Assembly (NCBI RefSeq): GCF_032854445.1
Contig: NC_088295.1
Span: 32,146,510-32,210,509 of the forward strand
Length of the DNA: 64,000 nucleotides
Direction: 5' to 3'
Origin: Liolophura sinensis
Taxonomy: Eukaryota
Below are positions 1-64,000 of the stretch, one piece after another (position 1 is the first letter of the stretch; each line of letters begins with the position of its first letter). The translations under genes and the position numbers were made by a program. The notes under the pieces were generated by a model that saw nothing but the letters and a program-made list of their open reading frames with translations, was not told where the DNA came from and made no database searches.

Positions 1-790
1 TGTTCACATCTGGACTAGCTCAACCATTCCCATCTGATTTGGTAGCTCCGCTGTTCCCTTTGAGTTTGGTAGCTCAGCTGTTGTCAACTGGTTTTGTAGC
101 TCAGCTGTTCCTTTCGAGTTTGGTAGCTCAGTTTTTCTCATTTGTTTTCTTTTAGCTGATCTGTTCCCATCAAGTTTGGTAGATCAGCTGTTCTCATCTT
201 ATTTTGTAGATCAGCTATTTTCATCTGCTTTGTTCTTAGCTTTTCTCATTTGTGTTCTTTTAGCTGATCTGTTCCCATCAAGTTTGGTAGATCAGCTGTT
301 TTCATCTTATTTTGTAGATCAGCTATTCTCATCTGTTTTGGTAGCTCAGATGTTATCATTTGGTTTAGTAGCTCAGCCATTCTCATCTGGTTTGGTAGCT
401 CAGCCATTCTCATGTGTTCTAACCCAGCTGTTCACACCTGGTTTGATAGCTCAGCCATTCTCATGTGTTCTAGCCCAGCTGTTCACACCTGGTTTGATAG
501 CACAGCCATTCTCATGTGTTCTAGCCCGGCTGTTCACACCTGGTTTGATAGCTCAGCCTTGCTCATGTATTCTAGCCCAGCTGTTTACACCTGGTTTGAT
601 GGCTCAGCCTTTCTCATGTGTTCTAGCCCAGCTGTTCACACCTGGTTTGATAGCTCAGCCATTTTCATGTGTTGTGGGTCAACTGTTCACACCTGGATTG
701 ATAGCTCAGCCATTCTTGTGTGTTCTAGCTCAGCTGTTCTCATCTGGTTTAGTAGCTCAGTTTGAGTTTCTAATGTTAGTATCAGAACAG
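1..790. repeat. Tandem satellite, ~60-bp unit (two sub-variants: 1-410 and 411-790)
   Basis: Direct repetition of ..gttctagcccagctgttcacacctggtttgatagctcagccattctcatgt.. with period ~60. Track ORFs 176..829 and 412..765 are repeat artefacts (periodic peptides). Confidence 0.9.
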
Positions 791-837
791 CATCTGGGTT
801 TAATGATAAGGAATATATCCAATGTCTAGCTCATTGA

Positions 838-1032
838 TTGATTGATTTATTTGTTTGATTGGTGTATTACACCGTACTGAAGAATATCTAATTTATACGA
901 TGACGGCCAGCAAGATGGTGGAAGAGTCCGGGTGGGACCAACAACCATCAGTAGGTTGGTAACAGGCCTCTCCAAGTACAGCCGGAGAGGAAGCCAGCAT
1001 GAGCTGTACTTGAACTGACAGTGACTGCATTT
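838..1032 (-). mobile_element. SINE family 1 copy, tRNA-derived, 5'-truncated
   Basis: Reverse complement matches the SINE core (..gagttcaagtccagctcatgctggcttcct..ccaccat..gtataa..attcttcagtacgg..) with an AAATAAAT-type tail. Track ORF 847..1056(-) is SINE-derived. Confidence 0.7.
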
Positions 1033-1204
1033 GGTAAATGATTGGTTTAATGACATAGGAATGTGATTGCAATTTGTTGATTAATGATTTTATTTCAGAT
1101 ACGTAACAAAACAGATGTGATTTATATCAAGCAGTGAGTTAATGTTGTTACATTAATATGAGCCTATCTGTGTTCCTTCTCAAATGAGAGATGTCTCTTT
1201 TCAG

Positions 1205-1305
1205 ATGAACAGCTTCGTTCTGTGAAATCGTCTGTGCCCGCCACAATTGGATTCAAAAAACTAAATATTTCCAGATTGGTTGAACTTTTTGAACTTCAAG
1301 GCAAA
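1205..1305 (+). CDS. Gene A, antepenultimate coding exon (unidentified protein; upstream exons lie outside the window)
   Basis: Acceptor tctcttttcag| and donor |GTAAGT. Open frame reads ..EQLRSVKSSVPATIGFKKLNISRLVELFELQGK. Phase is consistent with the next exon. Confidence 0.5.
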
Positions 1306-1861
1306 GTAAGTTGCTTGGTTGGATAATTTTGTTTAACATATTGATCCCAGGCTAGCTTCGTAAACAAGGAATTTTGGGGATTCCCATGCCAGCAGTACCC
1401 TTGTGGTCATGATGGCAGTGGAAGACTTGAGGACAGGCTACAAAGAAGGTCCAAATGGCAGCATAACACTTTCTTCTGTGTTATATGAGCACAAATACAT
1501 CAAAAATTATGATGTACTTGTAATATAGAAAAAAAACAAAAGAATCCATAGCTGTGGACTGTTTTGTTACAAGGGCGGGAAGGAGTTTTACCAGTTCCCC
1601 ATGAATGGTCTACAGCACTAAAAGTCTTTGTGTCATGTGAAAAGTAAGACAGTTACTTGCCAAAGGTTGATGTTTTAACTGAATACTCTTCATTAATAAA
1701 ACTGACTGTTTCGTGTATGTATAAATGAAACATATTGTAGAAACAAATGTGCAGTTACAGCAGCGGTATTTTGGCTATTGGTAGAACACACATACATTCC
1801 ACAGTAAATTTAAGCAGGTATGCGTATATAAAGAACGACTTTTTCTTCAATTTTTTTTCAG

Positions 1862-1961
1862 GATGGTCGCTGGACATTGAGCAAGGAATTTTCCAAAATC
1901 CTTAATGTGGACGTTGACAAGTGTGAGGAAACATTGATTTCAGCTGGACTGAAGTCACTTG
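1862..1961 (+). CDS. Gene A, penultimate coding exon
   Basis: Acceptor ttttttttcag| and donor G|GTAATT. Reads DGRWTLSKEFSKILNVDVDKCEETLISAGLKSL. Leaves a phase-1 G that joins exon 3 in frame. Confidence 0.5.
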
Positions 1962-2462
1962 GTAATTTCTTCTGTTAAATGTATATTTTCTCACTTTGGT
2001 TTAAGCCTTACACCCCCGAATCACCACAAAACCTATTTCTTCTAATTCCTAAGACAGATAAAGTAGTTCTGAAAGCAAAGAATAACATTTGTTTCTCCAT
2101 TTTTTGGGATTACGATCAGTCTAGCCAGATATGAATATGTTTCAAGGATCTTGACTTGCCACAGCATGGCTGAAATATTGCCGATGTGGTGTTAAGCAAT
2201 AATCATTCATTCATACAGTGACTTTGAATTTGAACGTGAACAAAAATTGATCCTGTTGATTGTGCACTACTTGCCATCATTAATAAGCATTGCAGAAGAT
2301 CTGTCATATTGTAAAGCATTGAAACACATGAATAGGTAGTATTGTTCTTCTGGATTCTGCACTGTTCCCACCAACAATAATTCTGGTTGCCATTGTGTAA
2401 ATGAAATATCCTTGAGTGTGGTACATTAAAAACAGTGTTGTGTTACTCTCTCCTGTTTCCAG

Positions 2463-2788
2463 GTCAGAAGGTGACAGAGGATGTGTTGGCTCTGGTGGCT
2501 ACCATGATAGCCCTGACTGCTGTTTTGCTGTTTGTCAGGCCTAGAAAGTCACCACTAAAAGCCTGCGATCTACGCCTGGACTTCAACACTGATGAGTTGT
2601 GGGACCAGCTGATGGGCAAACTCCAGCATGAACATGTACAAATTCTGCAGGCCACTCCGGAAGGCATTACCAAAGCTGTGATGTTTTGCAAGAGTGTAAA
2701 TGATACTTATCCGTCACTGTACTACCAGCTGGAGCTCGGTCAGAGTTGGGAACAAGTGGTTGGGATTATGTTGGGACTACTTCAGTAG
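2463..2788 (+). CDS. Gene A, terminal coding exon (stop TAG at 2786-2788)
   Basis: Acceptor ctcctgtttccag|. Matches track ORF 2435..2788 (GQKVTEDVLALVATMIALTAV...SWEQVVGIMLGLLQ*). The phase-1 junction gives a continuous reading across the three exons. Confidence 0.55.
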
Positions 2789-4854
2789 GTCTGTCTCCTT
2801 TACCCCTTCACCTGGAGACACCTGGAAAGATCAGATAACTAAATAAATAAGTCACACAGAAAGATTCCACGTAGAGCTTATAGATGAAGATGAATAGGAC
2901 CATGCTGTTTAAAGAAATTTTTCACACATTTATTTGTGGTTAGCTGTTTTTGTGGTACTTACTTATAGCTACAAGTATCAAAGGTATCTCTATAAATCTA
3001 TTAAATACATACTCAGAAAACTTGCAAAATGTGAAGGAATGCTTGAAACATTTATAGCACTTTTACACATTTGGTTTATTTCCGCACATATTTATGGACT
3101 TGATTATATTGTGTTGTTAGCATTTTATGCCACTTTCGTTCAAAAATAAGACTGAATAGTTTTACTCTTTTCATCCATGCAATATTCTCGGAAATATTTT
3201 CATCACAGTTGTGCATGTGTATGCTACATTTTAGATCAGTGGAACCATGAAAAACAAGATGAAAAAAATATGATTGTAGCTAGTAGTGAGTGGGTATTTT
3301 TCAAGCAGGAAGAAGTCACAGTGGTCAGAATTTCAGACACCATTGCACCAGCTTTTCCAAATCCAAGTTAATGTGATACATTAATGTCAGGCCACAATCT
3401 TCTCACTCAAGGCACCTAATGTAGTGTAGTGTAATTCAGCACCTAGCAGACCCAGATATAACCATATATATATGCAATTATTTGTAGATGTTGTTTTTAC
3501 GTACATTATTTTTAACAAGTTATGGTGTATCTTTGAACAGTGCTTTGGATTTGTTGTTAATCTGTGATAATTAAACCAAGGAAACTACAGGTTTTCATCT
3601 GTCTGTTGTGTATCCAACTTTAAATTTTATACACTTGTTTGCCTTACCCATGAAGACTTTTAAATGAAACTTTGGACATGTGTTCAGTAAAATGAGATAT
3701 GTGCTCAAGTTTGGTGATGATTTATGAATATTTTGTCAATTTATGGGGTTTGTTGCACTGCATGGCCTTTGCCAATCTCATTCAATATATTACACAGTTT
3801 TCCATGCTTTTTTATCTGTTGTTATCCTTGATCACATTACCCTGGAAGTTTGTGTACAATTTACATCATGATTGCTATGATATCATGATACTACAACCTG
3901 ACAAATTTAAATTCAATTACGAGTTATGGATAAATTTATTTTGTAATTAATTATTCACTAACACTGTTTCCCTTGAGAATTGTGCCCTGGATAGTTTTTT
4001 GCTGCCTACATGTACATATAAAAGTCTCTGTATATACACTGTATTTGGACTTGAAGGCACACTAAAGTAAGCTGTAAAATGTTCCTTATTTTATTATTAA
4101 ACCCTTGGAACTGATAGGAGACTGACAATATGACAGTTACTTCTTTTTTTAACTTGTTTTATCATGTATATTTTTCTAAGAAATTTCTCATTTTAATTTT
4201 CATGTGATCATATATATTATTATTTCTACACACTTGTGTATTGTATTTTTAAGCTTTTGATACATATTCAAATACACTAATTTGATAATGTTCCAACACC
4301 TGTAAATATTCCGCGGTAAATTACTCCATGTTTGTAATTATACAAACATGGAGTACATTCAATTGTTTTTCAGTGTAATTTAGCTGTTTGCCATGAGTCT
4401 TTATGTGAGCTGTAATTGCCAGTCCATGTTATTTCCATAAACTTTGTTTGTAGCATGATTAAGATTCTTTTTTATGAGTTACTGACTAGGCACAAAATGT
4501 TTTAATAAGTGGCTGTAAACGGTTAACAGTACGTGTACTTCTCCAGAAATGTGACCAATACATTAGTTCTTGCTATGGTGTCAACTACAGTACATCTCAT
4601 GTAGAAAAGTTTGTCAATACTTTAACAAAAGTAAATTTTTTACCCAGGACATTTCAGTTTCTTTTATTCGCAGAACTTATAGCGGCCATATAAGAGGTAT
4701 CTTTCAGAGTGTGGACTATAATAGAATGATCTAATATTCTCTTTCTTCCACAAATGATTTTGGTGTGTAAGTGGACTTTTATTTATATACATCTAGATGT
4801 GTATATTACATGTAATATGATGTCATAGTGCTTGTTAATGTCCTGGGGCCCGTT

Positions 4855-4978
4855 TCACAAAGCTCACATAACGTTACATGCGCATATCTTCCATGGCGAC
4901 CAGTATCGTAGGTGTTACATCGCTATGGTAGTGACATGAACGTTGCACTATGTGCGTGCTGTGAAACGGGAGCCTAGC
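4855..4978. mobile_element. Small hairpin / MITE-like element with ~25-30 bp terminal inverted repeats
   Basis: Left end ggggcccgtttcacaaagctcacataacgt is the inverted complement of the right end acgttgcactatgtgcgtgctgtgaaacgggagcc. A related copy sits at 40263-40405. Confidence 0.45.
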
Positions 4979-5107
4979 TCTTACAGAAAAATGCCACATT
5001 TATACTCATAATAAAGAATATATAATGTGCTCAGTGAGTGATATATCAATTCATATTTCCATGTACTTTAAAGGTAATAATAATTGACAGCTGATTAATT
5101 ATTGACA

Positions 5108-5355
5108 TGGGGGCCTCGGTGTGGTTGTAGCATGGTGCAATTACCCATGTACCTCTTACCAATGCGGTGCCTGTGCATTCAAGTCCAGCTCATGCTGGCT
5201 TTCTCTCAGTTTGTAATTTGGAAGATCTGCAAGCAACCTACGGATGTTTGTGAGTTTGCCCGGTTTCCTCCCACCATAATGCTGGCCGCCATTGTATAAG
5301 TGAAATAATCTTGAGTGCAGCATAAAACATTAATAAAATAATAAATAAATAAATA
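5108..5355 (+). mobile_element. SINE family 1 copy (diverged)
   Basis: ..caatgcggtgcctgtgcattcaagtccagctcatgctggctttctc..cccggtttcctcccaccataatgctggccgccattgtataagtgaaataatcttgagtgcagcataaaaca.. plus (AATAAAT)n tail. Confidence 0.75.
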
Positions 5356-5939
5356 CAACTGACATGAAAACTAGATTGTACACGGCCACGACATGGCTGA
5401 AACATGTGCCAATGTGGTGTTCAGTCATATTCATTCATTCCCAATGTACATGTACTTTGTACTGATCAATGTTCAGGTTCAGTCGAGGTATACAGTTCAT
5501 TTTGGCACACAGCTCTGGTGTATTTATGCTTTAATGTACAATTACACACTTTTGGAAAAAGCCATATTCAGGTCCATGAATTGTGCAATAAAAGTTTAAT
5601 CCTGATGAGTGTCAGGTCGCTTCATCTTTGATAACTGAATACATCCTACTGTGTAGGTATAACATGGCATCTAAACACGTGAAGATGGTGTGGATGTGCC
5701 ATTGTGCACAAAGTTTAACGACTGGGCAGGAGATTTCCTTTTTTTTTATTTTTTTACCTTGTTTGCACAGTGTTACATTCCTGGAAAACCTCTGGTCTTA
5801 CACTAATATGGCGTCCTAAATTGTATGTCAAATAAGGAGAAAGTTCAGTGACTTGCCAATGTCGCTGTTTTATTTTGGGCATGTTTGCAGCACTCTTTCA
5901 GGATGATTGTTTTGTACGCTGTGCGGAGCAGTTGTACCT

Positions 5940-6030
5940 CTCAGGCCTGCTCACCACACCACACCACACCCCACCGCACCCCACTTACTCCACCCCACGC
6001 CACCCCACTCACTCCACCTATAAACATAGA
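5940..6030. repeat. CA/CCAC-rich low-complexity tract
   Basis: ccacaccacaccacaccccaccgcaccccacttactccaccccacgccaccccactcactccacc. Confidence 0.8.
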
Positions 6031-6058
6031 CCCCTCTCCATTGAGAGAAGTTCTCTTT

Positions 6059-6325
6059 GATTTATTTATTTATTTGATTGGTGTTGTACGCTGTACCCAA
6101 GAATATTTCACTTATACAATGGCAGCCAGCATTATGGTGGGAGGAAACCAGGCAGCACCCGGGGGAACCCCACAACCATCAGCAGGCTGCTGGCAGACCT
6201 TCCCACATACGGCCGGAAAGGAAGCCAGCATGAGCTGGACTTGAACTCACAGCGACCGCACTGGTGAGAGGCTCCTTAGTCATCACGCTGCGCTAGCGCG
6301 CTAAGCAACTGAGCCACGGAGGCCC
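6059..6325 (-). mobile_element. SINE family 1 copy, near full length, abutting the retrotransposon fragment
   Basis: Reverse complement gives the tRNA-like head (gggcctccgtggctcagttgcttagcgcgctagcgcagcgtgatgac..), the core (gagttcaagtccagctcatgctggcttcct) and a 3' ..gtataagtgaaatattcttgggtacagcgtacaacaccaatcaaataaataaataaa tail. Confidence 0.85.
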
Positions 6326-6347
6326 TCAAGTTCTCTTTGAGTACAGC

Positions 6348-7253
6348 TTAAAACACTAGGTCAAATGAATTATAATGTATTATAATTATAACGCCAGGCT
6401 CTTCTGCTCGCAACTGTCTGTCTGTTGGTCTGCGGTTCGCCTGTTTCAGCTCCAGTACTCGCTGGATCACTGAGTCTTTGAACTGAGCGTCCTTTAAGTC
6501 AATCTTCTGTAAGGCGCTTTCCATCCTAGGTGAGTCTTTGTTTTCCACTGAACTGGACAAAACAGTCATTGGAGTGAATAAGGGCAAACAGTCCTCAAAT
6601 GCTGCTCCATTCAGAATCGCTGACACAGTGTCAATGGAACATTCTTCTGTGCATGACGGCATGTAGGGTTCTATTGGCAGAGGCATACGAGACAGTCCAT
6701 CGGCAACCACAGTATTCCTGCCAGGGCGATACTTCAGTTCAAACCGAAAGTCTGCTAATTGCGCAACCCATCTGTGACCTGTGGCGTTGAGTCTAGCACT
6801 GGTTGTGACATAAGTCAACGGATTATTGTCCGTACACACCGTGAAGCTTGGGGCATAGTAGAGGTAATCCTTGAACTTACCTGTTACAGCCCATTTTAGA
6901 GCTAATAACTCCAATTTACTGGAATTAAGGTGGTAGTTCTGTTCGGCAACCGAAAGAGTTCTAGAGCCATAGTCAATGACTCTCATCTTGCCGTTTTGTA
7001 CCTCGCAGAGCACTGCGCCTAGGCCATCCTTTGACACTTCTGTGTACAAGATGAATGGTTCGTCGAAACACGGATAACCCATCACTGGAGGTTTCGTAAG
7101 ACAATCAACTAGAGAATCCAACCTGTCCCGGTGCAAGTCAGTCCATACAATCGGGTGGCTTGAAGGCACTTGACAAGACTTTACCTTTTTGCTCTTGGTC
7201 TTTGAAGGTCGGCCATCACTACGAGTCCCACTACCTTTCAGCAGGTCATACAA
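6348..7253 (-). CDS. Retrotransposon RNase H / tether region ORF
   Basis: Track ORF 6348..7253(-) containing a DxxG..AEQNY..ELLAL RNase H-like signature. Confidence 0.7.
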   Translation of the reverse strand: MYDLLKGSGTRSDGRPSKTKSKKVKSCQVPSSHPIVWTDLHRDRLDSLVDCLTKPPVMGYPCFDEPFILYTEVSKDGLGAVLCEVQNGKMRVIDYGSRTLSVAEQNYHLNSSKLELLALKWAVTGKFKDYLYYAPSFTVCTDNNPLTYVTTSARLNATGHRWVAQLADFRFELKYRPGRNTVVADGLSRMPLPIEPYMPSCTEECSIDTVSAILNGAAFEDCLPLFTPMTVLSSSVENKDSPRMESALQKIDLKDAQFKDSVIQRVLELKQANRRPTDRQLRAEEPGVIIIIHYNSFDLVF

Positions 7254-7295
7254 TGGCTTCGCAGTTCTGGTAAAGTCGTGAATGTAACGCCGATA

Positions 7296-7929
7296 CTAAC
7301 CGATCAGTCCAAGGAGCTTTCGGAGTTCCGGTTTACCAACATTCTTGGGTTTCTGCTGTTTCAAAGCTACCACTGGGGTGATGTCCTTCGGGTCCATCTT
7401 GTAGCCATCTTCACTCACGATCATTCCTAGGTAACGTACTTCTTGTTTGAATACTTCACATTTGTCTGGACGGAGTTTGATACCGTGGGAAGCAAGTCGC
7501 CTCAGCACTTGTCTCACTTGTGCAACTTCATCCTGGAACGTCTTAGCATAGACCATGACACCATCAAAGTAGGGAAGACAAATATCACTCCGCAGTCCAT
7601 CCAAGGCATCTTCCATGAATCGCTGGAAACAAGCTGGGGCATTTGTGAGGCCAAACGGTATTCGATTCCAGTGATAAAGACCCCAGGGGGGTTGACGAAT
7701 GCAGTCAATATTTACTGTTCTCATGCCTAAACCCTTGGTGGTAGGCTTTACCCTGGTCCAACAACGAAAACCAAGAATTACCTGACAGTGTGTTCAATGC
7801 ATCTTGCACACGGGGAATCGGTTGTCGATCAGCTATGGTTTTCTTATTGAGCTGTCTGTAGTTCATACAGAGTCTCAGGGAGCCATCACGCTTCCTAACA
7901 CACACGACTGGTGATGCATAGTCACCCAT
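7296..7929 (-). CDS. Retrotransposon reverse transcriptase (two frameshifted ORFs)
   Basis: [34 protein letters not shown] / [38 protein letters not shown]. Confidence 0.8.
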
Positions 7930-8564
7930 CCCTTCTCTAACAAGTCCGCCAAATACGCTCTGACTTCAGCATAGAGCGCAGGGGGAAATCCAGAATATTT
8001 CTGCTGCACTGGTACATTGTCCGTCAACTTAATTTCCAACTGAAGATCAGGAGCACAACCTAAGTCATCTGGATTTCTGGAGAATGCATCACACTCTTGA
8101 TGCAACATGTCCCGAACAATGTTCTGCTGTCCACCAGTGAAATGACTGATGTCCACTGGTGGATCCCACTTACCACAAGTGTCACCATTCACAGAAGCAT
8201 CCATACTATTGACCACAGGTTCCCGAAAGTGATTAGCATATTTGACAGGATATACAGCATTTATGACATGACCTAAAATGCATTTGGCAGGCAATACAAT
8301 CGCATGGTTACTGGAATTGTAGACAGGGATATTAATGTTATGGAGTGAACCATTATTCAACATAATGAGACGGTCACTAAGCATGAGACCATCAAAATTG
8401 TGTTCAAGATCAGGTTCAAATAGAATAGGTACCGGACTTGTGACAACAAAAGTCCTAACACGACAACCTACATTAACAATCTTACCTGGCAACACTTTAA
8501 CAAGCTTACGGCCAGACTTCACTGAAAAAACATAGTCTTCACGTGGTTTGACACAATTTATCAA
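7875..8564 (-). CDS. Retrotransposon protease-region ORF
   Basis: Track ORF 7875..8564(-), lying between gag and RT. Confidence 0.45.
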   Translation of the reverse strand: MINCVKPREDYVFSVKSGRKLVKVLPGKIVNVGCRVRTFVVTSPVPILFEPDLEHNFDGLMLSDRLIMLNNGSLHNINIPVYNSSNHAIVLPAKCILGHVINAVYPVKYANHFREPVVNSMDASVNGDTCGKWDPPVDISHFTGGQQNIVRDMLHQECDAFSRNPDDLGCAPDLQLEIKLTDNVPVQQKYSGFPPALYAEVRAYLADLLEKGWVTMHHQSCVLGSVMAP

Positions 8565-8756
8565 AGCACTGATCTGTATGTAATTGTTTTACAGACAGAA
8601 GATCTTCTTTGATCTGCGCAACATCATCTGTCAAGTTGTTCTTCTTGGGTTTAGGCTGGGCGGTTTGACGTCATCTTTCTCAATGACAGAGACATTTACC
8701 TTCAGGCCTTGACCTCGTGACCTTGAGGTGAGTTTCAGGTGTCTCTCTTCCTCCTG

Positions 8757-9345
8757 TCAGGCGGCGATCCTCATCTTCTCAATGAGGACTTCATCTGGGA
8801 CAGCGATGTTGTCAAGGTAGGGCTTTATTTCCGACCTCACATTATTATTAGACAGTCCAGTCAGTAGAGCATGGAGTGTCATCAGCTGAACCAAATCACG
8901 ATCGTATTCTGTTTTCGAATCAGCTTCTCTCATGGAAATGAGAACGCAGTATGCGGTGCAAGCTCGCAAGGCTTAGGGCTTGTCTTCCCTCAAGGTAACT
9001 GCGTAACTTTAGGCTTGGACGCACAGATTTAATGACAGCTTCAACGATTTCTGTCTCTGTGTACCCTTTTACCAGTCCACCAGGTGGTTTGGGTGTGACA
9101 GTAACGGGGACTTTAAGTCCTATCAGTCTGTCCAAAATTTCAGCAAGGACATCTCTATCAATACCAAGTTCAGTGTCCAAAAAGTTCATCAGCAAAACAA
9201 CAAGGTTCATTTTGGATTTATCTGCCACATTGTTTTGAGTCACAAGCTTAAACTCCAAACACAGTTCCTGCGAATCGGGTACGGGTATGGTCGGTAGCAA
9301 ACAGCCTATCTCCATCAGTAGGTGTTGATGGTCTGGTGTAGCCAT
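8757..9345 (-). CDS. Retrotransposon gag-like ORFs (two fragments)
   Basis: Track ORFs 8920..9345(-) and 8757..8969(-). They sit upstream of the PR/RT in the element's orientation. Confidence 0.5.
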
Positions 9346-9469
9346 GGTATCTAGATGCTCATCGCTGAATTGTAGACATCATGCAGCACATCTATCCTGG
9401 TCACGGCACCAAATGTAAAAGACCCATACACTGTATAACGTTCACATGGCTTTATTCTGAAGAAGAATT

Positions 9470-10300
9470 TCTTCTGAAGAAGGGAATTTCGTTAGGACAT
9501 AATCAATACGTGGCGATCGTCTCAAGGATGGTAAATGAGTGACCGATTTAAATAACAACAAATCATAATTAATCTTCAAGGGATACTGTAAATTAAGTGA
9601 AATAAAGTAATACAATGCGTATAAATAAATTGTGACATGAGTTTGCTTTACACAAATATGAACTAAATGAAATAAATCTATATATACTTATACAATTGTT
9701 AACTCTGCAAAACCCCATTACAGTTTTGGAACAAAAATAAAGAAAGTTTCAATATATTACACTTTCCATACACATATTGTCTTTTGACATTTAGAGTTAA
9801 GCCCCTTATTTCCATTATTCCAACAAAAGTAGTCGCCCCTGTTGAGCGTATTCCATCAGGAGTTATCCCCCTTATTTACATACTTTTGACATCGCACACA
9901 TTCGTGGATTTCTACTACGAAATACGAAAGGAAATATTCCTCTAAGCCACTCAGGCTTTCTATTTAGCTTTACTGGAGTTACAAACTATTAAAAGACACA
10001 ACTATCGTTAAATATACTGAACTGAAACTACTGTTATTTCAATCAGAAATCTAGCGAATACGAAGCGTAACATTACGTAGTGTTAATTAAATGGAAACAA
10101 CAACGACGTCTGAAGGTGACCGATGGGCAACTACTTTGTAAGCTAATCTACTAATTAGTACAACGATGTGCTCATTCGGCATAAGTATACAAGTAACTAT
10201 GCATTCAACAACTACCATATGGCTAAAGGAATCTCGTTAGGACATAATCAAAACGTGGCGATCGTCTTAAGGATGGTAAATGAGTGCGCGATCCCACAAT
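9470..10300. repeat. Pair of ~70-bp direct repeats about 750 bp apart, upstream of the retrotransposon gag (9478-9545 and 10225-10295)
   Basis: ggaatttcgttaggacataatcaatacgtggcgatcgtctcaaggatggtaaatgagtgaccgatt matches ggaatctcgttaggacataatcaaaacgtggcgatcgtcttaaggatggtaaatgagtgcgcgatc. Confidence 0.6.
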
Positions 10301-12824
10301 CCTTTGCGTCTGAAGTCACGCTGTCCCAAACACACGAACACTCATTCCTTATGTTATTCATTACAGGTTATGAAAAATACTAGCAGAAAATTGTGCCACA
10401 ATGATAGTTAACAAAAAAAAAAATGTTACAAAAGATGGTTACTTCACTGTGGTGAGATTGCACATGTATATGGGGCCTCACATTGCCTACTCTGAAAATG
10501 ATAAGATACTTAGCCAATATCCCCGATGAAATAGTTACCATTATCGGGACCCATCTGCAGTGTTTCGTTCAGATTGTTATAAATTAGGTTTTACATGAAG
10601 ATTGACTGTACCAGAAATACATGTAGAAATACACAAGTTCAAGCCCAGTGTTCGACAAGGAATTTGTGGTTTCCCCATCTCTCACTGTCCGTGGAGGTCT
10701 AGGTGACACCCTTTAACAAACATCTACAGTTCTTGTGTGGCTACTTGCATATTCTTCCCCGTTTGTTGAAAGGCTCTTGCCACAAGTTCCAGTGTTATGG
10801 TGTTCACACGTGTGTGCCATGTCGTATTTGTGGTCATGAGTAACTAGTCAAAGGTGTTGATTTCCTCTATACCCATGGAACCTACCGACCATCATCTTGC
10901 AAGTAGACGATTCTTAATTGCGTATATCGGTACCGTATAGCGTAAAAACAATAATAAAATCTTTACAGCATCTTGGCAAAAGCTACTTGTACGTGCGAAT
11001 CTTATCAGTTATACTTATTATCAGTATACGACCAATTGTGTGTTTCCCTGAAGGCAATAGAGATGAATTACTATAACAAATATAAGATCACAAACCAATC
11101 AAATTAGTATTGGCCTGCGTGCGTATGGTTGTTCCAGGGCTCGGTCACGCATGTACTAGAAAAATGTACGGAAAAATGTCTTCCAAGCTGTAGAGATACA
11201 AGAAATGTTTCGTTTTTCCACTTGAAATTATCTATGACCCTGTTTTGCAGTGTTAAACACACACTCACTGTCTGGAGATAAGCCAAGGTCTTATTATCAT
11301 CGTGCACCGGAGACACTGACAAAATGAAACGATAAATACAAGGGAAGCTCACTTGATTTTAAAATCACGCATGCATGACTTCAGTGGTTTAGATGCATGG
11401 TATAGATGTGACCTTGTCTTGCGTTGTCATTTCGCATTTGGGCTATCTCTCGTACTTTTGAAACTATCTCTTCAGATAGATATAACAAGTAGGCTGTGGT
11501 CACCAGTGACCGCGGGTTATTTTGCAAAATATAGCCCTATGCAAGTTTCAAAGCTGACGTGTTAATATTTCCGATGATGGATGGATTGCCTTCTTTGGCG
11601 ATTTCTATACTTCTGTCTTCCAAAGCCTTTCATGTACTTAGTAGCCTTCGTCCATATACGAGTCCACCAGGTTAATAATTGTGTCTTCATTTACCCTTAT
11701 GAAAAAGGTTCGGTCAGATGGAATTAATTCGCCAAATGGATGATTATTTATATAACTTGTAACTTAACTTGTATTCAACTTAACTCTTAACTTAAAGTTT
11801 TGTGCTGATATCTTTAACATTTTTTGGTTTGCATGACTTTCTCCTAGACGTTTTTTTTTTTTTTTGGAAGGCTGAATCTGTTTGCTTACATATTCATAAA
11901 ATGATGTAAGTGTAATTTTTCGACCTGCACCCATTGACTGTCACCTAAACCGCACATCCCCCTTACAGGCCTATATATACTATCTCCCACCTGTTACTGA
12001 TCGACTCAAGTGGCATTCCCGCTATCTCCCGTAACTGATTTATTGTCGGTAATTATACCATTTACACAGGCCTAAAGAGGATCTATGATCTATGGGCATC
12101 TCTCTTTTTTTGGAACATAATGATCCGCCCCGGACAGCAAATGAAATATTTTATGCATGTTCTCTGTGGGATTTCAATTTACTTGGATATCCTTTGAACC
12201 TTAATTCCCTAGCCCTAATAACTGTGTCATTTTCATCTTCTTATGCATGAACATTCATCACCTACATGTATGTATGTGTAACGGTAGGTTCAACGCATAC
12301 CAGGCATAAACAAATGCTAAATGCATGAACCAAATACTAGTACAGTGTATATGTAGGCGTAATAAATGGTGTAGACAGTTCTTCGTAGTATAACGACAAA
12401 ATAATACCGTATTTCTACTTTTAAGATCTTTTCATAGGCTTAGCAGGGACGAACAGTCGAGGCCTTGTTGCTACAATAAGGTACGATAAGGTACCTAATC
12501 TATTTTTACAAACGAAAATCATCTTCTTGCAAATGCTTGTGCAATGAAGGCCAACCCCATTTAGAGTACCGTAATGCATTTGTGTTCAGCTTAAATGTAT
12601 AATTCAAATACGGCTAACCTAGCTTCTTGCGGATTTACAAATTCAAGAATACTTTCTTCCTTAGAATTTAAGCTGTCTTTTCAAGGGGTTAAATGAGATA
12701 CTTTTTTGGTTAGCTGTACTTCCTTGTTGCATTGACATTGATACCTCAGACGTGTAGCAGTGAATGGAGTCTCCCCCGTCCACACCCTCATCAAGGAGGT
12801 GTGTCACAGCCAACATTAGCTCGA

Positions 12825-12850
12825 GCTTGATATATATAAGTGACGTCACA
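12825..12850 (+). promoter_or_regulatory. Putative core promoter of gene B: TATA box (tatatataag) immediately followed by a CRE/ATF site (tgacgtca)
   Basis: TATATATAAG at 12831-12840 and TGACGTCA at 12841-12848, about 520 bp upstream of the first coding exon. A candidate non-coding 5' leader exon would end with a donor near 12958. Confidence 0.35.
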
Positions 12851-13369
12851 CCTGACTTCGCATTTGTAAACACATTAGGACGACGCGCTGTATAGGGGTA
12901 TGTTTCGGATGCTTTAGATGCGGTTTTACTCATTTTTGGTTGCTTGTCTGTTTGACCGAGGTGTTATTTACTCAATATGCAATAACTTTAACAGATTGTC
13001 ATCAAATTTATTTGAGTGATTTGTGTGTTTCTCTTCCTTAGTCGTGGTACCAGACATGTTGTTGTTGCATTCACATGTTGTTATCAACTTGTCTTCAATC
13101 ACTAAACTCCATCAGGAAGGGGGACATGACATGATGCTGAGTTGTAAAATTTTGTACACCAGCCCGCTGAACAACAGGCATCAGATCTCTGATGACAGCT
13201 TTTGATATTAAACTTTCTGTTTGAAAGCATATTTTGATCTTGTCAAAACTGTGAAGAGATCCAGATAACAGTGTTGCATGTGTGTTTACATGTAATTATT
13301 ACCGTAATTACTAAAGTTCCTATATTGGGCTATAATATGTTACAGATAATTGAAGTCCTTGAATTCGAG

Positions 13370-13461
13370 ATGGAGTTTGCTTCAAAATATGTCTTCAATT
13401 ATGGTGACTCCGATGAGGAATCTGTGTCGGATGAAGAGTTCTATCAAGGGATGAGTCTTTC
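13370..13461 (+). CDS. Gene B exon 1 (start codon at 13370; acidic Ser-rich N-terminus)
   Basis: Kozak-like gagATGG. Reads MEFASKYVFNYGDSDEESVSDEEFYQGMSLS. Donor C|GTAAGG leaves phase 2. The acceptor tatgttacag| at 13346 suggests an upstream 5'UTR exon. Confidence 0.6.
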
Positions 13462-14063
13462 GTAAGGCAACTGCTTGTAATTGTCACCATCTGATCGATT
13501 GCACTGACTGTTGGTTGAGGCTGCGCAACCTATACAGTCAGAGACCCACAACCTTGGCATCAGTCACATGGTGGGGTAACGACCCGAAAAAGCACTCTTC
13601 TTACCTCGACCTGGTCAGATCATAACATCTCCGCTTCCAATGACCACATATAATTTTAGTAATCCAGTGAAGTGTCATGATTTGATCAAATAATTTCTTA
13701 TGCATATTAGTTTTGTTATCATATCATCTATACAAGATATACATGTACACTTACTGCAAGTGGCAATCTTTTCCTTCGATTATTCAAAAAGGTTATCATT
13801 ACTAAAATTGAACTGTTTTTCTTCCTGTTCATTGCTTATCATGGATTTATTTTGGATAAGTCATTCATTTTCCCCAGTGAGCCTGACTGGCTCAGGTTAT
13901 TGAAACACTGATGCAATTCAGTTAACTACAGACCACTGTGTCTTGTGTTCGATTCCAGCTATGGTTGTTTTTGCTGAGGTTTTACATCACAGAAACATAG
14001 TTAATAACATAAGATGTGTGCAATTTGAATTATGAATTCCTCACCGTTGTGTTGATTTGTCAG

Positions 14064-14293
14064 TGAGAGTGATAGTGATGAAGAGGTGGAGACGAATGTA
14101 ACTGGGGCTGGAGCCAGTGCCCCTGCAGTGGCTAAAGACACAGTAGACTCAACCAGGAAACAGTTATTATCTGAAGTGTGTGCAGGGGCCACACTCAAAG
14201 CGAGAGAAGCCATTCCACTACCTCCCCCATCTTCAGAAGCCAATTCAAGTGTTCCTGCCCCACCCCCTAGGTCACCACCTCCTGCAGAGAAAA
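14064..14293 (+). CDS. Gene B exon 2 (acidic tract, WH2-like motif, proline-rich tract)
   Basis: Acceptor ttgatttgtcag|. The single base T completes a TCT codon. Reads ESDSDEEVETNVTGAG..STRKQLLSEVCAGATLKAREAIPLPPPSS..PAPPPRSPPPAEK. Donor A|GTAAGA. Confidence 0.7.
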
Positions 14294-14496
14294 GTAAGAG
14301 ATATTTGCTGTAATGGGTATTCACCTTATTTCTATGCTTAAGAAAGGAAAATGTACATTTAAGAGTGGTGTAAATCATAACATGCACATACATATTTAGT
14401 CCTGTTGTAGTGATGTAGTTTTGTGGTTTTGGGTGTAATTATTAGAGAACCTGTAGATAACAGAATAATACACTGACATTTGTGTTTCAATTGCAG

Positions 14497-14631
14497 AGGC
14501 TGGCTTTATGGAAAGCTTATTCTCCAGGTTTTCCCGTAGAGAGGATAGTGCCAAGTCAGTGCCAGGGCAAAACCTAGAGAGCAGGCCTAAAGGAAACCTG
14601 AAAACTATGAGACACTGGAAGTGTCCCTCAG
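14497..14631 (+). CDS. Gene B exon 3
   Basis: Acceptor tttcaattgcag| and donor G|GTAAGT. Reads KAGFMESLFSRFSRREDSAKSVPGQNLESRPKGNLKTMRHWKCPS. Confidence 0.65.
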
Positions 14632-16063
14632 GTAAGTTAATCTTCAGAACTGTTGGATTATGCTTATACAACAATGTACCTTTAATGTACTCCTCCCCGC
14701 TCCCCTCACTCCTACCCTGTGCCTGATCTAACTGCTTGTATTCTTGTTTATGACACAATTATTTAATTTTCCTGAATTCGTGTTTTTAAGGTGCAATGTG
14801 ATTGGTCAAATTTTTCTGTTTGTACTCCAATAATCACCCAAAAGTGAACTAATGAAGTTATGTAGGACTTTTCTTGGAATGGAATTGAAAGAGACCGAAG
14901 GCACATCATGTAGAATAACGAAAAGAACTTATTTTTCTTCTAGTGTAAACAACAAAATAAAAACGCTCTGTAAACTTTTGTATGAACTGCTTTGCATGCA
15001 TTTTGCACAGCATGTTTTTAGTTTTTACCCCAATAAAACCTAAAAAATATTAGAGTCAATTCTGAACCAAACAACAATCAAACATATAAATGAATAAATA
15101 TATAACAGCTTTGTGAAAGCTTTGTAACGTCTGTATTTGAGATGTCAGAATGTTTGCCCCATAGAAGGATGACTTGGGCTTAGTGTTAAATCATACTGTA
15201 CCTTTACCTCATCTGGCCATCTGTGGTACAAGAGTACTGTACATCCTCATTTGGCCTCAGACATAATATGATATTACAAGAACTGGTTTGCCAAATGTTG
15301 GTGCACTGCCTAACAGGCCGGTGCACCATTTAACAGGTAACAGGTATCATGTCTGGTGTCTTAGGCATGGGGCTCTTGTCATGCCTGTGAGGCAGTACTA
15401 TAATACATGTATATGTTGGCTGTAGGAGTGTTCTTTCACAAGGATATACCAAGGGGTTGAAGTGTTCTTGAATGACCTGGATGTCAGTTGGGTACCTTTT
15501 CCTGTGTGATGGTTACTTTTCACTATAGCTCTATTACAGTGAGCAAGTACTACCTTGCAAACATTTCTAGCAGCCAAAATAATTTGGCATTGGGCCCCTA
15601 AAGTACCTTGTATTAAAGGGATATTATCTACATGAGAGCAACAATAAGTTGAATGTAGTAACATACATGTAATAAAGACACACTCTGACTATTTATCAGA
15701 TTACCCAGTCAGAAAGCAGTGATCAGTACCCTTCACCCTTTATTATGAATAATAATGTGAAACTGTTTTCATAAAACTAACTCAGGAGATGGTTCCTTTG
15801 AAATTATTTTGGCTGCTAGAATGTTTGCAAGTTAGTACTTGCTCACTGCAAAAGAAGAATAGTGAAAAATAACAAAGGTACCAGGTCGCCATCACACAGG
15901 AAAAGGTACATAATTGACATCATGCAAGTGAAAAAATGTTCATATTGAGATTACACATCAATCAAATAAATAAATCACTGAAGTTCACTTTATGTTGATA
16001 CAGTTAATTAAAATGAATAAGGCCATTACTTCCTTTTCAACAACATATCTATATTGGTTGCAG

Positions 16064-16278
16064 CTCTCGCAGCCAAGTGTCCTGGTGAGCGACAGGTCGT
16101 GGAACATAATATGAGACACAGAAAGCGTTATCGCCGGGCAGACACTAACATTGTTTCCATCAAATTTGAGAAGCTGATCTCCCCCAGCCACATGCACACA
16201 GGAGACGCAGAATACTGTGGGGCATGTAAAGCTATTTTGTCTCGCATCAGTGAACTCGAACAGGATGGAGACAACAAG
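16064..16278 (+). CDS. Gene B exon 4 (first half of the C4 zinc ribbon)
   Basis: Acceptor atattggttgcag| and donor AAG|GTAAGC. Reads ALAAKCPGERQVVEHNMRHRKRYRR..HMHTGDAEYCGACKAILSRISELEQDGDNK. Confidence 0.7.
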
Positions 16279-16622
16279 GTAAGCTTCATGCCAAATTCTG
16301 AGAAGTGCATTTGCTGGCACAAAATGGCTTTCTCATAACGAACATTGCTTGATGAAGAACGGAGCCAAGCATTTTGCAAGTCAAAACAAATGAATTAATG
16401 TAGATTGTTTTGCCTAAATATCAGTTGTCAGTAACTTGCCAAATGTAGGTGGATTACCCGGGTTTCCTGCTCCAGTAAAACTGGTTGCCATGGCACAAGG
16501 GTAAAATTCTTGAGCATAGCCTTATAAAAAACCATAAAGTAATTGTTGTAAGTCACAGTACAAAGAACCAGTGACCGATTAAACCTCAGAAGTCTGTAGC
16601 TTATGTCATGTTGTGTTTGTAG

Positions 16623-16814
16623 GTGTGGACATGTGAGTTTTGTGGGGAACATAACTTGGTGGACATCATGGAGGAGGAGATCCCGCAGATTGATGATGTG
16701 ACTTTCATGCTGGAGCCAGCTGTGGCCACCACCGCCAGCGGACCCTCGGGGACGGACGAATCCCTCGTCATCTTCTGTGTTGATGTCTCCGGCAGCATGT
16801 GTGTCACCACTCAG
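16623..16814 (+). CDS. Gene B exon 5 (second CxxC of the zinc ribbon and start of the vWA domain with MIDAS motif DxSxS)
   Basis: Acceptor ttgtgtttgtag| and donor CAG|GTATGG. Reads VWTCEFCGEHNLVDIMEEEIPQIDDVTFMLEPAVATTASGPSGTDESLVIFCVDVSGSMCVTTQ. Confidence 0.8.
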
Positions 16815-17584
16815 GTATGGTAAACAGTTTAAACCAGAATGAGAGAAAGGCATTTTACTAGACTCTGCATGCCACTAAAATGTAAGCATTTATCAGACAT
16901 TGCCTTTGACAGATTTTCATCTAGAACGAATTTTGAATTATAAATTTCATGAAAATTTATGAAGGCAGTAGAAAAAAACATTAGTTTTAAGCTGTGTCAG
17001 GATGAACAACAGCAAAAGTTTTCCATTAAGTTACAGAACTATAAATTTTAAATACATGTATGTTCAGAAATGCACCGTCTAGAGACTATCCCAATTATGT
17101 CAAAGGGTAGATATGTGTAGCATACCCATATTGCCTGTAAATCATTTCTAATTGTTTCATTACACATCTTACCATGGTGTAACATTCTGACCTCCTGTAG
17201 AAATGTGTTGTCCAGAAAGATCTGTTTTTAATCTTGGTCAAATTCTGAAATGGGCCTGCATAGAAAGTGCATTTTTTATCCAATATTAAATGATTGCATT
17301 GTTTTCTTTACCCCACATTCAGTAACTTTTATATTTAATTTTGTAGCCTTTTATGAAAATAGCGGACCAGGATTTCTCATTAGAACAGGGCTTTTCAATG
17401 TAGCTGTGCAATACATTTATGTGTAGTTTTCTTTTGAAGAAAATTGATACAGAATTTGATGCACACTCTCAGTCAAAATGCTCTGTTAAAGCATTGACTC
17501 TTCGTGACTGTCCAGTCCTTTACCAATGAGTGTGCACATTGAAGTCAGAAGATTTTTCAAATACAATTCGAAAGGATAGTGTAC

Positions 17585-17955
17585 CGGCCCGGATAGCACA
17601 GTTGGTAGAGCGTCCGCTTCGGGACCGGTTAGAGATCCAGGATCAATCCTTGATCGAGTCACACCTAAGACTTTAAAAGAGGAAGTTGTAACTTCCTCGC
17701 TTGGCGTTCAGCATGAAGGGGATAGTGCAACGACTGTTGACCCGTATCAGTATAATGGCTCGGGCGGGGGCGGCTTACTTGCCTTCGGTAAGTCGTCTCA
17801 GTGAAGGCAGCACTAAATAAAAGAGCGGTGGAAATCCGTCCTGCATCAAGGAGGCACATTACACGTACATGCACCCTAATGATTCCTTCGTCGTCATAAT
17901 GACTGAAAAATTGTTGAGTACGACGTTAAACCCCAAGCACTCACTCACTCACTCG
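17585..17955 (+). mobile_element. SINE family 2 copy (tRNA-like head, (CACT)n tail), in intron 5 of gene B
   Basis: Head cggcccggatagcacagttggtagagcgtccgcttcgggaccggttagagatccaggatcaatccttgatcgagtc resembles a tRNA with A and B boxes. It is ~85% identical to the copy at 61262-61620. Confidence 0.75.
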
Positions 17956-18004
17956 AAGGATAGTGGTATGAGATGAAACTAATACTCTTGCATACTGTCA
18001 TCAT

Positions 18005-18008
<4 letters not shown>

Positions 18009-18042
<34 letters not shown>

Positions 18043-18071
18043 TTATACATTGAATATATATATATTCATAT

Positions 18072-18120
<49 letters not shown>
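18009..18120. repeat. (AT)n microsatellite, interrupted
   Basis: Directly visible. Track ORF 17945..18172(-) is an artefact of it. Confidence 0.95.
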
Positions 18121-18122
<2 letters not shown>

Positions 18123-18420
18123 TTAGAGGAATTACAAGGTTTATGCAGCCCTGGACAATCCTTGAAAGTCATGAAATTTGAAATTAAAGAGCAGTCATTG
18201 ATTTTTTAGGAAATTGGTTAAAATGACCAAAAACTTTGGTCAAAATGACCAAAAACTGTGCATACACTGATACACTGCCTGTGTTAGGTTTAACATTAAG
18301 TGGAGCAAAATGTTAATTTGTAGTTGATGTGACCTTAACACATACATGTAACTGTGGAAAATATTTATGATGGGTAAACCATGAAATACATCTTTCAAAA
18401 CGTTTAGAGAACTATGCAGT

Positions 18421-18640
18421 TCTGAGTTTTCCTGATCTGTTTGTAAGGTATGTGTTTAAGCTGTGCCTTCCTTGACCCCAGATTCCTGGTCTGTTTTTAA
18501 GGTATCTGTTTAAGTTGTGCCTTCTTTGACCCCAGGTTCCTGGTCTGTTTGTAAGGTATGTGTTTAAGCTGTGCCTTCCTTGACCCCAGGTTCCTTGTCT
18601 TTCTGTGAGGTATATGTTTAAGCTGTGTCTTCCTTGACTG
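18421..18640 (+). repeat. Four tandem ~58-bp copies of the 3' splice-acceptor region of gene B exon 6
   Basis: The unit gtatgtgtttaagctgtgccttccttgaccccag|gttcctggtctgttt occurs four times. The last copy is the real acceptor (..cttgactgcag|GTTCCTGGTAAGATG). Confidence 0.85.
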
Positions 18641-18643
18641 CAG

Positions 18644-18856
18644 GTTCCTGGTAAGATGAATCTACGAGGGAGTAACCTTCAGAGACTACAGTCCTTAAAC
18701 AGAACCCATGAGGACCAGCACTTGCCTGGAGAGAGACGGAATGTCACGTACATCTCCAGGCTTCAGGCCATGCAAGCCGCTGTTGACCACCAGCTCAATG
18801 AGCTTGTTAAGAGTTTCCCTCACCGTAGAGTCGCTCTCATCTCCTTCAACAATGAG
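18644..18856 (+). CDS. Gene B exon 6 (vWA domain)
   Basis: Acceptor ccttgactgcag| and donor GAG|GTATGT. Reads VPGKMNLRGSNLQRLQSLNRTHEDQHLPGERRNVTYISRLQAMQAAVDHQLNELVKSFPHRRVALISFNNE. Confidence 0.75.
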
Positions 18857-20008
18857 GTATGTGTAACTTGAATCTTAAGTTAAATTTTGTACCATTAGGT
18901 GTACATCTGAAGAGTAGTCAGGCAGCCTAGATAAGGAAGTTTGGTGGTTTTTACCCTGGCTCTAAATACTTTTCACAACCGATATCCAGCACCACCTTTT
19001 ATGTGAAGTCAAATGATCTGGACTACCGTGTTCAACATATGGGTAGTACCCTAATTCTTCAACTTTTTCGCATATGAAAGAGCAACTTCCTGTACACTGT
19101 ATGAATATTTATAATTATATTTTGGAGAAAAAACTACATTCCTTAGATTGGTCAATCTTGGGGCTTCCCAAAAAGTAGAATTGTGTCACTCTGCACAGAA
19201 TAATAAATAACACCTTGCAAACATGCAATGAGGTGGAAAAAGTACAATAGATTTATGCATTTTTTGCAATTACAAACAACCTGAAATTTTGCCTCAAAAA
19301 GTGCATTTTTATCTGCAAATAAATGCTATAAATTATTTATTTTGTTCACAAAACTTATATTTCCCCATTCGGATATGATCATGCCGTCCAACAAGACCTC
19401 GAAATACCTTTCTAAGATCAGTGAAGTAGAATCAGGCAAAGTGTGCCACTTAAAGTTTTGGGCCATTTACCTGAAGGACTACTAGTATTTATGTCTGGAT
19501 GATGTCTGACAGTTGTTTAATGAAAGCATTACTTTTTGGCTTGTCATAAACTCAGAGCAAACAAATGTTTTTGCATGTCTTGCATTCTAGTCATTTGAAA
19601 ACTGGTTATTCAAGTTTCTCTTGTGTGTGTACATGTGGCATCTGTTACATACTACCCAAGTGAGTTTTTCTTGGTTCTTTCGTAATTACAATGAGAAAGG
19701 GTGCTGACACTAAATGATGGTAGCATACATGCAGACTTATAGGCAGTAATGTATACACTTATTTCCTAAGTAATGCACAGGTACATGTAGGTTACTGATT
19801 GCTGATTTAAGGCCCATATTGCATGAAATTTGTGTTGGAACTTAAATTAAGACCATGCAGTCAGGAGAATTCCCTACATGTCCATGTGTTATTGTTTTCA
19901 CCAAGTCAGTGTCTTACCTGTTTCTATATAGTTCAGTTACTATAGTATCAAGTATGGTTCCATGCTAATAGCTTAGCTTGTGTTAACTCTCATTGTGTGT
20001 ACATGTAG

Positions 20009-20160
20009 GTGGAGATTATTGGTGACGGGACTCAAGCAGCTGTCTGTATATCAGGTGACAAGCTGAAAGATAAAGATGCCCTGGTGAAGGTGGGCTCAGA
20101 CATACAGACACCTAAAGCAGTCAAGGACAGCGGGCCAGCCCTCAGTGATAAAGTGTTTGG
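20009..20160 (+). CDS. Gene B exon 7 (vWA domain)
   Basis: Acceptor tgtacatgtag| and donor GG|GTGAGA. Reads VEIIGDGTQAAVCISGDKLKDKDALVKVGSDIQTPKAVKDSGPALSDKVFG. Confidence 0.7.
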
Positions 20161-20299
20161 GTGAGATTGGAGCTCCTGCAGTTGGTTTTAATGGATATTG
20201 ATTGATTAATGGAGTTTATCACCAGGTTCAAGAATTACTCACTTTATTCAGCTGGCCGGATTAAACCACTGGCCTTTGTAAACTACTTGGTCAACATCC

Positions 20300-20572
20300 T
20301 GACTTTAAGGTGTGTAACAGACAGTGAGTCATGTGGTGCAGGCATGCGGGAACATCTCACCACTCCAGTCACTAAGAATTCAAGTCGATTATGCTTATGT
20401 CATACGTTGGAAGGTCCTGGCAACAATCTGCAGATGGTTGTGTGTTTCCCCTGGGCTCTGCACGGTTTCCTCCGGACATAAATGCTGGCCGCACGTAAGA
20501 GAAATATTCTTGAGTACAGCATAAAATACCAATCAGATAAATAAATAAATAATCAGCTAGTCTCCCAGCTAG
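20300..20572 (+). mobile_element. SINE family 1 copy (diverged), in intron 7 of gene B
   Basis: ..tggttgtgtgtttcccctgggctctgcacggtttcctccggacataaatgctggccgcacgtaagagaaatattcttgagtacagcataaaataccaatcagataaataaataaat. Confidence 0.65.
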
Positions 20573-21093
20573 TGTACATGTGACTTCAGTGAACAGTCAT
20601 CACAACCATGGGTATAACCATATGACCCACTGAGTCCCCCATTTCAGAGGTAAACTGGCCTAGACCAGTCTAATCACTCCTGGGGGAGGTTTTCTGGTTT
20701 ACTTTACTCCTGGTCTCTGTGGACTACAGCATACATCGAGTTGATTCGCTGACATGCCTTGTGAATAAAATTCATTGATTATGGATAATGTTAATTTTTG
20801 TATATGCCTGTATGTACTCTACGATTGATTTTCCTCAACTTGCCATAGAGTGACAATGTTACGGCACAAAGGATGTCACCACAATGCCATAATGTCACAA
20901 TGCTCCATATTAAAATAAACCTCCCATTGTAAATGACAGCATGACACAAAGGGACATCACTCTTCTGATGTATGAAATGCAACTGTTTATAATATCCATA
21001 ATATTAAAATAAAATAAAAAAGAATGTATATAACATCAACCTGATGCTTGGTATATATGTTCATGTACATTTCTACCAATCTCTTTGATGCAG

Positions 21094-21303
21094 ACTTGAG
21101 GAGGGTGGAGCCACAGCATTAGGCCCCGCCCTGACTGTGGCTGTTGCCATGGCATCCCAGTGTCCCGGGTCTAAGGTGATCGTGTGCACTGATGGCATGG
21201 CAAATGTGGGATTGGGGAGCTTGGAAAACTTAGACTCGGAAGAGGACAGGGAAAGAGCTGGAGACTTCTACACGGCTCTGGGACAAACTGCTTTAGCCAA
21301 AAG
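21094..21303 (+). CDS. Gene B exon 8 (vWA domain; GGT..LGPAL and VIVCTDGMAN motifs)
   Basis: Acceptor ctctttgatgcag| and donor AG|GTACAT. Reads (G)LEEGGATALGPALTVAVAMASQCPGSKVIVCTDGMANVGLGSLENLDSEEDRERAGDFYTALGQTALAK. Confidence 0.8.
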
Positions 21304-21684
21304 GTACATGTAGAGTCACTGTTGTGCACACTACCTGCAGTATGATAGGAGTACATGGGTATCATTCTTACTGCTATAGCAGTAGGTATAGTGCTCCAAT
21401 ATATATATTCTGAGCACATATGATATGGTCATTATGATAAGTTTAATTCAGGTAAAGCATCAGGTGAACTGAACATTAAAATTCCATGTAATATTCATAA
21501 AGTAGTACTGTGATCTGGAGCATTCAGTGCACTGTATTTCCTCACAATGCCTTCTCTTCAACTTTTGAGTCTTAAAAATTATGGGTTTGGAAAAAAGTTA
21601 ACAAAAATGGCTACCATCAAAATCATAGTCGTGATTTATCAGGATATTTTGTATGTCAACCATGGTAATTCTGTGTTTTTGCAG

Positions 21685-21769
21685 TGTTTCCATCTCCGTG
21701 ATCAGTATCACAGGTAGCGATTGCAAACTGGCACATTTGGGCCAGGTAGCTGAGCTAACAGGTGGACAG
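21685..21769 (+). CDS. Gene B exon 9
   Basis: Acceptor ctgtgtttttgcag| and donor CAG|GTGAGT. Reads (S)VSISVISITGSDCKLAHLGQVAELTGGQ. Only this frame is open. Confidence 0.7.
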
Positions 21770-21801
21770 GTGAGTGACAAAGGGGACATGAACTGACAAA
21801 A

Positions 21802-22026
21802 GGGGCGTTCATGGCTCAGTTGGTTAGTGCGCTAGCGCAGCGTAATGACCCAGGAGCCTAACACAAATGCCGTCGCTGTGAGTTCAAGTCCAGCTCATGC
21901 TGGCTTCCTCTCCAGCTGTACGTGGGAAGGTCTGCCACCAACCTGTGGATGGTCGTGGGTTTTCCCTGGGCTTCGCCCAGTTTCCTCCCACCATAATGCT
22001 TGCTGCCATTGTATTAGTGAAATACT
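21802..22026 (+). mobile_element. SINE family 1 copy, in intron 9 of gene B
   Basis: ggggcgttcatggctcagttggttagtgcgctagcgcagcgtaatgacccaggagcc..gagttcaagtccagctcatgctggcttcctc.. Confidence 0.85.
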
Positions 22027-22290
22027 GAACTGACATAGTCATCACAGTACGTGTACATTCATTTTTAATGCACCACTTTGTTAATACAAAGAGCACCCTA
22101 AAGTTAATCTTAGAACATGTATATCTTCACATGCCAGCAACAATATCCCATCTATGTTAAATATGATGACTAAAATTTAGAGGCTGACTTCATTGTCTGC
22201 CCCCATTGAACATGCCAATACTTTTAGCTAGCTTTAATGAACGACAACCAACCGTCACCGATATGTACATGTACGTAATGCATTCTCCAG

Positions 22291-22397
22291 GTGAACATTG
22301 TGGATCCACTAAAGTTAACCGAGGAATTCAGTACAATCTTGGCTGATCGAGTGATAGCTACAAACGTGGTGGCCACCTTCCTTCTCCACAAGAAGCT
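22291..22397 (+). CDS. Gene B exon 10
   Basis: Acceptor gcattctccag| and donor CT|GTGAGT. Reads VNIVDPLKLTEEFSTILADRVIATNVVATFLLHKK. Confidence 0.7.
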
Positions 22398-22496
22398 GTG
22401 AGTAATTGCTTGTACACAGTCTAATTTACTTCATGCAGATCACATTCTTCATCTTCATGCCCTCTGTTCATTTAATAAAATGTCATACTTTACATG

Positions 22497-22732
22497 TTGG
22501 TTAGTGCAGCGTAATGACCCAGTAGACTTTCACCAATGCAGTCGCTGTGAGTTCAAGTCCAGCTCATGCTGGCTTCCTCACCGGGCGTACGTGGGAAGGT
22601 CTCCAGCAACCTACGTCGTGGGTTCCCCCCGGGCTCTGCCCGCTTTCCTCCCACCATAAAGTTGGCTGCCGTCATATAAATGAAATATTCTTGAGAACAG
22701 CATAAAACACCAATCAGATAAAATAAATAAAT
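22497..22732 (+). mobile_element. SINE family 1 copy (5'-truncated), in intron 10 of gene B
   Basis: ggttagtgcagcgtaatgacccag..gagttcaagtccagctcatgctggcttcctcaccgggcgtacgtgggaaggtc.. with an (ATAAAT) tail. Confidence 0.85.
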
Positions 22733-22879
22733 TACATACCCTCTTTTTACGTGTCCTCCATTATTTAGCATGGCGCACCCTTGGTGCCGTCTGTACTTGT
22801 CATAGTTCAGTGTATGTTCATTAACATGTCACATTCTATGTGCCATATGTGTTCATGAAATGTTACACTGTATATGCAT

Positions 22880-23340
22880 GTGCCGTGTCTTCATTAACAT
22901 GTCACATTCTTCAAACTCTCTTATCATTAGCTTGTCACATTCTACAAGCTATCTTATCATTAGCATGTCACATTCTCCAGACCTTTTTATCATTAACTTC
23001 ACATTCTGCAGACCCTTTTATCATTAACTTATCACATTCTACAGGTCCTTTTTTCATTAATTTGTCAAATTCTACAGGTCCTTTTATCATTAACATATCA
23101 CATTCTACAAATCCTCTCGTCATTAACATATCACATTCTATAAGCCCTCTCATCATTAACTCGTCACGCTCTACAAGCTTTCTTATCATTAACATATCAC
23201 ATTCTGCAAGCTCTCTCATCATTAACTTGTCACATTCTACAAGCTCTCTTATCATTAACATATCACATTCGACAAATCCTCCCATCATTAACATGTCATA
23301 TTTTATTAAAGCCATCTCATCATTAACTTGTCACATTGTG
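22880..23340. repeat. Minisatellite, ~30-bp unit (..tatcattaacatatcacattctacaagctctct..), in intron 10 of gene B
   Basis: Periodic repetition. Track ORFs 22840..23343(+) and 22968..23315(-) are periodic artefacts. Confidence 0.9.
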
Positions 23341-23526
23341 TAAGCCCTTTGTTTATTAAAATGACCCACTATAAATTTGGTCTCGTCATTGAATATGTCA
23401 AATTATATATGTAGTATTTTCATTAAAATGCATCATTATATATGTCAGCTCCTCACTAACCTATCACACTCAAGTTTTATATTTACTGATGATACATGTA
23501 CACATACTGTATATTTGAAAATGCAG

Positions 23527-23684
23527 CTACATTCGTAATGAGGATCAGGAAGAAAGCAAGGCTGTGAAGGTTGTAGGCAATGTGACAGCTGATACAGAGG
23601 TGACTTTTGAGTACGGGATCAGACGAGAGAAGGACAAGAAGAAAGATGCTGCCAAGAAAACCAAAATAACTGAAACTTCAACAG
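23527..23684 (+). CDS. Gene B exon 11
   Basis: Acceptor tttgaaaatgcag| and donor G|GTAAGA. Reads (L)YIRNEDQEESKAVKVVGNVTADTEVTFEYGIRREKDKKKDAAKKTKITETST. Confidence 0.7.
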
Positions 23685-23830
23685 GTAAGAATCAGTATGC
23701 TGTGGCTGTATTAAAGCTGTCTGTCCCCACCTTGAATTTCTGTCAAAGGCACGACACAGGAGATTTTCCTGCCAACAATGAACAAATAAATTCCCATTTG
23801 CTGAGTTTGTTCATCATGAATTATTCACAG

Positions 23831-23873
23831 TGAAGGAAAAGGAAAACATTCGCGCACCAAGCACAACCATGAG
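23831..23873 (+). CDS. Candidate 43-nt cassette or poison exon of gene B; including it shifts the frame and terminates translation in exon 12
   Basis: Good acceptor ttattcacag| and consensus donor AG|GTAAGT, with an open reading VKEKENIRAPSTTM. Its length is not a multiple of 3, and the downstream frames only connect if it is skipped. Confidence 0.25.
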
Positions 23874-24501
23874 GTAAGTGTCTAATTCTGGGTTGTTTGA
23901 ATGATCATGGTATTCTCATGGAAAACCTGAACCAGAATGAAGGAAACCTAAAACATGTAGCTGCCAAACACTTGTCACTATTACAATAAAACCGGGAACA
24001 TCTCACTAATCTGTCTGATTCTGGAATTTTTTGGCTATCATGTCAGTTTAATAGTAGTCCTGAGTGGATTTATTAATAAATCTTGTTTTTATTAAATCAT
24101 AGAGGACTGATGATAAAAAAAAAGCACAGCATAAATTTATGTGGTTGTGATAACATTTTCCCTCTAAACATGATATTGATGATATTCTGCACATTGCACT
24201 AGTATTGAATGACACTGAAGTTCTAGATCCAAGTTTAGTGTTAACCCTAATTCTTCAACTGCCTGTGCAACCAATAAATTGAAACATTCTGAGAAGACTG
24301 TGGCGTGGAGAAATAATTGGCAGAGTTTTAGGAAGCTTGCATCTTCAGTGACAAACAAATCATTTTAGTATCATTTTCATAATAATTGTATGCATAAATT
24401 CCACTGAAAAAACCAACTGCTTTAGAGTTTAAAAAAGTTGAATATTTACAATATCTGTATTTAATGTGACAGCTGATTTTACGAAGTGTGTTTTTCTGCA
24501 G

Positions 24502-24672
24502 ACAATGACTCACAGGAGGGGGCCACTGTAACTGCTGCAACCACAACACCTGAGCAAAAGGAGAGTCCAGTGGAGTACCCCTTCCAACTTCAGATTCAGT
24601 ATACTGACACCGAAGGAGCGAAGGCATTGAGGGTGTTCACGCAGAAGAAACCTGTGACGTATGAGAGGACTG
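24502..24672 (+). CDS. Gene B exon 12 (3' end uncertain: the in-frame weak donor CTG|GTGGCT at 24673 is used here; a consensus GTAAGT donor at 24686 lies after an in-frame TGA at 24678)
   Basis: Acceptor gtgtttttctgcag|. Reads (D)NDSQEGATVTAATTTPEQKESPVEYPFQLQIQYTDTEGAKALRVFTQKKPVTYERT. All three frames contain stops before the strong donor. Confidence 0.5.
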
Positions 24673-24989
24673 GTGGCTGAAAGTGGTAAGTAATTAAAAG
24701 GTGATGAACACACAGTTACAGATTCAGTGCTGTCTGCAGTTCACCTTTGAGGGAAACAAATCACCTTTTTGGGAGGCCACCGAAAAGTTGACTTGGGATC
24801 TGCAAGGAGCACTGAGTGGAAAAGTTTATACAACTTAACTCCAACCCTCATGGAAGATCTGCAGAAGGTTGGCAGAGGGTCCACATGGAATTGTGGAAAT
24901 GCCCATGCTGCTTATTAAACCCTAACTTTCAATCATGGCAGTCCAGATCAGGGTTGGCAGAGACTTTTCACAGTACCTATTAACCTTAA

Positions 24990-25135
24990 CCCTCCTGGAG
25001 GGTCACATCTGCCAGTAACCTGTGGATGGTCATGGGGATCTCCCTGGCTGGAAGTCATTGTATAAGTAAAACATTCTTGAGCATGGGATGAAACTACAAT
25101 GAAATAAACAAATAGATAAATAAATAAATTCATGG
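24990..25135 (+). mobile_element. SINE family 1 3'-fragment (diverged)
   Basis: ..aacctgtggatggtcatggggatctccctgg..gtataagtaaaacattcttgagcatgg..aaataaacaaatagataaataaataaatt. Confidence 0.5.
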
Positions 25136-25305
25136 AGCGCCTGTGGAAGTCTCCAGAATCGCCCAACACCAAGTTGGTGATTTATAGCTAGGCCACGCTA
25201 TAATGCCTTATCCAATTTTACACAGATTTGAAGCCTGGTGTTTCCTTTCTTTAGTATCAAGGCAGAACCTGTAAGTGGAGTTGATGTTTATGGTTTGTAT
25301 TGCAG

Positions 25306-25429
25306 ACATTAACCTAGATGTTCTCGGTACCCACACAGCCCAAACCTCTGCCCAGCTGGCTATGGCTGGAGCCTACTCCCAGTCTCGAGGCATAGCTTTA
25401 ATGAACCAGCGCCTGGCATGGAGATACAG
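25306..25429 (+). CDS. Gene B exon 13
   Basis: Acceptor tggtttgtattgcag| and donor AG|GTAAAT. Reads (D)INLDVLGTHTAQTSAQLAMAGAYSQSRGIALMNQRLAWRY. Only this frame is open. Confidence 0.6.
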
Positions 25430-26069
25430 GTAAATGGTCACACCTCTAGTTTGTTCTGCATTACTGGATTTCACTAATTTTCCAACTTTCTATCTTCTAG
25501 GGTACATACATTTTCAGCTTCATTCATTTTGGCTGTTGGGTCGGTAGGCCCGTCAATCATTGAAATTTTTGACGTCTAATTTTTGACATGGACATCCTAT
25601 GTTTTAACACAACAATGGATCACATAACATTTTCACATAACAATTGATCTTAGTGCAAGAGGCGATTAAATCTTGTTTAGGTGAAATTGCAGCTATTTAA
25701 AATTTGACCTTTTAATACAGACTATGTAAGACGAAAACTGTGTACAAACTTTGAACAAAACTGTGAATTTTTTTTTTTTTCTCTGTCTCAAAACGCCACC
25801 CTTTATGTCGTGATCTTCAAGCTGTTCAACTGACTCCCTAAGGCATGATATGTGTAGGATAAGCATTTATCAAATGGTTTTATATGAACACAGCTCTAAA
25901 ATTTGATGGGGTTAAGTTATTCTTCCATCACACCTACATGTATACACTCAGTGGAAGTTAGACATTCAGCTTCTTTTATTGTAGTATTTTCAGCTCATTC
26001 ATTCAACATTATACATGTCTTTCTGAGGTAAATTAATCAGCACCCTATTTTTTCATTGTTCTGTTTTAG

Positions 26070-26163
26070 ACAAAACAAGAATGACAAGAAGAGCAAAGTG
26101 GCCTACAAGACCATCTTTGAGAATGTCCGAAAGATGGAGAATCAAGTAAATGTGATCCAACAG
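26070..26163 (+). CDS. Gene B exon 14
   Basis: Acceptor ttctgttttag| and donor CAG|GTATGT. Reads (R)QNKNDKKSKVAYKTIFENVRKMENQVNVIQQ. The 30-bp minisatellite begins right at the donor. Confidence 0.6.
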
Positions 26164-26165
26164 GT

Positions 26166-27715
26166 ATGTTTGTTATCTACCGGTGCATAACATGTAGGTT
26201 TGTTATCTACAGGTGTATAACATGTAAGTTCGTTATTTACAAGTGTATGGCATGTAGGTTTGTTATCTACAGGTGTATAACATGTAAGTTCGTTATTTAC
26301 AAGTGTGTAGCATGTAGGTTTGTTATCTACAGGTGTATAACATGTAAGTTCGTTATTTACAAGTGTATGGCATGTAGGTTTGTTATCTACAGGTGTATAA
26401 CATGTAAGTTCGTTATTTACAAGTGTATAGCATGTAGGTTTGTTATCTACCAGTGTATAGCATGTAAGTTTGTTATCTACCAGTGTATAGCATGTAAGTT
26501 TGTTATCTACCAGTGTATGGCATGTAGGTTTGTTATCTACAGGTGTATAACATGTAAGTTCTTTATTTACAAGTGTATAGTATGTAGGTTTGTTATCTAC
26601 CAGTGTATAGCATGTAAGTTTGTTGTCTACCAGTGTATGGCATGTAGGTTTGTTATCCACCAGTGTATAGCATGTAGGTTTGTTATCTACCAGTGCATAG
26701 CATGTAAGTTTGTTATCTACCAGTGTATGGCATGTAGGTTTGTTATCTACCAGTGTATAGCATGTAGGTTTGTTATCTACCAGTACATAGCATGTAAGTT
26801 TGTTATCTACCAGTGTATGGCATGTAGGTTTGTTATCTACCAGTGTATGGCATGTAGGTTTGTTATCTACCAGTGTATAGCATGTAGGTTTGTTATCTAC
26901 CAGTGCATAGCATGCAGGTTTGTTATTTACCATTGTGTAGCATGTAGGTTTGTTATCTACCAGTGTATAGCATGTAGGTTTGTTATCTACCAGTGTATAG
27001 CATGTAGGTTTGTTATCTACCAGTGTGTAGCATGTAGGTTTGTTATCTACCAGTGCATAGCATGTAAGTTTGTTATCTACCGGTGTATGGCATGTAGGTT
27101 TGTTATCCACCAGTGTATAGCATGTAGGTTTGTTATCTACCAGTGTATAGCATGTAGGTTTGTTATCTACCAGTGTATAGCATGTAGGTTTGTTATTTAC
27201 CAGTGTGTAGCATGTAGGTTTGTTATCTACCAGTGCATAGCATGTAAGTTTGTTATCTACCAGTGTATGGCATGTAGGTTTGTTATCCACCAGTGTATAG
27301 CATGTAGGTTTGTTATCTACCAGTGCGTAGCATGTAAGTTTGGTATCCACCAGTGTAGGGCCTGTAGGTTTGTTATCTACCAGTGTATAGCATGTAGGTT
27401 TGTTATCTACCAGTGTATAGCATGTAAGTTTGTTATCTACCAGTGTATGGCATGTAGGTTTGTTATCTACCAGTGTATAGCATGTAGGTTTGTTATCTAC
27501 CAGTGTATAGCATGTAAGTTCGTTATTTACAAGTGTATAGCATGTAGGTTTGTTATCTACCAGTGTATAGCATGTAGGTTTGTTATCTACCAGTGCATAG
27601 CATGTAGGTTTGTTATCTACCAGTGTATAGCATGTAGGTTTGTTATCTACCAGTGCATAGCATGTAAGTTTGTTATCTACCAGTGTATAGCATGTAGGTT
27701 ATATAGCTTATAGGT
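26166..27715 (+). repeat. Minisatellite of about 51 copies of a 30-bp unit (catgtaggtttgttatctaccagtgtatag), starting exactly at the 5' splice site of gene B exon 14
   Basis: The first unit is the donor itself (cag|GTATGTTTGTTATCTACCGGTGCATAA); later units are variants (GTAGGT / GTAAGT). The 515-aa and 402-aa track ORFs here are purely periodic. Confidence 0.95.
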
Positions 27716-28521
27716 TTTTTTCATGGGATAGGCAGTTTCTTGTTTGTTACAGGTGAGATATACATGTTGTTGTTGAGAATGTGTCATTACCTATATATGT
27801 AGTAAATTAGTCAGAGATAAGCCCAGTGCACTCGGACAACATTTGTTGTAAAAAACAGGATATCTTGATCCTGACAATAAAAAAATCCTGGAAACTTACT
27901 TATGTGCTGGTAACCACAACAGTGATGCCTGATTATGGAACACTTGATCCAAAGTTTCTGCTTGTTTCATTTTGGGTAACAAAAAGTCCAGAAACAGTTG
28001 AGCCAGACACAAGACTTTGCTCATCTGTGGGCAGTCTGGATCTTGTGAGATAATTGTCGTTTACATCAACCAGTCAGAGTCTTTGAAAATGTCATGTGAG
28101 TACATACATGTACAAAATAGAAGCAGTACATGTATGTACTCACATTTTTTAGGGGTCACATGTCCTTGAATGTACCTTGTGACTGTCTTTCGCTGATGGA
28201 ATCTTCCAAAATGGACAACAAATGTTGCTCTTGTGCGGGTAACCAATATTCCGCATCATTTGACCCCGGGATCTGAAAATGCAGTTTTTAACAAAAAATG
28301 TTGTCCGTGTGTGCGAGGCTATATTTACTGTTTAGTTGTAGCCTGCATGTATCTTTTATTGTCCTTTACTACAACAGTCTGAAAGTTGCAACTTTTGCAA
28401 ATATTACGTTATTATTGTAAGTTGGTCTGATATTTCACCTTTATATAACTAATAAATCATGTTACACTTTAGTTTCATGAGTATTTTTTTTATTGAGGAT
28501 GATATTGATGTTGTTTAACAG

Positions 28522-28626
28522 AAGGAACGTAAAACTCTTGGGTCCACATACAGTGATGAGGAAGATGATGAAGACAAAGTAGATCACCCTACAGCTCTGA
28601 GAAAAACTCAGAAAAAGAAAATGCTG
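28522..28626 (+). CDS. Gene B exon 15
   Basis: Acceptor gttgtttaacag| and donor CTG|GTAAGA. Reads KERKTLGSTYSDEEDDEDKVDHPTALRKTQKKKML. Confidence 0.6.
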
Positions 28627-28739
28627 GTAAGATATGCATTTCTCACTGGTGTTTCCCCACCACCATGTTCTAGTGCTGCAGCAAATAATTATAATATATA
28701 TAATAAATACATGTGTATAAATTTGTTTCTGTTATCTTT

Positions 28740-29300
28740 CATAAGATGTTTTAGTGAGGTAGCACAATAAATATGTGAATTTATCACTGGTATCTCTGCC
28801 AAGATGCTTAATGAGGCAGCACCATAAATATGAGCATGTGTCACTAGTATCTCTGATAGGATGCTTTAGTGAGGCAGCACAATATTAATATGGGCATTTG
28901 TTAGTGGTATCATTGATAGGATGCTTTAGTGAAGCAGCACAGTAAATGTGGGTATTTGTCACTGGCATCTCTGATAGGATGCTTTAGTGAGGCAGCACCA
29001 TAAATATGAGCATGTGTCACTGGCATCTGTTATAGGATGCCTTAGTGAAGTAGCACAATAAATATGGGCATTTGTCACTGGTATCTCTGATAAAGTACTT
29101 TAGTGAGGCAGCACCATAAATATGAGCATTGTCGCCAGTGTCTCTCATAGGATGCTTTAGTAAGGTAGCACAATAAATATGGACATTTGTCACGTATTTT
29201 TATAGGATACTTTAGTGAGGCAGCACCATAAATATGAGCATTTGTCACCAGTATCTCAGACAGATGCTTTAGTGAAGTAGAACAGTAAATATGGACATTT
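28740..29300. repeat. Minisatellite, ~60-bp unit (..gatgctttagtgaggcagcaccataaatatgagcatttgtcactggtatctctgatagg..), in intron 15 of gene B
   Basis: About nine visible tandem copies. Confidence 0.9.
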
Positions 29301-29561
29301 ATTATTGGTACATGTATCTGATAGGATGTTTAAATAAAGCAGCTCAGTAGATATGTGTATTTGTCACTGTTTTCTCTGTATTTACCTGTATATAACTGTC
29401 ATATGCTATAACATTCATGTAATGATAAATATTTGAACAAGTCATCAACACCTCCAAACCCGCCTATATGCTGTCGTTCTGTAATGATAACTATGGTGTA
29501 GGTGTCGGATTTGAATCCTAATTTAGACTATTTGTATATCCTTTTCTTTCTTTCTTTTCAG

Positions 29562-29654
29562 AAAGCCTCCCGAACAACTGCATGCCCTGATGATGTGTAT
29601 TTAGGCATGTATGATATGAGACATGCAAACATGTCTAAACTAGCTAAGAAATAA
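29562..29654 (+). CDS. Gene B terminal coding exon (stop TAA at 29652-29654)
   Basis: Acceptor tttctttcttttcag|. Reads KASRTTACPDDVYLGMYDMRHANMSKLAKK*. Confidence 0.6.
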   Translation, partial: KASRTTACPDDVYLGMYDMRHANMSKLAKK

Positions 29655-31689
29655 CCTGACATGTTTATTCTTCTTGAATTTCTGATACATGTATATGTAG
29701 CAGCTGTAGAATAGTTCTTTCTTATTTGTGACATTTTATGCCCTTATTTTATGACTTGTGCTTTTTGAGTTCTTATATTTTTGTAACCATAGGCAGAAAC
29801 TTTTCATTTCTGTTAATTGGTCAAAAAGTCATCATTACACACGCACTGAAGACTGTTAGCCAGCTGTATACACCTGTTTTGTATTAGACTTGTTTTTTAT
29901 GTTTTAAATCTACAGAAGTAATATTAGCCAAATAGTGCTTTAACACACTTCCATTGTCAGCTACATGTACTTACTAAAGATGACAGCGAAGTTACATATT
30001 CAGTACGGATATGAATTGTTTTATGGTACATTTACTAAAGAGTATAAGTATTATTATAAGCTATATTCCCTGTTATGTGACTGACTGTGGACCAAGATTT
30101 ATATATGAAGAGTCTCTTAACAATAGTGTCATATGTTCACTCCATGCATCTCCTATGTATCTCCTCTTCTGTGACTCGTCTGAACCCTGCTACAAAGCAG
30201 GAACCATATTGCATCTGGCCAAACATTTATGCCTCTCATCACATCCATATCTGACCAAACATTCTCGGTATTCACTTAAACCAGTTGGTTTCTTCTGCAG
30301 CGACGAAATAAAATGTATATGTAGTTAAGATTTTAAGTCAGTTCATGCTGAGATTTTATTAGGTTACAGTAACATCTGTACAGTTCATGGTATTCTAGGT
30401 TCTTCACAAGATCTAAAAGCAAACATGCCTCTGATACATACATGTACCTTTGGACCATACATGTTATACTTGACCCAATTAATACACCTTCATTAGTCTT
30501 GCGTTATGTGCTATGTGATGAAGGATGTGACAAATTTGAAAAAAAGCAAAATTTAGCACTTCCATACTTGATGAAACTTGATGATAATAGATTCTGTCGC
30601 TCTTCATTTTTGAGGGCTGGTACCATATAATTATTCATGATTTTGAATGTTTATATGAATATTCTTGAAATAATTTGTTTTTAAAATATATTTTATGATT
30701 AAAACATTTTAATATACAAAGGCATGAAAACCTCTAGTTGCGGTGTTATTAAGTTGGTTATTAATGCATTTAACAGAGTTATTTGACACATGATGATCTG
30801 TACTGCCATATCAACTCTGATGTACAGTACTGACTGTGTTGTAGTCTAATTTGTGTATTTGACCTGAAATTTTTAACACGACTGCCTGATTATGAAAACT
30901 CTGTGTCTCTTAGAAAGAAGTTTTTGCTTTTATCCAGAAGGTAGGGTGATATCCTACCAGACAAAAGTGAGTTTTAGTGCCAGAAATGATAGTTTATGAT
31001 CTATATTTGTCTGTAAAAATGCTGTTTTTTTCATGTGAAGTTTTAGGACAGACACAATAGCTCTCTTTCTACCGTACATATATGTATAAAACATGTTTAC
31101 TTATAATAGAGCGTTTGTTTTGATTATTGTTGTTGTACAGATTCTTGTTAAAGTATGTATGTTTCATACAAAATGCTGCTCAACCTCTAAGAGAGTAAGA
31201 TCAAATTTATTGGATAGACAAGCATTGATCTTCAACAGACATTCAAGATTAGGTCAGTGGTATTGGGGAGTTAAATATGTGTATGTAGAAACAAAACATA
31301 CCTAATGTTAGTTATAACAAGGTGGTCATAATTAATAACACCAACCAAGTCTGATATCACAACAGTGATACAGATGTTAATTCACTGTTTTAATTATGTT
31401 CATGTTGATATGTTAATATGATAGGTTAAATAAAAGTGCTACATCGTCTGTTAAGGTGTATCTGTATTATGGGAGTGTTTTGTTCTCATTGGTTGTTACC
31501 ACATTAAGTTAATATAATCTACTTATTTATTTATTTGATTGTTTAATACCAAATAAAAGATAAGTAAGCCATGTGATCAAGTTATAAGCTTAGATTTCTG
31601 GGGGCTGTCACATCCGTGAATATGATGACTGAAAGCACTTAAAATGAAAACAGCGCGAGTGTAAGTCAAATTAAATATTTACCGGACCC

Positions 31690-32010
31690 CCAGACTAACG
31701 TAAAAAGTTGGCATATGTCTGTTTGAAATCAAAGGTAGGAATTTCTATAGCTAACGCCAAGATTGGCGTTAAAACTTGGAGGTTGTCCAATCGCCAGGTT
31801 CAAATGAAAACTTGCCAGTAGTCAGACATTCAGGCCAAGTCGAATTGTTGCAAGTCGTCCGACACCAGATACATTGTGCTAAAAAGTTGGCTGTTGTTTC
31901 ACACCAAAACGGGGGTAAATCTTGGCAGTGCCAACAGATTGGGATACCAAGTTGGCAGTTGTCTGACTTCCAAACTTTGGTACGAAGTTGACGACATCAA
32001 TTATCGGGCG
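31690..32010. repeat. Degenerate short tandem repeat built on ..aagttggc..gttgtc..
   Basis: Recurring aaaagttggc / ccaagttggcagttgtctgac motifs. Track ORF 31776..31991 is periodic. Confidence 0.6.
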
Positions 32011-32507
32011 AACGGGTTGCTGTTTGGGTGGCAAATTTAATGAATAAGACGTATGCGTCTAATTACGTGTACATGAAAAACCAACCACTGATGATGCTTA
32101 TAGACGCCGACAAGATACTGATGTGGGAGTCTCTCGGGGGATCTGGTTCTCAACCTTAACCTATAGGCCAAAGAATGGTTAGTACGGTCTCAGTATGAGT
32201 GAATTGGTGTGTACTGTGTCATGAATTTTAAGTGACATGGTGAAAACAAAAATGCTTTGGAAGCCAAATGATCTTCAACAGGCTTCATGTAAGGCCACAT
32301 GAGCGGTCTCGATCTGCTTATTTCCAGCAGCAGCTAAGATAGCGGAATGTCTGAAATTTCTTTTTCCAAGACTGGGACTGGACTGACTAACACAACGCAC
32401 ATCTGTGCTAAAAATGCTTCAGTGCCAAGTCAGAAAATACGAGGAAGTCTGATAAATCATGAATAAAGATGTTTATTATAGAGGTCTTGGTTTTGTGCAA
32501 AATGCCC

Positions 32508-33122
32508 ATGTATATCGGGTGGGCATAAAAAAATGGACCGTACTTTGACACTCATTATCTCCAAAACCCTCTTACGTCAGCTTCTAAAAATGTACACACT
32601 CAAAAGCCATTATGTCCTATGTATACAGACCAAATTTCAATTTCATGCTTTAAGATTTCTGTTCATCGGACTAGAATCAAAACAGAGTGAAAAACGCATG
32701 TTCCGGACATTTCAAAATGATGTTCTACCTTGTTTTACTTGAAAAGGTGATCAATTGGTCCTCCATATTCTCGGTAGACGGCGCGCAAACCTTTCTTCCA
32801 TGAACTGATTGAGTCCCGAATCTCCTTAAGAGTAATTTTATCCAGCAGTCCTTGATACTTCTCAAACAGTTGCAGCGTGTGCTTTACTCATGACACCTGA
32901 CAGGTGATGCAATGTGGGTCACCGGAACGAGCGTTTTTGAGGCTATGTTTTCATTTTAACCCTGAGTACAGACTGCTACAGACTGACCTTGAAAATTGAT
33001 CAGTATGTTAACAAATCATGCCATTTGAATGTCTAAAGTTTGAAAAGGTTTGAACAAAGGATAATGGAGCAATGCAACATCAAAGTACGGTCCATTTTTC
33101 TATGCCCCCCTCCCCCGATATA
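32508..33122. mobile_element. Non-autonomous DNA transposon (MITE-like), ~600 bp with ~29-40 bp terminal inverted repeats
   Basis: Left end atatcgggtgggcataaaaaaatggaccgtactttga is the inverted complement of the right end tcaaagtacggtccatttttctatgcccccctcccccgatat. No intact transposase ORF lies inside. Confidence 0.7.
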
Positions 33123-33399
33123 ATCACCATTGTAGCTGAGATTACAGACAATTGCTCATGATTTGAGCAACTTTTTACTTCTACATTGTATATGCAGAAA
33201 GAAGAAAGTCACGCACCTCCTGAAATTATACCATGACGAATGACATATTTGCTGTTATGTGAGATATGAGGCTGACAAACGTTGATCTCGCAGAAATTGC
33301 TTTTTTAAGGCTAGACCTATGGGTCGCACCGACATTCGTATATCAGCCGTCAACCAGTTAAACAATCGCACCGCCAATCCCCAAAATGACTTTTCACAC

Positions 33400-33512
33400 A
33401 AACCACCAAAGAACCAAAGAACCTTCGGATGATCATACGTTTCATGCTCTGCCCGGTTTCCTCCCCTCATAATGCTGGCCACTGACGTATACGCGAAATA
33501 TCCTTGAGTACC
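33400..33512 (+). mobile_element. SINE family 1 3'-fragment
   Basis: ctgcccggtttcctcccctcataatgctggccactgacgtatacgcgaaatatccttgagtaccgcggcg. Confidence 0.6.
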
Positions 33513-35749
33513 GCGGCGTTTTGGCGGCGGAGACGTGCTGCTTTCTTGACAATGACATAAAATAAATTAATGTCAAAATACTGAAATCCCAAATATGAAG
33601 ACATTATCTTCACGGAGAAGACTGCCTTCAAGGAGAATAAAACTAGGCATGCAGTTCTATGCTTACAGGGCATATTTTGTGTGAAAACTACTCTCTTGCG
33701 ACTGTACTATAATATGAATAGCTGCTATAATAGTATTCGCCAATTCCTTACTGTCATAGCATTTCCATTACAGATATATTCATGTATGCGCTATCACTTT
33801 GTCAGTTATCTCGTAATACCAGTCGTATAAAATTCGTCATTGCATTATTTCAACAGAGTGTTTTTAACTACTTTTACAACTGTTCATATTTTCAAATATA
33901 TTAAAGTAAGCATTTTTTAACACATGGAATCGGATTTGAACAATGGAACTAAAAAAACCTTTGGTTTGTGTAATCACTTTTGTTGTTTACCTTTCTGATC
34001 ATATGGTATACATACCAGTCACGTATGTATATATATGTATGCATATACAAATGACGTTGGCCTGTATACACGTCTATAAGAAAACACCGTCATGTTTGTT
34101 GATCTCTCATAGTAATAAATGTATGTTACATTATAACTTAGTTTACAGGAAACTTTTAGTCTACAGTGATGCAGCAAAGTTCATGTATTACACATACCTG
34201 CATTGTTTAAGATTAAACTTCGTCGTTCAACCTTTTTTCTGACCGCGGCCATACTGAGTGTCACATACATATGCATATCTACGTATCGGCATAAACATGC
34301 ACATCATGTCCATATAAGGACTTGCCACTACTTCACACGAAGCCTATACGTCAGCTGCTTTTGTAATTGGTTAAGATGGTGTGATTGACGTGGTCTATCT
34401 TCAACCTGTATATATGTTATATTACACGGCCATTTGTTCATGGTATTTGTTCAGTGTTAAGTTATTCCTAACCCGATGTGCACTTTTCATTGTAGAGAAC
34501 CGTTTAATATATACATAGACTTTTATATAGTCCATATAACTTTACATCATCACTATTTCAATGACCGGTACATATACTTGTATATTTAATTGATGATTTA
34601 ATTGAACGGCGGCATCTTGAGGTAATGAGGTGTAAATTGTTTAAACGAGGTTTTAGGTACCTGTATCTGGACAAAGCACTGTATGCCTCAATATTTTTCA
34701 AATGCATTAACGTTAGCTCTGACGTATGTACCTGCGTTAGTGACAAGCTCTTATTGACCACTAGGCATATTTATATAAATCCAATGCATGAGTTAATGTA
34801 AATATGCCCTATATATGTATGAAGACAGAGGTACAATCCGTAGTCTGTGTGGCCTACCTACACGTAAGACTTGCAAACAACTCTCATTTCATTCATGTCT
34901 GGTTGTAAAATGTTTAAATTTTTACTTTAAAATCCCAAATACACTAATAAAAAAGAAAACAAAACATACAGGCCTACTTTCAATGATTTATATGTTAAAT
35001 GAATTTAGTCGTTCTCATCAAACAGAGTTTCTTACTTTCCTTCAGGCGATGAGAGTATAGGCCTATCTATTTGTGTAGCATTTATGGTGTTTATAATGCG
35101 GTATACTGTCAATATCTTCCATCTATACCTGAAATTCCCATCGAAATATGCGCTGTAAGGAAGTAAAGTGTCTCGCCAGCAAATGGTGACCAATGCAGTA
35201 CTTAAGTGAAACAAACATTTACATTGTTTTGCATGAGTACACTTATAACGTAATCGTCAGGACAGCACGATTCAGAAATGCCGGGACTTTAATTTCCACT
35301 TAACTTTAGTTTCCGCACTGTGTAGGTTGAGGCAGATCTTTAGGCATGTGTCATACTTAGCCTTGGGTGAAATGACGTCTTCACTCGAGCGCGCCTGTAA
35401 GGCTCTTTTAAACATCAGAACAAAGTACCCAGTACACGCGGCTATATGCGGATACTCCATTCGGAATACCTGTGTCAATTTTATTTTTGTGATTTGTACT
35501 ATTTTTAGGTCTCCGCCCTACAGTGTATGCCTAACCCCGTCGTCGCTCTATACGTCTTGTCAATCCTACACACTCACTTCACAAGAGTCATACATACAGG
35601 TGATTCTGGTACATTGAACAGTCACAAGTATTGTCGAACAGACGTGGATATACGACAGGGGCTCGGCTTGACGCTAAATAATATACCTGGTAATTCAGAT
35701 ACGTGTTTACAGTGGAAATTTATATTCTTGGAATTACCACTGAATTAAG

Positions 35750-35795
35750 ATGAAGACGCTGGTCACTTTAATAGCCTGTCTGTTGTATGTTACAG
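35750..35795 (+). CDS. Gene C exon 1: start codon and signal peptide (MKTLVTLIACLLYVT)
   Basis: attaagATGAAG context, a hydrophobic leader, and donor G|GTAAGA (phase 1). Confidence 0.65.
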
Positions 35796-37162
35796 GTAAG
35801 ATCATTCTGTTTTCTCAAACGATTCTCAAGTATTCAGTTATATACCTGAAGTTTATACCATTTCATTCATAAGGCCGGTGTTTTGAATCCTCATACACTT
35901 AGGTAGTATATATATAACTGTAACTCCTTGAAGCCGATATGCAGAATTTTATATACAGAACTGTGTACAGAACTTCTTTAAAACTATGGCGGTCCTCCCA
36001 CAGCTTTTGGAGAGAAAAATAAAATAAAAACGCACATGTATGTAAATAGACCTTGGACTTGGCCGAGGAGTAACAGCCCACCCTGTTCATTACCAATACA
36101 GGTTTCTGACAAACACTATATATAATGATCATGTATAGGCCTATATCATCATAATTCGGTTTCCCAGTCCATCTGTACTCATATAATACCAGATATCGGA
36201 CTGGAATGTTTCATAATACATTTACCGTGAGAGCTATACAGTTGTACATATATATGGCAGATTCAGACGTATACATTTTCATTTCCGAATAAGTAATAGC
36301 AGACTTAATTTATGTGCATCTGAAGTTTAACATAAAATCCGCTTTCTGAGCGGATCTATGTCACATCCGTCCATATGCAAGCAAGCCTGAAATACACCAC
36401 CAGTTTTCAAGCCCACGCATTGTAGATACAATAAAACGTATATAAAAATAATACTTCAATACAATGTATAGCAATATTTTCATCACTTGTTATTTTCATC
36501 ACTAGGTACGCCTAGGTCTGTTGATAAATCCATTACAGTTTGACGAGGTATGCAGACTGTACCTCCGTCTATGCTGACATGCACAGACCTACATGTATTT
36601 ATATGCATTTCGATATTCTGATTTATGCATCAGTAATTTATGCATATAGCGAAAAGGAAGACAACACATAAAATTTCAATCCATTTCAAAGAAGTCAGTG
36701 TGTTAAACCGTCTTCAGAAAGTAGCTTTATAAATTGTTACTTTGTTTATAGATTTTCTTTCCTGTCTTATTTTCATACACTCACATAAAGTATGTATATG
36801 TTAAGTCACTTGTATGTATTTCTGGATATAACAGAAACTTACTGACTGTGTGAACGTATCTATTGTATGTCATACTTTGTTGTTTTAGCTATATGGATAA
36901 GCCCGGAATTGTTTCGACGCCATCCTTTCACAAAAGCGTAGTTAGCCGTTGTTACGTGTGTGTACAAATTATATAAAAATTAATGTCATGTGCTCTTTTC
37001 CACTTAATCTTGTTTCCTATGCTATAAAAAATATTCAAATGATGACTGAAATGTAAGAATAAATATAAAAGCATCAGTTTATTTGTCTTCTACACGTACG
37101 TGTATCTGCAACCTTGTACAGTTTAAGGATATAGATTTGTACCATCATATTTTTCTCGACAG

Positions 37163-37286
37163 TGACGTCAGCACAAGATTGTTCAGCCATTGCCCTAGAG
37201 TCCCGTTACAAGAGCTGCTTGGATCAGTTCATCAACACGTACTACAGCCCCACGGCTAACGGGACAGCCTCCCAAGCAGACTGCGT
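37163..37286 (+). CDS. Gene C exon 2 (module I, first half)
   Basis: Acceptor ttttctcgacag| and donor GT|GTAAGA. Reads (V)TSAQDCSAIALESRYKSCLDQFINTYYSPTANGTASQADC. Confidence 0.65.
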
Positions 37287-38356
37287 GTAAGAGTTTCATT
37301 ATACATATTACTCCCATCCAGAGTTGGGGATGTGCTGAAGGTTAAAACACCCTTTCTGTAAAAAGATGTAAAATTAACCAAATCGTCTACATATATTATC
37401 ATAATTATTACAAAGAACAACACTAGGAGATAAATCGTCTATGGGTGATAACAGGAGACGTTACCCGCCCAAATAAGACGGTTCTATAAGATAAAAAAAA
37501 ACGCCATTCTCTGCTAGAACGTCTCACAACCTGTGGTATCTGTTTGTTTTATGATTAAATCTAGGGACACAATAGGGAAACAGTTTCTTTCAAATCATGC
37601 TCCTGCTTTTCTGTGTAGGATAACAGCATATGTGTTACAAGACTTCAGGCAGAGATGACCAAAAAGAGTTTGTTTATTTATTTGATTGAGATGTAATTCC
37701 TTATATTTAAGAATAAGTCACTTATAGAATGCATCTTATAGTGAAAGGAGAACCATTTATGTTCTCGTCATCTGGCCGTCTGAGTAAGAAACCGCAGCTC
37801 ACATATATGACGACCTGGCGGTATAGCAGACTTGATGAACATGATGTAGCGGGTGTTTGGGTATACTCTGATGACGTCACAAGGAGTTTCCACTCTATAA
37901 CACACTTTTATTGTTAGAATAACTCTTATTACCTATAAGTGAAAGACTACTTAAATAACATTCACAAGAAAATTTACCTTCAGGTGAATAGGAAGGATAA
38001 AAGGTGACCTCATATCGTGTACTCTATACGTCACTGACCGTGTAGTTCATAAAGCCTGCCCAAGAATTGAACTATTTGACTGCGTTTATTCCATTTTGAA
38101 GTCCAAAAATATGAGTAAAAGTCCCCTGGTGTATAGTTTTGAGTGTTAAAGTCCATTCCTTAAATGATAAGACGTTTGAATCGCTTTCTTTATCTCGATA
38201 CTTTTTCATTTCCTTTACCCTATTTTTCGTGTACAGTAATTTGGAAATACATCCCATTTTTCCTTATTAGTCTTTCGGTTCCCAGATAACCTATTTATCA
38301 TCGCCATATGCATTGCACTATATTTTTATGATTTTATTTGAAATGTTTTGTATTAG

Positions 38357-38493
38357 GCAAGCCAGAGATGAAGGGGTAGCTTGTGTTACCAGCCTACTTA
38401 CCGACTGTTCATCTACAGAACCCCAGCTAACAAAGATTATTGTCTCAGCCAATGCAGAAAAGGCCTTCGATTTTGCCTGTGACAGAATAAACG
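38357..38493 (+). CDS. Gene C exon 3 (module I, second half)
   Basis: Acceptor ttttgtattag| and donor G|GTAAGA. Reads (V)QARDEGVACVTSLLTDCSSTEPQLTKIIVSANAEKAFDFACDRIN. Matches track ORF 38313..38504. Confidence 0.7.
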
Positions 38494-38949
38494 GTAAGAT
38501 TTGACGTATTAATTACTATTTAACGTTATCAGTGAAAGTGCTGGTACGCTCAGAGTTATTCCCCTTCATTCGCTTTCCGGATTGCCAATGTCAGTGCATG
38601 TTATTTCTATATTTCCGGCTATTGAATCACCTTCAGGAATCTCAACGGGAATCAAAGTAATGAAAATATACATAACTGATTTTATAAGATAAATGCACAG
38701 TGCATATATACATCCAGTAATCTTAACAATTTCAGTATGAAATGCTGTAATATAGTACGTGATACATCTGCGCTATACACAGAGGATATACACAATCGTT
38801 ACACAGAGGATATATATGGTTCATTCAGTTTTTAATTCCCATTGAAATATATATCTTACCATGAGCTACTTGGGAATTGAATTAAGCCTTTTCTGATGCA
38901 CAAAGGACCTTAACAATTGATTTGTGATTTTAATTCAATCAAGAATTTT

Positions 38950-39092
38950 AAGTGGGAAGGTCGGCCAGCAACCTGCGGATGGGCGTGGGTTTCCCCCGGG
39001 CACTTCCCTGTTTCCACCCACCATAACGCTGATAGCTGTCGTATAAGTGAAATATTCTTGAGTACGGCGTAAAACACCAGTCAAAGAAATAA
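38950..39092 (+). mobile_element. SINE family 1 copy (5'-truncated), in an intron of gene C
   Basis: gtgggaaggtcggccagcaacctgcggatgggcgtgggtttcccccgggc..ccaccataacgctgatagctgtcgtataagtgaaatattcttgagtacggcgtaaaacacc. Confidence 0.8.
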
Positions 39093-39233
39093 ATAAATTA
39101 ATTCAATCTGGTCTTTGGTGATCCTTGATTAATGTATGTAACCACGGGGTTAATCATCCGCCAATATGCATTCGCTTGAAGTTGGAGTCATATATGCGGA
39201 AATATTTCTTCCAACCCTGCTTTCTGTATTCAG

Positions 39234-39372
39234 ATGTGTCGTTGGCTAACCAGTGTTATAAAACCGTCAATGCCAGTAGCCAGTTACAAGGCTGCGAACA
39301 GACGAAGCGCCAGGAAACAAGCCAGCTTCTGGGTCTGGGCAACAACGCCACCAACGGCCAGTCACTATGCGT
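39234..39372 (+). CDS. Gene C exon 4 (module II, first half; N-glycosylation sequons NAS and NAT)
   Basis: Acceptor ctttctgtattcag| and donor GT|GTAAGT. Reads (D)VSLANQCYKTVNASSQLQGCEQTKRQETSQLLGLGNNATNGQSLC. Confidence 0.7.
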
Positions 39373-39552
39373 GTAAGTAAACGTGTATCAACATCAATAT
39401 TGTTATAACTACCTTGGACATCATCTTATATGTCTTCTAAAGGCAAACCTTTGGAAAGTCAATACTGTTATTATAATTATGGCTTCGCTTAGCAATTTAT
39501 AATAGGTTATAAGAATACAAGGGTGAACATCGTTTGAAATTTTCCTAAAGAT

Positions 39553-39786
39553 TTTATATTTATTTACTTGATTGGAGTTTTACGCCATACTCTTGAATAT
39601 CTCACTTATACGACGAGGGCCAACATAATGGTGGGAAGAAATCAGACAGAACAAGGTGGAAACCTAGTAGGCCTACCATCCGCACGCTGATGGCCGACCA
39701 TAATGAGAAGCCATAATGAGCTGGACTTCAACTCACAGCGATGTTGTTCTAAACTAGCATTCTGACCACCAAGCCACGGAAGCCCC
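39553..39786 (-). mobile_element. SINE family 1 copy, in an intron of gene C
   Basis: Reverse complement matches the family consensus, including the tRNA-like head (..ggggcttccgtggcttggtggtcagaatgctag..). Confidence 0.8.
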
Positions 39787-39856
39787 TATGCGTTTTACAA
39801 TTATGTTTAGATGTTATCACAGGATCCGCGTATTACATATACCTCTATATCTGCAG

Positions 39857-39990
39857 GTTTCTCGAGGCTCATAGCACGTGTCTGGCATCAAGGATGCAGT
39901 CTCAGTGCCAGTCACAAAGTGTGGAATTCGTCCAACTTCTTGGCACCTATCTACCAACCGACTGTGCGACTTTAAAGTCCGACCCAACGG
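39857..39990 (+). CDS. Gene C exon 5 (module II, second half)
   Basis: Acceptor ctctatatctgcag| and donor G|GTAAGT. Reads (V)FLEAHSTCLASRMQSQCQSQSVEFVQLLGTYLPTDCATLKSDPT. Confidence 0.7.
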
Positions 39991-40262
39991 GTAAGTTACC
40001 AAGTATGTGTTACCCCAGATAGTTGGTTCTCAAAGTTCTCAAGAACGCGGTCGATACTGACTTACCTTTAACGTTCCCTATAGGATTTGGTACAGCATCA
40101 AACGGCCCTCGACAGTTGTATTCATGACCGTTTTTGTTGTGCAATATGAAGCTTCTTGGAGAAGACTCATATACCTTCTACAATTATTGAGCATACACCC
40201 AACTCGCTGGGTGTATCTGTGGTTTACAGTCTCAGTAGTCTAAAGCGTTGTGTTCGCTGTAA

Positions 40263-40405
40263 CCTTAGGCTCCGGGGCCCGTTCTACAAAGCTGTCACAG
40301 CACTACGCTAAGTGCATGTACCATGGTGATGTATGTATTCACTATATGTTGCCATGGAAAATACGACAGGTGCAATTTGCGACTGCTTCGTAACACAGGC
40401 CCCTG
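40263..40405. mobile_element. Small hairpin / MITE-like element related to 4855-4978
   Basis: Left ggctccggggcccgttctacaaagctgtcac.. is an imperfect inverted match to the right ..gtaacacaggcccctggtc. It shares the gggcccgtt(t/c)cacaaagc terminus with the 4855 element. Confidence 0.4.
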
Positions 40406-42123
40406 GTCTGGGAATTACACTTATGTCAAAATTTCAAATCACTTTAAAATAGTTATTTCTTAAACAACAAGGTCAAAATATTACTTGGCAACGTAAATTC
40501 TTAGTAAGTAATTGTAAAACAAATTTCAGGTGAAATAACAGAAAGTAACAAACTAAATGTAATGGTTCAAATTTGACTTACGTCCAGGATCGTTTCGTGA
40601 TCCCGAGGCCATGATCAAGCATAGGGTGCTTGATACAGTCATGCCCCCCACCCCTTTCAAAAGTTGGAGGCCAGCATATCCATTGCCTCTGAGTTACTCA
40701 GCGTAGGCGGTTTTTGAAGTACAAAAGTTCATGCCACATATACTGAAATGATGGTATTTTTATAATAATTTTTCTGCAACGTCGGTTTTGTATTTTCTGC
40801 ATCCATGCAACCATGGCTGCAATTGTCGTAAGATTGTGAATTTTGATTATTTCTCAAAGATTTTGCTTTTCCAGATCACATGATATAGTGTCACGAAGTT
40901 ATATATACCTGTTTTTCCAAACTGATAATGTGCCAAAATTACACAGGTTTATGTAGATTTGCTTGTTTATATTAAAATATACAAAATCTCCCATGGACGG
41001 GCAAATCATCTAGAGTATAATTTGACAAAAAAGTGGACTTATTTGTCTTCAAACACAATCTTTTTTTCTAATTTAGTGACTGTGTTTCAGTGCGATGAAG
41101 TTGCAGTTCTATTCAGCCCAAAAAAGCAGAATAATTAATATATTTGTACAATATATGCACTCATCGGTGTTAAGTTATTTATTTCATTATGGTTTATGGT
41201 CATTCCAAGATCATTTCACTTAGGACGGGTTGCAAGATTCATCAGTGAAGGAAAGATAAGTAACCGTTGTAAACACCGACTTTGGCACGTTACTGACAAT
41301 TCCCCTAAATCAGACGCACGCCTTTTTTTGTTCCAAAGGCCTGATAAAAATGTGTATCTATACATGTGAATGACATTGATTTCAATCGAAAGCAAGCCAG
41401 CGCGAATTGGCCGGCAAGTTTACCACCAAGGCACGGTAAAAACACGGATGTTTCTTTCCACCGATTCTCCTCCATACGAGTTAAATGCTTGTATTAGTCA
41501 CTCTACACCAACCTTTCTCAGACATGCTTAAATTCAATGTTGAATTCTAGATAAATTGTTACAATGTTCATTTTTGACCCGTGGTTCTCCAGGCAAAAGC
41601 GTCAACAAATGAGATAAACGTCTATTTCAATATTTCCAGGCAGGCTTAAATAGTCAATAACACCTCAGTTGGCATATGTAAGATACGGCAAATCGTCTCT
41701 AAGGCGATATAGCTCCTTCAGAGCTTCCGGGGCCTTGGCAGCCCCTGGACCCTCTGCGGCCCCTGGACCCTTTATTACTTGGACTTGCCTCCCACCCCCA
41801 CCCTCACTTTGAAATTGCTTCCTACGCCCCAGGGGAAGTATCTATGGCCGAATAGCTGGTTCGGCGGAGACTTTAAGTATAGAGGGTGACAAACAGGCAT
41901 GCAGTGTATTACATCTGCAGGCACCCTCCAAGGCAAGGCAGTGTGTGCATGTATACATGATTACGTGTACAGGTTTCCGTTTTCTTAATTAGTAACCTGT
42001 GGTATAAGATAGCAAATTAACCAGAAGTTAAGCCATGTTGGCTAAAATAAATCTATCTGTAGAACTCGTGGACTGTATTTTATATGTATTATAATATATT
42101 TTATATCTCTACATGTTTATCAG

Positions 42124-42238
42124 CGGAGGAGGAGAAGAGTCCATGCGGAGATGACGCTGTCATGGTTAACTTCACCGTCTGCGTCAAGCCCTTCTTTGAC
42201 AGAATAGAAAGTCTTGATTTAGAAAAGAAAAAATGCGA
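42124..42238 (+). CDS. Gene C exon 6 (module III, first half)
   Basis: Acceptor acatgtttatcag| and donor GA|GTAGGT. Reads (A)EEEKSPCGDDAVMVNFTVCVKPFFDRIESLDLEKKKC. Confidence 0.6.
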
Positions 42239-42613
42239 GTAGGTATCATTTCATCCACCAGAATTATTTTGTATTTAAAAAAGTGTCTGAGAGTAAATTA
42301 AGGTATAACATAAAGCACACATCGTAAAATATACACATCGTATCTCGTATTCATTTAATACTTGTTGCCGAGGCCGGAACATATATGATGGAAACATAAT
42401 CCAAAGCTCTGTTGTGTGCTGATTATATATCGTAGATCATAACTGGCCTATACGGCTCTCTTTTCAAGTAGTTTCTGAAATTATTGTAAATACATATATA
42501 ATTTGAATGTTCGCGGGTTTTCATATATTGACGTACATATTTTTTGCCCTTATCTGAAATTTAATAAGTCAAATGCACTTATATATTCAAACCTTTTTTT
42601 TTATTTCAATTAG

Positions 42614-42753
42614 TGAATCTGTGACTGAGACATTAAAATGTGTGGCCAAAATTGTAAAGAAGTGTGCCAAAGAAGAGTTCAAATATATCCAGAAGTTGTT
42701 GGACTTAGCGCGAACAAAGAACGCCCTGGACTTCGGGTGTTCTCGGAACTGGA
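42614..42753 (+). CDS. Gene C exon 7 (module III, second half)
   Basis: Acceptor tttatttcaattag| and donor A|GTAAGA. Reads (D)ESVTETLKCVAKIVKKCAKEEFKYIQKLLDLARTKNALDFGCSRNW. Matches track ORF 42573..42770. Confidence 0.65.
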
Positions 42754-42754
42754 G

Positions 42755-42836
42755 TAAGAAAAACAATTAATAAACGCCAAAAAGAAAACTTTACAATGAA
42801 AAACAATTAATAAACGCCAAAAAGAAAACTTTACAA
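42755..42836 (+). repeat. 40-bp tandem duplication directly after the donor of gene C exon 7
   Basis: aaaaacaattaataaacgccaaaaagaaaactttacaat occurs twice. Confidence 0.85.
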
Positions 42837-42900
42837 TCTGACAAACACTTATACACAACTTCATTATGATATTGATAATGGTATTAAAAGGCCTGATGGA

Positions 42901-43086
42901 GACATGCCTGACCTAGTGGTTAGCGTGCTAGTGCAGCATAATCCAGAGCATTTCAAAGCATGTACAGCTCATGCTTGCTTGCTCGCCACAAGCTGCGGAT
43001 GGTCGTGGGGTTTCCCCTGGGCTCTGCCCGGTTTCCTCCCACCATAATGCTGGCCGCTGTCGTATAAGTGAAATATTCTTGAGTAT
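42901..43086 (+). mobile_element. SINE family 1 copy, in an intron of gene C
   Basis: ..ctagtggttagcgtgctagtgcagcataatcc..gctgcggatggtcgtggggtttcccctgggctctgcccggtttcctcccaccataatgctggccgctgtcgtataagtgaaatattcttgagtat. Confidence 0.8.
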
Positions 43087-43506
43087 ATGATTTTAGATAT
43101 TAGAAATGGTATTAAAAGATTTCATTATCTGTGGTGCCCCTGGTTTGTGCCCAGCCTGGGTTTCAAAGCCGCATAAATTTTCTCTGTTTCCTTCAAACAC
43201 GCCTTACAAAAAACAGCTATATATGAACAAGCACAGTAGGACAGAAATAATAACCATTCTAAAATCATACTCGCCTTTAACACGATTTATTGTTTTCTTA
43301 CAAATTTTCTCTTCCTTCATACACAAAAAAGAAAAATGTCTATGTATTTAATAATATTTTTTTATTTGAATGAAAGTGTTTTACCTGATAAGAAGAAAAA
43401 TTAAAGACGCTGATGCTGAAAAACTTTTTTGTTCATCAAAAGCGTTTAGGCGCGTGGTTCTATTCCAAGAATCATAACTGAGTTTGCCATTGGTGTTTTT
43501 CTTCAG

Positions 43507-43636
43507 ATCTGTCTGCAGGGGCCTTCTGTTATAACAAACACTACGGCAGCGACATCAAACCGTGTCTGGACATAAAGATGAGAGATCAAAAGATCTACGC
43601 TTCAGAGAAAGAGAGGACATTCAAGACTGTCTGTAG
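43507..43636 (+). CDS. Gene C exon 8 (module IV, first half)
   Basis: Acceptor gtgtttttcttcag| and donor AG|GTAAGT. Reads (N)LSAGAFCYNKHYGSDIKPCLDIKMRDQKIYASEKERTFKTVC. Confidence 0.65.
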
Positions 43637-44100
43637 GTAAGTGCTCTGTATAGACACCTGTCGGCTAAATCAGGCAAACATGCGTTTATTGTGCTTTGTA
43701 TCCAGGCCCAAGTTAAAGGTTTGTTTGTACTAAATGGTATAATTACTTTTCGGGTAATTCGGATCAGTTCTATTACACATTCCTGCGTTTGACATGGCGT
43801 ATATGCACATGTGTTGAAACAGAACAATGGTAAATTCAGCTTTGACCTGGTTCGACATTGCAGAGAGGTGAGGTAGCTCATTATAGGAGCGTATTATACC
43901 GTATTATAAAAGAAAGATGAGTCAATGCTTGTATCCAAAAACCATGGCAAATGTTAACGAAATAAAATATTCTATATGTACCTAAAACTAGACCTACACA
44001 CCGCGCATGCGTGTCGTTACCAACAGAATGTGTTTTTTTTTTAAGTGCAGTTTGATATGGTGGCTGATACCATCCATTTTTGACAACGACCTTAGCGACC

Positions 44101-44262
44101 ACACGGAGGGTGAGGTTTTAACAAAACCGCGGGTTCGCGGAGGGCGCGGATCCGTGTCCTCTGAGTGATTTGCGTGTTTTGCAGGGGCACAAAGGTCGGT
44201 GGGGGCCCGGTTCCGCGTGTTTCGCGGGGGCGCGAACGGTCGCGGTCCAGAATGATGCTATC
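44101..44262. repeat. GC-rich imperfect palindrome (CGCGG/CCGCG-rich) in the last intron of gene C
   Basis: ..aaccgcgggttcgcggagggcgcggatccg.. and ..gttccgcgtgtttcgcgggggcgcgaacggtcgcggtcc.. stand out against an AT-rich background. Confidence 0.5.
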
Positions 44263-44320
44263 AGCCACCATAGTTTGGTACCAAAACACAAAGAGACATA
44301 ATGCAATTGATATTTTCTAG

Positions 44321-44513
44321 GTACATCGACGCGACCACAGACTGTGCCAAAAGTGGAATGGAGACGTGTAAGGACGAGGCGGTGACCTTCACGGAGTACG
44401 TAAAGATGTTCTTCCCTAGGGACTGTACAGAAGACAATAACTCTGCCTCCTCAGTGTCGTCTGCTGTGTTGGGATTGCTGACGTCACTGTTACTAGTCCA
44501 CGCGCTGCTGTAA
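44321..44513 (+). CDS. Gene C terminal exon (module IV second half plus C-terminal GPI-anchor signal; stop TAA at 44511-44513)
   Basis: Acceptor gatattttctag|. Reads (R)YIDATTDCAKSGMETCKDEAVTFTEYVKMFFPRDCTEDNNSASSVSSAVLGLLTSLLLVHALL*. A small-residue omega region is followed by a hydrophobic tail. AATAAA lies about 320 bp downstream. Confidence 0.75.
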
Positions 44514-44978
44514 TTGTTTAGATATTGTTAAAGAGACTATATTTTGTAGGAACCCAGACATAAAATACGTTCCTATTGATTTGCTGAGGCTAGTAGACTA
44601 GTCATGCAGATTTTGTCTTGCTGAAAAAGAGACTAAAATATATGAAATTCGCATTAGTGAGTTTCTTTAAACAATGTGAATTGACTGATGATTAACAAGC
44701 CACAAATAATTCCATTGCGGGTCACAATCTTGAGTTACTAGAAAAGCACTCTGATGCACTTTTGTGCACAAGCCAATTTCATTGGGCGTCATAATTTTGA
44801 GTTACCAGGGATGCATTCTGATGCACATTTGTAATAAAAGAAAATAGGGTTTTCGATATACCTGATGCATGATTGTCTTTCAACCGCTTGGACACCTCGG
44901 ATGATAACCAAAATGTGGATAGTTCGTCTATTTGCCAAGGCATGCATGCATGCATTGGACCATCTATTTGAAAGGGAA

Positions 44979-44981
44979 ATA

Positions 44982-45017
<36 letters not shown>

Positions 45018-45018
45018 C
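44979..45018. repeat. (AT)n microsatellite
   Basis: Directly visible. Confidence 0.95.
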
Positions 45019-45484
45019 ACACATGGTCTCATTGTTATACATGTTATACATACATTGTCTCATACATGTACATGCCATATATTGCAAAACGATGACATAG
45101 TGTTATCTAGTCAAATTCAAATATGTCATATTCAAATATGCACAGTGTTTGTAAACAGTCCTCACCACCGCAATGTCTATGTACGACCTATTTCTTTTTC
45201 TCATTGACAATACCACCCTGTCAAAGTGTTTGACTTGCTGGATATTGTTTGAAATGTCAATAATAATTGCTTTATGTACATAGATTGTAACATGTCGTAC
45301 AATTAAGGTAATCGACTTTCACATCAAGGAAAGTAAATATGATAATGATGGTACTTTAGAAAGACACTCTACAGACACTCACACTTTACAGTATGTTTAT
45401 CCCTTCACAGCTTTAGGATGCACCGTGTACATAGCGATGCATGGATTTTACATAGCGATGCATGGATTTATAATATTATGTACA

Positions 45485-45762
45485 TATGCTCGCTGGGGCC
45501 TCCGTGGCTCAGTCGGTTAGCGCGCTAGCGCAGCGTAATCACCCAAGAGTCTCTCACCAATGCGGTCGCTGTGAGTTCAAGTCCAGCTCATGCTGGTTTC
45601 CTGTCCGGCCGTAAGTGGGAAGGTCTGACAGCAACCTGCGGATGGTCTTGGTTTCTTCCGGGCTCTGCCCGGTTTCCTCCCACCATAATGCTGGCCGCCG
45701 TCGTATAAGTGAAATATTCTTGAGTACGGCGTAAAACACCATTCAAATAAATAAATAAATAA
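45485..45762 (+). mobile_element. SINE family 1, full-length reference copy (tRNA-like head, conserved core, (AAATAAAT)n tail)
   Basis: ggggcctccgtggctcagtcggttagcgcgctagcgcagcgtaatcacccaagag..gagttcaagtccagctcatgctgg..ccaccataatgctggccgccgtcgtataagtgaaatattcttgagtacggcgtaaaacacc..aaataaataaataaataa. Track ORFs here (45554..45872, -) are SINE-derived. Confidence 0.9.
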
Positions 45763-46823
45763 CATATGCTAGCAATAATTAAGCCACGCGGGTCGTGAGA
45801 AAAGTTTATTACTTTCGTTTTGTATATCAGTATATGGTACACATCGCCATAAATCGTCTCAGTCAAACACAAAACCCTTGGCCTATTTCATTTACTTTTC
45901 TACAGAAAAAAGGTCATTGTACCAACATCAGTTTATTGTACATGCAAACTTTTGTTAAACATTGTTTTCGTTTGAAAATAAAACGTATATATTCATGCTT
46001 GCTTTCCTTTCTGTTTTATTTATCTCTGTTCGTTCACTAAAAAAAATACCTTTTGTTTTGTATTGACGTGCAGAAGTCTCAGTAAGGTTCAGTACTAATG
46101 ATATATATTGCCATAGTTTATAATTAATTCCCCATACTGATACTTAAAAAAAAACATGTTAACGGATGGCACCACAGCAGTGTCCCTAAATCTCCGAGGC
46201 TCCGATAATCCCAGTCCTATTTTTCACAAAACTGACCAACAGCTGTTAGGTGATAAACCGACACAGTTAAATGTCAGTGAAACAGCTAGGACTGAATACC
46301 ACTTTTGCCCAGTGTTTGTCCGCCTCCATTTCCTGAAAAACACACAAATTTATACCTAGAACAAACTTTGAAGCCCCTGGTACAAAATGTTACCACTTAA
46401 TATGTAGGGGGAAAATCCAAAAAAGGCAGTGCAAAGTTTTTAAAGTATTTTAAAATAGCATGTAGGCCTAACATGAGCAAGACACAACCATAGTAAGAAT
46501 GTTTCGGGAGGGAGGAGAATACACGACTCTGTCGATAACCGCATCGAAATAAGCATTTTTATATAATTTGATTTATCGGAAGAAATGATAAAGTAATTCC
46601 CCTGTCGACATAATAACTAATCAAACTCTGCGCGAGATGCACTTGAAGTACTTCTGAGGGCCAGCTATCAGCGTTTGTAGAAAATCATTTAGAGTTACCT
46701 CCCCACCCATTGCCCAACAGAGGGTGTGGATAATACAACGACAACATGACGGTCAAATAGGCAACATCCATGTTTCGGAAGATCTTCTGCCTTGCAAGAA
46801 GACACATATCATTGTGTGCGAAC

Positions 46824-47366
46824 ATGACTGATGTACGCGGGCGGTTCTTTGTCAATCAGTTTCCTGATTACGACACAGGCTCAATCGTGACGATTGACGA
46901 GTCCCGATGGAGTGACGCAGTCCGGTCCCTGGCGGATGAGGTTTATGAAAACATGAAGCCCGAACCGGACAACTCGGGCGGTGGACTGTATGTTGGCAAT
47001 GCCGGGCTGGCGTACATGTTCTACTATCTATCAAAAATCAAACATCTGTCAGCTAAGAGGGAGAAATACCTCGAGAAAGCTATGGAGTATTTAGAACAAG
47101 CCATTGCCCACATAAACAGCAAGTCGTGTCGCGATCCCGTTACGTCGTTTATCATTGGCAAGACGGGAGTTTATGCGGTCGGTAGCGTTATATTAAATGA
47201 AATAGGCAGTGATAAGTCTTCCAAAATGGCAGTCCAGTTTGCTCAGGTGGCTAACGTGTGTAAAACTGCCGGAGATTTCCTAGGCTGTGGGTCTGATGAG
47301 TTATTTATCGGTCGTGCCGGGTATCTGTGCGGAGTGCTGTTTCTGCATAAAGCCTTGGGTCGAAAG
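46824..47366 (+). CDS. LANCL: LanC-like protein, copy 1, exon 1 (an in-frame upstream ATG at 46770 is also possible)
   Basis: MTDVRGRFFVNQFPDYDTGS..GLYVGNAGLAYMFYYL..ELFIGRAGYLCGVLFLHKALGRK aligns with the LANCL1/2 N-terminal half (RAFPNPYADY; GYTGWAGIAVLYLHL; EMLYGRIGYIYALLFV). Donor AAG|GTATAT. Confidence 0.8.
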
Positions 47367-48240
47367 GTATATAGGTCAGCCGTGTCTAGCGCCTAGTTTT
47401 TAAGTGAATAGTTCATATCTTTACATTCCGTGGTATTATATTCACATCGCAATGTTCTGTCCCAGTATGAAAGTTAAAATATCAACGGCAGTTATTTGGT
47501 AGCTGTGCAGTCATCCAGCAAGACCTGTAACGTTGAAATCCCAGGTTATTTCCCTGGTTTTGACTCTAAACCAGAAACCACAATGACCTCCAGAACACAA
47601 GGAAGTTATCAATAGTGCATTTTGGAAATGGCTTGAAATTAAAATATGGACGTCTGCGATTAAAAAAAAAACTATTGGGGATGGTGGTATTGTTTCTTAT
47701 TTTTCATTTGATCGAATAACCTCATTTGGCTATGAAAATAATATCGCTACAAGAATTGTGGGTGTTTCTTTTTTATGGACTGAACTAAATATGAATTAAA
47801 AGCTCAAGTACCAGGAAGTGGGCGGCCATATAGTGACAAGAGTTGCATATAAAATGTAACCAACAAATATTTAATACTAAATGCTTGTCATTACATGAAG
47901 GCTTGAAAGATAAATAGATTTATATACTGGCAAAATCTGCCTGGGGTGTCGTGGAATATTTGGCCAACAGCAAATCATGAAGTTATCTTACGGCGGTAAT
48001 GCTATTAAATATAGCCATGAATTGTCACAATAAATGTCAACATTGCTTTTGGCCCTTGCAGTTCCTCGTATTTCTATCTTTTCTTTACGCAAACATTCAA
48101 TAAAAAATATATATAACCGTATACAACATGTATATGAACGTCTATAACAACTTCTAAAAAGACAAAAATCTAGCACTGAACATTACCATCTGTCACATAC
48201 TAATACAGGCGTGGTGAATTTCACCTATTTTTATGCACAG

Positions 48241-48364
48241 GTTGTCGGGGACAAAGACATCCATGGCGTTTGCGCGGCTATTGTCAAGTCCGGGAGAGAT
48301 TATGCCAAGACACACCACTCACCATGTCCTCTTATGTACGCCTACTACAAAGCTGAATGTCTAG
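48241..48364 (+). CDS. LANCL: LanC-like protein, copy 1, exon 2
   Basis: Acceptor ttttatgcacag| and donor G|GTATAA. VVGDKDIHGVCAAIVKSGRDYAKTHHSPCPLMYAYYKAECL matches LANCL ..KSPLMYEWYQEYYV. Confidence 0.8.
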
Positions 48365-49333
48365 GTATAAACACCCTGCAAGGACCATCTCTTTTTCTGT
48401 TTGCATGGACAGGATGTCGCAGGCTATATACATAAGAGTGGTCATTTGATGACGCTTTACTACTACACTTTATATTTGAAATACAAATGATGCATCTCAG
48501 AAAAAATCAAATGGTAGATGTTCATTTATCATTGACTGCTAACTGCACGGTTACATGAAATCCATGTTGATAATGGAAAGGTTTTTAAATTACTGTAGAA
48601 ATATGATCAGATATGTAGGGAACTGTAACAACTACAGGCGAAGTGCAATGTTCAGTCATTCTGCAAAATCGGCCGGGGGGTTATCTGCTCTCCTTTTTGC
48701 TTAGTTTGTCCGAAAAAAAGACTGACTTGATTATTTAGCGACGCAAGATATTGTTGGCCAATAAAAGATTTATATCTAATCAGAAGTTGACAACAGATAC
48801 AGGCAAGTTTACCATGACCATAGTTATTTAGAACAATTTGCAATTGAGGGATAGCATGTCAGAAATCGGAGATAGTTAAGTCTTGGTGCTATATATAAAA
48901 TTCCGTGTTAACTTTCTTAACACGCCAGCACCAGCAAGGCAAAAGTGAACAAGAAATTTAAGCTAGACCATTATGGAATAAATTCCAAAGTTTTCCCTTC
49001 CTTTTGTTCTCTTTTGGTTTAAAAAATATTGCTCCTTTAACGTAGTCGTAAATGTAAATATGTTCATGCGTCCACAAGGTTTCTCAGCTGCATAACATTT
49101 GTTTCGCCCCTGTCTACGAATGGATTTATGGACGATGGATTCAAGCGACAATGCGGATGCTTGATGCATATAATTGTTGAAACTACCTTTTAAGAGAAAT
49201 ATCTGGAGATTGATAAGAGACAAATGTACCCATTATAAACAGCGTTCATGTTAAATATTACTTCAGCAAATTATAAGAATTTTTTAAAAATAGTTAAGTT
49301 AACCAGTTAACAACCGTTTCAATGTTGTACCAG

Positions 49334-49549
49334 GTGCCGCCCACGGCCTGTCCTCCATTCTCCAAATGCTGCTGTCTTTCCCTGACTATCTCCAATCGGA
49401 CCCGGCCACAGAGGCTGATGTCAAGGCATCCGTGGACTTCATGTTGAGTCTAGAACAGCCGAACTTTAACTATGCCCTTGCCATGGACGAGGTTGGCGCC
49501 CCGAGGAGTGAGGCTGATCAGCTGGTACATTGGTGTCACGGGGCTCCCG
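49334..49549 (+). CDS. LANCL: LanC-like protein, copy 1, exon 3
   Basis: Acceptor tgttgtaccag| and donor G|GTATGT. (G)AAHGLSSILQMLLSFPDYLQ..NFNYALAMDEVGAPRSEADQLVHWCHGAP matches LANCL GAAHGLAGI..LLVHWCHGAPG. Confidence 0.85.
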
Positions 49550-50398
49550 GTATGTCCTGCCTAGTAAACAAAAATAATCGCCTATACTTGTTATATTTGA
49601 AAGATGAAAACAAGGTTAAAAACAAAGAGTATAAAACATTTTCATATTATCACCTAAAATGTATACGAGCGGTTTGTTGATAATGAATTTGAGGACGTTA
49701 GTACCAGTTTAGAGCTAACGCTTTAATGGAAACGTTTAAAACAGGGATCGATCAGATGGTGGTTGTTATAGAATTAGTTAAAGTATAACGTTGCAAACAG
49801 GATACTATGTTCCTTTAGCAATAAAGCTATTTTTCTTTCACCAAGCTCCCTAAGTTAACCGAGACCAAACGCAAACGTAAGATACCGGTAATGGTGACTG
49901 TACAGTCCATGGTTTAGGAAACCCGAAAAGCGGCTGTCTCTGGACAGGTGTGAAGTCATCTGGGAATAGCATTTCTTTGTAATGGGATATATTACTCTCG
50001 GACTTCATCTGTAAGTATAGTCATGGTGAAGATAGGCTTCAATATGATGAACCGTATTGAAAAAAAAATAGTAGGGTAATAGTAACTGGTTCGTGGTGGA
50101 CTGACAGACACGAGTTTGAGGCTTTCCAATTATCAAGTATTAAAATCGCGACATCATTGTTAACTGTAGCGACGGGTCAAATTAGACCACTTAACCAGCA
50201 CGCATATAACTGATAAATTGATTGAGTGGTGATTAGCGCTGTGCTCAAGAATTTTTCACTTGCATCACGGCGGTGGCGTTTATCAGGACATGTGATTCCT
50301 TTATAGAAGTAAGTGGTCGCAATGGCTGTTCCTGGAAACAAGACGCGTGGTTAGATTAGTATTACGCTGTGTAGAATGTCGTGCTTGTTCGAAAATGG

Positions 50399-50399
50399 G

Positions 50400-50460
<61 letters not shown>

Positions 50461-50470
50461 TATATATATG
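50399..50470. repeat. (AT)n microsatellite, interrupted
   Basis: Directly visible. Shorter in copy 2 (57776-57817). Confidence 0.95.
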
Positions 50471-50756
50471 TATGTATATGGCAGTAATTAAGTAATTAAA
50501 TGAGAAATATTAGTCATGGAATGTATGTGGGACACGAATCGTAACAACTAACCGAAGTGTGTCTCCTAAGCAAAATATACACAGACAAATGGTTACAACA
50601 GTTATAATTGGAAAACGAATGGCTAGATGCTAAGTTATTTTCGTACTAAAATTTAGCATACCATATCGTTCAAGGAACAATTTTGGGTTTGCAAGCAATA
50701 GCTAAAATGTCTTCACTTATAAATCCATTTACCCCTAATTGTGTTTGTTCCGCTAG

Positions 50757-51121
<365 letters not shown>

Positions 51122-52374
51122 AGAGTTGCCACCGGCCTGCGGATGTCACGCAAAGCAGTCGGAGTATGGACATGTGATCCAACCATCACGAAGTTGGCAG
51201 CACAAGCATCATGGATTAATAATGAAATGAGGACTGAACATGGCATGTAAATAGTTATATGGCATATTCAGTCATGATTTTATTTTCAATCCAGTGACCG
51301 TTGCTTGTGGTTGGATGTCGTTGGTATGATATCCTCGTTTGTCTCGGCTTAGGAAAGAGCTTTACCACTGTTTTGCAAGACGGACTTCATAAATCTTTTT
51401 GCCATCTTTAACATTCCGTTTTAGCCATTGCTTTGTTTTATTGTTGAGATGAAAGTTTAGTGCTTTGATTTACAAATACATTGATCATTTATACGTTACA
51501 GATAATTTATATTGCATTTTCCCACATATTATTTATGTGTTTACAAACCAACTCAAATTTGCATTAAATTTACTTTTTTATCTTTTTGTCCCATGTTGTT
51601 TCAGTTTGCAAAGAAGTTTTTTAAATGGGTTAGAGGCAAATTAGACCGAGCCATATTGGCTATAGCAACGTTTGTTATCCATATGAAATGTGTTCTGTAT
51701 CAAATTAGCGATAACAGTTTGATTTTATACCATGTATGTAGCCCTGCAGGGTGTAGTGTAATAAAGCACGTGTTAGTACATGTACCTGTACTCCGAATCA
51801 CGGCACACAGAATAAAGCATAGTTGTCATCCGTAAAGACTTATGTTAACTTCTTGCGCAATCGTTAACATATGTTGTATTAAAAATGAAAGCTTTTTTGG
51901 GTGCAAAGGAATCTATTGTGTGGATACGAATGTATGTGTAAAACCATGCAGTGAAATAGAATTAGAAGTCAACCAAGATAATATATATTATTGCATAAAT
52001 AGTACATACCTTTGTAGGGCTGTTCGTTTTGTGCTCACGTAAAGTACTTTGACAATGACATAGTGAGGGAGTGGTGCACAAGCCACCAATAATTTCATTG
52101 GGCGTCGTAATTTTGAGTTACTAGGAATGAATTCTGATGCACTTTTGTAATAAAAGACAATAGGGGTTTCGATATACCTGATGCATGATTGTCTTTCAAC
52201 CTCTTGGACACAAGGGTCTTGGTGCAATCCAAGCGTGGGAAATGCGGGGAATCCCCGGGATTCCTTAGCCTCCACTGCTGTCAGAGCCTTGGTGACACTA
52301 AGGCTATAACCTCGGATGATAACCAAAATGTGAAGAGTTCGCATGCATGCATGCATTGGACCATCTATTTGATA

Positions 52375-52400
52375 TATATATATATATTGGACCGTCTATT

Positions 52401-52455
<55 letters not shown>
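52375..52455. repeat. (AT)n microsatellite
   Basis: Directly visible. Track ORF 52189..52626 runs through it. Confidence 0.95.
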
Positions 52456-52458
<3 letters not shown>

Positions 52459-52811
52459 GGTCTCATTGTTAGCTTTATTTGCTTTGCATTTATTTATACA
52501 TGTACATGCAATATATTGCAAAACGATGACACAGTGTTATCTAGTCAAATTCAAATATGCACAGTGTTTGTAAATAATTCTGACCACCGCAATGTCTATG
52601 TACGACCTACTTCTTTCTCTCACTGACAATATCACCATGTCAAAGTGTTTGACTTGCTGGATGTTGTTTGAAATGTCAATAATAATTGCTTTATGTACAT
52701 AGATTGTAACATGTCGTACAATTAAGGTAATCGACTTTCACATCAAGGAGAGTAAATATGATAATGATGGTACTTTAGAAAGACACTCTACAGACACTCA
52801 CACTTTACAGT

Positions 52812-53066
52812 GGGGCCTCCGTGGCTCAATCGGTTAGCGCGCATTGGTCTCTCACCAATGCGGTCGCTGTGAGTTCAAGTCCAGCTCATGCTGGCTTCCT
52901 CTCCGGCCGTACGTGGGAAGGTATTCCAGCAACCTGCAGATGGTCGTGGGTTTCTCCCGGGCTCTGCCCGGTTTCCTCCCACCATAATGCTGGCCGCCGT
53001 CGTATAAGTGAAATATTCTTGAGTTCGGCGTAAAACACCAATCAAATCAAATCAAATCAAATCAAA
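52812..53066 (+). mobile_element. SINE family 1 copy with an internal deletion in the tRNA-like head and an (ATCAA)n tail; paralogous to 45485-45762 in the duplication
   Basis: ggggcctccgtggctcaatcggttagcgcgc[deletion]attggtctctcaccaatgcggtcgctgtgagttcaagtccagctcatgctggcttcctctccggccgtacgtgggaagg... Confidence 0.85.
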
Positions 53067-54200
53067 CACACTTTACAGTATGTTTAACCGTTCACAGCTT
53101 TAGGATGCACTGTGTACTTGGCGATGCATGGATTTATAACATTATGTACATATGCTAGCAATAATTAAGCCACGCGGGTCGTGAGAAAAGTTTATTACTT
53201 TCGTTTTGTATATCAGTATATGGTACACATCGCCATTAATCGTCTCAGTCAAACACAAAACCCTTGGCCTATTTCATTTACTTTTCTACAGAAAAAAAAC
53301 CCATTGTACCAACATCACTTTATTGTACATGCAAACTTTTGTTAAACATTGTTTTTGTTTGAAAATAAAACGTATATATTCATGCTTGCTTTCCTTTCTG
53401 TTTTATTTATCTCTGTTCGTTCACTAAAAAAAATACCTTTTGTTTTGTGTTGACGTGCAGAAGTCTCAGTAAGGTTCAATACTAATGATATATATTGCCA
53501 TAGTTTATAATTAATTCCCCATACGGATACTTACATGTTAACGTTTGGCACCACAGCAGTGTCCCTAAGTCTCCGAGGCTCCGATAATCCCAGTCCTATT
53601 TTTCACAAAACTGACCAACAGCTGTTAGGTGATAAACCGACACAGTTAAATGTCAGTGAAACAGCTAGGACTGAACACCACTTTTGCCCAGTGTTTGTCC
53701 GCCTCCATTTCCTGAAAAACACAAAAATTTATACCTAGAACAAACTTTGAAGCCCCTGGTACAAAATGTTACCACTTAATATGTAGGAAAAAAATGGCAG
53801 TGCAAAGTTGCAATAGAAAATATATTTTAAAATAGCATGTAGGCTTAACATGTGTAAGACACAACCATTGTAAGAATGTTTCGGGAGGGAGGAGAATACA
53901 CGACTCTGTCGATAACCGCATCGAAATAAACATTTTTATATAATTTGATTTATCGGAAAAGGTGATAAAGTGATTCTCTTGTCGACATAATAACTAATCA
54001 AACTCTGCGCGAGATGCACTTGAAGTACTTCTGAGGGCCAGCTATCAGCGTTTGTAGAAAATCATTTAGAGTTACCTCCCCACCTATCGCCCAACAGAGG
54101 GCGTGGATAATACAACGACAACATGACGGTCAAATAGGCAACATCTATGTTTCGGAAGATCTTCTGCCTTGCAAGAAGGCACATATCATTGTGTGCGAAC

Positions 54201-54743
54201 ATGACTGGTGTACGCGGGCGGTTCTTTGTCAATCAGTTTCCTGATTACGTCACAGGCTCAATCGTGACGATTGACGAGTCCCGATGGAGTGACGCAGTCC
54301 GGTCCCTGGCGGATGAGGTTTATGAAAACATGAAGCCCGAACCGGATAACTCGGACGGTGGACTGTATGTTGGCAATGCCGGGCTGGCGTACATGTTCTA
54401 CTATCTATCAAAAATCAAACATCTGTCAGCTAAGAGGGAGAAATACCTCGAGAAAGCTATGGAGTATTTAGAACAAGCCATTGCCCACATAAACAGCAAG
54501 TCGTGTCGCGATCCCGTTACGTCGTTTATCATTGGCAAGGCGGGAGTTTATGCGGTCGGTAGCGTTATATTAAATGAAATAGGCAGTGATAAGTCTTCCA
54601 AAATGGCAGTCCAGTTTGCTCAGGTGGCTAACGTGTGTAAAACTGTCGGAGATTTCCTAGGCTGTGGGTCTGATGAGTTATTTATCGGTCGTGCCGGGTA
54701 TCTGTGCGGAGTGCTGTTTCTGCATAAAGCCTTGGGTCGAAAG
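54201..54743 (+). CDS. LANCL: LanC-like protein, copy 2, exon 1 (an in-frame upstream ATG at 54147 is also possible)
   Basis: As copy 1; about 98% identical. MTGVRGRFFVNQFPDYVTGS....LGRK. Donor AAG|GTATAT. Confidence 0.85.
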
Positions 54744-55625
54744 GTATATAGGTCTGCCGTGTCTAGCGCCTAGTTTTTAAGTGAATAGTTCATATCTTTA
54801 CATTCCGTGGTATTATATTCACATCGCAATGTTCTGTCCCAGTATGAAAGTTAAAATATCAACGGCAGTTATTTGGTAGCTGTGCAGTCATCCAGCAAGA
54901 CCTGTAACGTTGAAGTCCCAGGTTATTTCCCTGGTTTTGACTCTAAACCAGAAACCACAATGACCTCCAGAACACAAGGAAGTTATCAACAGTGCATTTT
55001 GGAAATATCTTGAAATTAAAATATGGACGTCTGCGATTAAAAAAAAAGTAACGGGGATGGTGGTATTGTTTCTTATTTTTCATTTGATCGAATAACCTCA
55101 TTTGGCTATGAAAATAATATCGCTACAAGATTTGTGGGTGTTTCATTTCTGTGGACTGAACTAAATATGAATTAAAAGCTCAAGTACCAGGAAGTGGGCG
55201 GTAATATAGTGACAAGAGTTGTATATAAAATGTAACCAACAAATATTTAATACTAAATGCTTGTCATTACATGAAGGCTTGAAAGATAAATAGATTTATA
55301 TACTGGCAAAATCTGCCTGGGGTGTCATTGAGTATTTGGCCAACAGCAAATCATGAAGTTATCTTACGGCGGTAATGCTGTTAAATATAGCCATGAATTG
55401 TCACAATAAATGTCACAACATTGCTTGTGGCCCTTGCAGTTCCTCGTATTTCTATTCTTTTCTTTACGCAAACATTCAATAAAAAATATATATATATATA
55501 ACCGTATACAACATGTATATGAACGTCTGTAACAACTTCTAAAAAGACAAAAATCTAGCACTGAAAATTACCATATGTGACATACTAATACAGGCGTGGT
55601 GAATTTCACCTATTTTTATGCACAG

Positions 55626-55749
55626 GTTGTCGAGGACAAAGATATCCATGGCGTTTGCGCGGCTATTGTCAAGTCCGGGAGAGATTATGCCAAGAGACAC
55701 CACTCACCATGTCCTCTTATGTACGCCTACTACAAAACCGAATATCTAG
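55626..55749 (+). CDS. LANCL: LanC-like protein, copy 2, exon 2
   Basis: Acceptor ttttatgcacag| and donor G|GTATAA. Reads VVEDKDIHGVCAAIVKSGRDYAKRHHSPCPLMYAYYKTEYL. Confidence 0.85.
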
Positions 55750-56712
55750 GTATAAACACCCTGCAAGGATCATCTCTTTTCTGTTTGCATGGACAGGATG
55801 TCGCAGGCTATATACATAAGAGTGGTCATTTGATGACGCTTTACTACTACACTTTATATTTGAAATACGAATGATGCATCTCAGAAAAAATCAAATGGTA
55901 GATGTTCATTTATCATTGACTGCTAACTGCATGGTCACATGAAATCCATGTTGATAATGGAAAGGTTTTTAAATTACTGTAGAAATATGATCAGATATGT
56001 AGGGAACTGTAACAACTACAGGCGAAGTGCAATGTTCTGTCATTCTACAAAATCGGCCGGGGAGTTATACGCGCTCTTTTTTTTCTCAGATGTCAGGGAA
56101 AAAATAACTCTGACTTGATTATTTAGCGACGCAAGATATTGTTGGCCAATGAAAGATGTATATCTAATCAGAAGTTGACAACAGATACAGGCAAGCTTAC
56201 CATGACTATGGCCATAAAAACAATTCTCTTTGCCATTGAGGGATAGCATGTCAGAATCGGAGATAGTTAAGTCTTGGTGCTATACATAAAATTCCGTGTT
56301 AACTTTCTTTAGACCAGCAAGGCAAAAGTGAACAAGAAATTTAAGCTAGACCATTATGGAATAAATTCCAAAGTTTTCCCTTCCTTTTGTTCTCTTTTGG
56401 TTTAAAATATTGCTCCTTTAACGTAGTCGTAAATGTAAATATGTTCATGCGTCCACAAGGTTTCTCAGCTGCATAACATTTGTTCGCCCTGTCTACCGAA
56501 TGGATTTATGGACGATGGATTCAAGCGACAATGCGGATGCTTGATGCATATAATTGTTGAAACTACCTTTTAAGAGAAATATCTGGAGATTGATAAGAGA
56601 CAAATGTACCCATTATAAACAGCGTTCATGTTAAATATTTCTTCAGCAAATTATAAGAATTTTTTAAAAATAGTTAAGTTAACCAATAACAACCGTTTCA
56701 ATGTTATACCAG

Positions 56713-56928
56713 GTGCCGCCCACGGCCTGTCCTCCATTCTCCAAATGCTGCTGTCTTTCCCTGACTATCTCCAATCGGACCCGGCCGCAGAGGCTGATGT
56801 CAAGGCATCCGTGGACTTCATGTTGAGTCTAGAACAGCCGAACTTTAACTATGCCCCTGCCATGGACGAGGTTGGCGCCCCGAGGAGTGAGGCTGATCAG
56901 CTGGTACATTGGTGTCACGGAGCTCCCG
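56713..56928 (+). CDS. LANCL: LanC-like protein, copy 2, exon 3
   Basis: Acceptor gttataccag| and donor G|GTATGT. Reads (G)AAHGLSSILQMLLSFPDYLQSDPAAEADVKASVDFMLSLEQPNFNYAPAMDEVGAPRSEADQLVHWCHGAP. Confidence 0.9.
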
Positions 56929-57774
56929 GTATGTCCTGCCTAGTAAACAAAAATAATCGCCTATACTTGTTATATTTTGAAGATGAAAACAAGGTTAAAA
57001 ACAAAGAGTATAAAACATTTTCATATTATCACCTAAAATGTATACGAGCGGTTTGTTGATAATGAATTTGAGACGTTAGTGCCAGTTTAGAGCTAACGCT
57101 TTAATGGAAATGTTTAAAACAGGGATCGATCAGATAGTGGTTGTTATAGAATTAGTTAAAATATAACGTTGCAAACAGGATACTATGTTTCTTTAGCAAT
57201 AAAGCTATTTTCTTTTCACCAAGCTCCCCTAAGTTAACCGAGCCCAAACGCAAACGTAAGATACCGGTAATGGTGACTGTACAGTCCATGGTTTAGGAAA
57301 CCCGAAAGCGGCTGTCTCTGGACAGGTGTGAAGTCATCTGGGAATAGCATTTCTTTGTAATGGGATATATTACTCTCGGACTTCATATGTAAGTATAGTC
57401 ATGGTGAAGATAGGCTTCAATATGATGAACCATTTTGAAAAAAACCGTAGGGTAATAGTAACTGGTTCGTGGTGGACTGACAGACACGAGTTTGAGGCTT
57501 TCCAATTATCAAGTATTAAAAATCGCGACATCATTGTTAACTGCAGCGGACGGGTCAAATTAGACCACTTAACCAGCACGCATATAACTGATAAATTGAT
57601 TGAGTGGTGATTAACGCTGTGCTCAAGAATTTTTCACTTACATCACGGCGGTGGCTTTATCAGGACATGTGATTCCTTTATAGAAGTAAGTGGTCGCAAT
57701 GGCTGTCCCTGGAAACAAGACGCATGGTTAGATTAGTATTACGCTGTGTAGAATGTCGTGCTTGTTCGAAAATG

Positions 57775-57775
<1 letters not shown>

Positions 57776-57817
<42 letters not shown>
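57776..57817. repeat. (AT)n microsatellite
   Basis: Directly visible. Confidence 0.95.
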
Positions 57818-57820
<3 letters not shown>

Positions 57821-57995
57821 GCAGTAATTAAATGAGAAATATTTGTCAAACCATTTGACAAATGCTTACAACAATTATAACTGGAAAACGAATGGCTAAA
57901 TGCTAAATGATTTTCGTACTAAAATTTAGGATACTATATCGTTTAAGGAACAGTTTTGGGTTTGCAGGCAACAGCTAAAATGTCTTCACTTATAA

Positions 57996-58394
<399 letters not shown>

Positions 58395-59065
58395 AGAGTT
58401 GCCACCGGCCTGCGGATGTCACGCAAAGCAGTCGGAATATGGACATGTGATCCAACCATCACGAAGTTGGTAGCACAAGCATCATGGATTAATAATGAAA
58501 TGAGGACTGAACATGCCATGTAAATAGTTATATGGCATATTCAGTCATAATTTTATTATCAACAATGAATAGTTGTCATCCGTGAAGACTTATGTTAACT
58601 TCTTGCGCAATCATTAACATATGTTGTATTAAAAATGATTGTATTAAAAATTATAAATTTTGGGTGCAAAGGAATCTATTGTTTGGATACTTGCGAATGT
58701 ATGTAAAATCATGCAGTGGAATGGAATTAGAAGTCAACCAAGATAATATATATTATTGCATAAAGTACTCTGACAGTGACATAGTGAGGGAGTGGGTATG
58801 TATACGACTGGTGTAAGAAGCAGGTGGCAACGCAAAACCCCCACAAGCATATTAGTAAACAAAACCGAATGTATTTGAAAGTATAAAATACGAACAGCAG
58901 TTTATGACTGCTCTCCTATGACTGCTGTCTGTGACTTTATATTTCGATCAAGTCGTCGTGTGACCTCGTACATGAACACTGATATCTTTTAATTCAGTGG
59001 CCTCATTCCCTCCCACTTCGCAGGGCATAAAGTACGGTCAATTATAACAGTTGATGATAAAAACA

Positions 59066-59334
59066 TTTATTTTATTTATTTGATTGGTGTTTTACGCCGT
59101 ACTCAAGAATATTTCACTTATACGACGGCGGCCAGCATTATGGTGGGTGGAAGCCGGGCACAGCCCGGGGGAAACCCACGACCATCCGCTGGTTGCTGGC
59201 AGACCATCCCATTTGCGGCCGGAGAGGAAGCCAGCATGAGCTGGACATGAACTCACAGCGACCGCATTGGTCAGAGGCTCCTGGGTCATTGCGCTGCGCT
59301 AGCGCACTAACCGACTGAGCCACGGAGACCCCCC
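59066..59334 (-). mobile_element. SINE family 1 copy, near full length
   Basis: Reverse complement shows the tRNA-like head (ggggtctccgtggctcagtcggttagtgcgctagcgcagcgcaatgacccaggagcc..) plus the core and tail. Track ORFs 59092..59289(-) and 59138..59425(-) are SINE-derived. Confidence 0.9.
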
Positions 59335-61261
59335 CACCCCCCGGTGATAAAAACATGTGACATGTAGTCCATTGTTGCATATGTATATACCCGTGTAAAG
59401 CTGGTATTATTACCTTGTTATACAAATACCATATTATGGAGTTCCGTCCCGGAACATCTATACACAGAAATCTTTATCTGTCGGTAGATTGGCTTTGGCA
59501 CGTGTTTATAACTATTCGATCTGGAAAAACACTACGTGAAAAGCCAGTGTTTCTAGGAGTTTGGTATTCTATCATTTATATATTCTCACCTTAATAACCT
59601 CTCTCCTACGCAATACGAATTATAGAATCGCCATACATCTGAGGAGTACTCCTATAGTGCTTTGTAGGCCGTGTAAAAGAATGGTGTTGGCTATGTGCCA
59701 TGGGATTCTGTACACATCTAACACTCCCAGGTGTAGCTCAGACAACAATGACGTACATGTATATATACGAGTCATGTATAACAACAGGTGCGGAGATGTC
59801 TTATTTGTCGATCGCGTTCCATTGGTTCTGAACCCTGTTTAGCCCAAATACGACAAAAACAGAATAATTCTCTCTCTCTATATATATATACAAGCGAAGG
59901 GTTAATTTGTGCCATTGTCTGTTGCCAGAATTGGAATATAGTTATGCAAGTATATACATGTATACAAACGCATGCAGATTTCTCTATGCCCGCATGAGGC
60001 TGCTGTATCGGGTGCTCTTTTCGCCAGGAAACAAGCAGGATAAAATTCAGTATCAAATTCGCAAATCGGCAACGGAGTTATTCATAATATCCTTGAACGT
60101 GCAATAACGTTTCTGGTATAGCTGTGAGAAATCCGTCAGAATCAATAAGAGGAACTCGCCCGGCGGCAATTTGATCCATTAACAGGAGTAAGAAGCCATC
60201 AACGTTCATCTCAGCCCTGGTCCATCATCTAAACCGAATTTGTATTAAAGCAATGGTTCCTTAATTAAAACTCGTCGGCGACCCTTTAATCGGCATATAC
60301 AGGCAGTGCCATCCACTGAGCGTCAATGCTGTTACAACTGTATTGTGGAGGCTATACATAGGGCTGACGGTGCCTATGTGGAGAGTTCAATCGGTCAGGC
60401 CCTCAGCGATGAATTTAACGGAAATCTCAAGCTGCTGTCACTGATTTACACTAGCTTTTGTGTGTGCATGGCCATAAGAGGATTGACTGACCACTGACAG
60501 CCGTCATGTTGATCTCCACGCGATTGTATCCATGCCATTTAGGTACTATTGACTGAAAAGGCTGCTTGCAACCGGAAAGCTATACGTGCAGTTCCAAGAA
60601 GCATGTTTATTCATACAAGAAAGTCAGGGTCCAGGTTTCGCATATAGGCTCTGGAAGAGCTGCCCTTTTAGATAACTGGAGACACGTTTAGAGCCATTCC
60701 TATAAGTTAGATCTTGGCATTTTTAATTCCTCCATTTGTGTGACACTGCATTGTGTACACTCAAAAAATAATCTGCTAATTTTAACAGAATATCTCTTGT
60801 TTGTGTGATACTAGAATTTATTCCGTTATTTTAATACAACATCGTGTCATATTCAACATAATACCCTATTGGTTTAATAGAATCTTTCTGCTGAGTAAAT
60901 AGAATATGTATGTTTTAATTAACAGAAAAATCTGCTGCGATCACAGAATTCATTCTATCATCACTCATCAGACCAAAGATTTTCTGATAAATTTAACACA
61001 TTATTTTTTGAGTGTATATGGGATTGGCAGACAAATTTTGGACGAATATGGTTTGAGAATTCATTAGATAAATCTAACCCTTGACATCAAAAAAGGCGCT
61101 TTTCTTTCCCATATTAGTCCATTCCAAAATGGAGCATCATGATGTAAAAAGATTTGAGAGGCTTCAAAAAGTGTGCCTTGAATTATGGTTTTTTACCTCT
61201 GAACTTTACGCCTGAAAACGTGAACACAATAGCGAGGTAGATAATAATAATTGGGCCTCTT

Positions 61262-61620
61262 CTGGCCCCGACAGCACATTTGGTAGAGCGTCAGCTTTTG
61301 TAGAGCGGTAGATTCAGGGTCAATCCTGGGTCGAGTCACACCTAAGACTTTAAAAGAGGAAGTTGTAACTTCCTCGCTTGGCCTTCAGCATGAAGGGGAT
61401 AGTGCAACTACTGGTTGACCCGTATCAGTATAATGGCTCGGGTGGGGCAACTTACTTGCCTTCGGTAAGGCACCTCAGTGAAGCAGCACCAAATAAAAGA
61501 GCGGTGGAAATCCGTCATGCAACAAGGATGCACATTACATGCACTCTAAGGATTCCTTCGTCGTCATATTACTGAAAAATTGTTAAGTACGACGTTAAAC
61601 CCCAAGCACTTACTCACTTT
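61262..61620 (+). mobile_element. SINE family 2 copy
   Basis: ccccgacagcacatttggtagagcgtcagc..ggtcaatcctgggtcgagtcacacctaagactttaaaagaggaagttgtaacttcctcgcttgg..cgacgttaaaccccaagcact is ~85% identical to 17585-17955. Confidence 0.8.
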
Positions 61621-62524
61621 TCTCAACACACGAGAAGAGATCAGTGTTTCACATGCACAAAGGAACACTGAGAATCCCACAGACTGGTACATGTATACAT
61701 AGTAGATAGCGAAAGTGCCTGAGAAGTACTGATATATAGAGGCTATGCACGATTGTACGCTTTTGACAATTGTCGCGAGATTTATAATAAATAGTACAGC
61801 AACATGTACAAGTATATGCCCTATCACCGTGATCCCAGTGACCTCGGCGTTGTTCAAGATTTCTGTACAACATTTAACACTCGTGCCAGTGATATAACGC
61901 GAAAGGTAGAGAGAGTAGACGCTGTGTATTCACTTATATTATTATACAATATCACCTACACCACCATCTTGACATGTGATCCATGCTTTGTTATTTCTTC
62001 ATCTCATTACATAGAATTGTTTAAATCAGGAATCCTTACAGAGCTTTATCGTCTATATTTACCTCTACACATGCGTTCATCAATCCGGACATACATGCAT
62101 GAATGGGTTTCCAGGCAGGGACCTATATTACACGGTTCCAGGTACCGTATATATGTAGGGTCATTTTCACACAGCGTTACTGTCATTGAAAATGCAACTA
62201 CAATGCAGATGGCGTATGAAATATTTATACAGAGAAAAATGCGGGATTGAATTTCGCGGAAATATTACCCAGGCGTCGGGATAATAGAATTACAGGAATT
62301 ATACCTGCAAAGCAAAAACTTAGCATGCAGACATGTTCCTTGAATTATATATATAGATCATGCATATGTTGTGATTTTGCGCCATGTTGTGCAGTTTGCC
62401 TTATCATATACATCCTATACATATATTGGATTCACCCACATGTGTTAGCTGTGTTTTTCCTTCACTTGTATACCGTACAAGGATTGTATGTTTTATGTCT
62501 GTATGCTGTACATTTTGCCTTATT

Positions 62525-62700
62525 AAGAGGTGGCGGGGTCTCGTTGGTTCAGATGGTTAAAGGGTTTGCTCGTTGCGACTATCATATCCTTGACCAATTT
62601 CGCGCGTTCAAATCCAGCTCTCGCTGTATCGGCTGCGGTTTGTCTGGTACTTGATGTCGAAGGTCGGTGCATGGTCTAGATAAATCAATAAATAGATAAA
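62525..62700 (+). mobile_element. Possible diverged tRNA-derived SINE fragment
   Basis: ggtggcggggtctcgttggttcagatggttaaag..cgttcaaatccagctctcgctg.. is tRNA-like, with an ATAAAT-type tail (aaatcaataaatagataaat). Confidence 0.35.
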
Positions 62701-63167
62701 TTTACTGAGCTAATATATTCATATCTTTACATTGTCAGAATAAAAGAATTATACAGTATTGCTTTGTTTTATTTACACTTTCCGACAGTGCAGATTGAGT
62801 TACTCCATTTTGACAAAAATTGCGTTGAAAAATGTATTTACGTGTAGCATCAATAAAAAGTAGCATTTAATCTTACATCATTTAATCTTACATTATGCTG
62901 CAGAGGAATTTATTTTTGATTGGAGTTGAATCCTGGATAGGGAAAAAATGAAACACAACAAAAATGGCGTCCCCACAAATACATCAGTCCACTTTACCTC
63001 CTCTAACGTAATGCATATACGTATCCTATATATAATTGGAGTGTGACTTCTAAGATCTTAGGATTGTTTTGTATACATATTTTAAATGCAAGCTTTACAT
63101 GTATTTTGATGGTTCGTGAGATTCATGAAAAAAAAATTGCACATTTCAAACATGCAGGCCATGTAGG

Positions 63168-63169
<2 letters not shown>

Positions 63170-63250
<81 letters not shown>
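63170..63250. repeat. (AT)n microsatellite
   Basis: Directly visible. Confidence 0.95.
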
Positions 63251-63254
<4 letters not shown>

Positions 63255-64000
63255 TATTTATTGACGAGATATACTTGCACTTATGTATTCACTAATATTC
63301 AATAGAACACACCATAACTTTGAAAGTAGATACTAGTATCCATGAATGCGAAGGAAGCAGAAACAACCAGCGCTCTCTCATCGATTTTATACATGAAAAG
63401 AGAGATGACAGTAATTTTATATATTCTTAACTATATATTTATGGATAGCAATATCCTCTAGAGACAGGGTTGCACATATGCTGCACGGTATCAAATCTCG
63501 CCTATATATTTACATAGAATAGAATATACATAGTTCTATATTCTATGTAGAGCGTATATACTGACATCGAGGCTTTCAATCAATGTCATATACGAGACGT
63601 ACTGTGTGCTGCTGAAACTTTTAAGCCAAGGCTTTACCATCAACAGTCTTCATTCAAAGTTTCTTAAAGTTTGTCAGTCTTATCAGCCATGTGTTACAAC
63701 GTACATGTATAATAGGGCTGCATAAATATCGGATACATTTTTAAAGGATACTTGAGGGAAGGATCTGTGAAATTCGAAATCTGTCACACAAAGAAATTCA
63801 GCCCTGTATCAATGTTTATGATGACAGAAGGCCCATGTCCCAAGTAACATGTTCTTCGTTATATTAACTGAGTACACCTGCAGGTGTTAAACACAAAAAA
63901 TGCCCCAAAATATGACATCTAAACCTCTTTTTTAGTTTTGTGAAACATTTAGATTGTTACCTTGGTGCATTGTTTTATGACTATACGGACAACGTATAAA

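Follow-up and report, generated by a model that had tools for sequence, protein, structure and literature searches.

What kind of protein is encoded by a nine-exon locus of the chiton Liolophura sinensis whose product is built from four cysteine-rich modules, and does the module belong to a known family? The locus lies within the 64,000-nucleotide stretch of DNA analysed here (the window).

A conserved nine-exon chiton gene

Splicing the nine exons (35750-44513, + strand; Table 1) gives an open coding sequence of 1158 nt, corresponding to a protein of 385 amino acids rather than the ~390 estimated in the initial annotation. All of the introns are GT-AG, and their recomputed phases (1,2,1,2,1,2,1,2) bear out the strict alternation reported earlier, in which each module is a phase-1/phase-1 exon pair. 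The spliced product is identical to the NCBI entry 'uncharacterized protein LOC135461640' from L. sinensis (100% identity over 100% of its length), and the same model has therefore been reached by an independent annotation pipeline.

In a related chiton, the orthologous locus (Logan contigs L002 and L004) retains exons 1-8 together with their splice sites. The two proteins share 84% amino acid identity with a dN/dS of 0.19 (dS 0.38), and 18/18 comparable module cysteines are kept. This level of constraint, including that on the splice sites, indicates a constrained gene and not a chance chain of open reading frames. The locus is a real, conserved chiton gene, and the nine-exon model proposed earlier is confirmed.

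When 1.84 billion representative proteins were searched exhaustively with phmmer, the only matches were two fragments of the orthologue and a single relative, P0004, at 26% identity. P0004 is a 240-aa protein, predicted from a transcript, that has one module of each of the two subtypes described below (A-B) and a hydrophobic C terminus. Word-indexed searches yielded no further relatives.

Table 1. Exons of the chiton gene in window coordinates, with the corresponding sequence in the related chiton. A slash marks a splice junction or, in VTSA/QD, the end of the signal peptide.
Feature	Position	Strand	Content	Orthologous sequence
Exon 1	35750..35795	+	ATG and most of the signal peptide (MKTLVTLIACLLYVT..); phase-1 intron at end	L004 3030-3074, ATG kept
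Exon 2	37163..37286	+	End of signal peptide (..VTSA/QD) and first half of module 1 (A-type), Cys1-Cys3; 3' end TGC GT/gt, phase-2 intron in the codon after Cys3	L004 4729-4857, 86% aa identity
Exon 3	38357..38493	+	Second half of module 1, Cys4-Cys6; phase 1 at end	Fragment P0003 / L004 5422-5556, 87% identity
Exon 4	39234..39372	+	First half of module 2 (B-type); end TGC GT/gt, phase 2 after Cys3	L002 438-578
Exon 5	39857..39990	+	Second half of module 2, end ..LPTDC ATLKSDPT; phase 1	L002 1070-1192
Exon 6	42124..42238	+	First half of module 3 (A-type); end TGC GA/gt, phase 2 after Cys3	L002 2212-2328
Exon 7	42614..42753	+	Second half of module 3; phase 1	Fragment P0002 / L002 2619-2756, 93% identity
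Exon 8	43507..43636	+	First half of module 4 (B-type); end ..FKTVC R = TGT AG/gt, phase 2 after Cys3	
Exon 9, first part	44321..44435	+	Second half of module 4, Cys4-Cys6, ..FFPRDC TED	
Exon 9, last part	44436..44513	+	GPI-attachment-type signal (by hydropathy) and stop codon	

Architecture of the protein and its modules

The 385-aa protein has only two hydrophobic stretches, one forming the N-terminal signal peptide and the other lying at the very C terminus (..DNNSASSVSSAVLGLLTSLLLVHALL, ending at the stop codon). Hydropathy and residue rules place the end of the hydrophobic N terminus at VTSA/QD and identify at the C terminus a run of small residues (NNSASSVSS) ahead of a hydrophobic tail of 16 residues, AVLGLLTSLLLVHALL, with candidate omega sites at ~362-366 and no residues after the tail. 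The protein is thus secreted and probably GPI-anchored, as had been suggested, and the several NxS/T sequons mentioned in the initial annotation number six.

Each of the four modules is 83-91 aa long and contains six cysteines with the spacing C-x(11-12)-C-x(17-24)-C-x(8-9)-C-x(7-8)-C-x(18-24)-C. The six-cysteine module had been recognised correctly, whereas the formula written for it listed seven cysteines and made the last spacer too long. In 4/4 modules the internal intron interrupts, in phase 2, the codon that directly follows Cys3 (TG[CT] NN/gt). Identity between modules is low (12-21%), and two subtypes alternate along the protein as (A-B)x2, with pairwise scores of 63-71 between A modules, 32-92 between B modules and 21-42 when an A module is compared with a B module. 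No paralogues were found elsewhere in the 64-kb window. AlphaFold2 (AF2) models the module as all-helical, with a pLDDT of 67-68 for the chiton and neuritin models, and PDB fold searches return generic helical bundles only.

Similarity to neuritin

The only recurring Pfam match is to neuritin (NRN1, also CPG15; PF15056, a family that includes NRN1L), a much-studied, activity-regulated neurotrophic GPI protein. Module 4 matches with E=3e-4 (21.3 bits) and the whole protein with E=0.008 (16.7 bits, residues 309-349), against a gathering cut-off of 27 bits that no chiton module reaches; modules 1-3 and P0004 have no NRN1 match. The earlier view that the module matches no known family is therefore only partly right: no profile scores above its curated cut-off and NCBI calls the protein uncharacterized, but a sub-threshold neuritin signal recurs.

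Aligning the B-type modules to 64 neuritins with hhalign gives P=4.3e-4 at a probability of 34%, with Cys3-Cys5 in register, and the six-module profile gives P=0.005 at 7%, so that the probabilities in the neuritin comparisons are low throughout. The B-type score of 26.9 is reached by 0/200 column shuffles in which the cysteines are held fixed (mean 11.7, maximum 24.8), the six-module profile likewise by 0/200, and with a purpose-built NRN1 HMM all six modules fall in the upper tail of 500 cysteine-fixed residue shuffles (0 reaching the real score for module 4, 5 for module R2 of P0004, and 16, 31, 51 and 87 for the remaining four), although such shuffles also break up helical periodicity and any helical protein with the same cysteine frame might therefore beat them.

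The cysteine frame of neuritin, C-x9-C-x24-C-x8-C-x7-C-x27-C, has the same six-cysteine framework as the chiton modules, with which its cysteines align in register in hhalign. The central spacing matches (x8 and x7 in neuritin, x8-9 and x7-8 in the modules), whereas the outer spacers differ (x9 and x27 versus x11-12 and x18-24). Module 4 and neuritin also have in common a KTVC-x-Y motif at Cys3.

Intron positions agree too. In the neuritin genes of Chanos and Carcharodon, the 55-nt first exon stops within the signal peptide, in phase 1, and the 145-nt second exon closes with TGC NN/gt, placing a phase-2 intron in the codon that follows Cys3. These fish and shark genes have both introns in common with the chiton gene, in which the one after Cys3 is kept in 4/4 modules. 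For a domain of ~85 codons the naive chance of such a match in both position and phase is ~1 in 250.

The predicted topology is alike as well. In the AF2 models of both the chiton module and neuritin, which are of moderate confidence, a first helix with Cys1 at its start and Cys2 inside it is followed by a second helix carrying Cys3, Cys4 and Cys5, then by a third helix and a short end with Cys6. No experimental neuritin structure was found in the PDB. Both proteins have the order signal peptide-domain-GPI, with the GPI-type tail directly after the last cysteine. They differ in that neuritin has a single domain in 142 aa and the chiton protein four domains of two alternating subtypes in 385 aa, and in that the similarity is clear only in the B-type modules. 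The neuritin matches listed, the best 120 of 255, are all vertebrate, and a search of the literature for invertebrate relatives of neuritin turned up none. The reported role of neuritin is neuronal and activity-regulated, with promotion of neurites or synapses (PMC12715718).

Because the Pfam match, the cysteine framework, the layout, the helix and cysteine topology and the introns all agree, the modules are best read as very divergent members of the neuritin type, and the undescribed domain family proposed in the initial annotation is not supported in that form. We put at roughly 0.6 the probability that they are divergent, tandemly expanded neuritin (NRN1/CPG15)-type domains of a surface ligand. 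What is new here is best read as a tandem four-domain, invertebrate form of a neuritin-type protein.

Alternative assignments and a possible origin

The main competing explanation is that the modules form an orphan family restricted to chitons or aculiferans, with no neuritin ancestry, and that the cysteine frame, GPI signal and intron position agree through convergence or coincidence. Such a family would fit the meagre yield of the phmmer and word-indexed searches, the unmet curated thresholds and hhalign probabilities that do not exceed 34%; moreover, modules that are only 12-21% identical to each other make weak cross-family scores hard to interpret. Coincidence has, however, to account for independent kinds of agreement that converge on neuritin alone: the only recurring Pfam match, an intron whose position and phase coincide to the nucleotide, a common GPI layout and predicted topology, and a signal that goes past the cysteines in the shuffle controls. 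We consider an orphan origin unlikely, but not negligibly so. More improbable still is that the modules belong with the arthropod DUF1397 proteins (PF07165), either instead of neuritin or jointly with it in a wider superfamily. These proteins are secreted and contain cysteines, as in 27-kDa haemolymph, peritrophic-matrix and centipede-venom proteins, and module R2 of P0004 weakly matches their C-terminal half (E=0.0043; profile positions 127-191 of 207, covering five R2 cysteines). The score of 16.9 bits nevertheless falls below the gathering cut-off of 25.7 bits, and neither the whole of P0004 nor any of the four window modules has a match at E<=10.

Resemblance to uPAR and other multi-LU Ly6 receptors is confined to an analogous modular gene design, in which tandem cysteine-rich domains are each encoded by two exons and followed by a GPI signal. 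LU domains have a beta-sheet three-finger fold with 8-10 cysteines and a C-terminal CCxxxxCN motif, whereas the chiton modules are predicted to be wholly helical, have six cysteines and lack both the motif and any CC pair. UPAR_LY6 is absent from the Pfam matches at E<=10, and a Ly6/uPAR-type receptor is effectively refuted. The initial annotation had already set aside Ly6/uPAR, saposin, EGF and CFEM, rightly so: none of them matches the whole protein or any module in Pfam at E<=10, and the AF2 model is all-helical. Insect odorant-binding proteins (OBP) likewise give no match to the whole protein or any module at that threshold. GFR-alpha and GAS1 are also GPI-anchored, multi-domain, helical, disulfide-rich extracellular proteins, acting as co-receptors for neurotrophic signalling. 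Their ten-cysteine GDNF-receptor domain was rejected as a candidate: the modules have six cysteines each, there is no Pfam match at E<=10, and the domain is absent among the PDB fold matches.

As the sequence is read here, an ancestral single-domain gene of neuritin-like structure may have duplicated its exon pair to give an A-B unit, and the resulting four-exon block may then have duplicated to give A-B-A-B. The gene model, its conservation, the anatomy of the modules, the alternation of A and B and the intron agreement with neuritin are observed directly, whereas kinship with neuritin, the GPI anchor, the disulfides and any part of the chiton protein in signalling are inferred. The signal peptide would direct the protein into the ER, where three disulfides would staple each module, a scaffold of roughly three helices, and up to six sequons could be N-glycosylated. 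As in neuritin, a GPI anchor would replace the hydrophobic tail shortly past the last cysteine, leaving the mature protein on the outer leaflet, from which it may be shed by anchor cleavage. Its putative role would lie in signalling between cells, as a ligand tethered to the membrane or as a co-receptor. More tentatively, and with some doubt, the chiton protein may point to an unrecognised superfamily of ancient bilaterian origin, whose helical six-cysteine domains are GPI-anchored and encoded by exon pairs; vertebrate neuritin would be a single-domain survivor of it and the arthropod DUF1397 proteins possibly another branch.

Should the link to neuritin be false, the modules would constitute a small chiton-restricted orphan family. 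If the link is true, the four-domain mollusc protein would date the domain to the bilaterian ancestor and show it to be a phase-1/phase-1 exon pair that can be shuffled as a unit; its divergent sequences would also help in predicting structures and interfaces. The receptor for neuritin is described as still unclear (PMC3510849, PMC4125179). Under the superfamily proposal, the chiton proteins would be the first invertebrate relatives of neuritin and would offer a naturally multimerised form for work on its unsolved structure and receptor.

Gene model, protein and genomic surroundings

Splicing of the nine exons of LOC135461640, read from positions 35500–44800 of the window, gives a coding sequence of 1158 nt that specifies 385 amino acids. 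Along its entire length the product matches the NCBI entry 'uncharacterized protein LOC135461640 [Liolophura sinensis]' with 100% identity, and the gene model of the initial annotation is therefore exactly that of RefSeq. All eight introns have GT-AG boundaries with good polypyrimidine/AG acceptors, and their phases run 1,2,1,2,1,2,1,2.

Each of the protein's four modules has six cysteines, spaced C-x(11-12)-C-x(17-24)-C-x(8-9)-C-x(7-8)-C-x(18-24)-C, and a further one in the signal peptide brings the total to 25. The formula proposed initially is inaccurate in having seven cysteines and a last spacer of 25-29; in all other respects that description is correct. Hydropathy identifies hydrophobic regions only at the N terminus and in the last ~20 residues, and the C terminus has the layout of a GPI signal, with small residues (NNSASSVSS) followed by a terminal 16-residue hydrophobic tail. 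There are six NxS/T sequons. No paralogues of the gene are found within the 64-kb window.

A LanC-like gene that has undergone tandem duplication is located downstream of the gene, and a fragment of an LTR retrotransposon upstream of it. A SINE-like repeat of ~150 bp (core ..ccaccataatgctggccgctgtcgtataagtgaaatattcttgagt..) is scattered through the window in at least 11 copies of 72–88% identity, including one copy in each of introns 3, 4 and 7 of the chiton gene, and a further copy is present on a contig (L004, 4406-4609) from a related chiton. No Rfam family is detected within the window, and the SINE-like repeat likewise has no Rfam match at gathering thresholds. The long minisatellite arrays (for example ..VDNKPTCYTL.. 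repeats across ~1.5 kb) are probably non-coding tandem repeats and not genes. A G+C-rich block in intron 8 has what looks like an inverted repeat (atggtggctgataccatc / gatgctatcagccaccat) on its flanks and possibly represents a small insertion of the foldback or MITE-like type.

Coordinates of features in the window and of the coding region of the two-module relative
Feature	Position	Strand	Remarks
Exons 1-9 of LOC135461640	35750-35795, 37163-37286, 38357-38493, 39234-39372, 39857-39990, 42124-42238, 42614-42753, 43507-43636, 44321-44513	+	
Perfect 40-bp tandem duplication	42757-42836		aaaaacaattaataaacgccaaaaagaaaactttacaat x2; inside intron 7, directly past exon 7 splice donor
G+C- and CpG-rich block	~44080-44260		..gcgggttcgcggagggcgcggatccg..ggttccgcgtgtttcgcgggggcgcgaacggtcgcgg..; intron 8
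SINE-like repeat copies near the gene	38950-39100, 39557-39699 (-), 42985-43085, 45612-45760		
SINE-like repeat copies elsewhere	52910-53065, 59065-59214 (-), 6057-6209 (-), 5211-5358, 20403-20550, 21919-22024, 22588-22734		
Tandem segmental duplication	46000-51290, 53387-58562		~96% identity; LanC-like (PF05147) gene
LanC-like first-exon ORFs	46770-47396, 54147-54773		near-identical
Further LANC_like exons	56628-57059, 58014-58394		
LTR-retrotransposon pol fragment	6348-8564	-	RVT_1 and RT_RNaseH domains; consecutive broken ORFs
Long minisatellite arrays	176-829, 22840-23343, 26142-27713		open frames on both strands
P0004 coding region	70-792 of L001		Logan SRR6926326 contig

Conservation and module history

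An exhaustive phmmer search of 1.84 billion representative proteins returns only three matches to the chiton protein. Two are ORF fragments, 86–87% identical to it, from genomic contigs of runs SRR26493808/9. These contigs (L002 and L004) carry orthologous exons 1–8 in unchanged order; the splice sites are conserved and the upstream region is syntenic. The gene and its orthologue share 84% amino acid identity across 276 aligned codons, with a dN/dS of 0.19 and a dS of 0.38. Every one of the 18 module cysteines that can be compared is retained, and the sole cysteine that differs is the one in the signal peptide.

The third match, P0004 (240 amino acids, 26% identity, E=2e-9), is encoded on an intronless 1140-nt contig (Logan, run SRR6926326) that is presumably a transcript. 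It comprises a signal peptide, two modules (A-B) and a hydrophobic C terminus, and no other family member apart from the orthologue was found; word-indexed searches with the whole protein and with a two-module profile recover nothing beyond the chiton protein itself and P0004.

Identity among the modules is only 12–21%, and they fall into two subtypes. A-type modules (1, 3 and P0004 module 1) have C5-x23-24-C6 and end in F-x-C; B-type modules (2, 4 and P0004 module 2) have C5-x17-18-C6 and end in P-x-D-C. Pairwise BLOSUM62 local scores are 63–71 within A, 32–92 within B and 21–42 between A and B, indicating that the chiton protein is (A-B)x2. Every chiton module is a symmetric exon pair. In the most economical history, a phase-1/phase-1 exon pair would first have been duplicated into a four-exon A-B block, which would later have been duplicated to give A-B-A-B. 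We conclude with high confidence that the locus is a real chiton gene under selective constraint, encoding a secreted glycoprotein, predicted and very probably GPI-anchored, of four six-cysteine helical modules in the order A-B-A-B.

Probable relationship to neuritin

The most independent evidence for a link to neuritin is gene structure. In the milkfish and great white shark neuritin loci, for which the splicing was solved exactly, the 55-nt exon 1 stops in phase 1 within the signal peptide, and the 145-nt exon 2 has the boundary TGC TC|gt or TGC GC|gt, which puts a phase-2 intron in the codon directly following Cys3. The chiton gene also has a phase-1 intron within the signal peptide, and all four modules have a phase-2 intron in the codon right past Cys3 (TGC GT|gt, TGC GT|gt, TGC GA|gt and TGT AG|gt); their first-half exons are 115–139 nt. 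The naive chance of an intron coinciding at the same nucleotide is ~1 in 250 for a domain of ~85 codons.

Profile comparisons point the same way. The only Pfam match of the whole protein is NRN1 (neuritin, PF15056; E=0.008), located on module 4, which when searched by itself has E=3e-4 and a score of 21.3 bits, short of the cut-off of 27 bits. Modules 1 and 2 searched separately have no Pfam match, P0004 has none to NRN1, and neither the chiton protein nor any of its modules reaches a curated family threshold. Sub-threshold matches of module 3 (RPW8, Qua1) and of P0004 (YGR210-like, Vps55) are chance helical noise.

In hhalign comparisons with neuritin, Cys2/3-Cys5/6 align in register, with P values of 0.004–0.005 for all six modules, 0.0014 for the A-B unit and 4.3e-4 for the B-type (probability 34%), all at low probabilities. 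To control for the cysteine frame, we fixed the cysteine columns and permuted all others in 200 shuffles, which also destroys helical periodicity. With this property of the shuffles in mind, none of the 200 reaches the real score for either the B-type (26.9, against a shuffled mean of 11.7 and maximum of 24.8) or the six-module alignment (21.0, against 10.5 and 19.0). With a custom NRN1 HMM, all six modules lie in the upper tail of cysteine-fixed residue shuffles, which again lose helical periodicity; the real score is reached by 0/500 shuffles for module 4, 5/500 for P0004 module 2, and 16, 31, 51 and 87/500 for the others.

Neuritin has 142 amino acids, a signal peptide and a GPI anchor (PMC12715718). 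Its cysteine spacers in a vertebrate alignment are x9, x24, x8, x7 and x27, and it shares with the chiton protein a GPI signal a few residues past the last cysteine. AF2 predicts an all-helical structure for modules 3-4 (three-sequence alignment; pLDDT 68.5, pTM 0.63) and the same order of elements for neuritin (64 sequences; pLDDT 67), both models being of middling confidence. In the layout predicted for both, Cys1 lies at the start of helix 1 and Cys2 within it, Cys3, Cys4 and Cys5 sit on helix 2, and Cys6 is carried by a third helix and short terminal element. When either model is compared with PDB folds, only generic helical bundles are retrieved. PDB sequence searches with the chiton protein, the module profile and a neuritin profile give nothing real (matches to GPX4 and AvrPib are due to chance), and the PDB contains no neuritin structure.

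Domain identity and possible function

The initial annotation had noted that the cysteine spacing does not fit Ly6/uPAR, saposin, EGF or CFEM domains. The rejection of these families holds, and extends to GFR-alpha: none of them gives a profile match at E<=10, the modules have the wrong number of cysteines and an all-helical structure is predicted. An affiliation with DUF1397, an arthropod secreted family, is weakly suggested by P0004 module 2 (E=0.004, 16.9 bits), in a protein that itself lacks an NRN1 match, but this score is below the cut-off of 25.7 and no such match is seen for whole P0004 or for any module in the window. We favour, at a probability of roughly 0.6, the reading that the chiton module is a neuritin-type domain that has diverged strongly, and that the protein is an invertebrate variant expanded in tandem and does not represent a new class of domain. 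The literature searched holds nothing relevant on invertebrate neuritin or 'neuritin-like' proteins. We do not assign the protein to PF15056, because it scores below that family's criterion and departs from its single-domain architecture.

Neuritin is active both when membrane-bound and once released from its anchor (PMC12715718). By analogy, we infer that the chiton protein may be a membrane-tethered, possibly shed, ligand or co-receptor.
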